Assembly: GCA_015233895.1 (NCBI GenBank) | Contig: JADFXG010000011.1 | Span: 37,212 to 101,211 of the forward strand | Length of the DNA stretch: 64,000 nucleotides | Source: Nitrospirota bacterium | GTDB taxonomy: Bacteria; Nitrospirota; Thermodesulfovibrionia; Thermodesulfovibrionales; Magnetobacteriaceae | Direction: 5' to 3' | Part shown: in pieces, positions 1 to 64,000 of the stretch | Position numbering within the stretch: position 1 is the first letter of the stretch | How the letters are laid out: the number at the start of each line of letters is the position of its first letter | Translations under genes and position numbers: made by a program | The notes under the pieces: generated by a model | Told to the model about the DNA's origin: nothing | Databases searched by the model: none | Seen by the model: only the letters and a program-made list of their open reading frames with translations

Positions 1-273
1 GACTATATTGAAAAAACTGGTTAACCCGACAATATTTAGTGCGTATTCTATCGAGCTGATTCCACCGCCACCGAAGTAGGATGAATTAGCTATTTTTAGT
101 ATTGACGCTGAGAGCCCTACGTCTTTGCTTGTTAACGACACGATTTTTCTTATATCCGGAGTCGTTTGCTTGATTTCTTTGTACAAGTTATTTACAATCT
201 TTGACTGAACGGGAATACCTATCCCTTTTACTATCTCCTCTGCTTGTCTTATATCAACATCTTTTTGTAACAT
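1..273 (-). CDS. HDOD domain protein, N-terminal part (the gene continues off the left edge)
   Basis: I translated the minus strand myself from the ATG at 273-271, which is preceded by a GAGGGGAG RBS. It reads MLQKDVDIRQAEEIVKGIGIPVQSKIVNNLYKEIKQTTPDIRKIVSLTSKDVGLSASILKIANSSYFGGGGISSIEYALNIVGLTSFFNIV and stays open to position 1. The pattern (..D.gL.a.iLkiaNS..fg....isSie.Al..vGl) matches the HDOD signature. Confidence 0.6.
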   Translation of the reverse strand, partial: MLQKDVDIRQAEEIVKGIGIPVQSKIVNNLYKEIKQTTPDIRKIVSLTSKDVGLSASILKIANSSYFGGGGISSIEYALNIVGLTSFFNIV

Positions 274-474
274 TACTCTGCTCCCCTCTTAAACCTTTGT
301 ATTTTAACTGCTACGCCGTTTAACAAAGACATTTCTATCAACCCGACTGCCTACACGATGTTACTTGCATAGACTATTTTAACTTAAATATGACATTTAG
401 CGCTACAGAATAAAAGTTAACAGAATTTGCATTGGTGGGAATTAAACAGCGGAGGAGATTTTCAGAGGAGTAGC

Positions 475-882
475 TTATTGTCTGACCAAACCGTAAGTTT
501 CAAGCAATGCTGACAGTTTTCTGGTATCAACAGGTTTTGTGAGGTAATGGTTACATCTGTTTAGACCGCGGTAGTAGGAGTCAAGTACGTCTTTGGGAGC
601 ATCCAAAGACGTAGTCATGATGATTTTCACCTCTTCATCGGGTGTTATTCCCATAGCTTTTTCTTTAGTTCTGATTTTTTGCAGTGCTGACACCCCGTCC
701 ATATCAGGCATCATGATATCAAGACATATAAGGTCATACCCATAGCCCTCATCTATTGCCATCATGTAAGCCTCCACTGCCTCGGCTCCGTTAACAGTAA
801 CATCAACCTCTCCGTAAGATGAAAGAAAGTGTCTAAGCAACGTGCGGCTTGTAAAATCATCATCAGCTATCAGTATTCTCAT
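475..882 (-). CDS. CheY-like single-domain response regulator (receiver only, 135 aa)
   Basis: An internal ATG at 882 is preceded by an AGGAGAGAGG RBS. MRILIADDDFTSRTLL...DLICLDIMMPDMDGVSAL...IIMTTS...YLTKP gives the receiver DD / D / T / K signature. The ORF-track start at 1254 adds 124 aa that look like a decayed domain remnant plus AT-rich spacer. Confidence 0.85.
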   Translation of the reverse strand: MRILIADDDFTSRTLLRHFLSSYGEVDVTVNGAEAVEAYMMAIDEGYGYDLICLDIMMPDMDGVSALQKIRTKEKAMGITPDEEVKIIMTTSLDAPKDVLDSYYRGLNRCNHYLTKPVDTRKLSALLETYGLVRQ

Positions 883-1039
883 ATTACCTCTCTCCTTTAA
901 TTGTAGCATGGGATTGTATTTATTTTCACGTTTTAGTAAATTCACCTCGTTATATTCCATTTTTATATAATCGGTTGTTTGTGTGTTTTTATTAACATCA
1001 GATTCTCTAAAGCTTTGGAAATATGTATTAATCAGAGTT

Positions 1040-1302
1040 AAGTTTGAGGTTTTTGTGAAACTCGGGCTCGTAGTTCCCTGAAAACATGCCATTACCACAC
1101 TTAAACATGTTGCTTGTGTGCCGGTTGTGCCAAATTCTCCTGTTGCCGTAAAAGCCAGTGTGCCTGCGTATGATGTCGAATTTGCATCCGGTACATCTGA
1201 TGCTATTGTGGCTGTTGTTGAGCCAAAGCTGACTGTCTGCTGATAAAAAGTCATCTGCTTGGTTGTGTTTGCAGCTATTGTTGATAAACTATATTCATAA
1301 AT
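1040..1302 (-). pseudogene. N-terminally truncated remnant of the C-terminal-domain (CTD) family. It lies in frame directly after the stop of the upstream copy and reads through into the receiver ORF.
   Basis: IYEYSLSTIAANTTKQMTFYQQTVSFGS...SYAGTLAFTATGEFGTTGTQATCLSVVMACFQGTTSP aligns with the second half of the CTD (FTNYLSSQTTRLFTFQEKTASIY...SYGGSLTFVS..SGTQASC..ISCLQG..P). It lacks the first half and the final PKR..TG..C motif. Confidence 0.4.
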
Positions 1303-1722
1303 TTAGTGACCGACTACAATACTCTTTCCGCCGGAGCCCGCCGTACTGTTATTCTGACAAACATAACCGGCTAAATTGCGTTTTGGGTTAGTTATACCCT
1401 GAAAACAGCTTACCGTTACGTTAGTGCAGTTTAACGCAGTTCCGGTTGAATAAATTGACAACACAGCGCCATAAGAATAAGCGCTTCCGCTCAATTCCCA
1501 ACTTCTGTTAGCAAGATAGGTAAAATTGCTGTTTACCTCACTGGATTTAGCCGTTGTGCCTGCCCCTACAACAAACGTGTCTGATAGACTGCGCCTTGGC
1601 GTTAGACAGAACACTATTTCTCCATCATCCGTAAATGGCAGACCTTTATGCGGAACTGGTTTTTCTTTTTTTGCAGTGTGGTTTTTTATCAAATCTGGCG
1701 TGTAAAGGAAAGAAAAGGCCAC
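1303..1722 (-). CDS. Stand-alone CTD-family protein (type A, ends VGH); no signal peptide is visible
   Basis: LPFTDDGEIVFCLTP ... SAYSYGAVLSIYSTGTALNCTNVTVSCFQGITNPKRNLAGYVCQNN...VVGH matches the four-Cys CTD shared by the propeller proteins at 27.5-48.3 kb. Confidence 0.55.
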   Translation of the reverse strand: MAFSFLYTPDLIKNHTAKKEKPVPHKGLPFTDDGEIVFCLTPRRSLSDTFVVGAGTTAKSSEVNSNFTYLANRSWELSGSAYSYGAVLSIYSTGTALNCTNVTVSCFQGITNPKRNLAGYVCQNNSTAGSGGKSIVVGH

Positions 1723-1971
1723 AGTCGCCTTAATCTGTCCCTTTTAATAGACTTCATCGTGAGAGCCGATGTTGAGAAGATGAACAGTGTCTTGCGTTAT
1801 TTTGAATACTATTCGGATGTCGTGGGTAACAGAGCAGGCGTATTTGCCATTTAAGTTAGCAGATAAAGCATGGGTTTTAAGGGAAGCGTCAAAAGGGTCT
1901 GATGCTATTTTCTCTGTAAAATTATATATGGAGTCTGGAGGTTTGGGTTTTTCTTTAAAAGTTTTTTAGCC

Positions 1972-2211
1972 TTAATCATCATCGGCATTAAGGATAGCTT
2001 CCATAAGTTCTTTTGCCGAATTACAAACAACGTAATCAGGATCGGCTTCAGCGGCAAGCGTTTCCTCAACGAAAGCCTGATGCTTACGCTCTTTTTCAGC
2101 AAGGAATGCTATAAAATCAGACACTTCTTTAATCCGTTCTCTGGAAAGTCCACTTAGCATCTCCTGAATACGTTCAACATCAGGATTTACTTCTATTACG
2201 GTTTCTATCAT
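1972..2211 (-). CDS. Small DUF2281-like (antitoxin-like) protein, 79 aa
   Basis: The internal ATG at 2211 gives MIETVIEVNPDVERIQEMLSGLSRERIKEVSDFIAFLAEKERKH..., which fits the pattern L..e...ev.dFi.FL..k typical of DUF2281. The 70-aa N-terminal extension in the ORF track is AT-rich and low-complexity, so it is probably non-coding. No partner toxin gene is visible. Confidence 0.4.
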   Translation of the reverse strand: MIETVIEVNPDVERIQEMLSGLSRERIKEVSDFIAFLAEKERKHQAFVEETLAAEADPDYVVCNSAKELMEAILNADDD

Positions 2212-2317
2212 GTTATATTTTAAAATTTTTTGAAGTAAATGGTAAAGGATCACGAAGGAGAATTGTAATATAAAAAAAAGCACAAACAATAGAATAAAAC
2301 ACGAAAAACTTAGATAA

Positions 2318-2347
2318 TTGACAAAACCACTCCTGTTGTGTTTAAAT
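2318..2347 (+). promoter_or_regulatory. Candidate sigma70-type promoter of pyrR-pyrB
   Basis: TTGACA at 2318-2323, an 18-nt spacer, then an extended -10 TGtTTAAAT (TG at 2339-2340, hexamer at 2342-2347). Confidence 0.45.
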
Positions 2348-2352
2348 GGGAG

Positions 2353-2388
2353 ACCTTTAAAGGATGGTCCCGTGAGGCTGGCAAGGTA
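2353..2388 (+). promoter_or_regulatory. Candidate PyrR-binding RNA element in the pyrR leader
   Basis: ACCTTTAAAGGATGGTCCCGTGAGGCTGGCAAGG resembles the conserved PyrR binding loop (CCUUUAA...UCCAGAGAGGCU.GCAAGG). It lies about 50 nt upstream of the pyrR TTG start, between the promoter and the RBS. Confidence 0.55.
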
Positions 2389-2437
2389 GTGAATCTGAAC
2401 TCCATCCTGAAACTTTATCAAAGGAGCAAACCATCAT

Positions 2438-2974
2438 TTGAAACGTGAACTTTTAACTAAACAGGACATTACCAGAATTCTTTTGCGTATAGCTCACGAA
2501 ATAGCAGAAAGAAACAAAGGTTGTGAGGGGCTATGTCTGGTGGGGATTCAAAGAGGCGGAGTCGATCTGGCAAAAAGGCTTGCCGAGGCAATTAAAAACA
2601 TCGAAAACACGGTCGTGCCGGTTGCAGCCCTTGATATTTCATTTTACCGTGATGATCTCAATATCAAAAAGACTCATCCTATTGTCAAAAAAACTGAGAT
2701 GCCATTTGATATAAATAACAAAAAGATAGTTCTCGTTGATGATGTTATATACACGGGGCGCTCAATCCGGGCAGCACTGGATGCCCTCATGGACTTCGGG
2801 CGTCCGGCACAGGTGCAGCTTGCCGTCCTGATTGACAGAGGACACAGAGAGCTCCCCATAAGAGCCGACTACGTTGGTAAAAACATTCCAACCTCTAAAA
2901 CCGAACAAATAAAAGTTCTCCTCATTGAGCGCGGCCATGACAAAGATGCTGTGGTCATTCAAAGAGTTGAGTGA
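2438..2974 (+). CDS. pyrR: PyrR, bifunctional pyrimidine operon regulator / uracil phosphoribosyltransferase
   Basis: TTG start with an AAAGGAG RBS. The PRTase motif is [18 protein letters not shown], plus ...[20 protein letters not shown]. The gene lies immediately upstream of pyrB. Confidence 0.9.
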
Positions 2975-2977
2975 GCG

Positions 2978-3886
2978 ATGAAAAAGCACCTGATTGACAT
3001 CAAAAGCACATCCCTTGAGGATATTAAACTGGTGCTTGATACCGCATCGTCCTTTAAAGACGTTTTAAGCAGAGACATTAAGAAGGTGCCGGCATTAAGG
3101 GGTAAAACCGCCGTTAATCTCTTTTTTGAGCCCTCCACCCGGACAAAGACATCTTTTGAGCTTGCAGAAAAAAGACTGAGCACCGATGTCATAAACTTTG
3201 CCGTCCCAACAAGCAGTGTCGTGAAAGGAGAGAGCCTCTACGACACCATAAAAACCATCGAATCCTACGGAGTTGACTTTATCATCATACGGCACCAGTC
3301 AAGCGGTGTGCCGCACTTTATTACATCGTTTTCTAATGCCTCAGTTATCAATGCGGGTGATGGAATTAACGAGCATCCCACACAAGCTCTGTTAGACGCA
3401 TTTACACTGATGGAGAAAAAAGGGGTGATAGAGGGACTTAAAATAGCCGTAGTTGGGGATATTTTTCATAGCAGAGTGGCACGGTCAAATATTTTTTGCT
3501 TAAAAAAACTCGGTGCAGAAGTTAGAATTGTCGCCCCAAACACTCTGATCCCAAAGGGGATTGAAAACGAGGGCGTGCATATATACAATAACCTTGAGGA
3601 CGGCATAAGCGGAGTTGATGCCATCATGATGCTGAGAATTCAAAACGAGCGTCAAAGTGGCGGATTTCTAAGCTCCAAGGATGAGTATTTCCGCTTCTGG
3701 GGACTTACCTCAAAGCGCTTAAAAAGGGCAAAACCCGACTGCATTGTCATGCACCCAGGTCCCATGAACAGAGGAGTTGAAATAGACTCCGAGGTTGCCG
3801 ACAGCGCTCAGTCAGTTATACACGCTCAGGTCATTAACGGCCTTGCCGTCAGGATGGCGGTTCTTTATTTGCTTAGCACCGCTTAG
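2978..3886 (+). CDS. pyrB: Aspartate carbamoyltransferase catalytic subunit
   Basis: It carries the STRTKTSFE (STRTR-type carbamoyl-phosphate site), HPTQALLD and HPGPMNRG motifs. It starts 4 nt after the pyrR stop. Confidence 0.93.
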   Translation: MKKHLIDIKSTSLEDIKLVLDTASSFKDVLSRDIKKVPALRGKTAVNLFFEPSTRTKTSFELAEKRLSTDVINFAVPTSSVVKGESLYDTIKTIESYGVDFIIIRHQSSGVPHFITSFSNASVINAGDGINEHPTQALLDAFTLMEKKGVIEGLKIAVVGDIFHSRVARSNIFCLKKLGAEVRIVAPNTLIPKGIENEGVHIYNNLEDGISGVDAIMMLRIQNERQSGGFLSSKDEYFRFWGLTSKRLKRAKPDCIVMHPGPMNRGVEIDSEVADSAQSVIHAQVINGLAVRMAVLYLLSTA

Positions 3887-3964
3887 TCGCATACATATTT
3901 ATAGTTTTTAGCTGAGGCAATTCGTAACCTTGATTATTTTTCATCTATATATGTAATATGTTGC

Positions 3965-4882
3965 ATGCTGAGTAAATCATTCGGAATAATCTTTTTTGTA
4001 CTGTTGTCAGTGTTTATTATTTACGGACAATCATTCGCTTATAGTGAGTTTGCAGAGAAAACAAAAAAAGATTGCCAGTACTGCCATATAGACCCAGCTG
4101 GCGGAGGACAACTCACAAATGAGGGACAAGCGTATAAACGAGAAATTTCTGTTAAAGGTAAAGGTTCACCGCTTACAACAAGTCAGAAAATAATCAGATT
4201 TATTTTTGGTTTTTTACACATAACATGCGGTGTCACATGGTTTGGGGCAATACTTTATGTGCACATTTTACTTAAGCCAGCTTATGCATCAAGAGGGTTG
4301 CCAAAGGGAGAGCTGACTCTCGGATGGATAACTATTTGCGTTGTAGGCGCTACAGGGCTGCTTCTAACAATAACGCGTATTCATGACTTGCAAACACTGT
4401 TTCATACAAAGTTTGGTATCCTTTTAACTATAAAAATAACAATTTACATAATCATGCTATCATCAGCGACAATTGTTACATTTTTTATCGGAAAGAAACT
4501 AAAAGGGAAAGTTGAAAGTAACATTGACACTATGAAAGGCGTTTTTACCATGGATGAAATTGCAGGTTGTGACGGGAAAGACGGCAGAGCCGCGTATGTT
4601 TTGTATAAAGGGGAGATTTATGACGTCACCTCCAGCAGGATGTGGAAAGATGGGAAACACGTTGGTAAACATCTTGCAGGTTTTGACCATACTGAGTCGT
4701 TAAAACAAGCGCCTCACAGCGAAGATAAACTCATGAAGTATCCCAAAGTTGGCAAGTTGGTTGAAAAGCAAGCAACAGCAAAACAGCCGTTTCATAGAAG
4801 ACTATTTTACTTTTTTATTTATTTTAATCTATTTTTGGTTTTAGCGGTTCTTTTTATAATTTCTCTATGGCGTTGGGGTTAA
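3965..4882 (+). CDS. Membrane protein with signal peptide, one CxxCH motif, several TM helices and a C-terminal cytochrome b5-like heme/steroid-binding domain
   Basis: Signal peptide MLSKSFGIIFFVLLSVFIIYGQSFA; the CxxCH motif is CQYCH; there are 4 hydrophobic helices. FTMDEIAGCDGKDGRAAYVLYKGEIYDVTSSRMWKDGKHVGKHLAGFDHTESL matches the MAPR/cyt-b5-like fold pattern. A final TM helix closes the protein. Confidence 0.6.
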   Translation: MLSKSFGIIFFVLLSVFIIYGQSFAYSEFAEKTKKDCQYCHIDPAGGGQLTNEGQAYKREISVKGKGSPLTTSQKIIRFIFGFLHITCGVTWFGAILYVHILLKPAYASRGLPKGELTLGWITICVVGATGLLLTITRIHDLQTLFHTKFGILLTIKITIYIIMLSSATIVTFFIGKKLKGKVESNIDTMKGVFTMDEIAGCDGKDGRAAYVLYKGEIYDVTSSRMWKDGKHVGKHLAGFDHTESLKQAPHSEDKLMKYPKVGKLVEKQATAKQPFHRRLFYFFIYFNLFLVLAVLFIISLWRWG

Positions 4883-4982
4883 GTACATCAACTGCAAAGA
4901 TTTCAGGATATTTATTATTTTATTCAAACCATTGGATAAGCTATAATAGATTACAAAGCCTAAGCAAACAAGGAGGTCTAAG

Positions 4983-5597
4983 TTGACAGACAGACACAGC
5001 GATAAAATGTCCTTTTGTGTAACTATAAATGACGAAGACGTTTATGAGGCAATGAAATCTATAAGCGGTTATCTTGATATAACATCCAGAGATTTTAAAG
5101 AGGTTTACCAGGTCGCATATAAACATGCCTTAAACAGAGTAACACAATCTGTGGTAATCAAAGAAGTGATGACCACAGATGTCGTGACAGTTACGGCAGA
5201 TACTCCAATTACTGAAGTGTCTGACAGGCTTTCTGAACATGCAATTTCCGGGATGCCGGTAGTTGATGACAGTGGCAAACCTGTTGGGGTCATATCAGAA
5301 AAGGATTTACTTTCCCGGATGGGGGCAGACCACACCTTAACTTTTATGTCGGTAGTTTCTCTATGTTTAAAACATAAGTGTTGTAAGATTATGAAGATTG
5401 CAAATCTTACTGCCAAAAACATAATGACAACACCTGCCGTGTGCATTAATGAAAACGCTTCAATCCATGAGGCAGTGTCTGTTTTTAAGACTAAGAAAAT
5501 CAACCGGATACCAGTGCTTTCGGTTGACGGCAGACTGGTTGGAATAATCACTCGTGGCGATATCCTGAGATCCCCTTTGTTTCAAATAAACGTATAA
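4983..5597 (+). CDS. CBS-pair domain protein
   Basis: TTG start 6 nt after an AGGAGG RBS. There are two CBS motifs (VMTTDVVTVTADTPITEV...GMPVVDDSGKPVGVISEKDLL and IMTTPAVCINENASIHEA...RIPVLSVDGRLVGIITRGDIL). Confidence 0.8.
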   Translation: MTDRHSDKMSFCVTINDEDVYEAMKSISGYLDITSRDFKEVYQVAYKHALNRVTQSVVIKEVMTTDVVTVTADTPITEVSDRLSEHAISGMPVVDDSGKPVGVISEKDLLSRMGADHTLTFMSVVSLCLKHKCCKIMKIANLTAKNIMTTPAVCINENASIHEAVSVFKTKKINRIPVLSVDGRLVGIITRGDILRSPLFQINV

Positions 5598-5678
5598 AGA
5601 AACACCCGAAAAATTTTCAGCTCACTTATGAAGTAGATAAAGTATATGTGTTTAAAAACAGCAAACTATGACGTGTGC

Positions 5679-5707
5679 TTGACATAAGCCCGATAAAAAC
5701 GTAGAAT
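5679..5707 (+). promoter_or_regulatory. Candidate sigma70-type promoter upstream of the CapD-like gene
   Basis: TTGACA (5679-5684), a 17-nt spacer, then TAGAAT (5702-5707). Confidence 0.45.
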
Positions 5708-5829
5708 TAACTGTAGAATTATAAAATGCCGCAATTACAAAATCATATGGTCTTTTTTGAGACTTGTTACGTTGTGTTGGAGTCTCTGTGCCTGTGGCCG
5801 GAAAGCAGTTTTTACGGCAAGGTGATAAC

Positions 5830-7698
5830 ATGAAGAGAAAAATTTACTTTATCTTATCTGATGCTCTTATCATAGCAGCGTCTCTTTACCTTGCCTTTTA
5901 CATCCGTTTTGATTTCTCCATTGACGTTGTGGATAGATACCTTCAGCTCATACTGTTTTTCCTGCCGATTTTCCTTACCGTAAAAATTTCCACTTTTTAT
6001 ATATTTAGAATCTACAGTATCACATGGCGCTATGTTGGCTTAAACGACTTATGTAAAATAGTGAACTCGTTAATTGCCTCTGAGATGATTCTAATAGGAG
6101 TCATATATTACATGTTCTTGCCGGAGACGGCGCGATTTAATTCACTGTTAGGGGGTGGCATAGTATTTCCGCGCAGTATAGTGGTTATAGACTTGATATT
6201 GTCGTTAATCTTTATGTCTGCCATAAGAATATCCAAACGTCTCTATCATGAGATCCTAAGCCGTAAGCGTAGTAAAGAAGGTAAGAGCACAATAATCATA
6301 GGGGCCGGCAACTCTGCTGAAATGCTTGTAAGAGAGATTTCAAGACAGCTTGTGCCGGAATTTAACGTAATCGGTTTTCTTGATGATGACCCTAATAAAA
6401 TCGGCGCCTATGTTCACAGCATTAAGGTACTGGGTAAAATTGATAAACTTAGAGACTACATATATCAATATAACATTCAGGTGGTCATTATAGCGATAAC
6501 CAATCTTGATTATGGAGCTCTTAAGAGAATATATGAGATGTCAAGGGGCTCAGGAGTAAAAAACATAAAAATCACCCCCATGATGCACGGTGATAATAAC
6601 GTTAATGTGGCGATAAATTCGCTTGAAGATTTAAAAATAGAAGACCTCATAGGACGGCAGGTAATAAAGCTTGATTATGGTCAGATAAAGGATTTTTTGT
6701 CAGGTAACAAGATAGTAGTATTTGGAGCTGGCGGGTCAATCGGCTCAGAGATAGCCAGCCAGTTGTGTGCACTAAGGCCATCGCATCTTGTGCTTTTTGA
6801 CATGGATGAGACTGCCATGTTTAATCTGCAAACCAAACTAAGTAAGCACTATCCTGCACTTAAGCAAAACGTAAGTTACGTGATAGGCAATATAACGGAC
6901 ACATCGAGAGTGGAGGAAATCTTCATTCTCTACCGGCCAGATAAGGTGTTTCATGCAGCAGCTTATAAACATGTCCCTATGATGGAGCACAATCCTACGG
7001 AGGCAATCAAGGTTAACGTTTTGGGCACATACAATATAGCGGAGCTTTCGGAGCGTTATGGAGTGAAAAAGTTCATAATGCTTTCTACCGATAAAGCAGT
7101 AAACCCTTGCGGAATAATGGGCGCTACTAAGCGTGCTGCCGAGGAGTTGTGCAAGGTGGTAGCCGGCAGTACGAGTTTTATATCGGTGCGGTTTGGCAAT
7201 GTGCTGGGAAGCCGGGGGAGTGTGTTGCCTCTCATGCTTGAACAGTTACGTAAAGGGGGGCCTCTTACTGTAACACACAGAGACATGGAGCGCTACTTCA
7301 TGACAATACCAGAGGCTGTATCGCTTGTTTTGCAGGCAAGCGTAATTGGGCAAAGTGGTGACATTATGATTCTTGACATGGGAAAACCTGTCAGGATTCT
7401 TGAGCTTGCAGAGGAGTTAATCAGGCTTCATGGCATGACTCCCTATAAAGACATTGACATAGAGTTCATAGGACTCAGACCTGCTGAGAAACTAAGAGAG
7501 GAGCTGTACACATCCTCAGAGAAAATCTCTAAAACATCGCATGAAAAAATACTTACTATAATGAATGAAGGACGCAGCACAAAGCCGGAAATTGAAGCTA
7601 TGTTGGATCAATTGAGAAAGACGCTACAAAACAACGACCCTCACAAAGATACTGAAATCAGAGATATTCTCAGAAAATACCATATGCTGTCTGATTAA
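5830..7698 (+). CDS. Membrane-anchored polysaccharide biosynthesis protein, CapD/PglF/WbpM-like UDP-sugar 4,6-dehydratase
   Basis: I prefer the start at ATG 5830 (MKRKIYFIL). There are four N-terminal TM helices and two Rossmann motifs (IIGAGNSAEML; VFGAGGSIGSE). AAAYKHVP supplies YxxxK, and TDKAVNP is also present. Confidence 0.85.
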   Translation: MKRKIYFILSDALIIAASLYLAFYIRFDFSIDVVDRYLQLILFFLPIFLTVKISTFYIFRIYSITWRYVGLNDLCKIVNSLIASEMILIGVIYYMFLPETARFNSLLGGGIVFPRSIVVIDLILSLIFMSAIRISKRLYHEILSRKRSKEGKSTIIIGAGNSAEMLVREISRQLVPEFNVIGFLDDDPNKIGAYVHSIKVLGKIDKLRDYIYQYNIQVVIIAITNLDYGALKRIYEMSRGSGVKNIKITPMMHGDNNVNVAINSLEDLKIEDLIGRQVIKLDYGQIKDFLSGNKIVVFGAGGSIGSEIASQLCALRPSHLVLFDMDETAMFNLQTKLSKHYPALKQNVSYVIGNITDTSRVEEIFILYRPDKVFHAAAYKHVPMMEHNPTEAIKVNVLGTYNIAELSERYGVKKFIMLSTDKAVNPCGIMGATKRAAEELCKVVAGSTSFISVRFGNVLGSRGSVLPLMLEQLRKGGPLTVTHRDMERYFMTIPEAVSLVLQASVIGQSGDIMILDMGKPVRILELAEELIRLHGMTPYKDIDIEFIGLRPAEKLREELYTSSEKISKTSHEKILTIMNEGRSTKPEIEAMLDQLRKTLQNNDPHKDTEIRDILRKYHMLSD

Positions 7699-7733
7699 AT
7701 TTTATACGGTTTCTAATTGGTATTATGCGCTTA

Positions 7734-7763
7734 TTGAATTAAACACCGCTCTTTTGCTATAAT
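7734..7763 (+). promoter_or_regulatory. Possible promoter of the NHLP-like gene
   Basis: TTGAAT (7734-7739), an 18-nt spacer, then TATAAT (7758-7763). Confidence 0.35.
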
Positions 7764-7875
7764 ATAAGTAAGATATATTATAGCCTTATCTTCAGGCATA
7801 TATGCTAACGGCCCAAACGGGGTTATTTATCTAATTATAAAACAATACCCCGGCAGTGGAAAGGAGGGACAAGCC

Positions 7876-8220
7876 ATGCTAGGCTATAAGGAATTGGAAA
7901 CCCGCTTTCAGGAAATTTTTCGGATGGCCGTCGACGATATGGATTTCAGGGCTAAGTTTATTCAAAACCCCAGAGAAACATTCAAAGGATTCGGCATCGA
8001 ACTACCCGAGGACGTGAAGGTCGGTATCTTTGAAAACACCAACAAAATGCTTAACTTTGTCATTCCAGCTCATGTTCCCGAAAGACCCTATGCCTACAGA
8101 CACTGGACTAACGAAATGTTTACCGATTTAAGCACGATAGTATTCAGAGAGGAAGCCCCAATGAGATACTGGGAGGAGGTCCTTATGGAAAGCGATGAGG
8201 TACTGAATCCTGTCTCATAA
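7876..8220 (+). CDS. Nitrile-hydratase-leader-peptide (NHLP)-like domain protein, stand-alone
   Basis: FRAKFIQNPRETFKGFGIELPEDVKVGIFENTNKMLNFVIPAHVPE follows the NHLP / NHase-alpha-like pattern (F...l..NP......G..lPe.v.v.v.E.t...l.lvlP). GGAGGG RBS upstream. Confidence 0.55.
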   Translation: MLGYKELETRFQEIFRMAVDDMDFRAKFIQNPRETFKGFGIELPEDVKVGIFENTNKMLNFVIPAHVPERPYAYRHWTNEMFTDLSTIVFREEAPMRYWEEVLMESDEVLNPVS

Positions 8221-8234
8221 CACTATTTAAAACC

Positions 8235-8287
8235 CCTCTTACAGTTTTTTTCGTATATTGGATGCGCGGTAAGAGGTCTTTTTTATT
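8235..8287 (+). terminator. Candidate Rho-independent terminator after the NHLP-like gene
   Basis: CCTCTTAC (8235-8242) pairs with GTAAGAGG (8269-8276), followed by a T-rich tail (TCTTTTTTATTT). The 26-nt loop is unusually large. Confidence 0.45.
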
Positions 8288-8331
8288 TAAGTACAGCCCT
8301 TAGGCAGTCAGAACATACTCAGGTGTACTTT

Positions 8332-8359
8332 GCAGGGGCGAATAATTATTCGCCCCTGC
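8332..8359. repeat. Perfect 28-bp palindrome GCAGGGGCGAATAATTATTCGCCCCTGC
   Basis: Read directly from the sequence. It is followed by TTTT on the + strand. It is intergenic, between the NHLP-like gene and the membrane protein gene. Confidence 0.9.
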
Positions 8360-8476
8360 TTTTGACGGAGCCAACAAAGTTAGGTGATAGAATGCAACTC
8401 GTTATAACAGTATGATTTTTATCATGGATACGGCTTACAGGCAAGTGGTAAGATAAGATAAAAAACAGGAGGACAC

Positions 8477-8893
8477 ATGGATAAGTTTGTAAGGAATTTT
8501 ATAGTGATGAGTATAGTGTATTTATGTGTAGCGGCACTTATGGGAGTGTTGATGCTTAGCAGCCCCAAATTTCTTGAATTTAAGTTTGCACATTCCCACT
8601 TCATGCTTCTTGGATGGGTATCAATGATGATATATGGAGTAGGGTATCATATCTTGCCTAGGTTTTCCGGGCGGCCGTTAAAGAGTGTAAAAATTGGTGA
8701 AATTCAATTTTGGTTAGCCAACATTGGGCTTATCGGCATGGCAGTTTTCTATTCCCCATGTCAGTATGTATCTTCATGTCAGTGGTTTTTGGGACTTGCT
8801 CCTGTGTTTGGTTTTATAGAATTTATTTCAATAGCTCTGTTTTTCTACAATATGCTTGCCACACTTTTAGCAAAAACGCCGGGACAGCCATAA
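8477..8893 (+). CDS. Small 4-TM membrane protein of unknown function
   Basis: AGGAGG RBS and four hydrophobic helices. The histidine-containing motif AHSHFMLLGW...GYHILPRFSG is loosely reminiscent of NnrS / heme-copper-oxidase-subunit-I-like membrane proteins. That similarity is weak. Confidence 0.6.
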   Translation: MDKFVRNFIVMSIVYLCVAALMGVLMLSSPKFLEFKFAHSHFMLLGWVSMMIYGVGYHILPRFSGRPLKSVKIGEIQFWLANIGLIGMAVFYSPCQYVSSCQWFLGLAPVFGFIEFISIALFFYNMLATLLAKTPGQP

Positions 8894-8917
8894 GCAAAAG
8901 ATGTCCTGTACTTCAGT

Positions 8918-8943
8918 AATTTCTCTGGCGCTACAGAGAAATT
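8918..8943 (+). terminator. Hairpin after the membrane protein gene (no clear U-tract)
   Basis: AATTTCTCTG (8918-8927), loop GCGCTA, then CAGAGAAATT (8934-8943). Confidence 0.3.
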
Positions 8944-9087
8944 CTGAGAGTATCACTTAAAAGATAGAAATGTGTTATATTAGTTCGCAGCGAATAACAT
9001 ATAACTTTATAATAATATATATGTTAGTATATGTTAAGATAGACGATAGCTTCAAGAAATAAACGGAATAATAACTGACCCTCTAAA

Positions 9088-12078
9088 ATGCTAAAGAAGT
9101 TTATAACTATTATATTGTTAACATCCATCTTGCCTATATCCATAAGCGGGATTGTCATCTATCATCACTTCAAGGATAGTTTGATGAAATCCCTGGAAAA
9201 TCAATTACGTACAACATCGGCTATCCAGGAATCCAGAATCAGTATACTATTTGACAGATTTTCCGACGATGTTAGGATGATTGCAAACAGACCAAATATG
9301 AAAAAACAATTAGCATTATACGCCAAAAACAGGGATGCAGAATCAAAGAATAATCTGGCAAAAGTACTGAATGAACTGATGGGTACCATCCCGGTATTTC
9401 ACGAAATATCGCTTGTCGGCATAAACGGCGAAGTGCTTTATTCAACTGATAACTCTCGAATTGGAAAACAAATCGATAGTGAACGATTTATGGCAAAAAG
9501 CCATAAAGAGTGCGGAATTATAGATACCATTAAGGGTAAAGATAACAACACCGACATTTGGTTTTCCTGTCCGTTGCTCATGGATGACAATCTGACAGGT
9601 TTTGTAAGTGCTATATTGGATGGGAATTACCTGACCGACATTACGGGCGATTACACGGGGTTAGGAAAAACTGGTGAAACAGTGCTGGCAAAAAGAGACG
9701 AAAACGGCGATGCGTTATTTATAATCCCCCTGCGCAAAAACAAAAACGCAGCCTTTGTTCTTAAAATACCTAAAGACGACACTAACACTCTTATAACTCA
9801 GGCATTGCTTAAAAGACAAAACGTCTATAGCAATTATGTAGATTACACGGGGGCTGAGGTAATAGGTATCACGCGTTATATAGCTCAGGCAGACTGGGGA
9901 GCAGTTGTTAAAATTGACAAGGCCGAGTTTATGGAGCCATTGGTTCGATTAAGAAACTTTTTAATCATAAGTTATATCATGCTAATAGGCTTCATACTAC
10001 TTACTTTAGTATATCTTGTTAAACATATAACCGGGCCGTTAACTCATCTGACAAAAATAGCCACACAAATTTCAGAAGGAGATATCTCCCAAAGGATTGA
10101 AATAAAAGCTGACGGCGAGATTGGGATTTTATCCACGACGTTTAACAATATGCTCGATAGAATCAAGACGATGCATACGTCGATAGAAAATAAATTCACA
10201 GACCTTAATGCTATTATTAATACTTTGCCGGGTATTTTTTACCTTACTGATAAAGAAGGGAAAATCCTTATGCGCAACAATAACTTAATGGAGGTGACGG
10301 GCTATAGCTCTGAGGAGATAAATAATATGTCCGTAGCCGATTTCTTCATCGAGGATGATAAAAACTGCGCAAATAAAATATTTCAGAAGGTAATCGTAAC
10401 CGGCAGGGCAGACCACGAGCTATTATTAGCGACAAAGGACAATAAGCGGATTCCATATTATTTTATTCTCTCGTTAGTCCGGCAAAATGAAAAGGTTGAC
10501 ATAGTATTTATAGGCGTAGATATTTCTGAGCGCGTCCAAATGGAAAACGAACTGGAGGAATTCAGGCAGCACTTGCAAGAACTTGTGGGTCATAAGACTT
10601 TAGAAATAATAACAATTAACGAACAATTGGAACATGAGATAAAAAAACGTATTACAAACGAAAACGAATTAAAAGAAAAAGAAGAGTTACTTCGCCTTAT
10701 TACAGATTCTCTGCCGGTACTGATTGCTTATATAGACAAAGAAACCCGCTACCGATTTGCCAATAAACTCTACGAGGACTGGTTTGGGTACTCAAATGCT
10801 GAGATATTAGGCAAGCGCTCCAGAGAGATAGTAGGGCAAGACTATTACGAGTCCATAGTAGATAATCTGATAGCTGCGTTATCAGGACAGATGATGCAAT
10901 TTGACAGATCCGTGAGGCTAAGAAACGGAACACTGAAGGTTATTGCGGTAAAGTATATCCCTCACTTCGATGCAAAAAATGGAAATGTTAACGGTATCTT
11001 TGTTATGGCACACGACATCACTGAACTGAAGAATACCGAACTGGCGCTTAGAGAAAGTGAAGAGCGTTTTCGCAGGATATTTGAGGACAGCCCAATTGGA
11101 ATAGCCATAACGGACAGCAACGACTATTTTATTAAGGTCAACAATACAATGTGCCAGATGCTGGGATATACTGAGGACGAATTTAAAACGCTCTCATATC
11201 ATGAATTAACTCACAGGGAATATCTCGACGAGCATAATGAACTTGTAAGTAAATTGAAAAAAGCCATTATCCCAGCATATAAAACAGAGAAATACTACGT
11301 TACGAAAAATGGAGAGGTAATATGGGTAAACGTTATTGCTAATTTGATAAGGGATGAGAAGGGCGCTGTTGTGTATGGGATCAAGATGGTAGAAAATATT
11401 ACGCATCGCAAGGAAATGGAGAAGAAAATTACCTCATATACGGAACAACTGGAGTCATTGGTTCACCAACGAACACTGGTATTGCTGGATAGCCTCGAAA
11501 AACTTCGCTCCCACACTAACGCTATAATACAAGCCATGTGCACTGCCGTAGAGGCCAGAGACCCATACACAGCAGGACATCAACTCAGGGTAAGCAAATT
11601 GTCCTGCGCCATAGCAGAGGAAATGGGACTTAGCGATGAACAGATACAAGGTGTGTTGTTGTCATCCTCAATACACGACCTGGGTAAGATATATGTGCCC
11701 TCTGAGATACTCAGCAGGCCGGGCAAGTTGAAGACATCAGAGTTTAATCTTATCAAAGAGCATTCGCAAATCGGTTATGACATTTTAAAAGGCATAGATT
11801 TTTCTTATCCGGTTGCTCAGATAGTGTTGCAGCACCATGAACGAATGGACGGTTCAGGCTATCCATTTGGACTTAAGGGTGACGAAATTCTGTTAGAGGC
11901 AAGGATAATCTGCGTTTCGGATGTGGTTGAGGCTATGGCTAACCACAGGCCTTATCGTGCCGCTCTGGGAGTAGATAAGGCGATGGAGGAGATAGCAAAA
12001 AGTAGTGGTTCTTTATATGACAGTGATGTTGTTTCTGCCTGTGTCTCTGTGTTTAAGAATGGCTTTAATTTTACGTAA
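9088..12078 (+). CDS. Sensor c-di-GMP phosphodiesterase: periplasmic Cache-like domain, HAMP, three PAS domains, HD-GYP
   Basis: Two TM segments flank a periplasmic region of about 270 aa. HAMP is ITGPLTHLTKIATQISEGDISQRI...GILSTTFNNMLDRI. PAS S-box-like repeats are separated by coiled coils. The C-terminus has HQLRVS...HDLGK...HHERMDGSGYP (HD-GYP). Confidence 0.85.
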   Translation: MLKKFITIILLTSILPISISGIVIYHHFKDSLMKSLENQLRTTSAIQESRISILFDRFSDDVRMIANRPNMKKQLALYAKNRDAESKNNLAKVLNELMGTIPVFHEISLVGINGEVLYSTDNSRIGKQIDSERFMAKSHKECGIIDTIKGKDNNTDIWFSCPLLMDDNLTGFVSAILDGNYLTDITGDYTGLGKTGETVLAKRDENGDALFIIPLRKNKNAAFVLKIPKDDTNTLITQALLKRQNVYSNYVDYTGAEVIGITRYIAQADWGAVVKIDKAEFMEPLVRLRNFLIISYIMLIGFILLTLVYLVKHITGPLTHLTKIATQISEGDISQRIEIKADGEIGILSTTFNNMLDRIKTMHTSIENKFTDLNAIINTLPGIFYLTDKEGKILMRNNNLMEVTGYSSEEINNMSVADFFIEDDKNCANKIFQKVIVTGRADHELLLATKDNKRIPYYFILSLVRQNEKVDIVFIGVDISERVQMENELEEFRQHLQELVGHKTLEIITINEQLEHEIKKRITNENELKEKEELLRLITDSLPVLIAYIDKETRYRFANKLYEDWFGYSNAEILGKRSREIVGQDYYESIVDNLIAALSGQMMQFDRSVRLRNGTLKVIAVKYIPHFDAKNGNVNGIFVMAHDITELKNTELALRESEERFRRIFEDSPIGIAITDSNDYFIKVNNTMCQMLGYTEDEFKTLSYHELTHREYLDEHNELVSKLKKAIIPAYKTEKYYVTKNGEVIWVNVIANLIRDEKGAVVYGIKMVENITHRKEMEKKITSYTEQLESLVHQRTLVLLDSLEKLRSHTNAIIQAMCTAVEARDPYTAGHQLRVSKLSCAIAEEMGLSDEQIQGVLLSSSIHDLGKIYVPSEILSRPGKLKTSEFNLIKEHSQIGYDILKGIDFSYPVAQIVLQHHERMDGSGYPFGLKGDEILLEARIICVSDVVEAMANHRPYRAALGVDKAMEEIAKSSGSLYDSDVVSACVSVFKNGFNFT

Positions 12079-12138
12079 ACGATCCTATAACATGAAAAAA
12101 TACAAAACATTAATTCTGCATATTTTCTGCAATCATAA

Positions 12139-12167
12139 TTGACGATTTGTTAAGATGTTGATATAAT
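12139..12167 (+). promoter_or_regulatory. Candidate sigma70-type promoter of the DUF262 operon
   Basis: TTGACG (12139-12144), a 17-nt spacer, then TATAAT (12162-12167), about 50 nt upstream of the ATG at 12220. Confidence 0.5.
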
Positions 12168-12219
12168 TCTATATACAGGATGTGACACTAAGTCTTTGTG
12201 ATTTTTAAGGGGTGCTGTT

Positions 12220-13356
12220 ATGAAAGATGACGATAACGACAGGTTGATAGCAGATGATGGCAGTACCGGCATAGAGTGTGAGGATACTGGGGATACTCAT
12301 AAAGCTGAACCATACAATCCTGCCAAAGTTCGGGTCTCGACCAAGCCAACGATTTTGGCGGCTATAAGAGACAGACTTATGCATAATGAAATAGACTTAA
12401 AACCTGGTTTTCAGAGAGAATTTGTTTGGAATGAAACCGCTCAGAGCAGACTTATCGAATCTATGATGATAAAGATACCTATTCCTGCTTTTTATATGGA
12501 CGCAACCGATGAGGACAGATGGTTGGTTGTAGATGGACTGCAGCGTCTAAGCACAATAAAAAGGTTTGTAATAGATAAGGATTTGAAATTAACAAAACTT
12601 GAATTTTTGAAGGAACATGAAAAAAAAACCTTTGATGAATTGCCGCATAATTTCCAAAGACGAATAAATGAAACGGAGTTTACAGTTTTTTTAATAGAAA
12701 AGGGAACGCCGGGTAACGTAAAATTTAACATCTTTAAAAGAATCAATACAGGTGGGGAACCACTGTCTCCTCAGGAAATCCGCCACGCACTTAACCAGGG
12801 AAAACCAGCGGATGTTTTGGCAGAGATGGCAAAGTATGAAGAGTTTAAAAAGGCTACCAATAAAAGCATTAAAGAGAAACGTATGGCAGACAGAGAGTGT
12901 GTTTTGCGTTTTATTTCATTTTATAGAAATTATCCCGAAAGCTATGTTTTTAAAGATTTTGAAAGTTTTGATTATTTTTTGAATCAATGCATGAGTGAGA
13001 TTAAAACATTGGATGACGATGTTATAACAGATATAAGAGAGAAATTCAAAAAAGTCATGGATGTAGCAAGTGAAATATTTGGAAAAGATGCTTTTAGAAA
13101 AAGGTATGATTTAAAACACGGTTTGAATCCTATAAATAAAGCGTTGTTTGAAACATGGTCAGTAAATTTAGCCAGACTTAATGACAACGAATTAGACCAG
13201 ATTAAATCACGAGCACAACAGTTAAAAGAAATATTTATGAAAAAAATGAATAAAGCGGAATTTGGAAATCTTTTTGCTTCCGGTACAGGAGATCCAACGA
13301 GGATAAAGGATAGGTTTAAGGAAATAGATGACATAATAAAGGAAGTGATAAAATGA
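12220..13356 (+). CDS. DUF262 (ParB/GmrSD N-terminal-like) domain protein without an HNH/DUF1524 domain
   Basis: IDLKPGFQREFVWNETAQSRLIESMM...IPAFYM...WLVVDGLQRLSTI (DGQQR-type motif) and FNIFKRINTGGEPLSPQEIRHAL are DUF262 hallmarks. The C-terminal half is helical and I do not recognise it. Confidence 0.75.
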   Translation: MKDDDNDRLIADDGSTGIECEDTGDTHKAEPYNPAKVRVSTKPTILAAIRDRLMHNEIDLKPGFQREFVWNETAQSRLIESMMIKIPIPAFYMDATDEDRWLVVDGLQRLSTIKRFVIDKDLKLTKLEFLKEHEKKTFDELPHNFQRRINETEFTVFLIEKGTPGNVKFNIFKRINTGGEPLSPQEIRHALNQGKPADVLAEMAKYEEFKKATNKSIKEKRMADRECVLRFISFYRNYPESYVFKDFESFDYFLNQCMSEIKTLDDDVITDIREKFKKVMDVASEIFGKDAFRKRYDLKHGLNPINKALFETWSVNLARLNDNELDQIKSRAQQLKEIFMKKMNKAEFGNLFASGTGDPTRIKDRFKEIDDIIKEVIK

Positions 13357-14545
13357 TAAAATCTTTAGAAATACATAATTTTAACTGCTTTAAAGAGCAG
13401 AAGATAGAATTTAGAAATCTTACTTTGCTAACCGGCTTAAACGGTATGGGGAAATCAACCGTTTTACAGGCTATGTTGTTATTACGGCAGTCTTATATGA
13501 TGGGGTTGCAACAACCTTTGGCCGATACTGAGAGAGGTGGGTTATCATTAAATGGTGGTTTGGTAAAGATAGGCCAGGCAAAGGATGCCATGTATGAGGG
13601 TGCTGAGGATGATAGAATAGGCTTTGAATTAAAATACACAGGAGGTGGAGATAAAAGAGTTGTTTGGTTTTTTGAGTATGACCGGAATTCCGACGTCTTG
13701 CAGCTTGTCAAAGATAGTGGGACAGTATATCCGGATGGACGGGAGAGGTTATTTCATAATAATTTTCAGTATTTACAAGCGGAGAGAATAGGGCCAAGGA
13801 TAACGTACGAAATGTCGGATTACATGGTAAGAAAATTAAAATGGCTTGGTACAAGTGGGGAATTTACAGCACATTTCCTTGCTATTCATGGTGATAAATT
13901 AGATGTTATTGAACCGTTAAGATATAAGTCATCATTGCACACTGGTGTGACTAGGAAATTACGGAGCGTGGAAATTTCAAAAGCAACAAAATTAAAGTTT
14001 CAGGTTGAGTCATGGCTAAGTGAAATCAGGCCTGGAACACGTTTGGAAACGATTTCCGCCCCTGATATGGATGAGGTAGCATATAGGTTTTCCTTTGAAA
14101 CACAACGGTATGTTACAAATTCCTACAGGCCGACAAATGTCGGGTTTGGAATATCATATACATTACCAATTTTAGTAGCAATATTATCATCACACCCGGT
14201 GCGCTATTACTGTTAGAAAATCCTGAGGCACATCTTCATCCACGTGGACAGTTTAAATTGGCATATCTTATAGCTCTTGCTGCAAGTGCAGGTATTCAGG
14301 TAATCGTTGAGACGCATAGTGACCATATTCTTAACGCTATAAGGGTTGCTGTATGCCAAAAGGTTATTGACCCGGAAGACGTTAAAATACATTTCTTTCA
14401 ACAAAGTGAAGATATGTCAGATCTTGCCGCAGAGGTGATTTCTCCCAAATTAGACAAAAACGGTAGAATCAGTGACTGGCCCCGAGATTTTTTTGATGAG
14501 TGGGATAAGGCTCTTGAGATATTAATAAATGAAGGGGATATTTAA
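13353..14545 (+). pseudogene. AAA/ABC-type ATPase with C-terminal DUF3696, split by a 1-nt frameshift (ORFs 13353..14216 and 14258..14545)
   Basis: The N-terminus is IHNFNCFKEQKIEFRNLTLLTGLNGMGKST (Walker A). Reading 14195 onward in the -1 frame gives PGALLLLENPEAHLHPRGQFKLAYLIALAASAGIQVIVETHSDHIL...DWPRDFFDEW (Walker B/D-loop plus DUF3696). Restoring one C in the CCC run at 14195-14197 gives the continuous ...AILSSHPGALLLLENPEAHLHP. An ATGA overlap couples it to the upstream gene. Confidence 0.7.
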
Positions 14546-14547
14546 CA

Positions 14548-15498
14548 TTGGCTCTTGATTTAGTTTTTAATGAGTTATTATTCACACCGTTAGCTAAAAG
14601 TGTTTATGAAGCAAAAGAAAGGATTAAGACTTTTGTTGATTCTATTGTTTCTATTTCAAAATTGGTTCCAACATGTCGAGTTAAAACATTGAGGGTTCAT
14701 AACAATTTCCGTGATGAGTCTGTTGCAGATAACTACAATATTTCTAAATGGTTAAGTGATTTATCAGTAGATATGGAAAGGAAACGTTACTTGAAAACTC
14801 TTTCGACTAAAATTCCGTTTACAGTGGGCTTGGATGAATATTTGATAGATAAAGTAACTTTGACAGACTGTATATTTGATAAGGCGCCAGCATTAGGACT
14901 TTCTATAGCCCATCTTTTGGATACTATTGCTGTTAGTTTTGCTTCTGATGGTATTTGGAACTCTCCGTTTTTAAAAATATCTTGTGATACCTTGTATAAT
15001 GATGAGATAGTGCCTGAAAACATAGAGGTTCGTAATGTCTCCAATTCCACCCATGTGAGCGAGCATAAACAATGGCTTGAGAAACGTTGTGTTACAAAAC
15101 CTAAAAACGGAATTGATATATGGAATAAAAGAGGAGAACTTTATCCTTTTTTGAGTTTTTGTAATAGAACTGAAGCTCAGTTAAAATCTATAGATTCCGG
15201 CAATCCGGTTATTCACCAGATTCATGAAAAATTAAATACAATAAACAAATATTTTGAAAAACATAGAAGTTTTATTAATCTGAAATTATTTAAATATCGC
15301 GTAACTACAGACAGCCCTACAACGCTTAAAAAGTATTGGCGAGAAAGAACCTTTTTCTGTCCAGATGGAGAAAACCGTCTTTTTAGTTTGCATGTCAGAT
15401 TAACACCGTTTGAAATGCGCTTGTATTTTGGGTGGGATAAGGACACTGTAATTATTGGCCATATTGGTGAGCACTTGCCAATTGTAAGTGAAAATTAA
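14548..15498 (+). CDS. Hypothetical protein, third gene of the DUF262/ATPase module
   Basis: TTG start 2 nt after the ATPase stop, with a GAAGGGG RBS. The ORF is 316 aa with no motif I recognise. The C-terminus is RLYFGWDKDTVIIGHIGEHLP. Confidence 0.55.
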   Translation: MALDLVFNELLFTPLAKSVYEAKERIKTFVDSIVSISKLVPTCRVKTLRVHNNFRDESVADNYNISKWLSDLSVDMERKRYLKTLSTKIPFTVGLDEYLIDKVTLTDCIFDKAPALGLSIAHLLDTIAVSFASDGIWNSPFLKISCDTLYNDEIVPENIEVRNVSNSTHVSEHKQWLEKRCVTKPKNGIDIWNKRGELYPFLSFCNRTEAQLKSIDSGNPVIHQIHEKLNTINKYFEKHRSFINLKLFKYRVTTDSPTTLKKYWRERTFFCPDGENRLFSLHVRLTPFEMRLYFGWDKDTVIIGHIGEHLPIVSEN

Positions 15499-15521
15499 TT
15501 CCACAATCTCAAAGTAAAACA

Positions 15522-16442
15522 ATGAAGAAATTGTCACTCTTACCCAAAAGACTTTCCCCGGGGGATAAGATCGGTGTTGTTTGTCCGTCAAACGAAATTG
15601 CTGGCCAAAAACAAACAGAGGAGCTACGAAGGGGTATTAAGTTTTTTGAAAACCTTGGATTTAAAGTTGAAAGAGGTAAGAATCTCTGTTCAGCAAATCC
15701 ACAAGACAGAGCAAATGACATAAACGAGTTTTTCTTAAACCCTGATATTAAAGCAATATTTTCGGCTCAGGGTGGCGATACATCTGAAAGGGTACTAAAG
15801 TTTATTGACTGGAGCGCAGTAAGTGAAAATCCCAAAATCTTTATGGGATTAAGCGATGTTACGGTATTTTTAAACGCAATATACACAAAAACCTCACTTA
15901 TCCCATTTCACGGCGGCGATGTCAGATACCACTACGGTAAAAACCCTACTGAATACGATAAGACAGAGTTTACAGACCGCCTTATCAACGGCTGTACCGG
16001 CAAAATAAATCCCTCAGGTGACAGAAAAACTATCCGAGGTGGCAAGGGTTCAGGGAACCTTCTGGGCGGTAACCTCAGATGTCTCCTTAAACTTGTTGAT
16101 ACACCGTTTTGGCCTGACTTTACCGGAGCAATCCTTATGCTTGAAGCCCTGACAATGGATGAATTACGCTGTGTTGAGTATCTTAAAATTTTGCGACAAA
16201 AAGGAGTCTTTGATAAAATCTCCGGAGTGATTGTTGGCTTTGTCTATTCGATGGAGATTGAAAAGCCTGATGCGCCGCAGATGGAGGATATTTTGTTAAT
16301 GGAAACCAGAGACTATAATTTCCCAATTCTAAAGGTAAGGGACTTTGGCCACGGCTGCCCCAACACGGTTTTACCCATAGGCGCCCAGATAGAACTTAAT
16401 GCCGATAATCTAACCTATAAGATAGTAAGCAATGTCATTTAG
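15522..16442 (+). CDS. LD-carboxypeptidase / MccF-like S66 peptidase
   Basis: LSPGDKIGVVCPS at the N-terminus, the nucleophile motif FMGLSDVTVFLNAI, and the C-terminal DFGHGCPNTVLPIG motif. Confidence 0.8.
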   Translation: MKKLSLLPKRLSPGDKIGVVCPSNEIAGQKQTEELRRGIKFFENLGFKVERGKNLCSANPQDRANDINEFFLNPDIKAIFSAQGGDTSERVLKFIDWSAVSENPKIFMGLSDVTVFLNAIYTKTSLIPFHGGDVRYHYGKNPTEYDKTEFTDRLINGCTGKINPSGDRKTIRGGKGSGNLLGGNLRCLLKLVDTPFWPDFTGAILMLEALTMDELRCVEYLKILRQKGVFDKISGVIVGFVYSMEIEKPDAPQMEDILLMETRDYNFPILKVRDFGHGCPNTVLPIGAQIELNADNLTYKIVSNVI

Positions 16443-16466
16443 GAAAAACCCACTCTGGTATTAGAT

Positions 16467-16754
16467 TTAGCAGCAGCCTGAGCTTTCCGAGCATCCGCAT
16501 GTTGGCTCCCCGCCTCTTATAATACTGTTAATTAGCGCAGTAGCACATCCCACGCCTCTTTGCACACTTAAAGCTCCAAAGGCACAATTTGTTACGCACG
16601 CTCCACACTCCATACACTTGTCACTGTCTGAGATTTCGGCTTTTCCTGCCTTTATTTCAAACACCTCGTGAGGACACACGTTTACACACATGCCGCAGCC
16701 GGTACATTTGTCTGCATAAAACTCAAGAGTTGATACATTTGACAGATATTTCAT
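16467..16754 (-). CDS. hgcB: HgcB, mercury-methylation 2x[4Fe-4S] ferredoxin
   Basis: CTGCGMCVNVCP and CMECGACVTNC clusters, VGCATALINSII, and a C-terminal Cys-rich tail ending CC. I prefer the start MKYLSNV at 16754 (ATGA overlap with the hgcA stop, GGAGGG upstream). The ORF track starts 4 codons earlier at 16766. Confidence 0.85.
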   Translation of the reverse strand: MKYLSNVSTLEFYADKCTGCGMCVNVCPHEVFEIKAGKAEISDSDKCMECGACVTNCAFGALSVQRGVGCATALINSIIRGGEPTCGCSESSGCC

Positions 16755-17929
16755 AAAACCCTCCATTGGTTTACCTTATAGAGCGCCAGTACGACGACGC
16801 TTATAACTGCCGATGCTATATAAAGCGGTACGGCATATTTTAATTCCTTCTTAACTCCCGACATACCGGTAAAAGTGGTAGCACCGGTAAACTGCAAAGT
16901 TACGTAAGAACTTATCATAGGGAAAAGTACATACGCAAAAACAGTTAGCTCAAAAGTCGTGCTGTTTAGCCAGGAAAACAACAACCTAAAAATCCAGACC
17001 ATAAAAATACCAACTATCCAGCCCTTTACGGCAAAAGATTTAAACGGTATGGCAGGTAGTAGCAACGGCGTTATGAATGCTCCTGAGAGTATTGCAATCA
17101 AACCAAAAATAAAAAACGGAAACGCTCCCTTTATAGCAGTGGCAAAGTTAATACCCGACATAGACACACCAAAAAATAAAAACATTACCACTGCAAAGAC
17201 TGCAAAGATACGCATTGATGGGATTATTTCCATAGGAGTTAGGACTAATCTGTCAATCATTGAAAAGCTCACATTACGCATGGCTTTTGTCGCTACACAG
17301 CCGGATCTAATATAATCCTTAAGGTCACAGGCATATACAGGGCCAAAAAGCACCTGAAACCCAGTGGCTTTCTTAACCGTATGGGCACTGACTCCGGGAG
17401 CGCCAAGTTGAGGCACTATGATTTTTCTATGGGTTACTATGCTTGTTAGTTGAATTTTTAAAATTCTGTTAATCATCTCCTCAGTACCAAATGTTCCCTT
17501 ACCTGCCGCACACCACACATTAATCCCCTTGGTATCCAAAACCATTATCCACACGTTTTCGCCGCTGAGAGACTCTCTGACTTTATCAAAGGTGAGTTTA
17601 TAATTTGCCGTAACAACGACATGTGAGTTTTGATCAGGCTCTCCAACGGCATATAGTCCCGGAGTTACCGTGTAACTGTTTCTAAAGCCGCTTATTCTGC
17701 AAAGTAGGTGTTCTAAAAGCTCAGACTTTGTAATCTCTGTTGACACCTTGTAAGCAATACAGGCAGGAGTGTTAACAGTTCCGGTTATCCATTTCTTATG
17801 TTGTAGGGTTGCCTCCGGAACTGCTAGGACAGGCTTTTCAGCATTACAACCACAGCCTGTGCTACTATGTTTTGGCACACAGCATTCATTTTTTAGATTT
17901 GCGGTATCCAGTGACTTATCTTTTTCCAT
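16751..17929 (-). CDS. hgcA: HgcA, mercury-methylation corrinoid protein with C-terminal TM domain
   Basis: It has the diagnostic cap-helix motif GINVWCAAGKGTFGT, preceded by VVTANYKLTFD and followed by PQLGAPGVSAH. The C-terminus has about 5 TM helices. AGGAGA RBS. Confidence 0.9.
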   Translation of the reverse strand: MEKDKSLDTANLKNECCVPKHSSTGCGCNAEKPVLAVPEATLQHKKWITGTVNTPACIAYKVSTEITKSELLEHLLCRISGFRNSYTVTPGLYAVGEPDQNSHVVVTANYKLTFDKVRESLSGENVWIMVLDTKGINVWCAAGKGTFGTEEMINRILKIQLTSIVTHRKIIVPQLGAPGVSAHTVKKATGFQVLFGPVYACDLKDYIRSGCVATKAMRNVSFSMIDRLVLTPMEIIPSMRIFAVFAVVMFLFFGVSMSGINFATAIKGAFPFFIFGLIAILSGAFITPLLLPAIPFKSFAVKGWIVGIFMVWIFRLLFSWLNSTTFELTVFAYVLFPMISSYVTLQFTGATTFTGMSGVKKELKYAVPLYIASAVISVVVLALYKVNQWRVL

Positions 17930-17943
17930 AATTTTTGTTCTCC

Positions 17944-18219
17944 TTAAGTTACATCTTTGACAATAGTGCCAAGTTGTCCTTTTATAGTATTAACCAAACT
18001 CTCTACACGGGTAAGAGTGATACAACAAACGTCTCCGTCTTTTTCCCATACACTTACTGCAAACTTATCTCCACCCTTTATTTTTGCTTTTTCGCGTAAA
18101 TCTTTGGGGAGCACCATCTGTCCCCTTTCATCAACACCTACTATGGCCTCAACTCTGCAACACGTATCAGTTAAACACATACTGAAATCATCTTTTACGT
18201 CACTTTTGTCTTTTTTCAC
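17944..18219 (-). CDS. AbrB/MazE/SpoVT-type DNA-binding domain protein with Cys clusters, first gene of the hgcAB operon
   Basis: ERGQMVLPKDLREKAKIKGGDKFAV is a looped-hinge-helix (SpoVT-AbrB) motif. It is flanked by CLTDTCC and DVCC cysteine clusters. Its stop is 14 nt from the hgcA start. Confidence 0.65.
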   Translation of the reverse strand: MKKDKSDVKDDFSMCLTDTCCRVEAIVGVDERGQMVLPKDLREKAKIKGGDKFAVSVWEKDGDVCCITLTRVESLVNTIKGQLGTIVKDVT

Positions 18220-18273
18220 AACACCTTCCTTTTATTAATTATTCATAATATTCTGATTTAACTGATATTACTT

Positions 18274-18302
18274 ACTATGCTGATAATTCTTATTTTTGTC
18301 AA
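18274..18302 (-). promoter_or_regulatory. Candidate promoter of the abrB-like/hgcA/hgcB operon
   Basis: On the minus strand: TTGACA (18302-18297), a 17-nt spacer, then CATAGT (18279-18274). Confidence 0.4.
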
Positions 18303-18433
18303 GTAAAAATTTTGTGTTTCTATCTGTGGTTTGTTTTATTCTCTTTATCCATTCAATTGATGCTATATCGTAACCCTTGAGGGATAACTCTGATTATTCT
18401 ATGCAGGCTTGCTGAAAGGACACTGTTTATCTA

Positions 18434-21400
18434 TCACTCCTGCCATATTCCCTGCCAGTTGTTATCAGGGAGGAATTCTTTGAGGTGTTCTGTTGTTTTA
18501 AGGTATTTAGCGCTGGGGCCGTCGTGCGGGTCAATGGAAAGGCAGTGTTTAAAGCTTTCAGCGGCCTCATCCCAATTTCTGTTATAGTAGTGTTGTTGAG
18601 CCATATTGAAGATGTTTAACAGTGTTTTTTTATTTTCATCAAGCGTACAGAAGTTTGATATCAGTTCATGGAACTCGTTAGGGCGCTTTTTTAGTTGTGA
18701 TGCAAACTGATTAAGCCGTTCATTTATAATCCGCTCGTTTGTTTTCATTTCAGCGGTTATAGCAGTAGTATCAACGCTGATACCAGATTTATTCAAAAGT
18801 GTTTTCAGATGCTCTGAAAGCTCTGTTGCGATTTTGTCAGCCTCAGTTGCATACGATATTCTTTTATTAATTGATAGCAGTCTTTTCTCAAGTACATCCA
18901 CTCTGCTATAGAGTGAATCTGACAGAGCACGCTCACCCATGTCTTTTAATATTTTTATATAAGGCACAGCCTTTATAATCTCTTTATACAATTCGGAAAG
19001 CCTTTTCTCTGTGAATGATACGTTAGAGGTGGATTGAGGCTCCGGAATCGGGATGCTTAAAGTTACGGCATGCCCTTCAGTTTTAAGGAGAAGCGTTTTT
19101 ATCTCTGCTTCAATTTCTGTAATGTTGAGAATATCCTTTGATTTCATATACTGTACAGCAACGGTGGAAAGTTCGGAAAACATGGTCTTTATTTCAGTTA
19201 ACAGTTCCGAGCCGGGTAAATCTTTTTCGGAGAAATAGTCATGATAACCGATGACCTTTTCAGGGCGCATTCTGCTTAAAGAATTCAAAATAAGCGCAGG
19301 GATTGGCTTGTCTTTCCAAAAGTTAAGAAAACGGTCTTTCCTCCAGCCTATGACCTCATATATCTTAACAGATTGTGCAGCGTGAGCTCTTTCAAATGCA
19401 CCGAGGTTACGTGCCTCGATGTGGTCCTTTACGAGGTCATAGGTACTCTCTGACATCATGATGCACGTATCAAAGATCTTATTAGCTGGTTCAAGCTCCT
19501 CAGCAAATGTTGCGGCATCACCCATGGCTGTGTACTGCATATGATTGTACGAGCCCATAATGGCTGCTGAGATTACGCCCGTGTTGATTCCCATTCGTGC
19601 TGTTATCATAACCCCATACTCTATGGCTATCATACGCTGGATGACTTTTAATTCCTCCTGGCTATACAGTGCACTGAGGCAACACTTCAGGGCCTGATCA
19701 TTATCGTCAAGAGGAATACCAAAGTCAGCCTTAATAGCATCTCCCTCATACTTGTCAACGTATCCGTCATAAGACATTATGATGTTGCTCATTGGCGTAA
19801 GATAGATGTTAAGAATATCAGCAAGTTCCCTGGATGTCACACCCTCAGATATAGTTGTAAAGCCGGATACGTCGGATGAAAACATTGTAGCAAGTTTTTT
19901 CTCACCTCCACGGTTAAACTTTTCAGGATGCTTCTCTAGCATCTTAAGCACTTCAGGAGATACCATGGCAGAGAACATTTTACGAATTTTTTGCCGTTCC
20001 ATACTCTCCCTTATGTACTTATATAAAATTCCTGAGATAAAGGCAAGGGCAATTGCAGATACTGCCTGAAATGTAGGCAGAAGCAGCCCCTGTTTTGTAA
20101 AGAAATACCAATCAAGCATTGCGTACACTGCGGTAACTAATAAAGTTACAGGACCGCTCCTAATCGGAGTAAACAACATAACTACGTTAAGAACAATAAC
20201 TACCAAAATAAAATTCAGAGAATATTTTAGCCACACCGGACAGTCTGTCAAAAACTGGCCTGTCATAATTGTGTTAAGCACATTGGGCATAAGGTCAAGC
20301 ATGGGATGATGTCTAAGGTATGGAGTAGGATTCAGTGCGGTCAAAGCGGTAGCGGTCAAGCCATAAAACACTATCTTATCTTTCAGATAAAGAGGTGATA
20401 TAACTGTGCGTTTACTGTCTATATCAATATCCGGCATAACAAAAAACAAAGGGCGTACCCTATAAACGTCGTTTCTTTTAATGTGGTAGGCAATCAAGTT
20501 GTAAGATTCCGTTAAGTTCATTGATTTAAGGTCATTTTCGGTAAGAGACAAGTCTGTGATAACATCTTTAAGTGGAGGGACTACTTTGTTTTCCACATGC
20601 TTTTTAACTATATAATTGTTAAACTTAATCTGCTTTGCCATCGAAAGCCAGAAATTATCTGTAGGGTCAAGTCCCATGGATGTCAGAGCCTCTGCTTCTG
20701 ACATCCCGTGGTCAACTATGTTTTGTTCAATATAAAAGGCTGCAAAAGCACGGGCGAAAATTTTATCAGCTGCTTCTTTAGATATATAAGGCAACTCAGA
20801 AAGTTTTAGAGGCACATATTTTTCTATATCCTCAGCTACAGGAATCTTTTTGATTTCATCCTTAGTAATCTGATACGCTACCAGTTCGGATATCATGCTA
20901 AAGGGCAGACGCGCAAATGTATCATTATAGCTGCCCGCCCAGTTAATGTTCATGCTGCCTGTGTTGTCAACAGGAATCTTTACGAAGGAGTTTTTTCCTT
21001 TTAGTTTTATATATCGACTGTCACCTGTGTAAATATTCTCTGTATGAAGCAGCTTGCGGACAAGGTTAAGCGGAAGTGAACCGTATAGCATGTTTTGGTA
21101 TATAGCCATAAGAGGATACTTTCTAACCACACCGTCAGGGGAAAGGTGGATTTGGTTAAATCCTGCGCAAGCCATGCTTTTTAAGATACTCTCTTTGGGT
21201 ATGATTATGTTTGTAGCTACAGGGAAATTCCATTTAGAGCCTTCTACCGCAGTTTTTGCTGAAAGAAGTTCTAAGCTGTGTTTTTCTATAGTTGTGGCGG
21301 ATGTCTTTAGTGTGCCGGTAACACTATGTTTGCCATCCGGTTCCGGTATTTTAAAATCAACATCTGCACAAGCATTGCCATTTTTCTTTAAACTGTCACT

Positions 21401-21838
21401 CAGATACTCCTCATAGTCAGGAATTGTGGAACCAATGTCCTTTTTCCCATATCCGGCAAGAATTCTATTTTTGACACTCTCTAAAGAACCCCTGTCTATG
21501 GCGTTATTGCTGCCTTGTGAAAAATCCATGTTAACAAAAACAATATCCGCAACACCGTATTCAGTCAGAAAATTCACGATGTCACCGTGTATGAACCACG
21601 GCCATGGCCACCGTCCGGTAACATCTATGTCTTTGTCGTCAATGTCAAGAGTTATGATGTTGGGGTAAATCTTAATTTTAGGCCTTAACTGAAATTTTAC
21701 ATTTAAAATCCTGTTTTCTATGATGTCAAATGATCCCAGAGCGATAAAAAGTGTTAAAAACAGGGAAACGGAAAGTAAGAGAGCCGCCATAGGAACAAAT
21801 CGTTTGTACCTTTGAGTTGCTAATAAAAGAAATTTCAT
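18434..21838 (-). CDS. CHASE2-domain class III adenylate/guanylate cyclase with TPR-like tail (copy 2)
   Basis: I prefer the start MKFLLLATQ at 21838, 1 nt after the upstream stop. It has an N-terminal TM segment, the CHASE2 motif DDKDIDVTGRWPWPW, and 3 TM helices. The cyclase core is ATMFSSDVSGFTTISEG...YEGDAIKADFGIP...GINTG. The C-terminus has a TPR-like ...W.EA...F...L...P.DGP motif. Confidence 0.85.
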   Translation of the reverse strand: MKFLLLATQRYKRFVPMAALLLSVSLFLTLFIALGSFDIIENRILNVKFQLRPKIKIYPNIITLDIDDKDIDVTGRWPWPWFIHGDIVNFLTEYGVADIVFVNMDFSQGSNNAIDRGSLESVKNRILAGYGKKDIGSTIPDYEEYLSDSLKKNGNACADVDFKIPEPDGKHSVTGTLKTSATTIEKHSLELLSAKTAVEGSKWNFPVATNIIIPKESILKSMACAGFNQIHLSPDGVVRKYPLMAIYQNMLYGSLPLNLVRKLLHTENIYTGDSRYIKLKGKNSFVKIPVDNTGSMNINWAGSYNDTFARLPFSMISELVAYQITKDEIKKIPVAEDIEKYVPLKLSELPYISKEAADKIFARAFAAFYIEQNIVDHGMSEAEALTSMGLDPTDNFWLSMAKQIKFNNYIVKKHVENKVVPPLKDVITDLSLTENDLKSMNLTESYNLIAYHIKRNDVYRVRPLFFVMPDIDIDSKRTVISPLYLKDKIVFYGLTATALTALNPTPYLRHHPMLDLMPNVLNTIMTGQFLTDCPVWLKYSLNFILVVIVLNVVMLFTPIRSGPVTLLVTAVYAMLDWYFFTKQGLLLPTFQAVSAIALAFISGILYKYIRESMERQKIRKMFSAMVSPEVLKMLEKHPEKFNRGGEKKLATMFSSDVSGFTTISEGVTSRELADILNIYLTPMSNIIMSYDGYVDKYEGDAIKADFGIPLDDNDQALKCCLSALYSQEELKVIQRMIAIEYGVMITARMGINTGVISAAIMGSYNHMQYTAMGDAATFAEELEPANKIFDTCIMMSESTYDLVKDHIEARNLGAFERAHAAQSVKIYEVIGWRKDRFLNFWKDKPIPALILNSLSRMRPEKVIGYHDYFSEKDLPGSELLTEIKTMFSELSTVAVQYMKSKDILNITEIEAEIKTLLLKTEGHAVTLSIPIPEPQSTSNVSFTEKRLSELYKEIIKAVPYIKILKDMGERALSDSLYSRVDVLEKRLLSINKRISYATEADKIATELSEHLKTLLNKSGISVDTTAITAEMKTNERIINERLNQFASQLKKRPNEFHELISNFCTLDENKKTLLNIFNMAQQHYYNRNWDEAAESFKHCLSIDPHDGPSAKYLKTTEHLKEFLPDNNWQGIWQE

Positions 21839-21839
21839 A

Positions 21840-24800
21840 TCATTTCCTTGTCTGGATAAACTCACCTTGCCACGATGGCGGAGGAGGAGATTCCTTATAA
21901 AACTCTATTCTTTTAATTAAAGACTCAGCCGGAGGGTCTCCCGGCAGTACTGCCGCCGAAAGTTTAAACATATCGAGAGCCTCATCCCATTTCCGCTGAA
22001 AATACAACTGCAACCCTGCCTCGTAGTGCGTTTTTGACTTTAATACCGCATCAGAAGGACTGCCAAGATGTGCAGCCATTTCATGATATACCTCTGGCTT
22101 AAGTTGAAGCTTTGCATAGAATTGTTCTACGACAGTCCTGAACTTTGCCTGATAATTAAGTAAAGATACATTGAGTTTTCTTATTTGTGCCTCTGATGAG
22201 CCTTTAACTTGTTGTATATATCTTTCCATTTCGTTTATACAGCCAATGATAACTTCACTTTCAGGATTTTCTTTTAAAAGAAAACGATTTTGAAATAAAC
22301 TGGCTTTTGCTAACACGTTGTTAGACTCTTCTGATAGCTCATTCAGAGTGTAATCGGTGTGTTTTATCGTATGAGCACTCTCGGAAATCAAATTTTTCAT
22401 GCTGCTTAGTTCTGTAACAATGTCGGAAAGTACATCATTTTTGGGCAGAAATGGTTTAAACTCACGGCCAAAAACATTTGCCATACTATGTCTGAGCTGT
22501 CTCATAGCCATAACTATACCAAGAAATTCAATCCTCCACTCAGTTATTAAAAGCTCTGAGACAAGAGGTATGGTATTGTCAAAAAAGGTGAAAATCTCAA
22601 CAGCTGATTCAAATCCTGTGTCCTTAGCACGTTTTTTCCACACATCCCTGTAACAGAAAAACTTCTCGGCAGAGCACTTTAACCAGTTATACTTTACAAA
22701 TTGCGGAACTGGTTTGGATTTATGAAAATCTCTGTAAGCCTCCGTAACCCACCCAAGGACCTCATATATTGCAGTAGGTTTTGTTTTTCCTTTAAGCAGC
22801 AGCTTATCCAACATCCTCAGGTGTACGTAGTCTTTTATTTCAGGAACGGTGTCTTTTCCTGTCAGAGCATTTCTTGCGTTATAGATAAAATTAGCAGCCA
22901 TAAACCGTGCGGATACGTTAACTGAATCCCCCATGACGGTGTACTGGAATTTTCCTTCAGATCCCATATTACCCGCTGAAACGTATCCAAAATTAAACCC
23001 CATCGAGACAGACACTGGCCGCCCATAGCGCATGGTAACAAATCTTTTAAAAGCCTCTATGTCAAGATTCTGTTCGATAGTGGCAAAGGCACACTTTACA
23101 GCGCTCTGCGGGTCATCCAGAGGGACTCCGAAGTCAGCCATGATGACGTGTCCTTCGTACTTATCTATATAACCGTCATAGCTGGTAATGATCTCGCTGT
23201 TGGGAGACAAATATATGCTCAGTATGGCCGGCAGTTCATCCGGAGACACATCTTTAACAATATCCGACATGCCTTGTATAAGAGAAAAAAATGTTGTCAC
23301 GGCTTTTCTTTCACCTGTCAGAGCGAATTTGTCAGGATTGTTTTCCATCGTCTTTAAAATAGATGGCGAAACCATCTTGGAAAACATTAGTCTCATTAGT
23401 TTTCTTTCAAAATATGCCTCCACATACCTCACAAGCGCTAAAGCCAGAAATGTAATTGCAATAGCCCCCACTGGCACCACCCAATTAAACCAGTACCCTT
23501 TTGTAACCCACAATCTGTACGTAACAATGATATAGCTAAGGGCTAAGACAGCTGAGGCTGGAAAAGCCATCTGAAGGACTAAAAAACTGCAAAGCAAGCC
23601 GGTTATAATGGAAAGAAGTATGGTGATAGCATAAGTATAAGTCTCAGGAACGTGCCACAGGAAATTACCTGTCAGTATGGTGTTTATGGCATTTAGGTGA
23701 TAAGAGACCATAGGTGAGCTTTTTTCAAAAGGGGTTGGATTAAGATCAATAGTGCCGGTGCCGGTAAGACCTGCTATGAAAAGTTTGTTGTTAAGGTCAA
23801 CCGGAGAAAAAGGTGATAAAACTCCATTATTTTTTACTTGTAGCAACGGTGGGAAGTAGTACGGATAAATGTCTCTTAATCGTCCTTTTTTTGCAAAAGA
23901 ATGAATATTTCTAAATATTTCAAAGACAAGTTGGGCATCTGTATTTTGTGGATAGACTTTATTGAACTCTTCAAAGGTAATGGAGGGCTTCTGAGTAATA
24001 ACTTTTTCAATATTGTATGCAACCCTGATTTCATTTAAGTCTTTCTTAAGGCTGCTGCCGTTATTGTCATAGAGCTTCATAGTTTCAAAGACAACATTGT
24101 CGTCAACTCCTGAATCAATCAGTTTAGATATAAACCAGGCATTTGCGGTTTTTTCAGAAATTTGTGAACTTTCCGCGCCAGTGACAAGGCTTTCCTCGTC
24201 AATAGCTGTTTTAATTGTTGTTTTAAGAGCCTTAAAACCCTCTGCTGTCAGTTCATAGTTTGATTTCCTCGCCTCTTCTTTTGCCCGTATAACGGCATAG
24301 TAGTATGATATGTGTCTAAAGGGCACGTGCAGAAATGTGTCATTAGATTTACCTGCCCAGTTGACAAGCATTTGAAAGTGCTTATCAATGGGGATTTCAA
24401 TATCAGAGCGGGTTTGAGCATTTAGCTTTTTAGCGTTTTTTAAAGTTAAAGATTCTCCCTGAGAAATTCTCATTTCATTTAGTTTAAAGTCAAGGACGTT
24501 GGAGAGCATTGAAAGCACCAGAGGATAAATCTCAGAGTTATCATAGTATCTAAGTAGTGGGTAGTTTCTGACCACTGAGTCTTCATCAAATCCTGGTTGT
24601 GCAAAGCCAAGGCCAGTGGAGGCTGTGATAAATTCAGGAGATGGCGGTGTGATGTTTATGTCTTTAAGCAGTGAGCTATTATAAGCAGTAGAAGTTGGCA
24701 AAAACGTTTTCTTTAATAACCCCATTGAGGCCTTCTCTGAGTCTGTCATCTCAGAGTTTAAGCGCTTAGTTTGCCCAAGAACTTTATTTATATCATTAGT

Positions 24801-25313
24801 GACAGCGGTTTTGCCATAAATTTTGGTGAAATAAGCAAGATAGACAATCCCTGCTTTTCTGATTGACTCTGCAAATTCCTTATCGTAATCCTTAAAAGAG
24901 GTTTCAACCACAGTGTTAAATTCCTTAAAGCCATGAGTAATTTCTGCTGATGTATAATCTCTGATTTTTTCAGGTAAAAAACGTACATTTTCCTTTTCAA
25001 CAAAAAACACATCAAACCCGATGGCTTTAGCACCATAAAAACTCAAAGTATTAACAAGGGCTACCTCGCGCATCCTGGACCACGGCCACTGCCCGCATAA
25101 GGACAGTGATTCGTCATCAAAATCTATATAGCCTATATCTTTAGATGTTGCAACAGGAGGCCTTAACCGGTATCTGAGGTCAAGCGTGTAGAGTTCTATG
25201 TCATTCGGAATCTTTAAAAATCCTGAAAAGATCGCAATGGCACCAATTATAAAACCAAACAGAACTCCATAGAGTGTTTTTCCTGTTTTTGTCTTTAGAT
25301 TGAGTAATTTCAT
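21840..25313 (-). CDS. CHASE2-domain class III adenylate/guanylate cyclase with TPR-like tail (copy 1)
   Basis: It has the same architecture as its neighbour: DDESLSLCGQWPWSRM (CHASE2), TM helices, VTTFFSLIQGMSDI...YEGHVIMADFGVP (cyclase) and a TPR-like tail. Confidence 0.85.
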   Translation of the reverse strand: MKLLNLKTKTGKTLYGVLFGFIIGAIAIFSGFLKIPNDIELYTLDLRYRLRPPVATSKDIGYIDFDDESLSLCGQWPWSRMREVALVNTLSFYGAKAIGFDVFFVEKENVRFLPEKIRDYTSAEITHGFKEFNTVVETSFKDYDKEFAESIRKAGIVYLAYFTKIYGKTAVTNDINKVLGQTKRLNSEMTDSEKASMGLLKKTFLPTSTAYNSSLLKDINITPPSPEFITASTGLGFAQPGFDEDSVVRNYPLLRYYDNSEIYPLVLSMLSNVLDFKLNEMRISQGESLTLKNAKKLNAQTRSDIEIPIDKHFQMLVNWAGKSNDTFLHVPFRHISYYYAVIRAKEEARKSNYELTAEGFKALKTTIKTAIDEESLVTGAESSQISEKTANAWFISKLIDSGVDDNVVFETMKLYDNNGSSLKKDLNEIRVAYNIEKVITQKPSITFEEFNKVYPQNTDAQLVFEIFRNIHSFAKKGRLRDIYPYYFPPLLQVKNNGVLSPFSPVDLNNKLFIAGLTGTGTIDLNPTPFEKSSPMVSYHLNAINTILTGNFLWHVPETYTYAITILLSIITGLLCSFLVLQMAFPASAVLALSYIIVTYRLWVTKGYWFNWVVPVGAIAITFLALALVRYVEAYFERKLMRLMFSKMVSPSILKTMENNPDKFALTGERKAVTTFFSLIQGMSDIVKDVSPDELPAILSIYLSPNSEIITSYDGYIDKYEGHVIMADFGVPLDDPQSAVKCAFATIEQNLDIEAFKRFVTMRYGRPVSVSMGFNFGYVSAGNMGSEGKFQYTVMGDSVNVSARFMAANFIYNARNALTGKDTVPEIKDYVHLRMLDKLLLKGKTKPTAIYEVLGWVTEAYRDFHKSKPVPQFVKYNWLKCSAEKFFCYRDVWKKRAKDTGFESAVEIFTFFDNTIPLVSELLITEWRIEFLGIVMAMRQLRHSMANVFGREFKPFLPKNDVLSDIVTELSSMKNLISESAHTIKHTDYTLNELSEESNNVLAKASLFQNRFLLKENPESEVIIGCINEMERYIQQVKGSSEAQIRKLNVSLLNYQAKFRTVVEQFYAKLQLKPEVYHEMAAHLGSPSDAVLKSKTHYEAGLQLYFQRKWDEALDMFKLSAAVLPGDPPAESLIKRIEFYKESPPPPSWQGEFIQTRK

Positions 25314-25381
25314 TATTTGAGAGAGTAGTCATCTTACTAATGGCACAAAGCCAAAAATACAGTTTCCTATCTGTTAGTGTT

Positions 25382-25903
25382 TCATTGTTTTTGGTTATAC
25401 AATTCTATAATTTTATCTGTCACGTCAATAGATGACTTGTGGTAAGCTATCCCACCGGTGTTTTTCTCCATTATAATTGTATAGTCGTATTTTTTCCCTA
25501 TCTCATTTATTATTTCATTTAAGTCTTTAAACACCTGGGCTTTCAGCCATTTTTCCATCTTGAGCACTTCCTGATCGAGATCTTCTTTCTGTCTTTTCAG
25601 TTCTTTCAGTTTCTGGGTAAATTGCTCTTCTGTTTTTAGTTTTTCCTCCAGTTTGAGGTCTGCCTTGTCAATTTTCTCTTTTAACTTTTTAAGTTCCTCT
25701 TCTTTTTGCACAAAAGGAACCTTCTTTTTTGATAACGTATCATCATATCTTTTCTGGTATTGCTTTACAGGTTTAGCCTCAGCAATTACTCTCTGTATTT
25801 CAAACACTCCAATTTTTATAGACTCAGCACTTTGTGCACTAACGGTAAACACTGTAAATACTTGCACAAGAACACAAATAGCTATCAGTGGAAATCTCTT
25901 CAT
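25382..25903 (-). CDS. Skp/OmpH-family periplasmic chaperone
   Basis: I prefer the start MKRFPLIAI at 25903 with an AGGAGG RBS. It has a signal peptide ending SAQS, then KIGVFEIQRVI..., then a long Lys/Glu coiled-coil arm. The size of 173 aa fits the family. Confidence 0.75.
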   Translation of the reverse strand: MKRFPLIAICVLVQVFTVFTVSAQSAESIKIGVFEIQRVIAEAKPVKQYQKRYDDTLSKKKVPFVQKEEELKKLKEKIDKADLKLEEKLKTEEQFTQKLKELKRQKEDLDQEVLKMEKWLKAQVFKDLNEIINEIGKKYDYTIIMEKNTGGIAYHKSSIDVTDKIIELYNQKQ

Positions 25904-25922
25904 CACTATATTTCTCAACCTC

Positions 25923-27458
25923 CTAAAGTTTATACTCAATTCCGGCAGTGTACATGTTTCGTATGTATTCGTAAATGAAAACATTAGATTTAACATCTGA
26001 ATGTGTGAAGTTAAAGTTGACAGTAACATTCTTCATGACTTGCCAAATGAGACTTGCACCACCCGTATAAGAATCATCCCTCCTCATAACATAAAACACA
26101 TCATTTACATTACTGTATCTTTGGAAAAATGCCTCACCTGTAAGTATGCCTGTAAGAGTTTTTTCTTTAACAGGAACAACAAGTCCAACATTGAACTTAT
26201 GTCCTTCATTTACCCAATTACTGCCTAAGGTGTTATCAAAGGAGTAATCGTACTTTATGTTAAGCATGCCGAGGCCTTTGGAAAAAGCATACACATAACC
26301 CAGACCAGTTAGGTATCTGTCCGCATCCCTGTTCTCTTCAGGAGCGAATACCTGTCCCATCATTTTAAGCTTCTCAATACCCATATACATTTGCACTATG
26401 TTGTTAGGCTTAAAGACCCAACTGTAAGTAGGCTTAACAGATAAAGAATACATGTAGGGCGTATCTCTCAGTACAGCATGTGTGAAGGAGATGGGAAATG
26501 AAACTGCAGAGTTTTTGAGATTATATCCTGGGTTTAAAGTTAAACTATTTACATATAAATTATGGGTCTCATTTTTAAAATAAACCGTACTAAGGAAATT
26601 ATATTGAGCATTGAGAAACCATTTGCTGCCAAGGTTTGGACGATAATCCACTCTAAGCATGTTTAATATGGCGCTGTCTTTTTCCCCTGTAATTATTAAC
26701 CCAGGAATATCATCAACGGGTTTGTCTAACACATTGTCGTCATACCTGTAAGACATACCAATAGTAACTTGCCACGGCTTGAACATCTCCTTGCCTTTTG
26801 CTAACTCCTTTTGATACTCCTTTGCAAATGTAGCCGTATCAGATTTCGGATCAGCTGCTACCACGTTGTCCAGATAGCTGGAGGCTTCATCAAATCGTCT
26901 CTCCCTGCCATACGCTATAGCCAGTTGGAAATCTGCTGTCTGAGCCACTGTTGGATCAAGCTCTTTAGCTTTTTTAAATGCAGTTATGGCCTCAGAGTTA
27001 TCATCATCTTTTAACAACACCAACCCTTTTAAAAACGCAATCTGTCCTGGTACTACATCGTTATTTTCTGCTTTTTGTATCCACTGCAGCGCCTCTTCAA
27101 GTTTATTTGAGACATACAGGGTTCCTATCAGCTCCACATAGGCCTCTTTCATCGGGGGTACATAGTGGAGTGATTCTTTAAGATACTTCTCCGCACTTTT
27201 TAAATCACCTATCTTCTTAAAAGTAATCCCCAGATAATAAGATATAACTGAGGTGGCAGGTTGCTCCTGTTGGGCTTTTTTTAACAGCTCCAACGCCTCC
27301 TCGTAATTCTCAGCCTTAAACTGCTCTATTCCTTCAGATATATAGTCTGTGGCTCCATGTAAAGCATTGGGACTTAATCCCAGAAGCAAAATCAAAACAC
27401 ATATACTTACTGCTCTCTTAAGAGCAACTCCACTCACTTTTATATTTACCACGAGCAA
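25923..27458 (-). CDS. Outer-membrane protein: N-terminal TPR domain plus C-terminal beta-barrel (Slam/DUF560-like architecture)
   Basis: It has a signal peptide (..LLLGLSPNALHG) and about 200 aa of TPR repeats (AENYEEALELLKKA.., YYLGITFKKIGDLKSAEKYL.., AFKKAKELDPT..). About 300 aa of alternating-hydrophobic strands follow, rich in Y/N/G turns and ending ...YTAGIEYKL. The exact start is uncertain: TTG at 27458 or GTG at 27452. Confidence 0.65.
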   Translation of the reverse strand: MLVVNIKVSGVALKRAVSICVLILLLGLSPNALHGATDYISEGIEQFKAENYEEALELLKKAQQEQPATSVISYYLGITFKKIGDLKSAEKYLKESLHYVPPMKEAYVELIGTLYVSNKLEEALQWIQKAENNDVVPGQIAFLKGLVLLKDDDNSEAITAFKKAKELDPTVAQTADFQLAIAYGRERRFDEASSYLDNVVAADPKSDTATFAKEYQKELAKGKEMFKPWQVTIGMSYRYDDNVLDKPVDDIPGLIITGEKDSAILNMLRVDYRPNLGSKWFLNAQYNFLSTVYFKNETHNLYVNSLTLNPGYNLKNSAVSFPISFTHAVLRDTPYMYSLSVKPTYSWVFKPNNIVQMYMGIEKLKMMGQVFAPEENRDADRYLTGLGYVYAFSKGLGMLNIKYDYSFDNTLGSNWVNEGHKFNVGLVVPVKEKTLTGILTGEAFFQRYSNVNDVFYVMRRDDSYTGGASLIWQVMKNVTVNFNFTHSDVKSNVFIYEYIRNMYTAGIEYKL

Positions 27459-27495
27459 ATCTCCATTGAATCGTCTATATTTTTAGCAACGCTGT

Positions 27496-28038
27496 TTAAT
27501 GCGCAACAGTGTAGCCTGTAACATTGTCTTCACATAAAATACCTGTTACGGCTCTTTTTGGAGCAGTTAACCCCTGTAAACATGTCATGAGTATGTTTAA
27601 GCACGATGCTTGAATGCCAGAGGAGTCAAATGACACGTTACCTATAAATGAAAGAGTCCCCCCATAGGCGCCGGATGTACCAACATCTGTTGAGGATAAT
27701 GTTAAAGTTTCATAACCTGTGACAGGGCTATAGACAGAAGCTGTTTTCCCTGAGAAAGCTATCTGTCGTGTCATCGAACTTTTGAGCAGGCTTGCGGTGC
27801 TAAAAGTTTGTGTTGTTGATGTTGGCGTATCGTTGTCTGCTGAGTCCACTGTAAAGCTGACTGTCATATTTTCTGAGGACATGTTAGATGTCAAACAGTA
27901 CACAACGTTATTTGTACTTGTATGTAGATACGGCAGATGATAATAGACAGCAGTATTGGCAGGAACATTACTGATGGCAAAAAGAATGATAATAAAAAGA
28001 CTAAATAATATTATTGCATATTTCCCTAAATTTTTCAT
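27496..28038 (-). CDS. Secreted protein consisting only of the CTD (type A, ends TVAH)
   Basis: A signal peptide is followed directly by VYYHLPYLHTSTNNVVYCLTSNMSSENMTVSFTV...GAYGGTLSFIGN...SGIQASCLNILMTCLQGLTAPKRAVTGILCEDN. An ATGA overlap couples it to the FecR-domain gene stop, and it has an AGGAGA RBS. Confidence 0.8.
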   Translation of the reverse strand: MKNLGKYAIILFSLFIIILFAISNVPANTAVYYHLPYLHTSTNNVVYCLTSNMSSENMTVSFTVDSADNDTPTSTTQTFSTASLLKSSMTRQIAFSGKTASVYSPVTGYETLTLSSTDVGTSGAYGGTLSFIGNVSFDSSGIQASCLNILMTCLQGLTAPKRAVTGILCEDNVTGYTVAH

Positions 28039-31000
28039 CTGATATCTCCTGTTTTTCTAGTTAATGTATGAGACACCTTCTCTATTGTCGTAGATATTGG
28101 TGTCGTCACTAAAGAAATAAATGGGACGGACACTATCCCTGCACCGTTTCCTGATAAGCTGCCGTCAGCGTACGAACCTGAGGCTACACCGTACATATTC
28201 ACGTTGCCTGACCATGTACTGCCATTTAGGTATCCCCCTGAGGAAAGGTCTGCGTTAGTCGTTGAATCTCCTATAAGCGCTGCCCAACTACCAGTTGCCC
28301 ATTTATAAAAGTGCCAATAAAGTGTTAGTCCATCTGAATTACCAAAAACTATCTCTTTACTGGTTATATTTGAACTTGTTAGATAGCTGCTAAAAGAATA
28401 GGAACCTGTCACACTCCCTATCGTATATATTGATGGGGCTGAACCGCTGGAGGAGGCAAAAAACACTACATTCCCCAACGTTATATTCATATAATCTCCG
28501 TTGATCGATAAAGAACCAGTAAGAGTTGTTCTTCCAATCTCAACAGAAGGCAGGTTTAAATAGCTGAGTGAGCTTATGGCTGATGATGTGGAACAGCCCG
28601 AGGCTCCTGTACTGTTTCCACAAGCAAGATTTAAAAACGTTGCAACGTCCATGTAGATTCCTACACTTCCAAACTCAATTACGTTTGCGTTTCCACCTAA
28701 TCCATCATCATAGGATGTCAGTGAACCTAACAACCCTCCACTGTATATCACAGATTTATTATTTGAGTCAACATAGGTTGAATATACGTTGCCGTAATAT
28801 ACACCATTAGTGTTACCGTTAATGGAAACCAGTGAATAACCAGGACCATAACTATACAGATTCGCAAGCCCTCCGTACTGGTTATCATATGCAGATTCGT
28901 ACCCTGAGTACATATTGTGCGCAAAAGCAATACTATCTATTCCTTCATAGATAAAGCCATGGCTGAAAGATACTCCATAATAAGCGTCTGACACATTGAT
29001 TGGAACATAGGTTAGATTGCCGTTTCCTGACCAACCCCCACTGTTGTTGAAGCTTCCGGTTATACCGCCTGAACCGTTATAATACGAGACCATTGCTCCA
29101 GAGCCATCGGTACCATAATAGATACCAGCAAAATCAGCGTATAGATCATTAGGGCTACCATCGCTTCCTTTAACTCCAGCCAAATAACCCGACACAGTGT
29201 ACCCAGAATATGAGCCGCTTATCGAACTTAACCAAAGTGGATACATAGTGGTGTTTGCATTTGAATACGTACCGGAGGCTGTCACAGATTCAGTAGTTAT
29301 CGTCGATGTATCGGATGGAAACGCACCTGTTAAAGTCCCTGAGACGCCATCTGATGTTCCATTGTTGTAAGGGTATGAGTCCAATGAGACACCGTAAAAA
29401 CCATAGTATGAGTCTTTTGTAACAGATGAGGTAAATAGCGCTGTTGTTGTCGTAGCTGTTGTAGTTGTGGTTGTCTCTCCGCCACCACCACCTCCTCCAG
29501 ATGTTGTTGTGGTTGTCGTAGAGGTAGTAGATGCTGTGGTTGTGGTGGTTGTTGTCGGTGCTGTTGTAGTTGTAAGCGCTGTTGTTGTGGCCGGTGCTGT
29601 TGTCGTTGTAAGTGCTGTTGTTGTGGCTGGTGCTGTTGTAGTAGTCAGTGCTGTTGTAGTTGTCAATGCTGTTGTAGTTGTAAGTGCTGTTGTAGTTGTA
29701 AGTGCTGTTGTTGTAGTCAGTGCTGTTGTAGTTGTAAGTGCTGTTGTAGTTGTAAGTGCTGTTGTTGTTGTAAGTGCTGTTGTTGTAGTAAGTGATGTTG
29801 TCACAGTAGGTATATTGCCAGTACCCGTACCCGTACCAGTGCCAGTGCCAGTACCCGTACCCGTACCAGTGCCCGTACCAGTGCCCGTGCCAGTGCCCGT
29901 GCCAGTACCTGTGCCCGTGCCAGTACCTGTGCCAGTACCATTACCTGTGCCATTACCTGTTGTGTCAGACGAACCAGAAGATCCGGATGATGACCCTGAA
30001 GATCCGGACGATGACCCTGAAGATCCGGACGATGACCCTGAAGAGCCAGAGGATGAGTCAGAAGAGCCAGATGATGATCCGGATGAACCGGACGATGACC
30101 CTGAAGAGCCAGAGGATGAGTCAGAAGAGCCAGATGATGATCCGGATGAACCGGACGATGAGCCTGAAGAGCCAGATGATGATCCGGATGAACCTGATCC
30201 CGATGACGAGTCAGAAGAGCCTGATGATGATCCAGAAGAGCCTGATGATGATCCAGAAGAACCGGATGATGACCCTGATGATCCAGATGAACCGGATGAC
30301 CCTGAGGATCCAGATGAACCCTGTCCTCCGCTGCCACCACTACCACCACTACCTCCACTGCCACCGCTACCACCAGTGCCTCCACTGCCACCACTGCCAC
30401 CACTGCCACCGCTGCTGGAGGATTTAGGTGCCGGCGTTGTATCTTTACCGTAACTGTTCTTTTCAGATTGTGTCATTGTGGTTGGAGCTGAAGGCGCTTG
30501 TCCCAGAGCTACAGAGGTTTTTTGCCCCGCATTTACTTTTACCTCCGGACTGCCTGAAATCTCTGTACTTTTTACCCCTACGCTACCGTCTGCAGTTCTA
30601 ATATCCGTACCGGTATTGGAATTAAAAGAGGTTTGCCAGTCTGTTCCTCTGACTCCGGCAACTGCGTTAGGGGTGTGGATTTCAAAATGGTCAGAGCTCT
30701 TAGCTCCTGCAAGGCGAGAAGCTATACTCTTTTGCACAATAGCTTGTACCTTACCCCTTGGAAGGGCTAACTTAGCATGATATACTCCGTCCGTTACCTT
30801 AAACTCGTTTATATCAACTCGTGTATTTTCTGCAAGCCTTACGATACTGCCATCATTGAACATTATCTCAGCCTTTGACTTACTCTTGGTTCTAAGTACA
30901 TCCTGTTCACTTATTAAATCTCCCACTTTAAGTACTACTGCAGGAAGTTTCCCGCCTCGAAGCACGTCAACGGTACCATCAATTGCAGTTACTTTTCCGA

Positions 31001-31085
31001 CAGAATTATCGGCATGTAACTGTCCGATGAAAACTAAACTCAGTAGTAAAAATACGATAATTAAACCAATTTTTCTGTTTTTCAT
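28035..31085 (-). CDS. Secreted FecR-domain protein with a low-complexity Ser/Gly/Thr linker of about 330 aa and a Gly/Ser/Tyr-rich C-terminal region of about 480 aa
   Basis: Signal peptide, then the FecR-like module GKVTAIDGTVDVLRGGKLPAVVLKVGDLISEQDVLRTKSKSKAEIMFNDGSIVRLAENTRVDINEF...GVRGTDW. Next come (GGS)n, (SSGSSG)n, (GT)n and (TTTTAL)n runs. The C-terminal region is one I do not recognise. GGAGAA RBS 7 nt upstream, 15 nt after the preceding stop. Confidence 0.8.
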   Translation of the reverse strand: MKNRKIGLIIVFLLLSLVFIGQLHADNSVGKVTAIDGTVDVLRGGKLPAVVLKVGDLISEQDVLRTKSKSKAEIMFNDGSIVRLAENTRVDINEFKVTDGVYHAKLALPRGKVQAIVQKSIASRLAGAKSSDHFEIHTPNAVAGVRGTDWQTSFNSNTGTDIRTADGSVGVKSTEISGSPEVKVNAGQKTSVALGQAPSAPTTMTQSEKNSYGKDTTPAPKSSSSGGSGGSGGSGGTGGSGGSGGSGGSGGSGGQGSSGSSGSSGSSGSSGSSSGSSGSSSGSSGSSSGSSDSSSGSGSSGSSSGSSGSSSGSSGSSSGSSDSSSGSSGSSSGSSGSSSGSSDSSSGSSGSSSGSSGSSSGSSGSSSGSSGSSDTTGNGTGNGTGTGTGTGTGTGTGTGTGTGTGTGTGTGTGTGTGTGTGTGNIPTVTTSLTTTTALTTTTALTTTTALTTTTALTTTTALTTTTALTTTTALTTTTALTTTTAPATTTALTTTTAPATTTALTTTTAPTTTTTTTASTTSTTTTTTSGGGGGGGETTTTTTATTTTALFTSSVTKDSYYGFYGVSLDSYPYNNGTSDGVSGTLTGAFPSDTSTITTESVTASGTYSNANTTMYPLWLSSISGSYSGYTVSGYLAGVKGSDGSPNDLYADFAGIYYGTDGSGAMVSYYNGSGGITGSFNNSGGWSGNGNLTYVPINVSDAYYGVSFSHGFIYEGIDSIAFAHNMYSGYESAYDNQYGGLANLYSYGPGYSLVSINGNTNGVYYGNVYSTYVDSNNKSVIYSGGLLGSLTSYDDGLGGNANVIEFGSVGIYMDVATFLNLACGNSTGASGCSTSSAISSLSYLNLPSVEIGRTTLTGSLSINGDYMNITLGNVVFFASSSGSAPSIYTIGSVTGSYSFSSYLTSSNITSKEIVFGNSDGLTLYWHFYKWATGSWAALIGDSTTNADLSSGGYLNGSTWSGNVNMYGVASGSYADGSLSGNGAGIVSVPFISLVTTPISTTIEKVSHTLTRKTGDIR
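29467..30453. repeat. Coding microsatellite-like arrays inside the FecR-domain gene (18-bp TTTTAL units, 6-bp GT units, 9-18-bp SSG units)
   Basis: Direct reading shows repeated GTAAGTGCTGTTGTAGTT-type units at about 29570-29800, CCAGTACCCGTACC-type units at about 29815-29960, and GATGATGACCCTGAAGATCCGGAC-type units at about 29965-30420. Confidence 0.85.
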
Positions 31086-31100
31086 TATTAATTCTCCGCT

Positions 31101-32552
31101 TTAATTTCCATTGTCACAGACATGTCCTGTCATTAGCCGTTTAGGGTTTAATGTCCCCTGATAACACTCAAGCAGCACGCTTTTACAACTTGCCTCCGTA
31201 CCGCTTGTGTAAACCGATGTTGAGGTAAATTTGAGAAATCCCCCGTATATGCTTGCTTTGTTGGTATCACTCATAATTATAGTCTCATTATTAGATGATG
31301 ACAACGAGATAGTATTTTGCGAAAATTTTATAATATACATTTTTTTAGACGCCAAATAATTAGCAAAAGTGTTGGTTGTGCCGGAGGGTGTCGCATTATC
31401 GGCTGCTCCTACCGTAAATTTTACAGTTAAATCCTGTGACGACCTGTTTGATGCGATACAATAGCTTGGGTTAGAGCTATTTGTTGATAAGTAGGGAAAA
31501 TAATATGTAATATAAGATATGCTTGCTGAATACACTCCGGTAAAGATATAACCCCCAAAGGGTACAGCAACAAGTTTTAATCCGTCTGATGAGGACGCTA
31601 TGGAATACCAATCTCTGCTACCGGCACTCGTTTGCTCTGTCCATGTAGCTCCTGAATCTGTTGAGGTATAAATAAACCCGCCATAATCTATCGCAGCAAG
31701 TTTAGTCCCATCTGATGAGGACGCTATCCCACCCCAAAATCTGCTGCCGGAACTGGTTTGCTCAGTCCATGTAGAACCTGAATTTGTTGATGTATATATA
31801 TAACCATTATTTATGCCACCAACTACGGCAGCGAGCTTTGTCCCATCTGATGATGATGCTATTGAAGTCCAGGTTCTATTGTCAGCAACGGTTCGCTCAG
31901 TCCAATCAACACCCGAATTTGTTGAGGTATAGATAAACCCACCAGTACCATCAGTACCACTATCTACGGCAGCGAGTTTTGTTCCATCGGATGATGACGC
32001 TATCCCATTCCAACCTCTAATGTTAGAATTGGTTTGCTCTGTCCAATGATCACCTGAATTTGTTGAGGTATAGATATAACCTGGGGAATAATCTGTAGCA
32101 GCGAGTTTTGTTCCATCTGATGAGGACGCTATTGCATACCAACTTCTGCTACCGGAACTTGTGCGCTCTGTCCATATAGCACCTGAATTTGATGAGGTAT
32201 AAAGATAACCTGGACTACCATCTGCAGCAACGAGTTTTGTTCCATCTGATGATGACGCAATTGCAGCCCAAAATCTGCTGCCGGCTAAAGTTTGCGGTGT
32301 CCAATTATCTCCTGAATTTGTTGAGGTATATATATACCCACCTGAGCCACTGCCATCATAATCAACAGCAGCGAGTTTTGTCCCATTATCTGATGACGCT
32401 ATTCCACCCCAATCTCTGTTACCGGCGTCGGTTTGCTGAGTCCATGTCCACCCTGCATAAGACACTGTTGGCAACAACAATATTAACATTAACAACAAAA
32501 CAAAATATTTCGCTAAAAAACTGTGTGTTTTCATAACCGTATCATTATTCAT
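31101..32552 (-). CDS. Secreted Asp-box (BNR-like) beta-propeller protein with type B CTD (ends CDNGN)
   Basis: Signal peptide ..LPTVSYA|GW, then about 8 repeats of YIYTST(N/D)SG..WT.QT..GSR.W..IASSSDGTKLAA (the Asp-box SxDxGxTW). The CTD is FPYLSTNSSNPSYCIASNRSSQDLTVKFTV...SCKSVLLECYQGTLNPKRLMTGHVCDNGN. Confidence 0.8.
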   Translation of the reverse strand: MNNDTVMKTHSFLAKYFVLLLMLILLLPTVSYAGWTWTQQTDAGNRDWGGIASSDNGTKLAAVDYDGSGSGGYIYTSTNSGDNWTPQTLAGSRFWAAIASSSDGTKLVAADGSPGYLYTSSNSGAIWTERTSSGSRSWYAIASSSDGTKLAATDYSPGYIYTSTNSGDHWTEQTNSNIRGWNGIASSSDGTKLAAVDSGTDGTGGFIYTSTNSGVDWTERTVADNRTWTSIASSSDGTKLAAVVGGINNGYIYTSTNSGSTWTEQTSSGSRFWGGIASSSDGTKLAAIDYGGFIYTSTDSGATWTEQTSAGSRDWYSIASSSDGLKLVAVPFGGYIFTGVYSASISYITYYFPYLSTNSSNPSYCIASNRSSQDLTVKFTVGAADNATPSGTTNTFANYLASKKMYIIKFSQNTISLSSSNNETIIMSDTNKASIYGGFLKFTSTSVYTSGTEASCKSVLLECYQGTLNPKRLMTGHVCDNGN

Positions 32553-32576
32553 TCAATTAACCTTTTAAACCTGCCT

Positions 32577-34025
32577 TTAATGCCCAAGTGCTGTTGAAGA
32601 CACGGTGTCTATACAAGCATAACCAGTAACGGGTCTTCTGGGTTCACTATATCCTTGTAAACAGGAGATTACAACATTATGACAGGAGGCCTGAGTGCCT
32701 GATAAATATGCAGCCGTACTAACAAAAGCCAGAGACCCGCCGTATGAGCCTGAATTAGCAATATTCGATAATAAAGACAGAGACTCAGTTCCGCTTAGTG
32801 GATTATAAATTGAGGCGGTTTTTTCTTGAAACGTGAACAGCCGTGTAGTTTGGCTGTTAAGATAGTTTGAAAATGTTTGTTTACCGGCACCGGCAGCAGG
32901 TGAGTTATTGTCAGCCGATTTCACTTCAAAGCTAACGGTCATATTCTCTGAGGATAAGTTTGAAGCTATACAGTAAACGGTATTATTTGTATTTGTATGA
33001 AGATAGGGGATGTTGTATGCAACAGTTGAGGGATAGTAGCCAGTGTAAATATAGCCACCATAAAGTGCAGCAGCAAGTTTTGTCCCATCTGATGATGACG
33101 CAATTGCATTCCAACTTCTGCTGCCGGCACTCGTTTGAGCAGTCCATGTAGCTCCTGAATCTGTTGATATATATATATAGCCACCAGAAACTGTAGCAGC
33201 GAGTTTAGTCCCATCTGATGATGACGCTATCCCATCCCAGGGTTGGATACCGGCACCCGTTTGTGTAGTCCAATTGCCACCTGAATTGGTTGAGGTATAT
33301 ATATACCCACCACTGCCGCCATTCCAAACTACCGCAGCGAGTTTTGTCCCATCTGATGACGATGCTATTGAATACCAACCCCGGCTACCAGCATTCATTT
33401 GTGGTGACCATGTAGAGCCTGAATTGGTTGAGGTATAAATATAACCACTTTCAACTGCAGCAGCAAGTTTTGTTCCGTCTGATGAGGACGTTATTCCAAC
33501 CCAAAATCTGCTGCCAACAGCAGTATGCGCAGTCCAATTATCACCTGAATTGGTTGAGGTGTATATGTACCCGCCACCGTCACTGCCAAAGTAATCTACC
33601 GCAGCGAGTTGTATCCCATCTGACGATGATGCTATTGAATACCAACCCCGGCTGCCAGCACTCGTTTGTTCAGTCCAATTGTCACCTGAATTGGTTGAGG
33701 TATAAATATAACCACTATAAGCTCCGGCAGCAAGTTTTGATCCGTCTGCTGATGAAGTTACAGCATGCCAATTTCTGCTACCGGCACTTGTTTTTGCTAT
33801 CCATGTAGCACCTGAATCTGTTGAGATATAAATGTAGCCTGGAGAAACTGCAGCGACAAGTTTTGTACCATCTGATGAGGACGCTATTGTTTGCCAGTTT
33901 TTGCTGCCGGAAACGGTTTGTCCTGTCCAAACCCAGTCGGCGGAAGACACCTCAGGCACCAACAAGATAACCAATAATGATGTTAATAAAAAAATGTGTT
34001 TAAATATAAAACTGTGCTTTTTCAT
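32577..34025 (-). CDS. Secreted Asp-box beta-propeller protein with type A CTD (ends LGH)
   Basis: I prefer the start MKKHSF at 34025 (GGGAGAC RBS). It has the signal peptide ..PEVSSA|DW and about 8 Asp-box blades. The CTD is YNIPYLHTNTNNTVYCIASNLSSENMTVSFEV...SGTQASCHNVVISCLQGYSEPRRPVTGYACID...LGH. Confidence 0.8.
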   Translation of the reverse strand: MKKHSFIFKHIFLLTSLLVILLVPEVSSADWVWTGQTVSGSKNWQTIASSSDGTKLVAAVSPGYIYISTDSGATWIAKTSAGSRNWHAVTSSADGSKLAAGAYSGYIYTSTNSGDNWTEQTSAGSRGWYSIASSSDGIQLAAVDYFGSDGGGYIYTSTNSGDNWTAHTAVGSRFWVGITSSSDGTKLAAAVESGYIYTSTNSGSTWSPQMNAGSRGWYSIASSSDGTKLAAVVWNGGSGGYIYTSTNSGGNWTTQTGAGIQPWDGIASSSDGTKLAATVSGGYIYISTDSGATWTAQTSAGSRSWNAIASSSDGTKLAAALYGGYIYTGYYPSTVAYNIPYLHTNTNNTVYCIASNLSSENMTVSFEVKSADNNSPAAGAGKQTFSNYLNSQTTRLFTFQEKTASIYNPLSGTESLSLLSNIANSGSYGGSLAFVSTAAYLSGTQASCHNVVISCLQGYSEPRRPVTGYACIDTVSSTALGH

Positions 34026-34131
34026 GGATAAGTCTCCCACTTTTGCTAAAAAACATCTAATCGCCTCGCAAACAGTATTTATGTAACATTAACACCCCGA
34101 TAGCAATTTTTTACGACACATTGCCTTTAGT

Positions 34132-34163
34132 ATTATACATTAACAGAAAAGAATAAATGTCAA
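34132..34163 (-). promoter_or_regulatory. Candidate promoter for the 32577..34025 / 31101..32552 pair
   Basis: On the minus strand, TATTGACA (-35 at 34163-34158) is followed by either ATGTAT (17-nt spacer) or TATAAT (20-nt spacer). The spacing is ambiguous. Confidence 0.35.
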
Positions 34164-34210
34164 TAACAAATGTTACCTAAAGAATATTTGTTAAAAATAT
34201 TTTATCTGTG

Positions 34211-36133
34211 TTAAGGTGGAGGACTATAGTTGTAGTAGTATCCATTTTCACAAACCTGCCCTGTCATCAGCCGCTTAGGGTTAAAAGTCCCCTGATAACA
34301 TTCAAGCAACACGCTTTTACAACGTGCCTCCGTACCGCTTGTGTAAACAGCTGTTGAGGTAAACGTGAGAAATCCCCCGTATAGGCTTGCATTGTTGGTA
34401 TCACTCATAATTATAGTCTCATTATTAGATGATGACAACGAGATAGTATTTTGCGAAAATTTTATAATATACATTTTTTTAGACGCCAAATAATTAGCAA
34501 AAGTGTTGGTTGTGCCGGAGGGTGTCGCATTATCGGCTGCTCCTACCGTAAATTTTACAGTTAAATCCTGTGACGACCTGTTTGATGCCATACAGTAGCT
34601 TGGATTAGAGCTGTTTGTTGATAAGTACGGAATATCGTATGTAACAGTTGATTGACCTTGAGAGAAATACGCAACAACTGAACAGTCAAAAGTTACAGGA
34701 CTTGTTGTGTAGATGGTGCCGGAAAGGCTGCCTCCACACGTACCTTCTACTGAGGATACCGAATAACCTGTATTAGGGGTAATCGTAAAAGACGTTCCCG
34801 TATTATCGTTAACAGTTTGTGCCGTGTTTGGGCTTATACTTCCACCAGCGCCTGCCGATGGGGTTACCGCATAGGTCTGATGTGATGCCGTTGCTGTAAC
34901 CGTACAGTCAGCTGTTACCGCTCCTGTTGTATAGCTTACTGTTGTATCAACAACCTGAACTCCGGGGTCAGTGCCGCCACATCCTGATACACTTATTATA
35001 CGAAAACCGGAGGCAGGGGTAAACTGAAATGTTATCGTACCGTTATCAACCACGCCTTGTGGTGAGATTTTGTCTGTAGTTACGTTTGTTAAGGATTCGG
35101 TTACTGTCCAGCTACCAAAAACACCTGTATAAATAAACCCACCTGAACCAGTACCATTCTTATCTATGGCGGCAAATTTTGTGCCATCTGATGATGCAGC
35201 TATTCCATACCAATGTCTGCTACCGGCATTCGTTTGCTCAGTCCATGTAGCTCCTGAATCTGTTGAAATATAAATATAACCTCCATCAACTACTGCAGCG
35301 AGTTTTGAGCCGTCTGATGAGGACGCTATTGCATACCAATCTCTGCTGCCGGCACTCGTTTGCGTAGTCCATGTAGCTCCTGAATCTGTTGAGGTATATA
35401 TATAATCAGGAGTATCATCAGCTGCTGCTGCAAGCTTTGACCCATCTGATGATGACGCTATTGAATACCAATATCTGCTACCGGAATTTGTTTGAGGAGT
35501 CCATGTTTCACCAGAATTGATTGAGGTATATATATAACCATTATCAATAACTCCGACAGCGAGTTTTAACCCATTTGTTGAGGATGTTATAGACCACCAG
35601 GATCTGCTGCCGGCATTGGTTCGCGGAATCCATGTAGCCCCTGAATCTGTTGAAGAGTAAATATATCCACCACCGTAATACCCATCTACAGCAGCAAGTT
35701 TAGTACCATCTGATGAGGATGTTATTGAACTCCAAAGTCTAATGCCGGCACTCGTTTGCGGAAACCATGTAGCCCCTGAATCTGTTGAAGTGTAAATATA
35801 ACCACCACCACCATCTCCATTGTTCCCGGCAGCGAGTTTTGTCCCATCTGACGAGGACGCTATTGAATACCAATATCTACTCCCGGCATTCGTTTGCTCT
35901 GTCCATGTAGCCCCTGAATCGGTTGAGGTATATATAGAACCCCCATAAGCTACAGCAGCGAGTTTAGTGCCATCTGATGATGACGCTATCCCAAACCAAT
36001 ATCCGGTACCGGCACCCGTCTGTACTGTCCAACCATAATCTGCATAGGACACTGTCGGCACAAACAATATCATCAGTAACAATAAAACAATATAATTTAG
36101 TATAAAACAATATTTTTTCATAAAAGTTTCCAT
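34211..36133 (-). CDS. Secreted Asp-box beta-propeller protein with two InlB-B-repeat-like modules and a type B CTD (ends CENGYYYNYSPPP)
   Basis: Signal peptide ..VPTVSYA|DY and about 8 Asp-box blades. Two modules of about 80 aa follow (WTVTESLTNVTTDKISPQG..GFRIISVSGCGGT..DCTVTAT; YAVTPSAGAGGSISPN..GYSVSSVEGTCGGSL..FDCSVVAYF), then the type B CTD. Confidence 0.8.
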   Translation of the reverse strand: METFMKKYCFILNYIVLLLLMILFVPTVSYADYGWTVQTGAGTGYWFGIASSSDGTKLAAVAYGGSIYTSTDSGATWTEQTNAGSRYWYSIASSSDGTKLAAGNNGDGGGGYIYTSTDSGATWFPQTSAGIRLWSSITSSSDGTKLAAVDGYYGGGYIYSSTDSGATWIPRTNAGSRSWWSITSSTNGLKLAVGVIDNGYIYTSINSGETWTPQTNSGSRYWYSIASSSDGSKLAAAADDTPDYIYTSTDSGATWTTQTSAGSRDWYAIASSSDGSKLAAVVDGGYIYISTDSGATWTEQTNAGSRHWYGIAASSDGTKFAAIDKNGTGSGGFIYTGVFGSWTVTESLTNVTTDKISPQGVVDNGTITFQFTPASGFRIISVSGCGGTDPGVQVVDTTVSYTTGAVTADCTVTATASHQTYAVTPSAGAGGSISPNTAQTVNDNTGTSFTITPNTGYSVSSVEGTCGGSLSGTIYTTSPVTFDCSVVAYFSQGQSTVTYDIPYLSTNSSNPSYCMASNRSSQDLTVKFTVGAADNATPSGTTNTFANYLASKKMYIIKFSQNTISLSSSNNETIIMSDTNNASLYGGFLTFTSTAVYTSGTEARCKSVLLECYQGTFNPKRLMTGQVCENGYYYNYSPPP

Positions 36134-36147
36134 TCAATTAACCACCA

Positions 36148-37584
36148 TTAATGCCCGATCACAGTCGAAACAGAGTCTATACAAACATAACCCGTAACGG
36201 GTCTTCTTGGTTCACTGTATCCTTGTAAACACGATATCATGATCTTTGAACAGGATGCCTGAGTGCCTGATGAAAACACACCGGTACTGACAAAAGTTAG
36301 CGACCCGCCGTATGAGCCTGAATTAGCAATATCTGATGATAAGTCCAAAGACTCAGTTCCAGTTACGGGACTATAAATGGAAGCGGTTTTCTCTTGAAAA
36401 GTAAACAGACGTGTAGTTTGGCTGCTAAGATAGTTTGTAAACGTTTGTATGCCGGTAGAAAGAGTGTCGTTGTCTGCCGATTCCACCGTAAAGCTAACAT
36501 TCATATCTTCTGAGGACAAGTTTGTTGCCACACAGTAAACGACATTATTTGTGTTTGTATGAAGATACGGTAAATTGTATTTAACTGTTGAAGGTTGAGA
36601 GCCGGTGTAAATATAGCCTCCAACTTCACTGCCATACTCATCTACAGCAGCGAGTTTCGTGCCATCTGATGAGGATGCTATTGAATACCAACCTCTGCTA
36701 CCGGCACTCGTTTGTTCTGTCCATGTAACACCTGAATCTGTTGAGGTATAAATATAACCGCCCAAATCGCCAGCAGCGAGTTTCGTACCATCTGATGATG
36801 ACGCTATTGATTGCCAATATCTGCTATCGGCACTTGTTTGCTCAGTCCATGTAGCGCCTGAATCGGTTGAGGTATAAATATAACCTGGACTATCATCTAC
36901 AGCAGCGAGTTTTGTCCCATCTGATGATGACGCTATTGAAGACCAATATCTGCTACCGGCACTAGTTTGATTATCCCATGTAGCGCCTGAATCTGTTGAG
37001 GTATATATATAACCGCTACTGCTACAAACTGTAGTAGCAAGTTTTGTCCCATCTGATGAGGATGTTATTGAACACCAATTTGTGCTACCAGCACTCGTTC
37101 GCTGGGTCCATGTAGCTCCTGAATCTGTTGAGGTATATATATAACCAATAGCTCCACCTTCATCCACAGCAGCGAGTTTAGTGCCATCTGACGATGACGA
37201 TATTGAGTTCCAATCTCTGCTACCGGCATTCGTTTGCTCAGTCCATGTAGCTCCTGAATCTGCCGAGGTATAAATATACCCATTCCAAACTCCGGCAGTG
37301 AGTTTTGTCCCGTCTGATGAGGACGTTATTGAATACCAATTTCTGCTGCCGGCATTCGTTTGTGCCGTCCATGAAGCTCCTGAATTGGTTGAGGTATAAA
37401 TATAACCATTGCGAACCACTGCAGCAAGTCTTTTCCCGTCTGACGATGAAGCAATTGAATACCAATTTCTACTGCCGGACGTGGTTTTTGCTGACCACAT
37501 AAAGTCGGCAAGGGACAACACAGGTAAAAGCACAATCAGCGCCGATAAAACAATGTACTTAACAATAAAACTGTATCTTTTCAT
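36148..37584 (-). CDS. Secreted Asp-box beta-propeller protein with type A CTD (ends VIGH)
   Basis: Signal peptide ..LPVLSLA|DF and about 8 Asp-box blades. The CTD is YNLPYLHTNTNNVVYCVATNLSSEDMNVSFTV...SGTQASCSKIMISCLQGYSEPRRPVTGYVCID..VIGH. Confidence 0.8.
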   Translation of the reverse strand: MKRYSFIVKYIVLSALIVLLPVLSLADFMWSAKTTSGSRNWYSIASSSDGKRLAAVVRNGYIYTSTNSGASWTAQTNAGSRNWYSITSSSDGTKLTAGVWNGYIYTSADSGATWTEQTNAGSRDWNSISSSSDGTKLAAVDEGGAIGYIYTSTDSGATWTQRTSAGSTNWCSITSSSDGTKLATTVCSSSGYIYTSTDSGATWDNQTSAGSRYWSSIASSSDGTKLAAVDDSPGYIYTSTDSGATWTEQTSADSRYWQSIASSSDGTKLAAGDLGGYIYTSTDSGVTWTEQTSAGSRGWYSIASSSDGTKLAAVDEYGSEVGGYIYTGSQPSTVKYNLPYLHTNTNNVVYCVATNLSSEDMNVSFTVESADNDTLSTGIQTFTNYLSSQTTRLFTFQEKTASIYSPVTGTESLDLSSDIANSGSYGGSLTFVSTGVFSSGTQASCSKIMISCLQGYSEPRRPVTGYVCIDSVSTVIGH

Positions 37585-37704
37585 AAGTACATCTTAGCTA
37601 ACATCATAAACCACATAATCACTCCAGTGGAAATTACCGGTTTAACAGATTAAGGGTACAGACAGCATCCTCAACTCCAGCACACCCCATTCCAATCTAT
37701 TCAT

Positions 37705-37733
37705 GGTATAACATAAAAAATGAATAATGTCAA
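37705..37733 (-). promoter_or_regulatory. Candidate promoter for the 36148..37584 / 34211..36133 pair
   Basis: On the minus strand: TATTGACA (-35 at 37733-37728), a 17-nt spacer, then TATACC (37710-37705). Confidence 0.4.
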
Positions 37734-37802
37734 TAGGAAGTCAGGATGAAATTACGGTTACACATTCCAAACTTATAAAGATGCAACACTCCCATCCATT
37801 TT

Positions 37803-40800
37803 TCAGTATCCATTGTCACAAACATGCCCTGTCATCAGCCGCTTAGGGTCCAAAGTACCCTGATAACACTCAAGCAACACGCTTTTACAACGTGCCTCCG
37901 TACCGCTTGTGTAAACTGCTGTCGAGGTAAACGTCAAAAATCCCCCGTATAGGCTTGCATTGTTGATATCACTCATAGTTAAGCTTTCATTGTTAAAGGA
38001 AATTGTATTTTGCAAAAATGTGATTAGTTTGGTTTGCTTAGACGCTAAATTAGATGCAAAAGTGTTGGTTGTGCCGGAGGGTGTGGCATTATCGGTGGCT
38101 GCAACTGTAAATTTAACGGTTAAATCCTGTGACGACCTGTTAGATGCCATACAGTAGCTTGGATTAGAGCTGTTTGTTGATAAATAAGGCATATTGTATG
38201 TGACTGATGAGGGGTTTTGAGAAAAATTTGCAATAACTGTACAATCTGCCGTTATTGTGCTTGTTGTGTAGGTGCTGCCGGAAAGACTGCCTCCGCACGT
38301 GCCTCCTACTGAAGATAACGTATATCCACTATTTGCACTAACCGTAAAAGATGTCGTCGAATTATAGTTAACCGTTTGTGGTGTGTTAGGACTTATATTT
38401 CCTCCTGTACCTGCCGATGGGGTTACTGTCCAGGTTTTTCGTGAAGCTGAAGCCGTAACCGTACAGTCTGCAGTTATTGATCCAGTTGTATAAGTCGCAT
38501 CCGTGTTTACTGCCAGATTTGTTTGAGTAACTCCACCGCATCCTGATACACTTGTTATGTAATAGCCAGATGTAGGATGGAATGTAAATGTTTGAGTAGC
38601 GTTATTATTTACTGTTGTTGATGCACCGGATGTTTCAGTTACATTTGCCAAAGTCTCGGTTATACTCCAAGTATTTTGTGAAGCGGTTGCTGTTACTGTA
38701 CAATCAGAAGTTACAGCTCCAGTTGTATAACTTACCGCCGCATTGACGGCCTGTGCTCCCGGGTCAGTTCCTCCGCAGCCTGATACGCTTGTTATGTGAT
38801 ACCCTGAGGCAGGCGTAAACTGAAACGTTATTGTACCGCCATAAGTCACTGTCTGAGGGGAGGCTTTGTCGGTAGTTACGTTTGTTAAAGATTCGGTTAC
38901 AGTTTTTGTTTGTTGTGTAGCAGTTGCCGTGACCGTACAGTCAGAAGTTACCGCGCCTGTTGTATAACTTACTGCCGTATTGACGGCCTGTGCTCCTGGG
39001 TCAGTCCCTCCACACCCTGATACACCGGTTATGTAATAGCCGGATGAAGGTGTAAATTGAAATGTTATCGTGCTGCCATAATTCACTGTCTGAGGGGAGG
39101 CTTTGTCAGTAGTTACATTTGTCAACGATTCGGTTACTGTTTTTGTTTGTTGTGTAGCAGTTGCTGTAACTGTACAATCAGAACCTACCGCTCCTGTTGT
39201 ATAGCTTACTGCAGTATTGACGGCCTGTGCTCCCGGGTCAGTCCCTCCACATCCTGATACACTTGTTATGTAATAGCCGGATGAAGGGGTAAATTGAAAT
39301 GTTATTGTGTCACCATAATTCACTGTCTGAGGAGAGGTTTTGTCGGTAGTTACATTTGTCAAAGTTTCGGTTACTGTCTGTGTCTTCTGTGAGGTTGTTG
39401 CCGTAACTGTACAATCAGAACCTACCGCTCCTGTTGTATAACTTACTGCCGTATTGACAGCCTGTGCTCCGGGGTCAGTCCCTCCACAGCCTGATACACT
39501 GGTTATGTAATAGCCGGATGATGGTGTAAATTGAAATGTTATTGTATCGCCGTAAGCTACTGTCTGGGGGGAGGTTTTGTCTGAAGTTACATTTGTCAGA
39601 GATTCGGTTACTGTCATGGTAATTACGCCTGTGTATATATATCCACCATAATCTACAGCAGCGAGTCTCGTTCCATTTGAAGATGACGCTATACTGTACC
39701 AAGCTCTAGCACCAGCACCCGTTTGCTGGTTCCATGTGGCTCCTGAATCTGTTGATGTATAAATATAACCACCAGAGCCGCTGCCAGTAGTGTCACCTAC
39801 AGCGAGTTTTGTCCCATCTGATGATGATGCTGTTGGTAGCCAACCTCTCATGCCTGCAGTCAAGCGCCCTGTCCAGGTAACGCTAAAATCTGTTGATGTC
39901 CAAATATAACCCCCATTATCAGCAGCAACGAGTTTTGACATATCTGATGATGACGCTATTGGTCCACCTGCACCACTATTTGTTTGTGTCCATGATACGC
40001 CTGAATTAACTGATGCATAATTAACACCATTTACTTGAGCGATGAGTTTTGATCCATCTGATGATGATGCGATATAACCCCAAGCTCCAATACCGGCATT
40101 TGTTTGTGCAGTCCAGGTAGTGCCCGAATCTGTTGATGTATAAATATAACCCCCAGAGCCACTGCCATAAAAATCTGCAACAGCGAGCTTTGTTCCATCT
40201 GATGATGACGCTATAGGATGCCAACTTTTGCTACCAAGAACAGTTTGCTTGGTCCATGTAGCGCCTGAATCGGTTGAGGTATAAATAAAACCACCATTTA
40301 CTGCAGCCGCAAGTTTTGCGCCATCTGATGATGACACTATATTTTGCAAATATCTGCCGGCACTCGTTTGCTGTATCCAGGTAGCGCCTGAATCGGTCGA
40401 GGTATAAAGATAATCACCTTGAGCTGCAGCAACAAGTTTTGTGCCATCTGATGATGATGCGATAGAGTCCCAATTTCTGTTTCCTGGAGCCGTCTGTTGA
40501 GTCCATGTGTAGCTACGTGCTATTGCGGCATTTGAAGCCGTTGCAATAACCGTACAATTAGAAGTTACCGCTCCTGTGGTATAATTTACAACAGTATCAG
40601 CACTTTGTATTGTTATCGCATTTCCACTACATCCATATACGCTTGTTATGTGATAACCGGAGGCAGGAGTAAACTGAAATGTTATTGTGCTGCCATAATT
40701 CACTGTTTGAGGGGAGGCTTTGTCAGTTGTTACATTTGTCAACGATTCGGTTACAGTTTTTGTTTGTTGAGCTGCAGTTGCTGTTACTGCACAACCATCA

Positions 40801-42224
40801 GTTAGCGCTGCCGTTGTATAGCTTACCGCCGTGTTGACAGTCTGTGTTCCGGGGTTAGTCCCTCCGCACCCTGATACGCTTGTTATGTAATAGCCGGAAG
40901 TGGGTGTAAACTGGAATGTTATAGAGCTGCCATAATTCACAGTTTGTGGGGAGGCTTTGTTAGTAGTTACATTTGTCAAAGTTTCAGTTACAGTATAGGT
41001 TTTTTGTGCTGCCGTAGCCGTAACCGTGCAATCACCAGTTACAGCTCCTGTTGTGTAGCTTACCGCCGTATTGACAGTCTGTGTTCCAGGGTCAGTCCCT
41101 CCGCATCCTGATACACCTGTTATGTAATAGCCAGAAGTGGGTGTAAATTGGAATGTTATCGCACTGCCATAATTCACCGTTTGAGGGGAGGCTTTGTCTG
41201 TAGTTACATTTGTCAAAGTTTCAGTTACAGTATAGGTTGGGAGTGCTGTGGTTGTTGTAGTAGTAGGGGCAGTATAAACTCCGGTGTAGAGATAGTCCGC
41301 TCCTGCAACTAACTTTGTTCCGTCTGATGAGGATGCTATTGAATTCCAATATCCAGTGCCAGTTAATGTTTGCGTAGTCCATGTAACGCCTGAGTCTGTT
41401 GATGTATAAATATAACCAGTATTAGCTACAGCAGCGAGTTTTGTGCCATCTGATGATGACGCTATTGAATACCACGAGCTACTACCAGCACTTGTTTGCT
41501 GTGTCCATGTAGCACCTGAATCGGTTGAGGTATAAATATAACCAGCCAAAACTACAGCAGCAAGTTTAGTTCCGTCCGACGACATTGACGCTGAGTACCA
41601 CTGTCGGGAGCCTGCTGATGTTCGTTGAGTCCATGTAGCACCTGAATTTGTAGAAGTGTAAATATAGCCATTAAAAACACTGGCAACCAGATTAGTTCCG
41701 TCCGATGACATTGCTACCCCACCCCAAATTGAGGTGCTTAATGACGTTAGTGCTGTCCACGTAGTCCCTGAATCTGTAGAAGTATATATATAGCCATTGT
41801 AAGCAGCAGCCATTTGTTTAGTGCCATCAGATGACATTGCTGCTATCTGCCATACTCTGGATCCAGCTGAAGGCTGGTATGTCCATGTAACGCCTGAATT
41901 TGCAGAAGTATAAATATAGCCATTATTTTCAAGAGCAACCAACGTGTTACCATCCAATGACGATGCTACTGAAATCCAGTATCTAACACCTGCTGATGTT
42001 CGTGCAACCCATGTAGCCCCTGAATTTGTAGAAGTGTAAATATAGTTGTTATATTGAGTTGCAGCCAGCTTAGTTCCATTTGATGATGATGCCACGGAGG
42101 ACCAAGTGACTGCAGAACCGGTTTGCTGAGTCCATGTCCACCCGGCATAAGACACTGCTGGCAACAACAATATAATCAGCAACAGTAAGACAATGTACTT
42201 CAATAAAAAACTATATCTTTTCAT
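37803..42224 (-). CDS. Giant secreted mosaic protein: Asp-box propeller, 3 B-repeat modules, second Asp-box propeller, 6 B-repeat modules, type B CTD (ends CDNGY)
   Basis: Signal peptide ..LPAVSYA|GW. There are two blocks of YIYTST.SG.TWT blades. The 79-aa tandem modules read TVTE(S/T)LTNVTTDK.SPQTVNYG.TITFQFTP.SGY.IT.VSGCGGTDPG....Y.TGAV..DCTVTAT, which resembles the divergent InlB B-repeat pattern. The CTD is MPYLSTNSSNPSYCMASNRSSQDLTVKFTV...RCKSVLLECYQGTLDPKRLMTGHVCDNGY. Confidence 0.8.
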   Translation of the reverse strand: MKRYSFLLKYIVLLLLIILLLPAVSYAGWTWTQQTGSAVTWSSVASSSNGTKLAATQYNNYIYTSTNSGATWVARTSAGVRYWISVASSLDGNTLVALENNGYIYTSANSGVTWTYQPSAGSRVWQIAAMSSDGTKQMAAAYNGYIYTSTDSGTTWTALTSLSTSIWGGVAMSSDGTNLVASVFNGYIYTSTNSGATWTQRTSAGSRQWYSASMSSDGTKLAAVVLAGYIYTSTDSGATWTQQTSAGSSSWYSIASSSDGTKLAAVANTGYIYTSTDSGVTWTTQTLTGTGYWNSIASSSDGTKLVAGADYLYTGVYTAPTTTTTTALPTYTVTETLTNVTTDKASPQTVNYGSAITFQFTPTSGYYITGVSGCGGTDPGTQTVNTAVSYTTGAVTGDCTVTATAAQKTYTVTETLTNVTTNKASPQTVNYGSSITFQFTPTSGYYITSVSGCGGTNPGTQTVNTAVSYTTAALTDGCAVTATAAQQTKTVTESLTNVTTDKASPQTVNYGSTITFQFTPASGYHITSVYGCSGNAITIQSADTVVNYTTGAVTSNCTVIATASNAAIARSYTWTQQTAPGNRNWDSIASSSDGTKLVAAAQGDYLYTSTDSGATWIQQTSAGRYLQNIVSSSDGAKLAAAVNGGFIYTSTDSGATWTKQTVLGSKSWHPIASSSDGTKLAVADFYGSGSGGYIYTSTDSGTTWTAQTNAGIGAWGYIASSSDGSKLIAQVNGVNYASVNSGVSWTQTNSGAGGPIASSSDMSKLVAADNGGYIWTSTDFSVTWTGRLTAGMRGWLPTASSSDGTKLAVGDTTGSGSGGYIYTSTDSGATWNQQTGAGARAWYSIASSSNGTRLAAVDYGGYIYTGVITMTVTESLTNVTSDKTSPQTVAYGDTITFQFTPSSGYYITSVSGCGGTDPGAQAVNTAVSYTTGAVGSDCTVTATTSQKTQTVTETLTNVTTDKTSPQTVNYGDTITFQFTPSSGYYITSVSGCGGTDPGAQAVNTAVSYTTGAVGSDCTVTATATQQTKTVTESLTNVTTDKASPQTVNYGSTITFQFTPSSGYYITGVSGCGGTDPGAQAVNTAVSYTTGAVTSDCTVTATATQQTKTVTESLTNVTTDKASPQTVTYGGTITFQFTPASGYHITSVSGCGGTDPGAQAVNAAVSYTTGAVTSDCTVTATASQNTWSITETLANVTETSGASTTVNNNATQTFTFHPTSGYYITSVSGCGGVTQTNLAVNTDATYTTGSITADCTVTASASRKTWTVTPSAGTGGNISPNTPQTVNYNSTTSFTVSANSGYTLSSVGGTCGGSLSGSTYTTSTITADCTVIANFSQNPSSVTYNMPYLSTNSSNPSYCMASNRSSQDLTVKFTVAATDNATPSGTTNTFASNLASKQTKLITFLQNTISFNNESLTMSDINNASLYGGFLTFTSTAVYTSGTEARCKSVLLECYQGTLDPKRLMTGHVCDNGY
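38200..39620 (-). repeat. About six tandem units of about 237 bp encoding B-repeat-like modules (second block of the 37803..42224 gene)
   Basis: Near-identical stretches such as GGGTCAGTCCCTCCACA.CCTGATACAC..GTTATGTAATAGCCGGATGA recur at about 38995, 39235 and 39472. The unit boundaries are approximate. Confidence 0.7.
40525..41240 (-). repeat. Three tandem units of about 237 bp encoding B-repeat-like modules (first block of the 37803..42224 gene)
   Basis: The protein shows three consecutive 79-aa units between the TTTTTTALPTY linker and ARSYTWTQQ. The boundaries are approximate. Confidence 0.65.
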
Positions 42225-42269
42225 AAGCTCCTTATCCTCATCTCTCCAAATTAACCTATTAACCCACCA

Positions 42270-43685
42270 TTAATGACCAATCACAGTCGAAATAGTGTCC
42301 ATACAAACGTAGCCAGTCACTGGCCTTCTGGGATCACTGTATCCTTGTAAACATGAAATCACGACCTTTGAACAGGATGCCTGAGTGCCTGATGAAAATG
42401 CAGCCTTTGACACAAAAGAAAGCGCACCACCATAAGCGCCTGACTTAGCAACGTCGGATAATAATGACACAGACTCGGTTCCACCTAGTGGATTATAAAT
42501 TGAAGCAGTCTGCTCCTGGAAAGTAAACAGCCGTGTAGTATAGCTGTTAAGATAGTTTGAAAATGTTTGTTTACCCGTAGCAGGAATGTCAACATCTGCC
42601 GATTTTACTTCAAAGCTAACGGTCATATTCTCTGAGGATAAGTTTGATGAAATACAGTAAACGACATTATTTGTGTTTGTGTGGAGATACGGTATGTTAT
42701 ATGTGACAGTTGATGGATAGTAGCCGGTGTAAATATAACCATTATAAGCAACAGCCGCAAGTTTTGTCCCATCGGAAGACGATGCTATTGATTTCCAGTT
42801 TCTGCTGCCAGCCCCTGTTTCATAAGCCCATGTAGCACCGGAATCTGTCGAAGTATATAAGTAATCATTAGAAGCTACAGCAGCGAGTTTTGTACCATCT
42901 GATGATGACGTTATTCCAGACCAAAATCTGCTACCAGAACTCGTTCGTTCAGTCCATGTAGAACCGGAATTGGTTGAGGTATAAATATACCCGACATTAA
43001 CCACAGCAGCGAGTTTTGCTCCATCTGATGATGACGCTATTGAATACCAATTTTTGCTGCCGGCGCTCGTTTGAGCTGTCCATGAAACGCCTGAATTGGT
43101 TGAGGTATAAATATAACCACTGTTAACTACAGCAGCAAGTTTTGCCCCATCGGACGATGACGCTATTGAAAACCAGGTTCTATTGTCAGAAACGTGCTCA
43201 GTCCATGAAACGCCGGACTCTGTTGAGGTATAAATATACCCGATATTAACCACAGCCGCAAGTTTTGTCCCATCGGATGATGACGCTATTGATTTCCAAT
43301 ATCTGCTGCCGGCAATCGTTTGCGAAGTCCATGCAGCGCCTGAAGTGATTGAGGTGTAAATATAACCATTAGAAACTACAGCAGCAAGTTGTGTCCCATC
43401 GGATGAGGATACTATTGCATCCCAAAATCTACTGCCGGCAATAGTTTGCGGAGTCCAGTGTACGCCTGTATCGGTTGAGGTATAAATATAACCGCCACCG
43501 TCACTGCCAAAATAATCTACAGCAGCAAGTTGTGTTCCATCGGATGATGACGCTATTGCACTCCAACCTCTGCTGCCAGAATCAGTTTGTGGTGTCCAAA
43601 CCCAGCCGCCGTAAGCAACCACAGGTAATAAAATTAACAAGGACAGCGATATAAAACACTTAAACGATAGAATTTTGACTCCCAC
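42270..43685 (-). CDS. Secreted Asp-box beta-propeller protein with type A CTD (ends VIGH)
   Basis: I prefer the GTG start at 43685, 4 nt after AGGAGG, giving (M)GVKILSFKCFISLSLLILLPVVAYG|GW. The ORF-track TTG at 43733 adds 16 non-hydrophobic residues. It has about 8 Asp-box blades and the CTD YNIPYLHTNTNNVVYCISSNLSSENMTVSFEV...ISCLQGYSDPRRPVTGYVCMD..VIGH. Confidence 0.75.
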   Translation of the reverse strand: MGVKILSFKCFISLSLLILLPVVAYGGWVWTPQTDSGSRGWSAIASSSDGTQLAAVDYFGSDGGGYIYTSTDTGVHWTPQTIAGSRFWDAIVSSSDGTQLAAVVSNGYIYTSITSGAAWTSQTIAGSRYWKSIASSSDGTKLAAVVNIGYIYTSTESGVSWTEHVSDNRTWFSIASSSDGAKLAAVVNSGYIYTSTNSGVSWTAQTSAGSKNWYSIASSSDGAKLAAVVNVGYIYTSTNSGSTWTERTSSGSRFWSGITSSSDGTKLAAVASNDYLYTSTDSGATWAYETGAGSRNWKSIASSSDGTKLAAVAYNGYIYTGYYPSTVTYNIPYLHTNTNNVVYCISSNLSSENMTVSFEVKSADVDIPATGKQTFSNYLNSYTTRLFTFQEQTASIYNPLGGTESVSLLSDVAKSGAYGGALSFVSKAAFSSGTQASCSKVVISCLQGYSDPRRPVTGYVCMDTISTVIGH

Positions 43686-43762
43686 AGCTCCTCCTCGGCA
43701 TAACACAAAACCCACAGCTACATCAACACGCAATCACCATACGCTTAATTAAAGATAAACTA

Positions 43763-43791
43763 ACTATAAGATAAAAAAAATATTTTGTCAA
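43763..43791 (-). promoter_or_regulatory. Candidate promoter for the 42270..43685 / 37803..42224 pair
   Basis: On the minus strand: TATTGACA (-35 at 43791-43786), a 17-nt spacer, then TATAGT (43768-43763). Confidence 0.5.
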
Positions 43792-43917
43792 TATTTTACC
43801 TCAGAAAGTATGTAACTTTTGTACCCAAAATCAAGGTTGTCAGAAGTATTTACCCTATTTATTGTTTTGGTTAAGTGATATTAAACTTTAATAATCATAA
43901 GCACAGGCCTTATTCTT

Positions 43918-46900
43918 TCAGTATCCATTCTCACAAACATGCCCTGTCAACAGCCGCTTAGGGTTCAAAGTACCCTGATAACATTCAAGCAACACGCTTT
44001 TACAACGTGCCTCCGTACCGCTTGTGTAAAGCGCTGTTGAGGTAAACGTGAGAAATCCCCCGTATAGGCTTGCATTGTTGGTATCACTCATAGTTAAGCT
44101 TTCATTGTTAAAGGAAATTGTATTTTGCAAAAATGTGATTAGTTTGGTTTGCTTAGACGTTAAATTAGATGCAAAAGTGTTTGGTGTGCGGGGAGATGTA
44201 TAATTAGATGTTGTAGAATTGTCAACGGCTCCAACCGTAAAGTTGACAGTTAAATCCTGTGACGATCTGTTTGATGCCATACAGTAGCTTGGATTAGCGC
44301 TGTTTGTTGATAAATACGGCAGATTGTATGTAACAGATGAATTCTTCTGAGAAAAATTTGCGATAACCGTACAATCTGCTGTTATTGCGCTTGTTGTGTA
44401 GGTGCTGCCGGAAAGGCTGCCTCCGCACGTGCCTCCTACTGAAGATAACGTATATCCACTATTAGCACTAACAGTAAAAGAGGTTGTCGAATTATAGTTG
44501 ACAGTTTGTGCCGTGTTTGGGCTTATACTTCCCCCTGTGCCTGCCGATGGGGTTACTGTCTGGGTTTTTCGTGATGCCGTAGCAGTAACTGTACAGTCTG
44601 CTGTTATTGATCCCGTTGTATAAGTCGCATCCGTGTTTACTGCCAGATTTGTTTGAGTAACTCCACCGCATCCTGATACACTTGTTATGTAATATCCTGA
44701 GGTGGGATGAAAAGTAAATGTTTGAGTAGCGTTATCACTTACTGTTGTTGAAGCACCGGATGTTTCAGTCACGTTTGTCAGAGACTCGGCTATAGTCCAG
44801 GTTTTTTGTGAAGCAGTTGCTGTTACTGTGCAATCAGAAGTTACCGCTGCCGTTGTATAGCTTACTGCTGTATTGACAGTTTGTGCTCCGGGGTCAGTCC
44901 CTCCGCATCCTGATACACTTGTTATACGATAACCTGAGGATGGTGTAAATTGAAATGTTATTGTGTTTCCATAATTCACTGTCTGAGGTGAGGTTTTGTC
45001 AGTAGTTACATTGGTCAAAGTTTCGGTTACCGACTGGGTCTTTTGTGCTGCCGTTGCCGTAACAGTGCAATCAGAATTTACCGCTCCTGTTGTATAACTT
45101 ACCGCTGTATTAACAGCTTGTGCTCCGGGGTCAGTCCCTCCGCATCCTGATACGCTTGTTATGTAATAACCTGATGTTGGTGTAAACTGAAATGTTATTG
45201 TGCTGCCATCATTTACAGTCTGCGGCGAGGATTTGTCAGTGGTTACATTTGTCAGCGATTCGGTTACTGTATGAGCACGGACACCTGTATATATATAGTC
45301 ACTGGTATTGCCCAGGATTGCAACCGTCTTTGAGCCGTCTGCAGATATTGCAACTCCTCCCCAATTTCGGGTAGTATCGTTTGCAGTTGCGCTCCATGTA
45401 ACACCTGAATCTGTTGAGATATAAAGATAGCCATATGTACTTATAGCGCTGGCAAGCAATATAGTTCCGTCTGAAGATGATGCTATACCATACCGTGCTT
45501 TGATGCCTGATCCTGTCTGCGCAGTCCATGTAACGCCTGAATCTGTAGAGGTATAAACGTAGCCATTATCAGTTACAGCAGCGAGTTTTGTGCCATCGTA
45601 TGATGAGGCAATCGCTGTCCAGTCACCATAACCGGAATTTACCTGAACATTCCATGTAACTCCTGAATCTGTTGATGTGTATATATACCCTGGAGTAAAA
45701 TCCACAGCAGCCAGTTTCGTCCCGTCTGATGACGATGCTACACTGCTCCAGTATAAGGAGCTTGATGATGTCTGCTCGGTCCATGTGACGCCGGAATCTG
45801 TTGAGGTAAAAATATGCCCGGCTTGTACTGCTGCAACTAACTTAGTACCGTCTGACGATGAGGCTAAGGCACTCCAATTCCGGCTGGCATCGATTGCTCT
45901 TGGTGTCCATGTAACGCCTGAATCTGTAGAGGTGTAAAGATATCCTCCGGAGGCAGCAGCAAGCAATTTAGTGCCGTCCGATGATGAGGCTACTTTAGAC
46001 CAATATCTGGCAGTATCGGTTGCTCTTGGCGTCCATGTAACGCCCGAATCTGTAGAGGTATAAAGATAACCAAGGTAAGTACCAAAAATCAATTTAGTGC
46101 CATCAGCTGAAGACGCCACACCATATCGATTTTTGCTTGTATCTCTTGCCGTCCAGGTCCAGAGGTTGGTTGTTGCGGTTGTCGTGGTTGTTGAGGTCGT
46201 AGTCGTAGCTGTTGTTGTAGTTGTTGAGGATGCAGCTGTAGTGGTAGTTGTTGACGCAGATGTGTTTGGTGTTATAAAATTTCCCATTGCATATGGCTGA
46301 GTTCCTACGCTAATCGTGGCTGAAACCGTATTTGAGGCTGTGGATATCACGGAAACATTGTCTGAACCATAATTTGCCACATAGACCTTAGAGCCATCGG
46401 GCGTAACAGACACTCCTCTTGGATCGCTCCCTACGGTTATTATGTTTGATACAAGGTTTGTGGCTGTAGATATTACAGGAACATGGGTGGTATAAGATTC
46501 TGTCACATAGACCTTAGAGCCATCTGGGGTTACAACTGCTCCAAAGGCATAAAGTGGGACGTTAATCGTTGCTGTGATTATATCTGTGGCAGTTGAGATT
46601 ACAAAAACATTGTAACGATTTGTCACCACATAGACCTTAGAGCCATCGGGCGACATGGCAAGTGAATTTGGCTGGCTACCATATGTTCCTGAGGCTCCTG
46701 CACTCCCAACTTTTATCGTGGTTGAAACCGTGTTTGTGTTTGTGGATATTACAGAAACAGTTTCTGGAATAGTGTTTAAAACATAGACCTTAGAGCCATC
46801 GGGTGTTACGACAATTGAACCCGGATTAGTCCCTACAGTGATAGTATTTGTGACCGTATTTGATGTTGTGTCTATTACAGAGACGGTGTTCATTGTATAA

Positions 46901-48291
46901 TAACCATGTGTCACATAGACCTTAGAGCCATCCGGCGTCACAACTACTCCGTAAGGATGATCTCCAACACTGATTGTGTTTGAGACCGTGTTTGAGGTTG
47001 TGTCTATTACCTTAACTGTATTTGCACCGTAATTTGCCACATAGACTTTAGAGCCATCAGGTGACACGGCTACCCCTACCGGGTGACTCCCAACGGTGAT
47101 TGTGTTTGAGACCGTATTTGATGTTGTATCTATTACTGAAACGTTATTTGAGCTGTAGTTTGTTATATATGCGTTGATAGCCGTAGTGGTTGTAGTGGTT
47201 GATGCCGTAGTAGTGGTAGTGCTTGATGCTGCTGTGGTTGTAGTGGCAGAATAAACACCAGTGGAAATATAGCCACTACCTGAGCCGCTCAGAGCAAGGA
47301 GTTTTGTCCCATCTGACGAGGATGCTATTCCATACCAATACGCATTACCAGCAGCTGTTTGTTGTGTCCACGTAGCACCTGAATCTGTTGATGTATAAAT
47401 ATAGCCCTTTACACCAAGAGTAGGATTACATTCTACAGCGGCGAGCATTGATCCATCTGATGAGGATGCTATGCCCTTCCAATGTATAGGACCAGAAGCA
47501 GCCTGTGGTGTCCATGTTACGCCTGAATCTGTTGACGTATAGATATAGCCTCCGGAGCCGGTACCATAGTAATCTACAGCAGCGAGCTTTGTTCCATCTG
47601 TTGAAGATGCTATGCTTACCCAATATCTGCTTCCGGCACTAGTTTGCTCAGTCCATGAAGTACCTGAATTGGTTGATGTGTAAATATAACCATAAGCATA
47701 AACTCCGGCGGCGAGTTGTGTCCCATCTGATGAGGATGCTACAGTTTGCCATTCACGATTACCAGCAGCAGTTTGTTGTGTCCACGTAGAGCCTGAATTT
47801 GTTGATGTGTAAATATAACCAGTATAAGGACTACTATAAGAGGAATGTGCAGCGATGAGTTTTGACCCATCTGATGAGGACGCTATGGCTGACCAATATC
47901 TGCTACCAGCAGCAGTTTGTGATGTCCATGTAGAGCCTGAATCCGTTGACGTATAGATGTAGCCTCCACTACCAAAGTTAATATCAAAAGCAGCGAGTTT
48001 TGACCCATCTGATGACGATGTTATTGCATACCATTCTCTTATCCCAGAATTTGTTTGAGCAGTCCACGTAGCGCCTGAATCTGTTGATGTGTAAATATAA
48101 CCACCACTACCGTTACCTCTATCAACAGCAGCGAGTTTTGTACCATCTGATGATGATGCTCCTGAGCTCCAAGCTCCGGAACCATAATTAGTTTGCGCAG
48201 TCCACGTCCACTCTGCATAAGACACTACAGGCAAGAAAAACAGAAGCGTCAATATCACAATACACTTAATCGTTAGGATTTTGCCTCTCAT
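43918..48291 (-). CDS. Giant secreted mosaic protein: Asp-box propeller, Thr-rich linker, YVTN-type propeller, Thr-rich linker, second Asp-box propeller, 4 B-repeat modules, type B CTD (ends CENGY)
   Basis: I prefer the start MRGKILTIK at 48291 (GAAGAGG RBS). Signal peptide ..LPVVSYA|EW. The YVTN-like repeats read NTVSVIDTTSNTVSNTITVGSHPVGVAVSPDGSKVYVANYG (about 46265-47180). The 79-aa B-repeat modules lie at about 44335-45280. The CTD is LPYLSTNSANPSYCMASNRSSQDLTVNFTV...RCKSVLLECYQGTLNPKRLLTGHVCENGY. Confidence 0.8.
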   Translation of the reverse strand: MRGKILTIKCIVILTLLFFLPVVSYAEWTWTAQTNYGSGAWSSGASSSDGTKLAAVDRGNGSGGYIYTSTDSGATWTAQTNSGIREWYAITSSSDGSKLAAFDINFGSGGYIYTSTDSGSTWTSQTAAGSRYWSAIASSSDGSKLIAAHSSYSSPYTGYIYTSTNSGSTWTQQTAAGNREWQTVASSSDGTQLAAGVYAYGYIYTSTNSGTSWTEQTSAGSRYWVSIASSTDGTKLAAVDYYGTGSGGYIYTSTDSGVTWTPQAASGPIHWKGIASSSDGSMLAAVECNPTLGVKGYIYTSTDSGATWTQQTAAGNAYWYGIASSSDGTKLLALSGSGSGYISTGVYSATTTTAASSTTTTTASTTTTTTAINAYITNYSSNNVSVIDTTSNTVSNTITVGSHPVGVAVSPDGSKVYVANYGANTVKVIDTTSNTVSNTISVGDHPYGVVVTPDGSKVYVTHGYYTMNTVSVIDTTSNTVTNTITVGTNPGSIVVTPDGSKVYVLNTIPETVSVISTNTNTVSTTIKVGSAGASGTYGSQPNSLAMSPDGSKVYVVTNRYNVFVISTATDIITATINVPLYAFGAVVTPDGSKVYVTESYTTHVPVISTATNLVSNIITVGSDPRGVSVTPDGSKVYVANYGSDNVSVISTASNTVSATISVGTQPYAMGNFITPNTSASTTTTTAASSTTTTTATTTTSTTTTTATTNLWTWTARDTSKNRYGVASSADGTKLIFGTYLGYLYTSTDSGVTWTPRATDTARYWSKVASSSDGTKLLAAASGGYLYTSTDSGVTWTPRAIDASRNWSALASSSDGTKLVAAVQAGHIFTSTDSGVTWTEQTSSSSLYWSSVASSSDGTKLAAVDFTPGYIYTSTDSGVTWNVQVNSGYGDWTAIASSYDGTKLAAVTDNGYVYTSTDSGVTWTAQTGSGIKARYGIASSSDGTILLASAISTYGYLYISTDSGVTWSATANDTTRNWGGVAISADGSKTVAILGNTSDYIYTGVRAHTVTESLTNVTTDKSSPQTVNDGSTITFQFTPTSGYYITSVSGCGGTDPGAQAVNTAVSYTTGAVNSDCTVTATAAQKTQSVTETLTNVTTDKTSPQTVNYGNTITFQFTPSSGYRITSVSGCGGTDPGAQTVNTAVSYTTAAVTSDCTVTATASQKTWTIAESLTNVTETSGASTTVSDNATQTFTFHPTSGYYITSVSGCGGVTQTNLAVNTDATYTTGSITADCTVTATASRKTQTVTPSAGTGGSISPNTAQTVNYNSTTSFTVSANSGYTLSSVGGTCGGSLSGSTYTTSAITADCTVIANFSQKNSSVTYNLPYLSTNSANPSYCMASNRSSQDLTVNFTVGAVDNSTTSNYTSPRTPNTFASNLTSKQTKLITFLQNTISFNNESLTMSDTNNASLYGGFLTFTSTALYTSGTEARCKSVLLECYQGTLNPKRLLTGHVCENGY
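44335..45280 (-). repeat. Four tandem units of about 237 bp encoding B-repeat-like modules
   Basis: The protein has four consecutive 79-aa modules between YIYTGVRAH and SQKNSSVTYNLPYL. Long stretches are near-identical to the 38.2-38.7 kb block of the other giant gene. Confidence 0.65.
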
Positions 48292-48380
48292 AACCTCTTC
48301 AAAGTCCCGCAACAAACGCAACATACTACGCAGACCCCCTCCATCTTTTTGGCACAATACGCTGATATATTTAGAAAGAG

Positions 48381-48408
48381 ATTATATTAAAAAAATAATG
48401 TTTGTCAA
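48381..48408 (-). promoter_or_regulatory. Candidate promoter for the 43918..48291 gene
   Basis: On the minus strand: TATTGACA (-35 at 48408-48403), a 16-nt spacer, then TATAAT (48386-48381). Confidence 0.5.
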
Positions 48409-48566
48409 TACTATGTTCCAGAAACATTGTGACATTTGTATCCAATATCAAGGATCTCTGAAGTGCTTGAAAATGTAGATATATTAAAACCGGTCAAGCA
48501 CCTCTTTTATATGCTGCTCATCCTTTACGTAAAGCAGCGTCAATGTTTTTAATATTAGTTTACATG

Positions 48567-51008
48567 TCATATCTCAATCCTGACCTCGGCACCACTATCA
48601 CAATTTCTTACTGTTAAACTACCACCCATATTTGTTTCAATAATTGTCTTTGACATATAAAGCCCAATACCTGTCCCCCCGGCGCCCTTAGTTGTAAAAT
48701 AAGGCTCAAAGATTCTCTCTTTTATACTTTCAGGGATTCCCCCGCCATTGTCTTTTATTGAAACTATAACTTTGGATTTGCCTTCATTGTTATTTATACT
48801 AAGTTCTATCCACCCATTTATTTCAGGAGCATTTTTCTTTTTTGTTACAACTGCATCCCTTGAGTTATTCAAAATATTGAGCACCACCTGTTTAAACTCG
48901 TTAGGATATCCCTCAGTGACCAGTAATGCGTCCTGTTCAGTTTTGATAGAAATGTGTATCTTGCTTCTATTGAAAACATGTACAAACATTGACAACAACT
49001 CTTCTATGGCTGTTTTTACATTGAACAGTTGTTTTTCCTTTGCGGGAATAAAGAAGTTTTTGAAATCATCAATAGTTTTTGACATAAAGTTAATCTGATT
49101 CATTGTAGAGCCAACTATATCTTCAACATATTTATCATTAATCTCACCGCAGGAATATGTTTCGCCTAAATCCTGTATGTTTAATCCTATAGCATTCAAA
49201 GGTTGTCTCCATTGGTGGGCTATTAATCCTATCATCTCACCCATGGATGCCATCTTGGATTGTTGAATCAGCATTTGTTCCTGATTTTGTCTTTTTTCGG
49301 TCTCTGCTTTTACCATAGCCTCAAGATTGCAATTTAGTGTTTTTAAATCCTCGTCCATCCGTTTACGATCTATTGCTATGGCGTAAATAGCAGCTAAACG
49401 TTGTATGATATTAAGATCTTCATCTGTATAATCTCTCTCAGCATTTGAAAGCGCAATATTACCAATCAAATTATTTTTTATAATTGCCGGAACACACATA
49501 AAGCGCTTCACTGGAATATTCCCCTCAGGAATACAACATTTGTAAGCAGTGTGCTCTTTCGGGTTATTAGTGTAAAACGCCTGTTTTGTATCTATAGCGT
49601 ATCCCCACAAAGCATCATAGCCATCATTATCCTTTGGAAAAGCCAGTCGCAGGTATCTATTATCCACATTATACTGGCTGACTGTCTGCTCCGGCGCGCT
49701 TCTGTCTGTCTCTGAGACATATCCGTGTAAACTTTCCGTTAGTTTCATTGCCTGTTTATTTACAATTACAGAAATATCATCTATATCCATTTCAGGAGAG
49801 AGTAATGCCTCAGACACCTCTGCCACTGCTCTCTGAAAATCCAGTTCCCGTTTCATTATAGCCTGTGCTTTTTTAATGTCTGAAATATCATGAAATATTT
49901 CAAACTTATATATTGATTCGTCTATATTCCTTAATGGAGTATCGAAAAGCGAATATGTCTTGTTGTTTTTCGATGAATGCCATTCCCATGTAACGCTTTT
50001 TCCTGCAAAAACTTCATTGTTTTTACACCATGGGCATTGTTGCGTTCTGTCATGAAAATACTCGTAACACTTACGGCCATTCACTTCTCCGAACTCTTTT
50101 AGCAAAGATTTATTAATAAAATCTATATCATTGTCTTTAGTAACTATATATATACCATCCTCCATCGTATCCATTATCGATTTAAGCTTATCCCTCTCTG
50201 TTTTAATTATATCCTCCATCTGTTTCTTATAAGTTATATCTTCAACGATGGCCAGGCTAAGTGTTAGTTTATTTTCTCTTACACACAAGGGGATACATTT
50301 AAAGCTTACCCATACTATGTTTGAATCTTTACGAATATATCTTTTCTCCGTACTGAAAACTGATAAACTGCCGCTGTATAAACGTTTTAATCCATCCAGT
50401 TGTTGCGCGATATCATCTGGATGGGTAATGTTTTGCCATGTGAGTGTTGATAATTCATCGTGGGAATAACCAGTTATATTGCAGAAAGTTTGATTAAATT
50501 TAACTAATCTGCCGGAGGTTAACTCTATAATGTTAATTCCAATTGGCGCTTGCTCAAAGATAATCCTTATTTCTTTTTCCAACTCCTCGTTAGCTTTACG
50601 CAGCAGTTCGGAGTGTTCGGTAATTAACTGCTTTTGTTTGTGAAGTGCCAGAAAGGCATTTACCTTGCTTTTTAAAATCGCATCATCAACTGGTTTTACT
50701 AAGTAATCCACGGCTCCAATTTCATATCCTTTAGAAATAAATTTCTCTTCTATGCTTACTGCGCTTATGAAAATTATTGGAACCGTCCTGGTTTTGTTAT
50801 TGCTCCTGATAAAAGATGCCGTCTCAAAGCCGTCCATTTCAGGCATCTGCACATCCAGTATCACTAATGCAAACTCATCGCGCAAAAGATTCCACAGCGC
50901 CTCTTTACCGCTTACTGCTCTTACGATATTGACGTCGGGCTGGGCAAGGATGGTTTCCAGCACCAGAAGATTTTCCGCTCTGTCGTCAACAATTAATATA
51001 TTTTGCAT
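48567..51008 (-). CDS. Hybrid sensor kinase: N-terminal receiver, PAS x2, GAF-like, His-kinase core
   Basis: The receiver is ILIVDDRAENL...LVILDVQMPEMDGFE...IIFISA...DYLVKP, followed by two PAS regions and a GAF-like region. The H-box is IAHQWRQPLNAIG. The ATPase G-boxes are DNGGGIP and GTGIGLYMSK. Confidence 0.85.
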   Translation of the reverse strand: MQNILIVDDRAENLLVLETILAQPDVNIVRAVSGKEALWNLLRDEFALVILDVQMPEMDGFETASFIRSNNKTRTVPIIFISAVSIEEKFISKGYEIGAVDYLVKPVDDAILKSKVNAFLALHKQKQLITEHSELLRKANEELEKEIRIIFEQAPIGINIIELTSGRLVKFNQTFCNITGYSHDELSTLTWQNITHPDDIAQQLDGLKRLYSGSLSVFSTEKRYIRKDSNIVWVSFKCIPLCVRENKLTLSLAIVEDITYKKQMEDIIKTERDKLKSIMDTMEDGIYIVTKDNDIDFINKSLLKEFGEVNGRKCYEYFHDRTQQCPWCKNNEVFAGKSVTWEWHSSKNNKTYSLFDTPLRNIDESIYKFEIFHDISDIKKAQAIMKRELDFQRAVAEVSEALLSPEMDIDDISVIVNKQAMKLTESLHGYVSETDRSAPEQTVSQYNVDNRYLRLAFPKDNDGYDALWGYAIDTKQAFYTNNPKEHTAYKCCIPEGNIPVKRFMCVPAIIKNNLIGNIALSNAERDYTDEDLNIIQRLAAIYAIAIDRKRMDEDLKTLNCNLEAMVKAETEKRQNQEQMLIQQSKMASMGEMIGLIAHQWRQPLNAIGLNIQDLGETYSCGEINDKYVEDIVGSTMNQINFMSKTIDDFKNFFIPAKEKQLFNVKTAIEELLSMFVHVFNRSKIHISIKTEQDALLVTEGYPNEFKQVVLNILNNSRDAVVTKKKNAPEINGWIELSINNNEGKSKVIVSIKDNGGGIPESIKERIFEPYFTTKGAGGTGIGLYMSKTIIETNMGGSLTVRNCDSGAEVRIEI

Positions 51009-51016
51009 ATATATTC

Positions 51017-51580
51017 TTACCTCGATAATTCGTTAAGTTTATCAGCAATCTCAGGCAAATTTAAAATATAGTCAACCGTGCTTTCATTGATTGCTGCCAG
51101 GGGCATTGCTGGATATTGTGCGCTTTCAGGGTTTTGTACTATCGTTGTGCCTCCCCGCTCTTTTATCCTCTTTAAACCCACACTGCCATCACTGTTGGCT
51201 CCGGTCAATATTATACCAAAACAGTGCTTAGTAAAAGCATCCGCGGCAGTTTCAAAAAGCACGTCTATCGATGGACGGGAATAATTTACACGTGGATCCA
51301 CTGACAGAGAAAACGTTTTGTCGTCTTCTATCAGCAGATGATAATCCGGCGGAGCAATATATATAAAACCATTTTGAATTTTTTCCTTATCCTCTGCATA
51401 TTTGACCTTTAACCGGACAATTTTGCTGAAGAAATGAATTAACTCATCTTTTGTATCCCGATGCAAGTGTAATACCACTATGACAGGGAGGGGAAAATCG
51501 TCGGGCAACCCAATTAAAAGTCTTTTAAGCGCTTCAATCCCACCGGCGGATGCGCCTATTACAACAGCCTCATACTTCAT
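51017..51580 (-). CDS. cheB: CheB-type protein-glutamate methylesterase, catalytic domain only (no receiver)
   Basis: AVVIGASAGGIEAL (Ser), VVLHL (His) and ILTGANSDGSVGL (Asp) triad motifs. At 187 aa it has no receiver domain. Confidence 0.8.
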   Translation of the reverse strand: MKYEAVVIGASAGGIEALKRLLIGLPDDFPLPVIVVLHLHRDTKDELIHFFSKIVRLKVKYAEDKEKIQNGFIYIAPPDYHLLIEDDKTFSLSVDPRVNYSRPSIDVLFETAADAFTKHCFGIILTGANSDGSVGLKRIKERGGTTIVQNPESAQYPAMPLAAINESTVDYILNLPEIADKLNELSR

Positions 51581-52436
51581 GGCACTCCTTTTGGGAATTT
51601 GAGACAGGGTTTCTTTTATATATCTTTTCCTCTTTCAGAACCTGTATATAATTGTTGGAAAAGCTTGAGAGCCGAATGGTTTCTTTTGAACCCAGGCAAA
51701 GATAGCCGCCCGTCTCCAGCGATTCGGTAAATAATCCAAACACTCTGTTCTGCAGCTCTCTGTTAAAATATATCAACACGTTTCTGCAAAAAATGATGTT
51801 CATCTCACCAAACACACCGTCTGATGCAAGGTTATGAACTGAAAACACTACGTTTTGTTTTAACGACTGATCAATTATAGCACAATCACCTTCAGTTGTG
51901 AAGTAATCGCTGAATGAGTGCATCCCTCCGGTCTGTAAGTAGTTGGAGGCGTATTTTTTTAATAATTTCAGATCAAAGATGCCCTTTTTTGCACTATTTA
52001 GCGCTCTCTCGCTGTAATCGGTTGCGTATATTATGGTTTTATCGTAAAGGTTTTCCTCTCTTAGCACTATGCTAAGGGAATACACCTCCTCGCCGGTTGA
52101 GCAGCCTGCTACCCAGATTTTTAGAAATGGCAATTGGCTTAGCTCAGGAATTATAGTTTTTCTCAAAGTATGAAAGAACTCAGGGTCACGGAACATCTCG
52201 GTTGTGCTTATCGAAAAATCCCCGAGCAATTCTACAAAAAACGGCCTGTCATATATCACTCTGTTAATAATTTCAGTTATCTTGTTTATCCCCGATACAG
52301 ACATCCTGTGCTTTATTCTTCTTTTTATCGAGGCTTTTGAATAATTTCTGAAATCGTATCCGTACTTTGAGTGTATAGCCTCAAGAAGGAGCATTATTTC
52401 TAAGTTTTCATTGTCTTCGTTATCGTAGTAGTCCAT
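51570..52436 (-). CDS. cheR: CheR-type protein-glutamate O-methyltransferase
   Basis: The N-terminal helical domain is LLLEAIHSKYGYDFRNYSKASIKRRIKHRM, followed by TEMFRDPEFF. The SAM motif is IWVAGCSTGEEVYSL, followed by IFCRNVLIYF. It overlaps cheB by 11 nt. Confidence 0.85.
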   Translation of the reverse strand: MDYYDNEDNENLEIMLLLEAIHSKYGYDFRNYSKASIKRRIKHRMSVSGINKITEIINRVIYDRPFFVELLGDFSISTTEMFRDPEFFHTLRKTIIPELSQLPFLKIWVAGCSTGEEVYSLSIVLREENLYDKTIIYATDYSERALNSAKKGIFDLKLLKKYASNYLQTGGMHSFSDYFTTEGDCAIIDQSLKQNVVFSVHNLASDGVFGEMNIIFCRNVLIYFNRELQNRVFGLFTESLETGGYLCLGSKETIRLSSFSNNYIQVLKEEKIYKRNPVSNSQKECHEV

Positions 52437-52470
52437 ATGCTATACCTGTTTTATACCGTTAATAAAAAAA

Positions 52471-52615
52471 GACATGGATTCCTGCCTGCGCAGGAATGAC
52501 AGAAAAAAGACGGAATAACAGAAAATAAACTCCAGCCTCCTTTGTCATCCCGCACCGCCCCTTTGTCATCCCGCATCACCCCTTTGTCATCCCGCACTTG
52601 TTGCGGGATCCAGTC
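52471..52615. repeat. Intergenic repeat cluster: two related hairpin palindromes in inverted orientation flanking three 21-bp tandem repeats
   Basis: Hairpin A at 52478-52497 is ATTCCTGC-ctgc-GCAGGAAT. Hairpin B at 52589-52609 is ATCCCGCA-cttgt-TGCGGGAT. Their flanks GACATGGA.. and ..TCCAGTC are mutually reverse-complementary. CCTTTGTCATCCCGCA starts at 52539, 52560 and 52581. Confidence 0.85.
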
Positions 52616-52655
52616 CTTTTTTTCCCGTAATTTATTTTGAAGGTTAATTTCTGTC

Positions 52656-55600
52656 TCATTGATATAGCCAAATTCGTAACAGGGACAGAAGTCTGTCCTT
52701 ATCAACAGGTTTTGAAATATAATCGTTTGCTCCGGCCTCTATGCACCTCATTCTGTCTTCTTTCATTGCCTTAGCGGTGAGAGCTATGATCGGTATCTCT
52801 TTATATTGTTTGATTTTCCTTACCTCACTTATTGCTGCGTAACCGTCCATCTCCGGCATCATTATGTCCATAAGTATAACCTCAAGTGTATCGTTTTTCT
52901 TTAATATATCGAGGCACTCTGTCCCGTTTCTTGCCGTAAACACGTTCATTCCCTCCCCCTCAAGTATGCTCGTTAAGGCAAACACGTTTCTGGAATCATC
53001 ATCGGTTACCAGTATGTTTCTGTTCTTAAATATATGCTCTTTATCGTGCACTCTCAGGAGTATCTTCTGTTTTTCCTCCGGCAATTGTGATTCCTCAAGA
53101 TGTAAAAACAGCACGATTTCATCAAGCAGCCTGTCGGGTGATTTTACAGTTTTAAGCACTATCCTGTGGGCATACATGTTGAGTTTTATCTCATCCCCGA
53201 CACTAAGCTGTGAGCTGTTATAGATTATTACCGGTATGTTGCACAGTGTTTCCGAGTTTTTTATTATATCTAAAAAAGTGAAACTTACAGGCTCATTATC
53301 TGTAATATTCATTATTATAAAATTATACTGATTAGATTCTACTATCTTTTGAGCTTTTTTTGCCGACACATAATCCACGCCCACGTAAGTGTTTTTTAAC
53401 AGTTCCTTAAGTGCCGTCTCCTGTTGAATATTAAGGTTAATTGCCAGAATCTGTTTTTTTTCATCAGAGTAGATACTTTCCAGTCTGTTGAAAGCCTCTT
53501 CAATGTTTTTCATGTTGACGGGCTTTGTTAAATAGCCGACACTGCCGGATTTCATAACATCTATGTTTTTTTCCGATGCAGATATTATGTGTATTGGAAT
53601 GTTGCGCGTCTCCGAGGAGTCTTTTAACCTTTCAATAACCGTCCAACCATCTAAATCTGGCAAACCCATGTCCAAAATTATCGCATTAGGTTTATATTTA
53701 TGTGCGTACCCTATGCCGTGTCCTCCGTCCTGTGCTATTATGCACTTATAGCCTCTTTCGCGGCTTATTTCCAGCAGGATTTTTGCAAATGCTATGTCAT
53801 CCTCTATTATTAAGATTGATTTATCATCCGGTGACATGCTCTCCCTGTCATCCTCTGACACTTTTCCTATCAATTTAAGTTGGGATTTGCTCTCCAGTGT
53901 TTTTTCAGAGAGTACATCAGAAGGAGCAACGTGTTGTACGTCAGGTATAAGTATGGTAAAGGTACTGCCTGAGCCAACCTCACTCTTAACTGTTATTTCA
54001 CCTCTGAGCAGCTTAACCAATTCTTTGGATATTGTAAGCCCAAGCCCGGTGCCTCCGAACCGTCTGCTCGTTGTTCCATCGGCTTGTTTAAAAGCCTCAA
54101 AAATAACTCCTAACTTATCCGCATGAATTCCAATGCCGGTGTCGGAAACTGAAATTGACAATGCGTTGCCGAGAGAATCCTTGTCTATCATTACCCTGAT
54201 GAAGCCTTTTTCTTCTGTAAATTTAATGGCATTTGACAGCAGGTTTCTGATTATCTGCTCTGTTTTTTGAACATCGGTGTGAATATACTTTGGTGCATTT
54301 TCTGATACAATCACTTGTAAAGACAAATTCTTTTCCTCTGCAAAAGGTGAAAATGTCCTCACTATAAATGTTTTCAGCCTGTCTGTCTCCATGGCCCCGA
54401 TGTTTAATTCAACTTTGCCGGCCTCGACTTTTGACAGATCCAGAATATCGTTTATCAATAGCAGAAGGTCATTGCCCGATGAGTAAACCGTTGAGGCACA
54501 CTCCACTTGTTTTTCTGTAAGGTTGCCCTCTTTATTTTCCATGAGAAATTTTGAAAGTAACAGGACACTGTTAAGCGGTGTTCTCAACTCATGCGACATG
54601 TTTGCCAGGAACTCTGATTTATACTTGCTCGTTATTTCGAGTTCCCTGGTTTTTTGAAGGTTAAGCTCCTGATTTCTTTCAAGTTGTATGTTCTTTTTCT
54701 TTATCTCATCCCGTTGTTTTTCCATAAGGCGTGCGTGTTCCTCGAGCTCCTCGTTGGCCTGCCTGAGTTCCTCCTGTTGTTCCTGAAGCTTAAGTTCAGA
54801 GGCTCTCAGCGTCTTTGTCTGATTTGCCAGAGCCTCATTGTTAGCCCTTAATTCCTCCTGCTGTTCCTGAAGCTCCTCGGACTGGTTTTGGGTAAGAATC
54901 AAAAGTTCTTTCATACTATCCCGTGATTGTACTACGCCGAAAGATATTGCAATAGCCTCGGAAACAGATTTCATAAACTCCATATGACGTTCTGTGAATG
55001 CTGTGAATGCTCCCAGCTCTATAACGCCTTTTACCTCACCGTTATAAATAAGCGGCGTAACCAATATGTTTGAGGGTGCGCTCTCTCCCAGCCCTGATGT
55101 TATCTTTATATAATCTTCAGGAACCTCTGTTAATAGTATGCTTTGTTTTTCCAGCGCAGCCTGACCTGTCACTCCGTCTCCAAATGCAAATTCGTTAGAC
55201 AAATTCTTTCGTTTTGTGTGTGCATATGTGCCGGTTAGCTTCAGGGTGTTTTGGGTTTTCTGCGTCAGGTAAATTGCTCCTATCAGTGCTCCCATGTATT
55301 CGGAAATAAACACTATCAGTCTTTGAGAAAGAGTTATAACATCCTGTTCGCCGCGCATTATTTCGCCTATTTGTGTGTATCCTGTTTTTTTCCAGTCCTC
55401 GATGTCTCTGTCAGAAGATATATTGCGTAAGTTTTCCGTCATAAGCAGAAACGATTTGGATAACTGGCCTATTTCGCCCCGCTCTGATACATCTATGTTA
55501 ATGTTTAAATTACCTGAACCTATTTCTTTGGTTATTAGTATTAACCTTCTAATAGGAGAGGTAATGCTCCGTGTAAAGATAAACGCAAATACACTGCAGA

Positions 55601-56195
55601 TAAGCATTGCTCCAGCTAAAATAAAATATAAAATATTTCTGGATTCATTATTTGATTTCTGAGTGTTTTCATAAAACAACTTTGCTTTGACAGAGGCAAA
55701 CTCTATTGCTTCTTTTAGTAACTTCTCATTGTCTGTAGCATTTTCGTACAATTTAGTATCCAACTGTTTCTCAGCCTCAGTCTTTTTGCCCTGTAACAGC
55801 AGATCAAAATAATCATCGTGAAGCGAAATATATTTCTCATAATTTTTACGAATGTTTCTTATTATTTTTTTATCGCCCAAAAACATATCTTCTGCTACTG
55901 TCAGATCGTTTAATATTTCAGGGTCTATAGCGGATATCTCTGTTTTCATTTCCAAAACAGCTTCATTATTAGGCAGAAAATAAGCCTTTCTTAATAAATA
56001 TCTGGCTCTGAATATATTCGCATCGGTTGATAGTAATTTGCCTTTTACCGTGAAAGGATGCTCGTAGAGATTTTTTATCTGATTGGCTGCGAAATCCAGT
56101 CTGCTTATTGAATAAGAGAACAGAAGAAGAAAAACAAATAACATGAGCAGATACCCTATGGCAATACGAGTTCCGATTTTTAGATTTTTAATCAT
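52656..56195 (-). CDS. Hybrid sensor kinase: 4-helix-bundle (MCP-like) sensor, HAMP, GAF, long Glu/Gln-rich coiled coil, HisKA/HATPase, three receiver domains
   Basis: AGGAGA RBS. Two TM segments flank a helical periplasmic region. HAMP is ITSPIRRLILITKEIGSGNLNINI, followed by a GAF domain. The coiled coil reads SEELQEQQEELRANNEALANQ...LQEQQEELRQANEELEEH. The H-box is FLANMSHELRTPLN and the G-box is GTGLGLTISK. The receivers include ILIIEDD..DMGLPDLDGW and ILVTDDD..LMDIMMPEMDG...YISKP. Confidence 0.85.
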   Translation of the reverse strand: MIKNLKIGTRIAIGYLLMLFVFLLLFSYSISRLDFAANQIKNLYEHPFTVKGKLLSTDANIFRARYLLRKAYFLPNNEAVLEMKTEISAIDPEILNDLTVAEDMFLGDKKIIRNIRKNYEKYISLHDDYFDLLLQGKKTEAEKQLDTKLYENATDNEKLLKEAIEFASVKAKLFYENTQKSNNESRNILYFILAGAMLICSVFAFIFTRSITSPIRRLILITKEIGSGNLNINIDVSERGEIGQLSKSFLLMTENLRNISSDRDIEDWKKTGYTQIGEIMRGEQDVITLSQRLIVFISEYMGALIGAIYLTQKTQNTLKLTGTYAHTKRKNLSNEFAFGDGVTGQAALEKQSILLTEVPEDYIKITSGLGESAPSNILVTPLIYNGEVKGVIELGAFTAFTERHMEFMKSVSEAIAISFGVVQSRDSMKELLILTQNQSEELQEQQEELRANNEALANQTKTLRASELKLQEQQEELRQANEELEEHARLMEKQRDEIKKKNIQLERNQELNLQKTRELEITSKYKSEFLANMSHELRTPLNSVLLLSKFLMENKEGNLTEKQVECASTVYSSGNDLLLLINDILDLSKVEAGKVELNIGAMETDRLKTFIVRTFSPFAEEKNLSLQVIVSENAPKYIHTDVQKTEQIIRNLLSNAIKFTEEKGFIRVMIDKDSLGNALSISVSDTGIGIHADKLGVIFEAFKQADGTTSRRFGGTGLGLTISKELVKLLRGEITVKSEVGSGSTFTILIPDVQHVAPSDVLSEKTLESKSQLKLIGKVSEDDRESMSPDDKSILIIEDDIAFAKILLEISRERGYKCIIAQDGGHGIGYAHKYKPNAIILDMGLPDLDGWTVIERLKDSSETRNIPIHIISASEKNIDVMKSGSVGYLTKPVNMKNIEEAFNRLESIYSDEKKQILAINLNIQQETALKELLKNTYVGVDYVSAKKAQKIVESNQYNFIIMNITDNEPVSFTFLDIIKNSETLCNIPVIIYNSSQLSVGDEIKLNMYAHRIVLKTVKSPDRLLDEIVLFLHLEESQLPEEKQKILLRVHDKEHIFKNRNILVTDDDSRNVFALTSILEGEGMNVFTARNGTECLDILKKNDTLEVILMDIMMPEMDGYAAISEVRKIKQYKEIPIIALTAKAMKEDRMRCIEAGANDYISKPVDKDRLLSLLRIWLYQ

Positions 56196-56257
56196 TGATT
56201 TCTCCTTAATATGGTATCTTTCTTATGAGAGTTTTCAGGTGCCAGTAATTGTAACTC

Positions 56258-58576
56258 CTAAGAATCAGCTCTGTCTATTTCAAATAAAGGGTCAGCACAT
56301 TCATCAGTTGTTTCATTATCGTAAAACATATACCTGTTTTTTCCAAGTTCCTTTGCCTTATACATCGCCATATCCGCTCTTTTTATAAAAACACTGCTTA
56401 AGTTGTCAATTTCATCACTTAATTGACCGAATGGATACACCTCAATACCTATACTTGCGCCTATGTGGCATTCATACTCATTTATTAAAAATACCGTATT
56501 CAATGATGAAATAATCTTATCTGCAATCATTACCACATCATTCTGTTCACTTATTTTACTGAGAATAATAATGAACTCATCTCCACCTATACGGGAAACT
56601 GTATCTGTTTTTCGCACAATACTTAACAACCTTTTTGAAACATCCTTGAGTAAAACATCGCCGGTTTGATGTCCATAATTATCATTAACTGCCTTAAAAT
56701 TATCCAGGTCTATAAATAACAATGCCATCTTATACTTTTCACGTTTGGCAAATTCAATCGAGGTGTTTAACCTGTCCAAAAGTAATATCCGGTTAGGCAG
56801 AGATGTAACTGTATCGTAGTGGGCAAGGAGCTGGAGTTGCTTCTCATAGTATTTTCTTTGAGTTATGTTTCTGAGCACGTAAACGCACTGGGTTACATTA
56901 CCATTTTCATCTTTTATTGGCGATGCTGAGCATGAGACATATATTTCTTTTCCATCTTTATCATAATGCAGGTGTTCACTCATCGAATACTCACCGGTGC
57001 GTAACATATTCATAACAGGACATGAGTACTCTTGTTGGTTACAAGGTTCAGAGCTATTATGAATAACCATATAACAGTGTTTGCCTGTAACATCATTCTC
57101 ATATACTCTGTACTCTTTCAGGAATTTGTTATTAGTGCTGACGATTGTAAAATCTTTAACGTCTATCACAGCAATAGAATCATTTATGCTGTTAATTACT
57201 GTATCAATAAAAATATTATGTCTCTTTATGGTATCCTCAATTGCTCCATGTTCGATTATGCTTGCAATCGAATTGGATATTGCTATAAAAAAATCCTCTT
57301 CCAACTTGGTTCTTTCATGATTATGCTTAACGTAAACACATAAAGTGCCCAATAACTTATTGCCGGATTTTATAGGGACACAGTAGTGCCCATGTTCGTG
57401 CATTCCTTCATATGAAATATTGTGTAATTCATCAATCTTATTAGAAAATACTATTTTATGTGTGCTTGCAGCGATACCACAAAGACAGTGTCCATAGCTT
57501 ATTCGTGCACATTGTTTTAATAAAGACTCATGCAGATTTCTTTGTGCAGCCATCACTAACTCTTCGGAATTATCTACTGTGATATGTATGCAACCTTTAT
57601 TCTCTAATCCTATATTTGGAACAGAAACGACAATGTCTATAATTCTCTCCAGTTTATTTTTGAGAGGAATCTGCTCCAGGGATAGTTCGAGGATATATTT
57701 AATCGTATCTTGCAGTATCTCTCTTTGTTTCAACTCAGTGATGTTTTTTGCTATCTGTTTTCCCAATGATATCTCAGATGACAACAATATATCTCTTTCC
57801 TTGAGTTTATCCAGCATAGAGTTTATGTTTTTAAGAATTCCTTTTTGGTTTTGATTTTTAAGCAGTTTATAGTCGATGTGTAAATTGCCTTGTGAAATGT
57901 TATCTAATATGTCTATGATTTCGTGCGGTTCAGCTCCTAATTCATTAATAAATGACTTAATTACCCTGGCAGCAATTAATGTGCTAATTATGATTGACAA
58001 TACTAATGCAAATATGATACATAACATGAAAATATTATATAAAGCCGATGATTCAAGCTCACTTTCCTCCATTCTTTTTGTTTGAAAGTCAGTAAGATCG
58101 AGCATTGTTTTTGTTAACATATTTGAACTTGCCGTTTGCTTGTTGATTAATAATTCTTTTGATTCATGTAACTTACCCAACATAACGCTATTGGTATATT
58201 CCCGCAAAATTGAAAAATAAGTCTCCTGTGTATCTGAGATTGCTTTTAATAATAATTTGCCTTCCTTGCTTCTGATAACAGAAGTCAATTTCCCTTTACT
58301 TTCTATAATAATGTTCTTGTATTTTTCAATATTATCTAATTCTTTTTTTCTTAGCGTACTGTCCTCAATGATGAGTAATTTATTTGATGAAAGACTAATA
58401 TCTCTTACGGCGTAGAGCATATCATCTAAGATCGCTGTTTTTGGATATCTGTCGTTGACTAACTTGTCTATTGTATTACGGAACGAGTTTAACATCAAAA
58501 CAGCAATAACACCGTTGATGATTAAAAATACTAATATCACACCATGAGAAAAGCTAAATTTTGTTCCTAACTTCAT
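56258..58576 (-). CDS. Membrane diguanylate cyclase: 4-helix-bundle sensor, HAMP, GAF-like, PAS, GGDEF
   Basis: It has two TM segments and a HAMP-like RVIKSFINELGAEPHEIIDILDNISQGNL. A Cys/His-containing GAF-like region and a PAS domain follow. The GGDEF core is LLFIDLDNFKAVNDNYGHQTGD...VSRIGGDEFIIIL. There is no EAL domain. Confidence 0.85.
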   Translation of the reverse strand: MKLGTKFSFSHGVILVFLIINGVIAVLMLNSFRNTIDKLVNDRYPKTAILDDMLYAVRDISLSSNKLLIIEDSTLRKKELDNIEKYKNIIIESKGKLTSVIRSKEGKLLLKAISDTQETYFSILREYTNSVMLGKLHESKELLINKQTASSNMLTKTMLDLTDFQTKRMEESELESSALYNIFMLCIIFALVLSIIISTLIAARVIKSFINELGAEPHEIIDILDNISQGNLHIDYKLLKNQNQKGILKNINSMLDKLKERDILLSSEISLGKQIAKNITELKQREILQDTIKYILELSLEQIPLKNKLERIIDIVVSVPNIGLENKGCIHITVDNSEELVMAAQRNLHESLLKQCARISYGHCLCGIAASTHKIVFSNKIDELHNISYEGMHEHGHYCVPIKSGNKLLGTLCVYVKHNHERTKLEEDFFIAISNSIASIIEHGAIEDTIKRHNIFIDTVINSINDSIAVIDVKDFTIVSTNNKFLKEYRVYENDVTGKHCYMVIHNSSEPCNQQEYSCPVMNMLRTGEYSMSEHLHYDKDGKEIYVSCSASPIKDENGNVTQCVYVLRNITQRKYYEKQLQLLAHYDTVTSLPNRILLLDRLNTSIEFAKREKYKMALLFIDLDNFKAVNDNYGHQTGDVLLKDVSKRLLSIVRKTDTVSRIGGDEFIIILSKISEQNDVVMIADKIISSLNTVFLINEYECHIGASIGIEVYPFGQLSDEIDNLSSVFIKRADMAMYKAKELGKNRYMFYDNETTDECADPLFEIDRADS

Positions 58577-58841
58577 CGCATCACCTCTTTAAAGTTTATG
58601 GCAATAATAACACCATGATATTGAGCCTGTTGTTAAGTATTATACCAAAACAATTGAATAAGTTGTAATAAATAGCAATATGTGTGACAGAAGTAACAGA
58701 CGGAAAGAAAAATAAAGAATTATTTAATGAGATTTGTTTGATTTCTTTATGTTACACTAAACCATTAAAGGTAAAGTGCCGATGAGATAATATGTTTAGT
58801 AAATGCACGGCGTGTGCTAAAAGAGATTAGAAGAGGGAACA

Positions 58842-60734
58842 ATGGGATTATTTAAGGCGTTTTCCGGAAAAAGCGAAAATTCAAAGAATGTTCCTCAACA
58901 GCCGATAGTAAAAGAAAAACTACTCAATAATCGCCGCAGCATACGGTATTTGGTTGAGGATGTTCCTATTGGGGAGACAGGTGTTTTAGTTAATATAGGC
59001 AGGGGCGGCTGTAAGTTGAAAAAGTTGTCGCCAGACCTTATAGATATGCCTGAGATAAAAGTTACAATTGCCGGAAAGGAATACCGAAGCAGAGTGGTCT
59101 GGCAGGACGACAAACACATAGGTCTCGAACTTCAGGGAGGGTTTGAATCCTCCGAGTTTATAATAAAATACCTGAAAAAGGTCAGAGATATAAGCATAAG
59201 GCCACTCAGAAGGCTTTCTGATGAAGCAATCAAGGGTTTTGTTGAAAAAGATATGCTTGGTATAATGGTTAACCTTATGGCTGAACTTGAGGCGCCAAAC
59301 TGCGATATGTCACGTATGAAACTCTTTGTCTGCAAGCTTTCCGGACTAAAAGAGGCGGTTGCTGAAAAAGCCAACATAATCAGAACAGAAGAGGAGGTCG
59401 TAACACTTAAAGACGTAGATTATGCGATAAAAAGACTGGGCACTGATACGGTAAAAAAAGTATCCCTTGAGTATATAAAGAAAAAATCCTCGGAAATAGA
59501 GGTTCCGGAGTGGGGAGCACATTTTTATGACTCATATAAAATTCTGAAAACGGTTTTCTTTTCTAAACTTGCTCCTTTTTTTGGATATAAAGACAATCAG
59601 AACCTTGCTGAGGCCATTTTAAACCTTGAAACTAAGGGTGTGGATATATTTCTTAATAAAGGTAATAAGAATTTTATGAAATTTTACAATTCTCCAACCA
59701 AAATATATTCCGAGCTGACACGTTTTCTTGAAAAAATTAACTTTGGAAAAGATCTAATTCAGGTAAATAAGATTTATATAACCTCTGTCAGAAAACCCAC
59801 CACCGCTCTTTACGACGGATATGTGCTTGCCCACCTTGCCCGTTACCCTCATATCACTCTTGACAAATCAATGAAACTATCTTTAAATAAAATTGTTCTT
59901 AACTTTTCTTTGATTTGCAATCTGACTATACTTGCCACTGAGGCATTCATTGAAAAGGACAAGTATGCTAACTCGGTTTTAGTCCACAAACTGAAACGCA
60001 CGGGAATGGATGAAAATAAGCTACTGCTGTTTCTGGATAATATCGTTAACGAAACAAACAAAATAATGAACGACATTGGCAAGAGGGGCAATTTAAAAGG
60101 AATTAATATAAGCGGCACACCTATAAGAATAAGAGAATTTCTGGCAAAGGAGCCAAATACTGATAGATTTCTCAACTCTTTTAAAGAGTTCAAAGATAAG
60201 AAACGGCTGGTTATTAAATATGAAGATGACACTTATACACACTACATCCTCGGCAGAATACTGGATTCTGAGGAGTTTGAACTGAATACAAAGTTATGCT
60301 GCATTTTGCCATGTGAGTGCCTGTTGTCTGAGGATTTCAGTGTTGAGCAGTTTTCTTACTTCAATGTAGTGGTGTTTAAAAATATAGATCAGTTATCTCC
60401 TTCTCTCCTAAGAAGCCTTGTTAAGATGTGGAACACATTTGAGGGAAGCATTATCCTGACTTTTAGCGCTTACAGTATGCTTGATTACAGCAACAAAGAG
60501 CTCTTTTTACTTTTAAGGAAATATATTGTTGACTTTCCATCGTATTTCGCCGATCAAAAAATATACATCAAAATGGTTGAACATGTGACAAGTTACATCA
60601 AAAACTGCACAAACGGAGGCGCTCCGGATGACTCACTTTATACAAACAACGTCATAACCATGGACCACATAAGGGGCAGTGCCCTCCTGCAGGCTGCTCA
60701 GTCGCTGGAGGAGGAAGAGGAGAGTAAACCATAA
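58842..60734 (+). CDS. Protein with an N-terminal PilZ-like domain and an uncharacterised C-terminal region of about 500 aa
   Basis: NRRSIRYLVED...GVLVNIGRGGCKL fits the PilZ RxxxR ... (D/N)x(S/G)xGG pattern. I do not recognise the rest of the protein. The C-terminal tail is acidic (EEEEESKP). Confidence 0.6.
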   Translation: MGLFKAFSGKSENSKNVPQQPIVKEKLLNNRRSIRYLVEDVPIGETGVLVNIGRGGCKLKKLSPDLIDMPEIKVTIAGKEYRSRVVWQDDKHIGLELQGGFESSEFIIKYLKKVRDISIRPLRRLSDEAIKGFVEKDMLGIMVNLMAELEAPNCDMSRMKLFVCKLSGLKEAVAEKANIIRTEEEVVTLKDVDYAIKRLGTDTVKKVSLEYIKKKSSEIEVPEWGAHFYDSYKILKTVFFSKLAPFFGYKDNQNLAEAILNLETKGVDIFLNKGNKNFMKFYNSPTKIYSELTRFLEKINFGKDLIQVNKIYITSVRKPTTALYDGYVLAHLARYPHITLDKSMKLSLNKIVLNFSLICNLTILATEAFIEKDKYANSVLVHKLKRTGMDENKLLLFLDNIVNETNKIMNDIGKRGNLKGINISGTPIRIREFLAKEPNTDRFLNSFKEFKDKKRLVIKYEDDTYTHYILGRILDSEEFELNTKLCCILPCECLLSEDFSVEQFSYFNVVVFKNIDQLSPSLLRSLVKMWNTFEGSIILTFSAYSMLDYSNKELFLLLRKYIVDFPSYFADQKIYIKMVEHVTSYIKNCTNGGAPDDSLYTNNVITMDHIRGSALLQAAQSLEEEEESKP

Positions 60735-60776
60735 GACGTTAAACACAGAACAAACAAACACATGAGGTTATAGCTG

Positions 60777-61208
60777 TCACTTCTTTTCCTGAGATGAATC
60801 TACAAACACACCCCTCACTATGTCTGCAATATTTTCAGCATTAGTCCTGAAAATATCAAAAGAAACAATCATTGATTGTTTCCATGTATCAATAATAACG
60901 ACGTTGATTTTCCCAATCTCATTCAATAATATCTCGCGGATTTTAAGCATAGCATTCATGTTCTGGGCAACAAGGTTTATGTAGCCAGGCCTTACCTCAG
61001 TCATGACATAAGAATCCGTACTTATAGGTACGCTAACGGTCATATCGGGCTTTGCGGCAATAACAGTGGATACCATCTGCTCCTTTGCAGGCTCCTCCGC
61101 AACCTTTGTGTCTTCAATTATCGCGGGCTCTGTGTGTTGTCTGGTATTTGTGGGAACTGCTGGTTTTAAGGCGCTTAACCGTTCCATCACCTGTGTTTTC
61201 TTAGGCAT
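60777..61208 (-). CDS. Hypothetical 143-aa protein translationally coupled to the ParA-like ATPase
   Basis: It overlaps the ParA-like gene by 8 nt. The N-terminus is Pro/Glu/Thr-rich and the C-terminus is a compact domain. No motif is recognised. Confidence 0.55.
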   Translation of the reverse strand: MPKKTQVMERLSALKPAVPTNTRQHTEPAIIEDTKVAEEPAKEQMVSTVIAAKPDMTVSVPISTDSYVMTEVRPGYINLVAQNMNAMLKIREILLNEIGKINVVIIDTWKQSMIVSFDIFRTNAENIADIVRGVFVDSSQEKK

Positions 61209-61956
61209 TTAGTATCTCCTCAATCAGTTGCTGAAAGTCCTGGGCAACAAAGCTTTTGGGGTTATAGTCGAAAACGCTCTTATGTTGTATTTGAGAGCGC
61301 ACTACGTCAATACTTAATCTAATTGTGGTTTTAAAAAGTTTTTCAGGGAAACTATCCTTCAGAGTGTCAAACACCTGCTGAGACAGAGACGTTCTTCTGT
61401 CAAACTTACAGGCAAGAACCCCCAATATGGACAGAGACGAATTTAAACTTTTCCTCTCAAGCTCTATTTCCTCAAGAAGCTGTTTAAGGCCAAGTATAGA
61501 AAAGTATCCGACATCCACAGGTATGATAATATGCTCGGCCATTGTCAGAGCATTTTTAGTAAATGCGTTAATGCTTGGCGGACAGTCCAGCACTATGTAG
61601 TCATAATCGTTGGTAATCGGAGCGAGAGCTTTTTTTAGAACATCAAAAGACTTATTATTTATCAGCATCTCCTCCATGTCTTTAAGTGAATTATTAGCAG
61701 GTATGATTTCAAGGGAATCCACAGTAGTTATGAAATCCCTTGGGTTGCCACCGTTTGTCATCAGGTCTTTGATGGTTTTGCCGCCGCTTTCAATCATAAG
61801 ACCAACAGATGCCGAGGCATTTCCCTGAGCATCCACATCAACAAGCAGGGTTTTTTTGCCTGCTTTGTTTAACCCTGCTGCCAAATTTACAGACAGGGTC
61901 GTTTTACCAACTCCGCCTTTTTGGTTAGTTATCGCTATTGTTTTACTCATAACCAT
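61201..61956 (-). CDS. ParA/Soj/MinD-family P-loop ATPase
   Basis: It has the deviant Walker A motif ITNQKGGVGKTT, then LLVDVDAQGN, then YIVLDCPPS. Confidence 0.85.
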   Translation of the reverse strand: MVMSKTIAITNQKGGVGKTTLSVNLAAGLNKAGKKTLLVDVDAQGNASASVGLMIESGGKTIKDLMTNGGNPRDFITTVDSLEIIPANNSLKDMEEMLINNKSFDVLKKALAPITNDYDYIVLDCPPSINAFTKNALTMAEHIIIPVDVGYFSILGLKQLLEEIELERKSLNSSLSILGVLACKFDRRTSLSQQVFDTLKDSFPEKLFKTTIRLSIDVVRSQIQHKSVFDYNPKSFVAQDFQQLIEEILNA

Positions 61957-62092
61957 ATTGCCTCGCTATTATATTTTAAACTTTACAATGATAATACTGC
62001 ACTACGAAAAAAAGCAAGATGAAAAAGTTGAGCTCTAATTTTCTCCACTTGCGCCAGAGACCATTTTTTCATTACAATGTACTGCTACCGGA

Positions 62093-63943
62093 ATGAAAAA
62101 AAATATAACCTCAGAGATAAAAGGCGCGCTGTCAGGAATAACTGAAGAGCCTGCACCATTTTGGATAAAGCCTCTCTCTATACCTCTGTTTATTCTAAGC
62201 CTTACAGCAGCCGTTTATTTTCCTGTTATACACAACGGCTTTATCAGCTACGATGATATCAACTATGTGATTGAAAATCCGGTTGTTATTGCAGGGCTTA
62301 CCCTTAACGGTTTTGTCTGGGCTCTGAAATCAGTTTATTTTGCTAACTGGCATCCTGCCACGTGGATTTTATATATGACAGAGGCAGAGGTTTTTGGAAT
62401 CAACCCGCAGGGATTTCACTTTGTCAGCATGCTGCTTCACGGTATTAACGGTCTGCTGCTTTTTATGGTTTTACAGAGGCTTTCAAAAGAGCCTGTGCCG
62501 GCTTTTTGGGCTGCTATGCTGTTTGTAGTTCATCCGCTTAATGTGGAATCGGTGGCATGGGTGTCTCAACAAAAGACGCTTCTTTCAACAACTTTTTGGT
62601 TTTTAGCTCTGTTGGCTTATGCTGTGTTTGTTGAAAAGCCGAAAGTGTTAACTTACATTGTTATAACTGTACTTTTCATTATCGGCTTAATGGCTAAACC
62701 AATGCTTGTGACGTTTCCTGTGACGTTGTTGATTTTGGATTTCTATCCGCTTAAACGGTTTCACGGTGTGTCTTTTAAGGTTAAGCTGCGGATTATTTGT
62801 GAAAAAATCCCTTTATTCATTATCACTGCTGCTGCGTCACTGATTACTGTAGTCTCTCAGAAACAATCCGGGGCAATTGTTGCTATCTCTGATGTTACAA
62901 TACCGGAGCGGCTCATAAACGGTATCACATCCTATGCCGGATACATTAAGAAGATGTTTTATCCCGTTAATCTTTCCGTGTTTTACCCCTATAGCGATAC
63001 GATAAATTATCTGACAGCTGGCATTGATCTTTCACTCCTTACGACAGTAGCCGTTATCTCAATAGACACTATAAAAAGAGCACCGTACATCGCTGCCGGA
63101 TTTCTCTGGTATGTGGTGACTCTCTTGCCCGTCTCTCAGATAGTTCAAATAGGGGGCGCCTCAATTTCTGACCGCTATGCCTATGTGCCGCTGATTGGGC
63201 TTTTTATTGCTCTTGCCACAGGAGCATGGAACACGGTTAAAAAAGATAATTCTATGCGAAAATTTTTTGCCGTATCTGCTTTTGTGATAATTATTACACT
63301 TGGCTGCATCAGTTCTAAACAACTTTCGTACTGGAGAGATTCCGGAGCACTATTTAAACACTCAATTGATGTAACATATGGTAACTATGTTGCCTATAAT
63401 GAGTATGGGATGTACTTAAAGGAAAAGGGAGAGACTAATGCGGCTATTGATATGTTCAAAGAAGGGCTTAGGTACGCTCCAAATAACAAAACTCTCAACT
63501 TTAATGTGTGGGATGCCCTCCTTAGGGCCGGGAAAGCAAATGAGGCTCAAAAACACCTTCAGGTAGCTCTTCCTATGTTTACTGAAGGGGGAAATACAGC
63601 TGGCTTAAAAGATATTGCAATTAAACTTCTACGAAAACGCGACTATAAAATGTCGGCTGCTTATTTCTCACTCCTTACCTCACTTAACCCTGGTGATGCC
63701 GATAACTTTAACTATCTGGGACTATCCTACCTTGCCCTTAAAGACTATGAAAAGGCTAAAGCGGTTTTACAAGCGGGGCTTAGGAGTTTTCCAAAACGGG
63801 CAGACCTTCATCTTCACCTTGGGCTTGCACTCAGGGAATGCGGCGAGACTGCCGCTTCAGAAAGTCACTTTGCAGAGGCAGTAAAACTTAATCCGGCTCT
63901 CACAGGAGTTATCAGAGACCTTAATGATGGCAGAAAAAAGTAA
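62093..63943 (+). CDS. Polytopic membrane glycosyltransferase-like protein (PMT/TMTC-like) with C-terminal TPR repeats
   Basis: The N-terminal loop motif NGFISYDDINYVIENPVV is followed by about 10 TM helices. The C-terminus has TPR repeats (YNEYGMYLKEKGETNAAIDMFKEGLRYAPNN; FNYLGLSYLALKDYEKAKAVLQAGLRSFP..). Confidence 0.7.
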   Translation: MKKNITSEIKGALSGITEEPAPFWIKPLSIPLFILSLTAAVYFPVIHNGFISYDDINYVIENPVVIAGLTLNGFVWALKSVYFANWHPATWILYMTEAEVFGINPQGFHFVSMLLHGINGLLLFMVLQRLSKEPVPAFWAAMLFVVHPLNVESVAWVSQQKTLLSTTFWFLALLAYAVFVEKPKVLTYIVITVLFIIGLMAKPMLVTFPVTLLILDFYPLKRFHGVSFKVKLRIICEKIPLFIITAAASLITVVSQKQSGAIVAISDVTIPERLINGITSYAGYIKKMFYPVNLSVFYPYSDTINYLTAGIDLSLLTTVAVISIDTIKRAPYIAAGFLWYVVTLLPVSQIVQIGGASISDRYAYVPLIGLFIALATGAWNTVKKDNSMRKFFAVSAFVIIITLGCISSKQLSYWRDSGALFKHSIDVTYGNYVAYNEYGMYLKEKGETNAAIDMFKEGLRYAPNNKTLNFNVWDALLRAGKANEAQKHLQVALPMFTEGGNTAGLKDIAIKLLRKRDYKMSAAYFSLLTSLNPGDADNFNYLGLSYLALKDYEKAKAVLQAGLRSFPKRADLHLHLGLALRECGETAASESHFAEAVKLNPALTGVIRDLNDGRKK

Positions 63944-64000
63944 ACAATTTATTAAAGACAACCTTACAATAAGTGATGAGAAAGCGCCACTTATAGCTCT

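Follow-up and report, generated by a model that had tools for sequence, protein, structure and literature searches.

A Type I Menshen (NsnABC) cassette with a frameshifted nsnB in a Nitrospirota MAG, probably a recently inactivated relic

The window, i.e. the whole stretch of 64,000 nucleotides from a Nitrospirota MAG that was analysed, contains three genes with a promoter in front of them, enclosed by a pair of 8-bp direct repeats. The features are, from left to right:

12109-12116, + strand: left 8-bp direct repeat ATTAATTC, where homology to the intergenic region of a sister genome stops
12139-12167, + strand: sigma-70-type promoter TTGACG-17-TATAAT, 11/12, with a TG-extended -10
12220-13356, + strand: nsnA, predicted sensor, 378 aa (Pfam GmrSD_N 3.1e-24; PADLOC NsnA 3.2e-132)
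13353-14545, + strand: nsnB pseudogene, ABC ATPase with DUF3696 tail, 397 aa if repaired (PADLOC NsnB 2e-119 after repair)
14193-14197, + strand: 1-nt deletion in nsnB, between the signature motif and Walker B, placed by alignment to intact homologues
14548-15498, + strand: nsnC, predicted effector, 316 aa, TTG start (PADLOC NsnC 2.5e-73, profile positions 1-304 of 305)
15494-15501, + strand: right 8-bp direct repeat ATTAATTC, overlapping the stop codon of nsnC; immediately beyond it the sequence is again homologous to the sister genome

The promoter had been proposed in an earlier note on this DNA, and it is indeed the best-scoring site between 11.8 and 15.8 kb. Promoter-like sites in this region number 14, against 13.7 by shuffle, and the one exceptional site among them is that at 12139 (11/12); in the 64-kb window, 10 sites of at least 11/12 were observed vs. 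2.6 expected. The promoter is located 53 nt from the first ATG, that of nsnA, and as it lies within the cassette it will have been acquired together with it. The same note described three translationally coupled genes, and this holds in part. The nsnA and nsnB genes overlap by ATGA at 13353-13356, and the stop codon of nsnB (TAA, 14543-14545) is followed by a 2-nt gap and then by the TTG start of nsnC at 14548. However, the second gene is not one open reading frame, and since its frame-0 translation ends 332 nt upstream of the nsnC start, the translational coupling from nsnB to nsnC is broken.

The first gene was described as a DUF262 protein without the usual DUF1524/HNH half, and GmrSD_N/DUF262 is its sole Pfam family, with the motif VDGLQRL present and DUF1524/HNH absent. 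Its match covers positions 20-384 of the 385 in the PADLOC profile, and its ParB-DUF262 NTPase domain carries the motifs QREFVW (65-70), DGLQR (105-109) and FKRIN (172-176), while the C-terminal half is predicted to be helical and of the DNA-binding type (ParBDB). Only an acidic loop of ~55 aa precedes DUF262, with no added N-terminal domain, which makes this NsnA a Type I protein. The repaired product of the second gene matches AAA_15 (7.6e-25), AAA_21 (6.6e-23) and DUF3696 (1.4e-16) in Pfam, as anticipated, and next to the expected ENPEAHLHP it contains a Walker A motif GLNGMGKS (28-35), a GFG signature (264-266), a Walker B motif LLLLEN (285-290; 14204-14221) and the His-loop ETHS (320-323). 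The third gene, for which 316 aa and no recognisable motif had been noted, has that length and no Pfam family; its homologues start at the same residue as the TTG-initiated product, and the closest of them is 38% identical. NCBIfam was uninformative for both NsnA and NsnC.

In a PADLOC-DB profile search, the three products (NsnB after repair of the frameshift) give full-length matches to the profiles of NsnA, NsnB and NsnC, which places all three genes, on profile evidence, in the families that make up Menshen (NsnABC). The suggestion of a three-gene anti-phage defence operon is thereby supported. The system had also been called unnamed, with an assignment by PADLOC to a known system given as the observation that would speak against this; such an assignment was found, so the claim of novelty is refuted. 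Li et al. (NAR 2025, PMC12065111) examined the domains of the Menshen proteins in silico and in detail, those of the effector among them, and catalogued 1,997 loci in 27 phyla. The defining motifs from that study are all found here: QRxxxW, DGxQR and FxxxN in NsnA, and in NsnB a Walker B motif with 'EN' not 'DE' and a GxG not SGG signature. Type I is the commonest layout, and the present operon is an ordinary example of it.

That the genes instead constitute another system with DUF262 and an ATPase (PD-T4-2, HEC-03 or PDC-M55), or a truly unnamed one, is extremely improbable. NsnA does match PD-T4-2_A (1.8e-44), NsnB matches HEC-03B (1.1e-36) and PDC-M55A (2e-28), and NsnC has neither a Pfam family nor a close relative; however, these next-best matches are far weaker, with the Nsn profiles better by 80-90 orders of magnitude at full-length coverage, all PADLOC matches of the third gene are to NsnC profiles, 13 different ones, and gene order, sizes and motif variants agree with the description of Menshen throughout. 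PD-T4-2 was rejected in particular, with 1.8e-44 for PD-T4-2_A against 3.2e-132 for NsnA and the PD-T4-2 partner profile absent from the top matches of genes 2 and 3. A type IV restriction system of the GmrSD/SspE kind was likewise rejected, as the 378-aa protein has GmrSD_N alone and its match to SspE (0.0022) extends over 20 residues.

The expected co-occurrence of the three genes in other genomes is observed: the order of a DUF262 gene, an AAA_15/DUF3696 gene and an NsnC homologue recurs in Anabaena subtropica, in an ENA metagenome contig and in the Methylobacterium plasmid pMaqPC3, in all of which NsnB is intact (372-381 aa). The Menshen system of Solibacillus silvestris StLB046 shares with the present locus the order and sizes of the three genes, an NsnA of ParB-DUF262 plus ParBDB without extra N-terminal sensor domain, an NsnB ABC ATPase with 'EN' Walker B, GxG signature and DUF3696 tail, and a two-domain NsnC whose C-terminal part is BECR/YafQ-like with an H-R-H triad. 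The differences are the frameshift in nsnB, the divergent NsnC, and the setting, as the present locus belongs to a Nitrospirota MAG and lies alone between signalling and housekeeping genes. As cited in PMC12065111 from Millman et al. 2022, Menshen protects against the phages T2, T4, T6 and Fado, and the system with demonstrated protection is, in that citation, the one from S. silvestris only.

Likeness to other defence systems is confined to parts. GmrSD, SspE and BrxU share the N-terminal DUF262 NTPase, including its three motifs, and the helical DNA-binding domain that follows it in the middle of the protein, this part being in those enzymes the sensor of modified phage DNA. In Menshen, however, the predicted sensor NsnA has no fused DUF1524/HNH; the nuclease role is assigned to another protein, a predicted RNase, and an ABC ATPase comes between the two. 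NsnB matches the profiles of AriA, PtuA and GajA from PARIS, Septu and Gabija with 1e-27 to 1e-15, though only partially, over the P-loop and C-terminal ATPase lobes. In contrast to PARIS (AriA-AriB), Septu (PtuA-PtuB) and Gabija, the predicted effector of Menshen is a BECR RNase and not a Toprim or HNH nuclease, and Menshen includes a ParB-like protein as its dedicated sensor.

The third gene had been named as the candidate effector, and both its PADLOC assignment and its predicted structure agree with this. NsnC consists of an N-terminal alpha/beta domain (~1-180) with an invariant FNEL motif and a C-terminal domain (~185-316) that in the model resembles RelE, YafQ and YoeB (BECR) and is a predicted RNase; the AF2 models have a pLDDT of 89.6 for NsnC and 93.7 for the C-terminal domain. 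When the whole chain was compared with the PDB in Foldseek, no match reached E<=1e-3; Vps29 took the top ranks at low probability, and only YoeB, HP0892 and ParE had meaningful probabilities. The C-terminal domain was therefore modelled alone. Of its 30 top matches, 28 are toxins of the RelE/YoeB/YafQ/HigB/ParE type, with TM scores to the target of 0.5-0.67 and probabilities up to 0.84, although the E-values, at least 0.06, are not significant. A profile search of PDB sequences with the C-terminal alignment returned a chance match only (SARS-CoV-2 Orf7a, E=0.76). Across 21 homologues, H282 and R291 are invariant and H309 nearly so (>=90%), which is the conserved triad that accompanies the modelled BECR-like fold; in the S. 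silvestris NsnC, the H-R-H triad sits where YafQ has H-D-H (PMC12065111). The archetype NsnC combines an N-terminal inactive PIN-like (inPIN) fold with a C-terminal PB-BECR1 domain carrying the H-R-H triad (PMC12065111). The N-terminal domain of the present protein gives a confident alpha/beta model, the D-E-D-D set is unconserved among the 21 homologues, and no PIN structures appeared in the whole-chain Foldseek search. NsnC thus shares with the type II toxins RelE, YoeB, YafQ and HigB the predicted C-terminal fold and the conserved His/Arg/His residues, but differs from them in its fusion to a 180-aa N-terminal domain, the lack of an antitoxin gene and the predicted control by an ATPase. No relative of NsnC was found in the phage collection.

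How an intact system of this kind might work follows a bioinformatic model of Menshen (PMC12065111), and the three steps given here are drawn from Li et al. 2025 and from analogy to GmrSD/SspE, Gabija, Septu and PARIS. NsnA, with its ParB-like DUF262 NTPase and DNA-binding C-terminal half, would detect invading phage DNA and would then signal to NsnB, an ABC ATPase that may oligomerise and bind NsnC; Li et al. predict a GajA-like NsnB tetramer with the effector bound as in Septu and PARIS (PMC12065111). The ATP cycle of NsnB would activate or release NsnC, and the putative BECR (RelE/YafQ-like) RNase, with its His-Arg-His active site, would cleave RNA and so keep the phage from replicating, whether by acting on its transcripts or by abortive infection.

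The copy in this MAG departs from the scheme in its second gene. Intact homologues have SS-P/K-PG at the site where one nucleotide is missing here, and after the deletion frame 0 runs into a TAG stop codon at 14214-14216, and the rest of the protein (PGALLLLENPE...) is encoded in a different frame. Without repair, the gene codes for a truncated product of 287 aa (13353-14216) and, downstream, for an open reading frame of 95 aa from a TTG at 14258, which starts 3' of Walker B; these fragments match positions 1-236 and 257-343 of the NsnB profile. The earlier note had merely hinted at the frameshift, by speaking of a 'repaired version'. The NCBI MAG and two Logan assemblies (SRR31558125 and SRR31558128, runs that may be from the same or related samples as the MAG) carry exactly the same deletion, and the 287-aa truncation is common to all contigs of P0023 (7/7). 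In four NCBI MAGs, NsnB is without a protein accession, and the accessions of NsnA and NsnC are consecutive.

MAGs are consensus assemblies, the Logan runs may come from the same or related samples, and nsnA and nsnC are perfectly intact, all of which would suit an assembly or sequencing artefact in an organism that has an intact nsnB and a functional Menshen. I consider this very unlikely, as the indel is common to the MAG and two separately assembled runs with gap-free alignments over 6-21 kb, recurs in each of the 7 contigs encoding the 287-aa product, and is mirrored by the missing NsnB accession in four different MAGs. Moreover, its CACCCGG context has no long homopolymer of the type that causes systematic indel errors. 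Among 5.8 billion proteins, no intact NsnB relative above 53% identity, let alone a near-identical one, was found. The same deletion in every public copy, together with the lack of an intact close relative, suggests that the locus is probably inactive.

Alternatively, the locus could be active despite the frameshift, through ribosomal or transcriptional slippage, through a split NsnB, or through NsnA and NsnC without NsnB. The promoter, nsnA and nsnC are all intact, both nsnB fragments still match the NsnB profile, and the required frame change is -1, the commonest programmed type. However, there is no X XXY YYZ heptamer or long homopolymer between the last upstream stop of the target frame and the frame-0 stop, and programmed frameshifting is rejected on that account. 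A split NsnB is rejected because Walker B (14204-14221) is in neither fragment, as the downstream open reading frame can begin only at TTG 14258, and intact homologues are single proteins of 369-407 aa. With regard to NsnA and NsnC alone, the third gene is nearly always found 3' of the NsnA-NsnB pair across Menshen loci (PMC12065111), which suggests that all three are needed. Activity by any of these routes is accordingly very improbable. I infer a loss of function instead: nsnB is broken by one missing base and the locus is probably a dead copy, as the deletion would leave an NsnB product that lacks Walker B, the His-loop and the DUF3696 tail and would uncouple the translation of nsnC, and these losses make a recently inactivated relic most likely. 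The full-length, intact state of nsnA and nsnC could mean that inactivation is very recent or that the locus retains some function. The frameshift predicts that the present copy gives no phage protection.

The boundaries of the cassette are evident from a sister MAG (88% nt identity) in which the site is empty, with 170 nt there vs. 3.4 kb in the window. The sister contig aligns up to the left repeat and again after the right copy, so that the cassette corresponds to an indel of 3,385 bp with the ATTAATTC repeats at its ends, and the empty site carries ATTAATTT once (5383-5390 of that contig, L007). Taken together, I estimate a probability of about 0.85 that 12109-15501 is a horizontally acquired, self-promoted Type I Menshen cassette whose frameshift in nsnB has left a recently inactivated relic.

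The system is already named, experimentally demonstrated and analysed at the domain level, and its three genes are all picked up by standard defence-finder profiles, which leaves little discovery value in its identity. New are the 1-nt deletion common to every public copy and the empty site in the sister MAG. The locus offers a clear case of decay of a defence system, by single-base inactivation of the ATPase with sensor and effector intact, and pipelines that depend on called proteins may miss such a locus or score it incomplete. As a natural NsnA+ NsnB- NsnC+ genotype it could also inform whether NsnB is the activator or the restrainer of the RNase effector. If NsnC were expressed and tolerated without functional NsnB, NsnB would be a required activator of NsnC, and antitoxin-like restraint would be ruled out, unlike in PARIS, where AriA sequesters AriB. 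It is unlikely, though worth mentioning, that the locus is such a natural knock-out with a tolerated effector or that NsnA and NsnC retain a two-component function, and, separately, that the 8-bp repeats and the clean empty site mark a recombinase-free route for the movement of minimal defence cassettes.

The unrelated signalling and housekeeping flanks noted earlier are indeed found around the cassette, whose site lies between a PAS/HD-GYP gene and an S66 peptidase gene, with the right repeat ending 20 nt before the start of the latter at 15522. A search of the 64-kb window for a defence island or a mobile element found neither an integrase, a transposase or a tRNA nor any further defence gene, Rfam found no family, and the cassette stands alone, outside any defence island. 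Of the known Menshen loci, ~28% adjoin R-M or BREX systems (PMC12065111). When the occupied site is compared with the empty one, a defence cassette of 3.4 kb that brings its own promoter is seen to have inserted singly between core genes. Its AT-richness, earlier judged by eye, is real but modest, with a GC content of 36.0% against 40.4% for the window, at the 5.8th percentile of windows of the same size.

The three-gene module at 12139-15498, which the earlier note had proposed to be an unnamed anti-phage system, is composed of the following elements:

12139-12167, plus strand: promoter TTGACG-17-TATAAT with a TG-extended -10 (motif scoring)
12220-13356, plus strand: ORF A (nsnA), 378 aa (ORF call)
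13353 to the stop codon at 14543-14545, plus strand: ORF B (nsnB), interrupted, its start in an ATGA overlap with ORF A
14548-15498, plus strand: ORF C (nsnC), 316 aa, TTG-initiated, after a 2-nt gap behind the ORF B stop

The promoter, ORF A, the ATGA overlap, the 2-nt gap and ORF C are found on the plus strand as had been described. The promoter is intergenic, with the first start codon 53 nt downstream; promoter-like sites across the region are not enriched in total (14 vs. 13.7 by chance), and the window holds more sites that match at 11/12 or better than expected (10 vs. 2.6).

The module does have a name. In Pfam, the ORF A product matches GmrSD_N/DUF262 and no other family, the repaired ORF B product matches AAA_15, AAA_21 and DUF3696, and ORF C matches no family. 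It is the PADLOC-DB profiles that settle the assignment to Menshen (NsnABC): the NsnA profile matches the ORF A product with 3.2e-132 (positions 20-384 of 385), the NsnB profile the repaired ORF B product with 2e-119, and the NsnC profile the ORF C product with 2.5e-73 (positions 1-304 of 305), with 12 more NsnC profiles matching. The next-best candidates, PD-T4-2 (PD-T4-2_A, 1.8e-44) and HEC-03 (HEC-03B, 1.1e-36), were rejected as at least 80 orders of magnitude weaker than the Nsn profiles. The idea of a defence module whose effector is the third gene was right in kind. The locus also matches the diagnostic details of NsnA and NsnB in the Menshen description (PMC12065111): NsnA carries QREFVW, DGLQR and FKRIN, and NsnB has the Walker A motif GLNGMGKS, a GFG signature replacing SGG, the Walker B motif LLLLEN ('EN' for 'DE'), the ETHS His-loop and a DUF3696 tail. 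As the sequence ahead of DUF262 in NsnA is no more than an acidic loop of about 55 residues, the locus belongs to Type I, the majority layout, which is presumed ancestral. A published catalogue lists 1,997 Menshen loci from 27 phyla (PMC12065111). The Menshen system of Solibacillus silvestris protects against T2, T4, T6 and Fado (PMC12065111, citing Millman et al. 2022). The module is thus a known system of the most common type, very probably inactivated in this copy.

The lesion lies in ORF B, for which the reported position and stop hold but not the continuity, as frame 0 runs into a TAG at 14214-14216 and the remainder of NsnB (PGALLLLENPEAHLHP...) sits in another frame. When the repaired NsnB is aligned to two homologues that are accompanied by NsnC relatives (52% and 51% identity), the alignment is unbroken across the frameshift and exactly one residue is absent where the homologues read SS-P/K-PG; judged from this alignment, 1 nt has been deleted at about 14193-14197, after the signature motif and ahead of Walker B. 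The deletion recurs and is not a one-off assembly error: the NCBI MAG and the Logan assemblies SRR31558128 and SRR31558125 are gap-free and identical across it, the 287-aa truncated product is present on 7 contigs, and four NCBI MAGs have consecutive accessions for NsnA and NsnC, so that no NsnB protein was called there. Moreover, no intact NsnB above 53% identity was found in a collection of 5.8 billion proteins. A functional split NsnB was rejected as well. The two fragments still correspond to positions 1-236 and 257-343 of the NsnB profile, and Walker B lies in neither, because the downstream ORF can start only at the TTG at 14258. As there is also no slippery heptamer or homopolymer at the break that would favour programmed recoding, the NsnB ATPase is very probably dead. 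The coupling of nsnB to nsnC is lost too, since ribosomes now terminate 332 nt ahead of nsnC, and the expected phenotype of this copy is no defence.

Window position 13385 is a C (NsnB codon 11, AAC, Asn), where all three public copies of the locus and the truncated protein have a G (AAG, Lys), the residue of homologous NsnBs too; this base is the sole difference over the 21-kb overlap with the public copies. A near-identical copy of the window is found on contig JADFXN010000004.1 (Nitrospirota MAG GCA_015233555.1), with one base different and otherwise 100% identity, window position 1 corresponding to about 34096.

The gene order DUF262, AAA_15/DUF3696, NsnC does recur, in three unrelated places. 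In Anabaena subtropica and in an ENA metagenome contig, NsnB is one protein (372 and 381 aa, respectively), and on plasmid pMaqPC3 of Methylobacterium aquaticum its gene is one 1,116-nt CDS. The metagenomic and plasmid loci, both with a related NsnC, have mobile elements next to them: IS1 and the reverse transcriptase of a group II intron in the former (7325-11941), and a Mu-type transposase/ATPase on one side and an IS66 transposase on the other in the latter (88-2366 and 7065-8345). Such neighbours are missing at the window copy.

A search of the 5.8-billion-protein collection gives 21 homologues of NsnC, the closest of them 38% identical. In their alignment, an N-terminal FNEL motif is invariant, as are F269, F279, H282, R291, G304 and G307 in the C-terminal part, and H309 is nearly so; this includes a His-Arg-His set that resembles the triad of the archetype PB-BECR1 domain (Li et al. 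2025, PMC12065111). The AlphaFold2 models, which are confident (pLDDT 89.6 for the full length, 93.7 for residues 185-316), gave no statistically significant Foldseek match in the PDB. RelE/YoeB/YafQ/HigB/ParE toxins make up 28 of the 30 top matches of the C-terminal domain (TM normalised to target 0.5-0.67, probability up to 0.84); the full chain gave meaningful matches only to these same families, and a PIN-like N-terminal fold was not confirmed. From these results, the effector is taken to be a predicted BECR-fold RNase. Following Li et al. 2025 (PMC12065111), NsnA would sense phage DNA via its DUF262 NTPase and ParBDB domains, the ATP cycle of the NsnB ABC ATPase, a predicted GajA-like tetramer binding NsnC as in Septu and PARIS, would transduce the signal, and the RNase of NsnC would cleave phage or host RNA. 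The literature searched contains no biochemical demonstration of any of these steps in a Menshen system.

Still of interest are the clean ends of the cassette, each marked by a repeat, and a genotype that is naturally null for NsnB and keeps the effector intact. In the sister MAG Nitrospirae bacterium nDJH6bin1 (about 88% nucleotide identity), 170 nt separate the upstream PAS/HD-GYP gene from the downstream S66 LD-carboxypeptidase gene, compared with 3.4 kb in the window. Homology stops at ATTAATTC (12109-12116) and restarts past a second ATTAATTC (15494-15501), which overlaps the nsnC stop codon, and the empty site carries a single ATTAATTT (5383-5390 of the sister sequence); this junction alignment and the empty site define the cassette as a 3,385-bp indel with an 8-bp direct repeat at both ends. 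The difference may have arisen by insertion, accompanied by target duplication or involving microhomology, or by a precise deletion in the sister lineage. The cassette brings its own promoter and has a lower GC content, and the 64-kb window contains no recombinase, tRNA or other defence genes. The AT-richness that had been noted by eye is real (GC 36.0% vs. 40.4% for the window), but reaches only the 5.8th percentile of equal-sized windows. The lowest GC (about 33%) is found in 3.4-kb windows starting at 55250-55700, within a hybrid histidine kinase gene (52656-56195) and extending into a GGDEF gene (56258-58576), so that GC alone cannot single out the cassette.

At the same intergenic site, a GC-richer segment of 127 nt behind the PAS/HD-GYP gene of the sister MAG (5231-5357) is missing from the window (at about 12079-12084), a second, independent indel. 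Downstream, the peptidase start follows the nsnC stop after only 23 nt, which contain no terminator (15498-15522). The cassette displaced the native upstream region of the peptidase, still present in the sister MAG, and transcription of the peptidase gene may now depend on read-through from the Menshen promoter or on a promoter-like site within nsnC (15159 or 15400).

Elsewhere in the window, two tandem, overlapping paralogues of about 1,150 aa (18434-21865 and 21840-25313, minus strand) encode CHASE2-sensor adenylate/guanylate cyclases. There are also two giant paralogues of about 1,475 aa with BNR/Asp-box and beta-propeller repeats (37803-42224 and 43918-48357, minus strand). Along the direction of transcription, each of their genes is followed by an ORF of about 480 aa (36148-37584 and 42270-43733), and they are possibly a duplicated cell-surface module.

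Follow-up and report, generated by a model that had tools for sequence, protein, structure and literature searches.

The window, a stretch of 64,000 nucleotides on a contig from a Nitrospirota bacterium (GCA_015233895.1, JADFXG010000011.1), carries six minus-strand genes behind a run of propeller genes, and their positions, spacings and domain assignments in the original prediction all held on re-analysis, with the ORFs, gaps and Pfam matches in agreement. The features are as follows, in the direction of the minus strand.

31101-48357, minus strand: seven BNR/sortilin-like propeller genes, each with the CTD at its end
28035-31085, minus strand: FecR-long protein gene, 1016 aa
30579-30902, minus strand: FecR domain, aa 62-169 (Pfam FecR, E=1e-14)
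28131-29408, minus strand: conserved C-terminal domain of the FecR protein, ~430 aa (aa ~560-985)
27496-28038, minus strand: stand-alone CTD gene, 180 aa
25923-27458, minus strand: gene for a TPR and beta-barrel outer-membrane protein, Slam/DUF560-like
25929-26774, minus strand: beta-barrel of that protein, aa 229-510
25382-25903, within ORF 25382-26029, minus strand: Skp/OmpH gene, 173 aa
21840-25313, minus strand: CycA (CHASE2 cyclase) gene
18434-21838, within ORF 18434-21865, minus strand: CycB (CHASE2 cyclase) gene

The FecR gene starts 15 nt past the TAA that ends the last propeller gene, with a GGAG ribosome-binding site 8-9 nt 5' of its ATG, and the subsequent gaps are -4, 37, 19, 68 and 1 nt. 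For the barrel gene, GTG 27452 is preceded at 8 nt by a GGAG ribosome-binding site and is a more likely start than TTG 27458; starting there gives a gap of about 43 nt instead of 37 on its 5' side. Matches to promoter and terminator consensus sequences in the region were at chance level, and none of the five gaps between genes holds a terminator-like site, so co-transcription of the six genes can be called only plausible.

In the barrel protein, a signal peptide is followed by about six TPR pairs (aa ~35-225) and then by a beta-barrel of ~282 aa. Pfam returned the TPRs and a full-length but sub-threshold match to SlipAM/DUF560 (profile positions 1-278 of 288, 18.7-20.7 bits against a gathering threshold of 22), and orthologues of the protein exceeded this threshold at 33-37 bits. 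SlipAM (PF04575) was the sole Pfam barrel family to match the barrel end to end; across the wider barrel family it matched just 7 of 21 members, with partial matches to BBP2_2 and DUF2860, both confined to the C-terminal part of the barrel, being commoner. In the AF2 model (mean pLDDT 83), the DSSP pattern is consistent with 14 strands in 282 residues, and Foldseek superposition of the barrel by itself gave 14-stranded OmpG (TM 0.74) and CymA as the best matches. The Slam/DUF560 architecture originally proposed is therefore borne out, and the protein is best modelled as Slam/DUF560-like (type 11 secretion), combining TPRs with a barrel of roughly 14 strands. One alternative weighed was a porin for polysaccharide export (PgaA/BcsC/PelB type), in which TPRs precede a 16-strand barrel, since BcsC tops the Foldseek matches by E-value (5e-13) with PelBC also among them, some PgaA homologues are classed under PF04575 (PMC8406197), and the C-terminus weakly matches EpsL/BBP2_2. 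However, the BcsC matches have a TM of only 0.40-0.44 and an rmsd of ~10 Å and are due to the combination of TPRs and barrel, the barrel alone superposing better on OmpG; the strand count and the C-terminal restriction of the BBP2_2 and DUF2860 matches also speak against a porin, as do neighbourhoods in which FecR, and no synthase or glycosyltransferase gene, recurs. This candidate was rejected as very improbable.

The FecR protein begins with a Sec signal peptide without a lipobox and joins its FecR and C-terminal domains through a low-complexity linker of ~330 aa, rich in S/G/T, whose coding DNA consists of tandem repeats; its orthologues share this three-part architecture. The protein has weak NCBIfam matches to Lsa33 and LipL45; for its C-terminal domain, sequence searches found no match in Pfam or the PDB and no similarity to known T11SS cargo barrels. 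The gene order barrel, FecR, OmpH is found in five Nitrospirota MAGs. In a metagenomic survey of 63 loci, picked on the barrel alone, a FecR-domain gene was the next same-strand gene downstream of the barrel in 44 of the 47 loci with at least 600 nt of sequence on that side (27/32 lineages). Together with the five genomes, these counts identify the FecR-domain protein, and not the CTD proteins, as the conserved partner of the barrel. The Skp protein (173 aa, signal peptide, Pfam OmpH E=5e-21) joins this pair more narrowly: its gene follows the FecR gene in the five Nitrospirota MAGs and at loci L017, L047 and L048. FecR and CHASE2 genes thus recur with the barrel, but OmpH belongs mainly to the Nitrospirota clade, and the earlier proposal of a dedicated Skp working with the barrel holds as far as conserved adjacency in that clade and a few other loci, but not at most non-Nitrospirota barrel loci, from which the gene is absent.

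In several respects the locus resembles known Slam/T11SS systems, having a periplasmic N-terminal TPR domain followed by a ~280-aa C-terminal barrel that matches PF04575 end to end, an adjacent client gene whose product runs from a Sec signal peptide through a disordered spacer to a beta-rich C-terminus, and the involvement of Skp, which is a holdase of Slam translocation and essential for Slam1-dependent translocation of TbpB (PMC9090332). In other respects it differs. Descriptions of T11SS are to date confined to Proteobacteria (PMC8406197, PMC12282271), whereas these loci occur in Nitrospirota and diverse metagenomic lineages; here, Skp is encoded within the locus, the partner has a FecR domain and no detected barrel of the TbpBBD or lipoprotein-C type, and the setting is CHASE2/cyclic-nucleotide signalling instead of metal or haem uptake.

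CHASE2 genes were present at 17 of the 63 barrel loci, with a canonical cyclase output in some and a SpoIIE/PP2C output in others, which indicates that the shared element is the CHASE2 sensor domain. A PDEase_II-like (class-II cAMP-phosphodiesterase-like) gene was found at 15 loci, directly upstream of the barrel in 13 of them. Overall, a CHASE2 or phosphodiesterase-like gene adjoins the barrel-FecR pair in 12 of the 32 lineages; neither was seen in the other 20, many of whose contigs are short. The recurrent FecR-CHASE2 neighbourhood named in the original prediction is therefore real, and it extends to the barrel. LysM-FecR proteins (COG4254) are likewise encoded next to CHASE2 kinases, in the Burkholderia 'BiofilmReg' operon and as P. 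aeruginosa PA4035/PA4036 (PMC5192318). This arrangement also places a secreted FecR-domain protein beside a CHASE2 receptor, but its output is a kinase, a LysM domain takes the place of the long linker and C-terminal domain, and reports of it mention neither a barrel nor a Skp gene. A genetic tie between an outer-membrane beta-barrel and CHASE2 adenylate cyclase input is known from S. meliloti, where NsrA is required for signalling by CyaK, CyaD1 and CyaD2 (PMC7529298, PMC13001267), although NsrA, at ~1200 aa, has a barrel of another kind, its pathway has no known FecR adaptor, and its cyclases are not described as complementary pairs.

These neighbourhoods bear on the possibility that the locus serves secretion only, the barrel being an ordinary T11SS secretin, the FecR protein its surface adhesin-like cargo (cf. 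Leptospira Lsa33/LipL45), and the CHASE2 and phosphodiesterase genes merely regulating expression via cAMP without taking a signal from the barrel or its cargo. Encoding of the cargo beside the outer-membrane protein is the rule in T11SS, whose known cargo combines a Sec signal peptide with a variable N-terminal effector, in many cases a disordered spacer rich in Pro/Thr, and a beta domain at the C-terminus (PMC12282271), a layout the FecR proteins share, and the weak similarity to LipL45 and the surface adhesin Lsa33, as well as the dependence of Slam cargo on Skp, point the same way. However, the adjoining sensors have CHASE2 in common but differ in output, which points to a tie with the sensor domain more than with cAMP as such; FecR domains beside CHASE2 sensors elsewhere, such as those of the LysM-FecR proteins, are periplasmic (PMC5192318); and the FecR protein has no T11SS-type cargo barrel detectable by sequence. 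A role restricted to secretion is accordingly considered somewhat unlikely.

Both CycA and CycB contain CHASE2 and Guanylate_cyc domains by Pfam, CycB having a C-terminal TPR in addition. The catalytic residues of the class III cyclase domains were read by alignment to P. aeruginosa CyaB (PDB 3r5g) as a six-residue table. In CycA, both metal-binding aspartates are replaced (by Leu and His) and Lys, Thr, Asn and Arg are kept; in CycB, Asp, Lys, Asp and Thr are kept and the transition-state Asn and Arg are replaced by Thr and Glu. Both aspartates are missing in all 24 CycA-type orthologues, the CycB-type substitutions are shared by the downstream member of each complete pair, and the pattern is complementary in six tandem A/B pairs; generic CHASE2 cyclases, in contrast, are canonical at the catalytic residues in 38 of 38 cases. 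The original description of two paralogous CHASE2 receptors producing cAMP or cGMP thus stands for the domains but not for two self-sufficient enzymes: on residue content the proteins are complementary half-enzymes and not independent receptors, CycA resembling the mammalian C2 domain and CycB the C1 domain. The complementarity across six pairs and 24 CycA orthologues implies an obligate heterodimer, which would have one active site, and the Lys-Thr pair predicts that its product is probably cAMP. As in the mammalian membrane adenylyl cyclase (C1/C2) and in soluble guanylyl cyclase (alpha/beta), the aspartates would come from one subunit and the substrate and transition-state residues from the other, leaving one active and one degenerate site; unlike C1/C2, the halves here are two separate bacterial CHASE2 receptor polypeptides encoded in tandem. 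Engineered complementing mutants of Rv1625c reportedly exist, and the literature searched yielded no described example of a natural bacterial complementary cyclase pair.

The 180-aa protein consists of a signal peptide and a ~140-aa four-cysteine domain, the CTD, which by alignment also ends the seven upstream propeller proteins; it has no Pfam or NCBIfam match. The CTD is rare, its family having 63 representatives in 1.84 billion, and all ten whose source was looked up are from Nitrospirota, several in named magnetotactic taxa. Had the barrel and Skp been exporting or anchoring the propellers by the CTD as a secretion tag, with FecR/CHASE2 only monitoring the resulting surface layer, some of the family's features would fit: one conserved C-terminal domain ending in an aromatic residue is carried by diverse passengers (BNR propellers, a trypsin-like protease, an S8 protease, DUF1566) in the manner of a sorting domain, all triad (barrel, FecR, Skp) genomes are likewise Nitrospirota, and CTD genes abut the operon in this species and in sister MAG nDJH6bin1. 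This adjacency is restricted to those two, the sister MAG also being the only other genome with the propeller-CTD arrangement, and a CTD gene between the FecR and barrel genes is found only in this species. No CTD gene lies within 10 kb of the barrel in five other triad genomes or 63 metagenomic loci, and four other CTD loci (L010-L013) have no barrel, FecR or Skp genes. Most family members are stand-alone secreted proteins of 160-250 aa, so the operon member described earlier as the tag alone of a cargo family has the family's commonest architecture. The CTD structure model (pLDDT 68, 10 beta strands) has no significant match in the PDB (best E-value 0.05, TM <0.4), with TbpB, hemophilin and fHbp absent from its structural matches, and is not predicted to have a T11SS cargo fold; on comparison, the CTD and the FecR protein's own C-terminal domain are also unrelated. 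The handling of CTD proteins by the barrel and Skp was consequently abandoned as decidedly unlikely. The CTD proteins are a secreted family, known to date from magnetotactic Nitrospirota alone, whose place beside the other units is species-specific, and the propeller genes are neighbours outside the conserved modules.

Comparison across genomes resolves the region into three separate modules side by side: barrel-FecR(-Skp), cyclase pair and CTD proteins. The triad occurs alone at L001-L005 and the cyclase pair alone at L014/15, L016, L018, L082 and L083, the 10-kb flanks of the pair in two assemblies having no barrel, FecR or Skp gene. In two other genomes they lie on separate contigs (L001 with L082; L002 with L083), so the six genes do not form one operon in the sense of a conserved unit. 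The triad and cyclase pair are linked in only two lineages and, where both can be placed, are usually unlinked. Such separation, together with gene order that differs between this species and its relatives, would be expected of independent units adjacent by chance in this genome and without functional meaning. That reading is improbable, however, given that the distant Nitrospirota MAG of L017 has independently arrived at FecR-long, OmpH, CycA and CycB in that order (CycA 43% identical to the window's), that 12 of the 32 lineages have a CHASE2 or phosphodiesterase gene next to the barrel-FecR pair, and that FecR-CHASE2 adjacency is known in Proteobacteria (PMC5192318).

Domain content, synteny statistics, and the complementarity and conservation of catalytic residues are the observations from which a trans-envelope signalling chain is proposed, running from the barrel through the FecR protein to the CHASE2 heterodimer and cAMP, with the CTD proteins standing apart; its chances of being correct are judged to be about even. 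The periplasmic domain of FecR contacts the outer-membrane protein FecA (PMC5498481). In E. coli, the contact is with the periplasmic extension of FecA. The proposed chain would similarly use a FecR-family domain, periplasmic here by inference, to couple an outer-membrane barrel to an inner-membrane signalling device. Unlike in FecA-FecR-FecI, the protein here is secreted via a signal peptide and has no cytoplasmic anti-sigma domain or transmembrane helix, no ECF sigma factor or TonB-dependent transducer is encoded nearby, and the proposed partner in the inner membrane is a CHASE2 receptor. A FecR protein that was fully secreted could not reach a periplasmic CHASE2 domain, which counts against the chain, as do the sub-threshold DUF560 score of the barrel and the few SlipAM matches in its wider family, the lack of similarity between the FecR protein's C-terminal domain and known cargo barrels, the 20 lineages in which neither a CHASE2 nor a phosphodiesterase gene was seen, the scarcity of Skp at non-Nitrospirota loci and the usual separation of triad and cyclase pair.

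In the proposed chain, for which the protein contacts, FecR-protein topology, direction of signalling and reaction product are inferred, the Slam/T11SS-like barrel protein would work with the product of the adjacent gene, the secreted FecR-domain protein, which in Nitrospirota a dedicated Skp may keep export-competent despite its length and partial disorder. By analogy with FecR-FecA, the FecR head would stay in the periplasm and contact the TPR domain of the barrel protein, with the linker and C-terminal domain handed to or through the barrel. Information on the envelope or surface would then pass from the head to CycA and CycB through their periplasmic CHASE2 domains; of the two, CycB would give the two metal-binding aspartates and CycA the Lys, Thr, Asn and Arg, such that only the A/B heterodimer would hold a complete catalytic site.

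The six minus-strand open reading frames described in the original prediction were reproduced with the same spacings (15, -4, 37, 19, 68 and 1 nt, counted from the last propeller gene), and its domain calls were confirmed by Pfam. The cluster, in window positions, comprises the following genes.

28035..31085, minus strand: FecR-domain protein with a long linker
27496..28038, minus strand: CTD-only protein, a stand-alone copy of the C-terminal domain (CTD) of the propeller proteins
25923..27458, minus strand: barrel protein, 511 aa, with TPRs (Pfam) and a full-length, sub-threshold SlipAM/DUF560 match
25382..25903, minus strand: Skp/OmpH protein
21840..25313, minus strand: CycA, ~1150 aa, with CHASE2 and Guanylate_cyc domains (Pfam)
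18434..21838, minus strand: CycB, ~1150 aa, with CHASE2 and Guanylate_cyc domains (Pfam)

The proposal that these genes form one co-transcribed operon held as far as the spacings go, but co-transcription itself is plausible and unproven, since consensus promoter and terminator matches in the region occurred at chance level and a consensus scan found no terminator-like site in any of five intergenic gaps. There was no Rfam match within the 64-kb window. One sigma-70-like promoter match (11/12; TTGTCA, 17 nt, TATAAT; window 31276-31304, minus strand) falls within the 3'-terminal part of the last propeller gene, with the FecR start codon ~190 nt further downstream, against the same chance-level background of such matches in the region overall. 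For the barrel gene, GTG 27452 is a more probable start codon than TTG 27458; a GGAG ribosome-binding site precedes the GTG by 8 nt (window 27437-27466, minus strand), and barrel orthologues are ~14 aa shorter than the TTG 27458 product. In the window, the FecR protein ends in a ~30-aa extension (28035-28130, minus strand) that is missing in orthologues and runs into an ATGA overlap with the CTD-only gene, which suggests that the latter is a recent insertion that reshaped the FecR stop codon.

Outside the cluster, a mercury-methylation gene pair was located directly downstream of CycB (window 16467-18219, minus strand), consisting of hgcA (16751-17929, minus strand; NCBIfam HgcA, E=3.5e-118) followed by an hgcB-like gene (16467-16766, minus strand) for a 99-aa ferredoxin with two [4Fe-4S] motifs and a C-terminal CC, and preceded by a small AbrB/SpoVT-like ORF (17944-18219, minus strand). 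Upstream of the propeller array lies a dense signalling cluster (window 48567-58576, minus strand), assigned by eye as a response-regulator-PAS-histidine kinase, CheB-like and CheR-like proteins, a large HAMP-GAF hybrid kinase and a GGDEF protein.

The barrel protein is Slam/T11SS-like, as indicated by its SlipAM profile coverage, the scores of its orthologues, its predicted structure and its barrel superpositions. It has the TPR-then-barrel layout of T11SS/Slam proteins (DUF560, PF04575), with multiple TPR families at aa 35-215 (Pfam), and its AF2 model (mean pLDDT 83) contains 12 TPR helices followed by a barrel at aa 229-510. Against the PF04575 gathering threshold of 22 bits, the window protein scored 18.7 bits at full length and 20.7 bits for the barrel alone, while orthologues at three other loci scored 37.4 (L003), 34.4 (L022) and 33.3 bits (L033). 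The window barrel covers positions 1-278 of the 288 in the SlipAM profile, which was the sole end-to-end Pfam match when the barrel was scanned alone (BBP2_2 and DUF2860 matched only its C-terminal part) and which was matched by 7/8 close and 7/21 wider members of the barrel family. Membership of DUF560 is therefore probable for the clade and marginal for the window sequence. The strand count from DSSP and the turn pattern of the model fits 14 if two kinked strands are merged, 14 being the number in T11SS/Slam barrels as opposed to 16 in PgaA-like proteins. The best Foldseek superpositions of the barrel were with 14-stranded OmpG (TM 0.74) and CymA (TM 0.65), and the E-value leader, BcsC, reached a TM of only 0.40-0.44. 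A reading as a polysaccharide-export porin was rejected on barrel size, Pfam profile coverage and gene neighbourhood. A homologue search that used the barrel portion as query retrieved only seven proteins. Source names were available for six, all Nitrospirota MAGs and one of these Ca. Magnetominusculus, and the annotation of two reads DUF560 or surface lipoprotein assembly modifier. T11SS have so far been described in Proteobacteria only (PMC8406197, PMC12282271).

Five Nitrospirota MAGs have the gene order barrel, FecR (687-852 aa), OmpH, with no CTD or CHASE2 genes near this triad in the five loci. A metagenome scan seeded on the barrel alone returned 63 loci (27-44% identity; 32 lineages at 70% identity). 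Of the 47 loci whose sequence continues for 600 nt or more past the barrel gene, 44 have a FecR-domain gene as the next gene in the same orientation. These FecR partners ranged from 430 to 2245 aa, had mostly non-lipoprotein signal peptides, and were recognisable by the FecR domain alone. CHASE2 genes were present in 17/63 loci, eight with canonical cyclase domains and seven with SpoIIE/PP2C, and a class-II cAMP-phosphodiesterase-like gene in 15, directly upstream of the barrel gene in 13; either kind of neighbour was found in 12/32 lineages. From these metagenomic and Nitrospirota counts, the conserved core is the barrel plus the FecR protein, and CHASE2 and cyclic-nucleotide genes are its frequent companions. 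The SpoIIE/PP2C-output CHASE2 receptors lie directly upstream of barrel-FecR pairs (L037, L039, L041, L043, L045, L075 and L079), which ties the pair to the CHASE2 sensor domain and not to cyclases specifically. The phosphodiesterase-like gene is of the metallo-beta-lactamase fold, matches PDEase_II at E=5e-17 and, in the 13 loci where it directly precedes the barrel gene, shares its strand; it was observed at L021-L030, L035, L042, L047, L066 and L078, and at L006/L007, whereas the 64-kb window yielded no copy. A secreted FecR protein beside a CHASE2 receptor, a COG4254-type pair, occurs in the window (in a version that lacks LysM), at L017 and at 17 metagenomic loci. A literature search found nothing relevant on DUF560 with a secreted FecR protein or CHASE2.

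In the window FecR protein, the FecR domain (aa 62-169, E=1e-14, Pfam) directly follows a cleavable signal peptide, and there is no other known domain. The cytoplasmic anti-sigma domain and transmembrane helix of FecR-type anti-sigma proteins were not found in it, and neither a sigma factor nor a TonB-dependent receptor was matched among ten Pfam-scanned cluster genes. FecR orthologues share a three-part layout of FecR head, low-complexity linker of variable length and conserved ~430-aa C-terminal domain, the last with no Pfam or PDB sequence relative. Linker length and composition vary greatly, from S/G/T-rich in the window to Pro/Thr-rich in relatives and Pro/Gly/Met-rich over >500 aa at L017. 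The window linker DNA (29558-30415) contains several long tandem repeat arrays with periods of 6-105 nt, which open long but spurious out-of-frame ORFs on either strand (29467-30453, plus; 29801-30409, minus) and make its length prone to assembly collapse.

The Skp/OmpH protein has a signal peptide and covers positions 1-139 of the 141 in PF03938 (E=5e-21; 75.8 bits vs threshold 32.4). Skp genes were found only in the Nitrospirota clade and at three metagenomic loci. Relaxing the threshold still left most loci outside Nitrospirota without one, and the idea that every such locus includes Skp was rejected; Skp is an addition to the barrel-FecR core that is particular to the clade. Its presence in the locus fits the published role of Skp as a holdase for Slam cargo (PMC9090332). 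The main rival to a signalling role for this locus is plain secretion, with the FecR protein as a T11SS cargo and the cyclic-nucleotide genes as regulatory only. Known T11SS/Slam cargo carries a C-terminal 8-stranded beta-barrel of the TbpBBD or lipoprotein-C type, and no such barrel was recognised in the CTD model or, by sequence comparison with Pfam and the PDB, in the FecR C-terminal domain.

The original prediction had also assigned to the barrel and Skp the handling of CTD-bearing proteins at the outer membrane. The CTD-only protein (180 aa) consists of a signal peptide and the ~140-aa four-cysteine domain that also ends the seven upstream BNR/sortilin-like propeller proteins. The protein matched no Pfam family, and the CTD had no Pfam or NCBIfam match at E<=0.01, curated sorting-domain models (T9SS CTD, PEP-CTERM and similar) included. 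A GTDB scan with CTD patterns found the sister MAG only, a weak negative given how narrow the patterns are. The true spread of the family came from an HMM profile search of 1.84 billion representatives, which yielded only 63 proteins. These are mostly stand-alone (160-250 aa); in some, the domain is joined to the C-terminus of BNR propellers, a trypsin-like protease, an S8 protease or DUF1566. All 10/10 sources looked up were Nitrospirota, several of them named magnetotactic taxa. Four other CTD loci (L010-L013) had no barrel, FecR or Skp genes, and the window arrangement was repeated only in the sister MAG nDJH6bin1. The CTD AF2 model, a 10-strand beta domain (pLDDT 68), had no significant Foldseek match in the PDB and none to T11SS cargo barrels. 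For these reasons the role of the CTD as the barrel's export tag is unsupported. On the model and the Foldseek comparison the CTD was rejected as a T11SS cargo barrel, and hhalign showed no relation between the CTD and the FecR C-terminal domain. It is possible that the CTD is a sorting domain for some other route. The window CTDs (31101-48357) fall into two subtypes, PYLHT...CLQG...IGH and PYLST...CYQG, and family members (P0009-P0070) all conserve four cysteines and mostly end in an aromatic residue, with proteases and DUF1566 among the passengers; such features would be in keeping with a domain that sorts or anchors proteins of this clade in some pathway.

Each active site of a class III cyclase is shared between two subunits, of which one contributes the metal-binding aspartates and the other Lys, Asp/Thr, Asn and Arg, as in mammalian C1/C2. 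Aligned to P. aeruginosa CyaB (PDB 3r5g; D-K-D-T-N-R), CycA reads L-K-H-T-N-R and CycB reads D-K-D-T-T-E, so that neither chain alone has all six catalytic residues and the full set exists only across the two. Both metal-binding aspartates were missing in 24/24 CycA-type orthologues (35-68% identity; named sources Nitrospirota, Thermodesulfovibrionales and Hydrogenedentota), and 38/38 generic CHASE2 cyclases retrieved were canonical. In all six complete tandem pairs (window, L014/15, L017, L018, L082 and L083), the downstream partner has kept the aspartates and lost Asn and Arg. Given the class III residue split and these complementary losses, only an A/B heterodimer would have one complete site, and CycA/CycB would be a heterodimeric, C1/C2-like class III cyclase with the catalytic residues divided over two halves as in the mammalian enzymes. 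From the Lys-Thr pair, the substrate is predicted to be ATP. A literature search found no description of a natural bacterial heterodimeric class III cyclase. At L017 (8180-11689; GCA_002753335.1), gene calling divides the CycB orthologue into a 523-aa CHASE2 part and a 636-aa cyclase part; a frameshift, a misassembly or a true split may account for this.

The linkage between these modules is variable. The cyclase pair stands alone at L014/15, L016, L018, L082 and L083, and in two genomes the barrel-FecR-Skp triad and the pair are on different contigs (L001 with L082; L002 with L083). At L017, the order FecR-long, OmpH, CycA, CycB occurs again, with a CycA 43% identical to that of the window. 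CHASE2 is a widespread extracytoplasmic sensor domain for which we know of no ligands. FecR proteins adjoin CHASE2 kinases (PMC5192318), and the outer-membrane barrel NsrA is required for the S. meliloti CHASE2 cyclases (PMC7529298, PMC13001267). Together with the L017 linkage and the CHASE2 and phosphodiesterase neighbours, these reports support a functional chain from the barrel to the FecR protein to CHASE2. The original observation is confirmed and its interpretation partly supported: the FecR-CHASE2 association is retained and extends to the barrel, and the export-tag component is unsupported.

In the mechanism proposed for this chain, the FecR head would remain periplasmic and bridge the barrel TPR domain and the CHASE2 domains, by analogy with the E. 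coli FecR domain, which bridges to FecA (stated in PMC5498481). Skp would hold the FecR linker and C-terminal domain, which the barrel would engage or let through, and CycA/CycB would turn the signal into cAMP. A bolder model, which we regard as speculative and rather improbable as a whole, is that a Slam-like barrel has come to serve as the outer-membrane end of a trans-envelope sensor, with the FecR protein threaded through it, the C-terminal domain on the surface and the periplasmic head docked on CHASE2 as its long-sought input; in these Nitrospirota the readout would be a natural bacterial heterodimeric adenylate cyclase that has one active site.

The findings worth bench testing are the barrel-FecR-CHASE2 association and the heterodimeric CHASE2 cyclase. 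Slam/T11SS-like proteins are extended here beyond Proteobacteria and beyond nutrient-acquisition cargo, with a case of a locus that carries its own Skp holdase gene. The barrel-FecR pair is near-invariant and repeatedly sits beside CHASE2 receptors of different outputs and cAMP-phosphodiesterase-like genes, and the naming of two concrete candidate upstream partners makes the question of CHASE2 input testable. In CycA/CycB, prokaryotes would have a natural equivalent of the C1/C2 arrangement seen in animal cyclases, and the pair would help to explain how asymmetry arose in these enzymes and how two sensor domains converge on a single catalytic site.

Follow-up and report, generated by a model that had tools for sequence, protein, structure and literature searches.

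A receiver-less CheR/CheB pair beside a hybrid sensor kinase in a Nitrospirota bacterium: a known cassette class with the kinase coiled coil as its most likely substrate

The closest described systems come from Bacillus cereus and Pseudomonas putida. RsbM of B. cereus methylates the signalling helix of the kinase RsbK in vitro. This methylation represses the kinase constitutively, with no esterase involved, and under the lock proposed for it, methylation and the receiver together hold the kinase in the off state (PMC4574943; PMC12848376 is a further source on RsbK-RsbM). The output of RsbK, through the PP2C phosphatase RsbY to sigma B, is a feature of the B. cereus system. The cfcABCDE cluster of P. 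putida encodes a hybrid kinase, CheR, CheB and a receiver-containing protein, in the same order as the locus described here (PMC4951495, PMC8175716), and bmsA of P. alkylphenolica and 3082-3079 of P. brassicacearum are comparable clusters (PMC4951495, PMC6849547, PMC8175716). Clusters of the cfc type are functionally linked to c-di-GMP, and a chemotaxis role of cfcB and cfcC was ruled out according to the passage of PMC4951495 that cites Garcia-Fontana 2013. No report of CfcA methylation was present in the literature searched. A methyl-accepting coiled coil (MAC) class, divided into MAC1 and MAC2, goes back to Wuichet and Zhulin 2010, as summarised in a preprint (bioRxiv 10.1101/2022.05.07.491037). 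In that summary MAC2 combines a kinase, whose coiled coil is putatively methyl-accepting, with separate CheB- and CheR-related proteins, and the class is described as never experimentally characterised. Published work already covers the methylation of a kinase by a CheR homologue, the cfcABCDE cluster and the MAC classes, and the idea pursued here is not new (PMC4574943, PMC4951495, bioRxiv 10.1101/2022.05.07.491037).

The window is the whole stretch of DNA analysed, 64,000 nucleotides of contig JADFXG010000011.1 from a Nitrospirota bacterium (GCA_015233895.1). Open reading frames and Pfam domain calls give a set of five minus-strand genes: a cyclase, a hybrid kinase, CheR, a receiver-less CheB and a REC-PAS-GAF kinase. 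A first-pass annotation had listed this gene content, which was borne out with small corrections. The features are as follows.

56258..58576, minus strand: diguanylate cyclase, 772 aa, 4HB_MCP_1-GAF-PAS-GGDEF (Pfam)
52656..56195, minus strand: hybrid sensor histidine kinase, 1179 aa (Pfam; alignment of 36 homologues)
54633..54905, minus strand: signalling helix of the hybrid kinase, aa 431-521, between GAF and the H-box (alignment of homologues)
52437..52655, minus strand: intergenic region between the kinase gene and cheR, 219 nt, with three 21-bp direct repeats and flanking hairpins
52478-52497, minus strand: terminator-like stem-loop followed by a T-run, inside the kinase gene-cheR gap
51570..52436, minus strand: CheR-type protein-glutamate methyltransferase, 288 aa (Pfam: CheR_N and SAM-binding domain)
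51017..51580, minus strand: CheB methylesterase/deamidase, catalytic domain only, 187 aa (Pfam)
48567..51008, minus strand: REC-PAS-GAF histidine kinase, 813 aa (Pfam: REC-PAS-GAF-HisKA-HATPase, the HisKA match weak)

The first-pass annotation treated these genes as one minus-strand operon. Strand and order stand, with cheR and cheB overlapping by 11 nt and cheB separated from the REC-PAS-GAF kinase gene by 8 nt, but a single operon is not certain because the gap that separates cheR from the kinase gene contains the terminator-like hairpin and the repeats. In relatives this gap measures between about 20 and about 420 nt. The reported absence of MCP, CheA and CheW holds: searches for the MCPsignal, CheW and CheA dimerisation domains gave no match within the window, and the closest MCP genes are on the same contig at a distance of about 70 kb.

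The hybrid kinase has the domain order 4HB_MCP_1, HAMP, GAF, coiled coil, HisKA, HATPase, REC, degenerate REC-like segment and REC, with H535 in HisKA, D842 in the first REC and D1110 in the last. It had been credited with three receivers. Two are intact (about 794-902 and 1061-1173), while the segment between them, 921-1055, has no Pfam REC match, and the alignment shows that in this lineage it has lost its acidic pocket residues, which homologues retain. This layout resembles the published architecture of RsbK: a 4HB/CHASE3-clan sensor, HAMP, GAF, a helix, HisKA/HATPase and a C-terminal REC (PMC4574943). As in RsbK-RsbM, a CheR homologue adjoins the kinase, and the CheRs beside Bacillota kinases fall in the same clade as the window CheR. 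RsbM is an orphan methyltransferase without an esterase, whereas the window CheR is paired with a CheB. The cfc kinase is of the CHASE3/GAF type, with a CHASE3 sensor, whereas the window kinase has 4HB_MCP_1 (PF12729) and no CHASE3 match; the two families belong to one Pfam clan (PMC8846402). No NCBIfam model is specific for the kinase, CheR or CheB, and every match falls far under the cut-offs. The HAMP-GAF-helix-HisKA core of the kinase has more than 8000 homologues.

The catalytic residues of CheR are intact in a conserved-residue check, and the CheB triad, Ser11-His38-Asp131, is conserved, its invariant columns having been checked. Canonical MCP adaptation relies on these two enzyme families as well. 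Unlike the canonical pathway, the cassette has no MCP signalling domain, CheA, CheW, MCP methylation consensus, tethering pentapeptide or CheB receiver. The window CheB is the only receiver-less one of five in the genome, and it is 54-76% identical to its family orthologues versus 29-37% to receiver-bearing CheBs. In other phyla the stop-to-stop frames of the corresponding cheB genes span 190-250 aa at 16 of 17 loci and 323 aa at the remaining one (L052).

A survey of receiver-less cheR/cheB pairs beside kinases, which the first-pass annotation had proposed, found the triad syntenic across phyla. Every family relative with a contig that extends far enough, 14 in all, keeps the order kinase-CheR-CheB, with other neighbours varying, and the core occurs in at least nine other phyla. 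CheR and a receiver-less CheB stood beside the kinase at 17 of the 80 kinase loci sampled from other phyla; these loci belong to Pseudomonadota, Bacteroidota, Cyanobacteriota, Gemmatimonadota, Chloroflexota, Bdellovibrionota and Thermodesulfobacteriota. In a tree, a single branch (SH-aLRT 99) divides 36 kinase-adjacent CheRs from 10 other CheRs, where the 36 include Bacillota CheR-only pairs of the RsbM type and a Paenibacillus CheR (L138) that was counted as kinase-adjacent after the tree had been seen, on finding a kinase in its flank. The window CheR is a member of this clade, on a long separate branch, and the one MAC1-type CheR sampled falls outside it.

With about 25-30 MCP genes, 5 CheA genes and many CheW genes in the genome, the pair may act on MCPs in this Nitrospirota host itself. 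It could be a fifth adaptation set for some of these chemoreceptors, its place beside a kinase being incidental, and 6 of the MCPs do carry aromatic pentapeptide-like tails. We regard this as very improbable. Four other CheR genes and four receiver-bearing CheB genes already sit among the che genes, and the window CheR belongs to a clade defined by kinase adjacency. The cassette also persists in MCP-free genomes: Chryseobacterium takakiae, Flavobacterium notoginsengisoli and Sediminibacterium goheungense (Bacteroidota) each have a single CheR, which is kinase-adjacent, and no MCPsignal or CheW match genome-wide, so MCPs cannot be the CheR target in those three genomes.

The most likely substrate of CheR and CheB is the hybrid kinase itself, by way of its Glu/Gln-rich coiled coil. 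The first-pass annotation had suggested direct methylation of a kinase, and the distinct CheR clade and the presence of the cassette in MCP-free genomes make this a well-supported reading, to which synteny and the RsbK/RsbM precedent also point. We think it probable that the locus is a kinase-centred CheR/CheB module of the same kind as cfcABCD(E) and RsbK-RsbM, in which the kinase helix would be methylated. Judged from the secondhand class description in the preprint, the cassette most likely belongs to MAC2: it has a Glu-rich heptad coiled coil before the DHp domain, separate adjacent cheR and cheB genes, a distinct CheR lineage and a receiver-less CheB.

The coiled-coil sequence quoted in the first-pass annotation matches the kinase exactly at residues 438-486, encoded at 54738-54884. 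In the signalling helix that contains it, a block of the form Q-x-Q-Q-E-E-L-x-x-x-N-E-[EA]-L occurs twice in tandem, at aa 437-463 and 465-491, with Leu every 7 residues and with Gln/Asn and Glu-Glu pairs in fixed heptad positions. Canonical MCPs likewise accept methyl groups on a dimeric coiled coil whose Glu/Gln pairs are spaced by heptads. The Glu pairs of the helix are 440/441, 447/448, 475/476 and 482/483, and no other segment of the cassette has Glu pairs that are conserved at heptad spacing. The acidic positions of the helix with the highest conservation, E448 and E476, are kept in 19 of 20 lineages with CheR and CheB; together with N453, N481 and Q473 they show 95-100% conservation among those lineages. 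On this basis E448 and E476 are predicted as methyl-acceptor candidates. Chen et al. 2012 reportedly placed the RsbK methylation sites at Glu439 and Glu446, seven residues apart. The Glu pairs are also fairly well kept in homologous kinases without a nearby CheR, for example in Actinomycetota, so CheR cannot be the only cause of their conservation.

The MCP methylation consensus and the tethering pentapeptide, which the first-pass annotation had named as features to look for, gave no match in either 4HB protein, the kinase or the cyclase (shuffled sequences lead one to expect 1.06 and 0.36). We read the missing consensus as a different recognition motif and not as refuting kinase methylation. 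The helix had also been likened to the coiled coil of CheB-CheR fusion kinases, and three fusions in relatives indeed have 5-7 S[ST]NEELQ heptads. The heptad of MAC1 fusions in relatives, S-[ST]-N-E-E-L-Q, fits the MCP consensus, whereas the window helix does not.

Helix length may say something about the esterase. In the sample, a neighbouring CheB was confined to kinases whose helix has both blocks (18 of 23 long forms versus 0 of 36 short forms), raw counts that are suggestive only. A phylogenetically independent test gave 3 supported contrasts and none in the opposite direction, too few to carry statistical weight. The extra heptad block (aa about 438-465) is present in every kinase linked to CheR and CheB and deleted in nearly all unlinked kinases of the sample. 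Among Bacillota, the helices of CheR-adjacent kinases are 7-14 residues shorter at two of three loci (L083 and L100) and full length at L053.

In the mechanism we propose, the membrane-bound hybrid kinase would sense through its periplasmic four-helix bundle, and perhaps also through GAF, and a long coiled coil of marginal stability would relay the signal to the DHp/catalytic core. CheR would methylate exposed glutamates of the coiled coil, the candidates being the second Glu of each heptad-spaced pair and above all E448 and E476. CheB, which would be unregulated because it is receiver-less, would strip the methyl groups and may deamidate nearby Gln. The methylation level would then set the balance of kinase and phosphatase activity, and with it the flow of phosphoryl groups, both into the receivers of the hybrid kinase itself and on to the REC-PAS-GAF kinase.

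Such methylation may provide adaptation, the memory function suggested in the first-pass annotation. The helix could instead be methylated as a fixed set-point, a lock as proposed for RsbK, with no feedback adaptation and with CheB only resetting or deamidating it. The constitutive, esterase-free repression by RsbM (PMC4574943) speaks for this, as does the lack of a receiver in CheB, since the kinase then has no classical phospho-feedback on the esterase. We nevertheless find a fixed set-point unlikely: a dedicated esterase has been kept with the kinase across many phyla, which argues for methyl turnover. Feedback in MCP adaptation can arise from conformation-dependent substrate availability, and the same effect could still give feedback in this kinase.

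If the helix is reversibly methylated, adaptation, a hallmark of chemotaxis, would also operate in ordinary two-component signalling and would extend to bacteria without any chemoreceptor. The cassette is very widespread, judging by the size of the kinase-core family, and in the literature searched no version with both CheR and CheB has been tested biochemically. The window copy is an ordinary case of a known, barely studied cassette class. It adds an example from Nitrospirota, here a magnetotactic lineage, with the candidate residues E448 and E476 and a possible second substrate, and raises no new question.

That possible second substrate is an orphan hybrid kinase on contig C22 (C22:62014-65388). 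It is the only other protein of the genome with EEL heptads, and its four ATNEELS heptads fit the consensus [ASTG]xx[EQ][EQ]xx[ASTG]. The C22 kinase could be what CheR and CheB really modify, or the target could be the REC-PAS-GAF kinase or the cyclase; a REC-led gene does follow cheB at 10 of the 17 loci from other phyla. Any such replacement of the hybrid kinase as substrate seems improbable. The C22 kinase has no linked CheR or CheB, which makes it an additional substrate at most; the cyclase and the REC-PAS-GAF kinase have no Glu-rich coiled coil, and neither the cyclase nor the output domains of the REC proteins are conserved with the CheR/CheB pair. A combined reading keeps the hybrid kinase as substrate, and we offer it tentatively, as a conjecture with a modest chance of being right: the extra heptad block would make the kinase a reversible, CheB-dependent substrate, and the private CheR/CheB pair would also serve the C22 kinase. 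If so, a chemoreceptor-free two-component network, here beside a cyclase, would gain true adaptation.

The hybrid kinase probably has the REC-PAS-GAF kinase as its phospho-acceptor partner. The conserved part of this protein is its REC domain: genes after cheB in other phyla start with a REC that is 47-60% identical to it. The output that follows that REC in other phyla is a kinase or a GGDEF domain, with REC-GGDEF genes after cheB at loci L059 and L119.

The cyclase had been considered as an alternative methylation target, which is unsupported: it is missing beside the kinase in every relative, and it has no EEL heptads, no receiver and no acceptor-like helix. CfcR is a cognate REC-GGDEF response regulator, and the window cyclase is not of the CfcR type because it has no receiver. 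A link to c-di-GMP is a point in common with the cfc-type clusters. A HAMP domain had been assigned to the cyclase; Pfam gave no match for it. The cyclase and the kinase were said to share a sensor type, and both do match 4HB_MCP_1, but the two sensors have no detectable similarity (BLASTP E=44), and a recent duplication of these sensors for one signal was rejected on that value. Membership of the cyclase in the conserved module was likewise rejected, as no orthologue adjoins the kinase in any of 15 relatives. The cyclase is a lineage-specific local neighbour outside the conserved core, its gene lying 62 nt upstream of the kinase gene and its GGDEF and RxxD motifs intact.

Five minus-strand genes were found at 48567-58576 by ORF calls, Pfam and translations.

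Genes of the cluster at 48567-58576
56258-58576, minus strand: diguanylate cyclase, 772 aa; 4HB_MCP_1, GAF, PAS and GGDEF by Pfam; GGDEF and RxxD motifs intact
52656-56195, minus strand: hybrid kinase, 1179 aa; 4HB_MCP_1, HAMP, GAF, coiled coil of about 90 residues, HisKA, HATPase, REC, a REC-like segment that Pfam does not recognise, REC
51570-52436, minus strand: CheR, 288 aa (Pfam)
51017-51580, minus strand: CheB, catalytic domain only, 187 aa (Pfam)
48567-51008, minus strand: REC-PAS-GAF kinase, 813 aa (Pfam)

The first-pass annotation described a receiver-less CheR/CheB pair between sensor kinases, without MCP, CheA or CheW. Pfam and genome-wide searches confirmed this, and placed no MCP, CheA or CheW gene inside the window. 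The cheR and cheB genes overlap by 11 nt, and the REC-kinase gene lies 8 nt beyond cheB. Between the kinase gene and cheR lie 219 nt (52437-52655) with three 21-bp direct repeats (GCGGGATGACAAAGG-like), flanking hairpins and, at 52478-52497, a terminator-like stem-loop with a T-run after it; among relatives this spacing is about 20 to 420 nt. The kinase's middle receiver-like segment (aa 921-1055; 53031-53435, minus strand), which has no Pfam match, is degenerate in this lineage: its acidic pocket and phospho-acceptor positions, retained in homologues, are substituted. The annotation also gave the cyclase a HAMP domain, which Pfam does not support, and the same sensor type as the kinase; both sensors are 4HB_MCP_1, yet they have no detectable similarity to each other. 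Divergent from the cyclase is a gene for a 630-aa protein (58842-60734, plus strand) that Pfam does not match even at E=1, and whose N-terminal RRSIR and NIGRGG resemble the two PilZ c-di-GMP-binding motifs.

Close homologues are labelled Nitrospirota, Candidatus Magnetominusculus and Candidatus Magnetobacterium. An orthologue of the receiver-less CheB (54-76% identity) is present in 15 of the 20 other family genomes searched and was not found in the order's other families searched; its identity to receiver-bearing CheBs is no more than 29-37%. The order kinase, CheR, CheB is kept in all 14 relatives with contigs long enough to show it, and the REC-kinase comes next in only some of these. At the relatives' kinase loci the cyclase is missing, and neither the divergent 630-aa gene nor any of the remaining neighbours recurs. 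This makes the cyclase a merely local neighbour outside the conserved module; of the proposal that CheR and CheB act directly on the kinase or the cyclase, the second half is not supported.

The HAMP-GAF-helix-HisKA core of the kinase has more than 8000 homologues with varying N-terminal sensors. A scan of 80 kinase loci from more than 10 phyla, one genome per species, found CheR and a receiver-less CheB adjoining the kinase in 17: at 16 of these the pair lies directly 3' of the kinase, and at an Anaerolinea locus about 5 kb upstream. At 10 of the 17 loci the next gene opens with a receiver that shares 47-60% identity with the receiver of the window's REC-kinase; most of these genes have a kinase as output, and two have GGDEF. 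These loci define the conserved unit as kinase, CheR and CheB plus a cognate receiver protein whose output varies, the same gene order as published for P. putida cfcABCDE and related Pseudomonas clusters (PMC4951495, PMC8175716). In a Nevskiaceae and a Desulfomicrobium locus (L059, L119) a REC-GGDEF protein follows cheB instead of the REC-kinase. Direct coupling of this kinase family to c-di-GMP synthesis is thus found again in other phyla, as for P. putida CfcA/CfcR.

An unlikely alternative is that the pair serves chemoreceptors of its own genome. The 3.7-Mb assembly has about 25-30 MCP genes, five CheA, many CheW, five CheR and five CheB genes. Six MCPs (contigs C44, C11, C22 and C38) end in the acidic aromatic tails EFESY, EFEKY or DYENY, which look like variants of the CheR/CheB-tethering pentapeptide; none has the classical xWxxF. 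The kinase and the cyclase, for which a tethering tail had been suggested as a check, both end without one. The window's CheB is the only receiver-less one of the five, and most of the other CheR/CheB genes adjoin che genes; a cheR-cheB pair on C11 has no CheA or CheW match nearby. Kinase-adjacent CheRs from all sampled phyla form one group, separated by a single branch (SH-aLRT 99) from ten other CheRs (own genome, Paenibacillus, Microcoleus and a Rickettsiales bin), with one CheR row relabelled after the tree was seen, when a kinase gene turned up in its flank. Bacillota CheR-only pairs, in the RsbK-RsbM arrangement, fall inside the group. Three Bacteroidota isolate genomes with the cassette (L062, L063, L064) have exactly one CheR each and, genome-wide, no MCP signalling domain or CheW; the enzymes therefore cannot serve chemoreceptors there.

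The kinase's signalling helix, between GAF and HisKA, carries the cassette's only conserved, heptad-spaced Glu pairs. The coiled-coil peptide quoted in the first-pass annotation matches residues 438-486 exactly. Across 36 diverse aligned members the helix is almost invariant: two tandem blocks of Q-x-Q-Q-E-E-L-x-x-x-N-E-E-L-E-E, with Leu every seven residues, Gln/Asn at the other core position and EE pairs just before each Leu. In lineages with CheR and CheB, the predicted acceptors E448 and E476 are kept in 19 of 20, and N453, N481 and Q473 in 20 of 20. The MCP methylation consensus, put forward as a check, has no match in the helix. The substrate must therefore be recognised in another way, consistent with the long branch on which the kinase-adjacent CheR clade sits.

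The Glu pairs are fairly well kept also in related kinases without a nearby CheR. Long-helix kinases divide into 18 with CheR and CheB, three with CheR only and two with neither; those with a 14-28-residue helix deletion divide into none, six and 30. In this sample CheB adjacency is confined to the full two-block helix, but the pattern falls mostly in one clade of the kinase tree, with only about three independent contrasts, and is a lead rather than a result.

The CheR clade, the MCP-free genomes, the helix Glu pairs and the precedent of B. cereus RsbM, which methylates the equivalent RsbK helix in vitro and thereby controls kinase output (PMC4574943), together point to the kinase as substrate. 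That it would be the methyl-acceptor, the surviving half of the earlier proposal, is well supported by such comparison and is not new. The CheB is without the receiver that gives chemotaxis kinases a feedback route to the esterase, and methylation of the kinase may bring about adaptation or a fixed set-point. Paenibacillus solanacearum (L053/L136, L138) has two separate hybrid-kinase and CheR pairs of the RsbK-RsbM type besides its chemotaxis CheR.

The earlier comparison with CheB-CheR fusion kinases carrying similar heptads was correct: relatives G003, G005 and G023 encode three (L126, L127, L128; 980-1220 aa), in which the CheR domain is followed by five to seven S-[ST]-N-E-E-L-Q heptads. 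No fusion is among the CheR and CheB matches of the window's own genome. These fusions are the MAC1 class of methyl-accepting coiled coil systems, and kinases with separate CheB/CheR are MAC2, described as experimentally uncharacterised in a 2022 preprint (bioRxiv 10.1101/2022.05.07.491037). The window's cassette is likely MAC2, and it adds a magnetotactic Nitrospirota lineage to a known, widespread and biochemically neglected kind.

The genome's only other protein with EEL heptads is an orphan hybrid kinase outside the window (C22:62014-65388; L129:7033-10392, plus strand) with sensor, helix, HisKA, HATPase, two REC and Hpt. No CheR or CheB lies near it. Its pre-kinase helix has four to five 'ATNEELS' heptads fitting the MCP methylation consensus, and it is a possible second substrate of the window's CheR/CheB pair.
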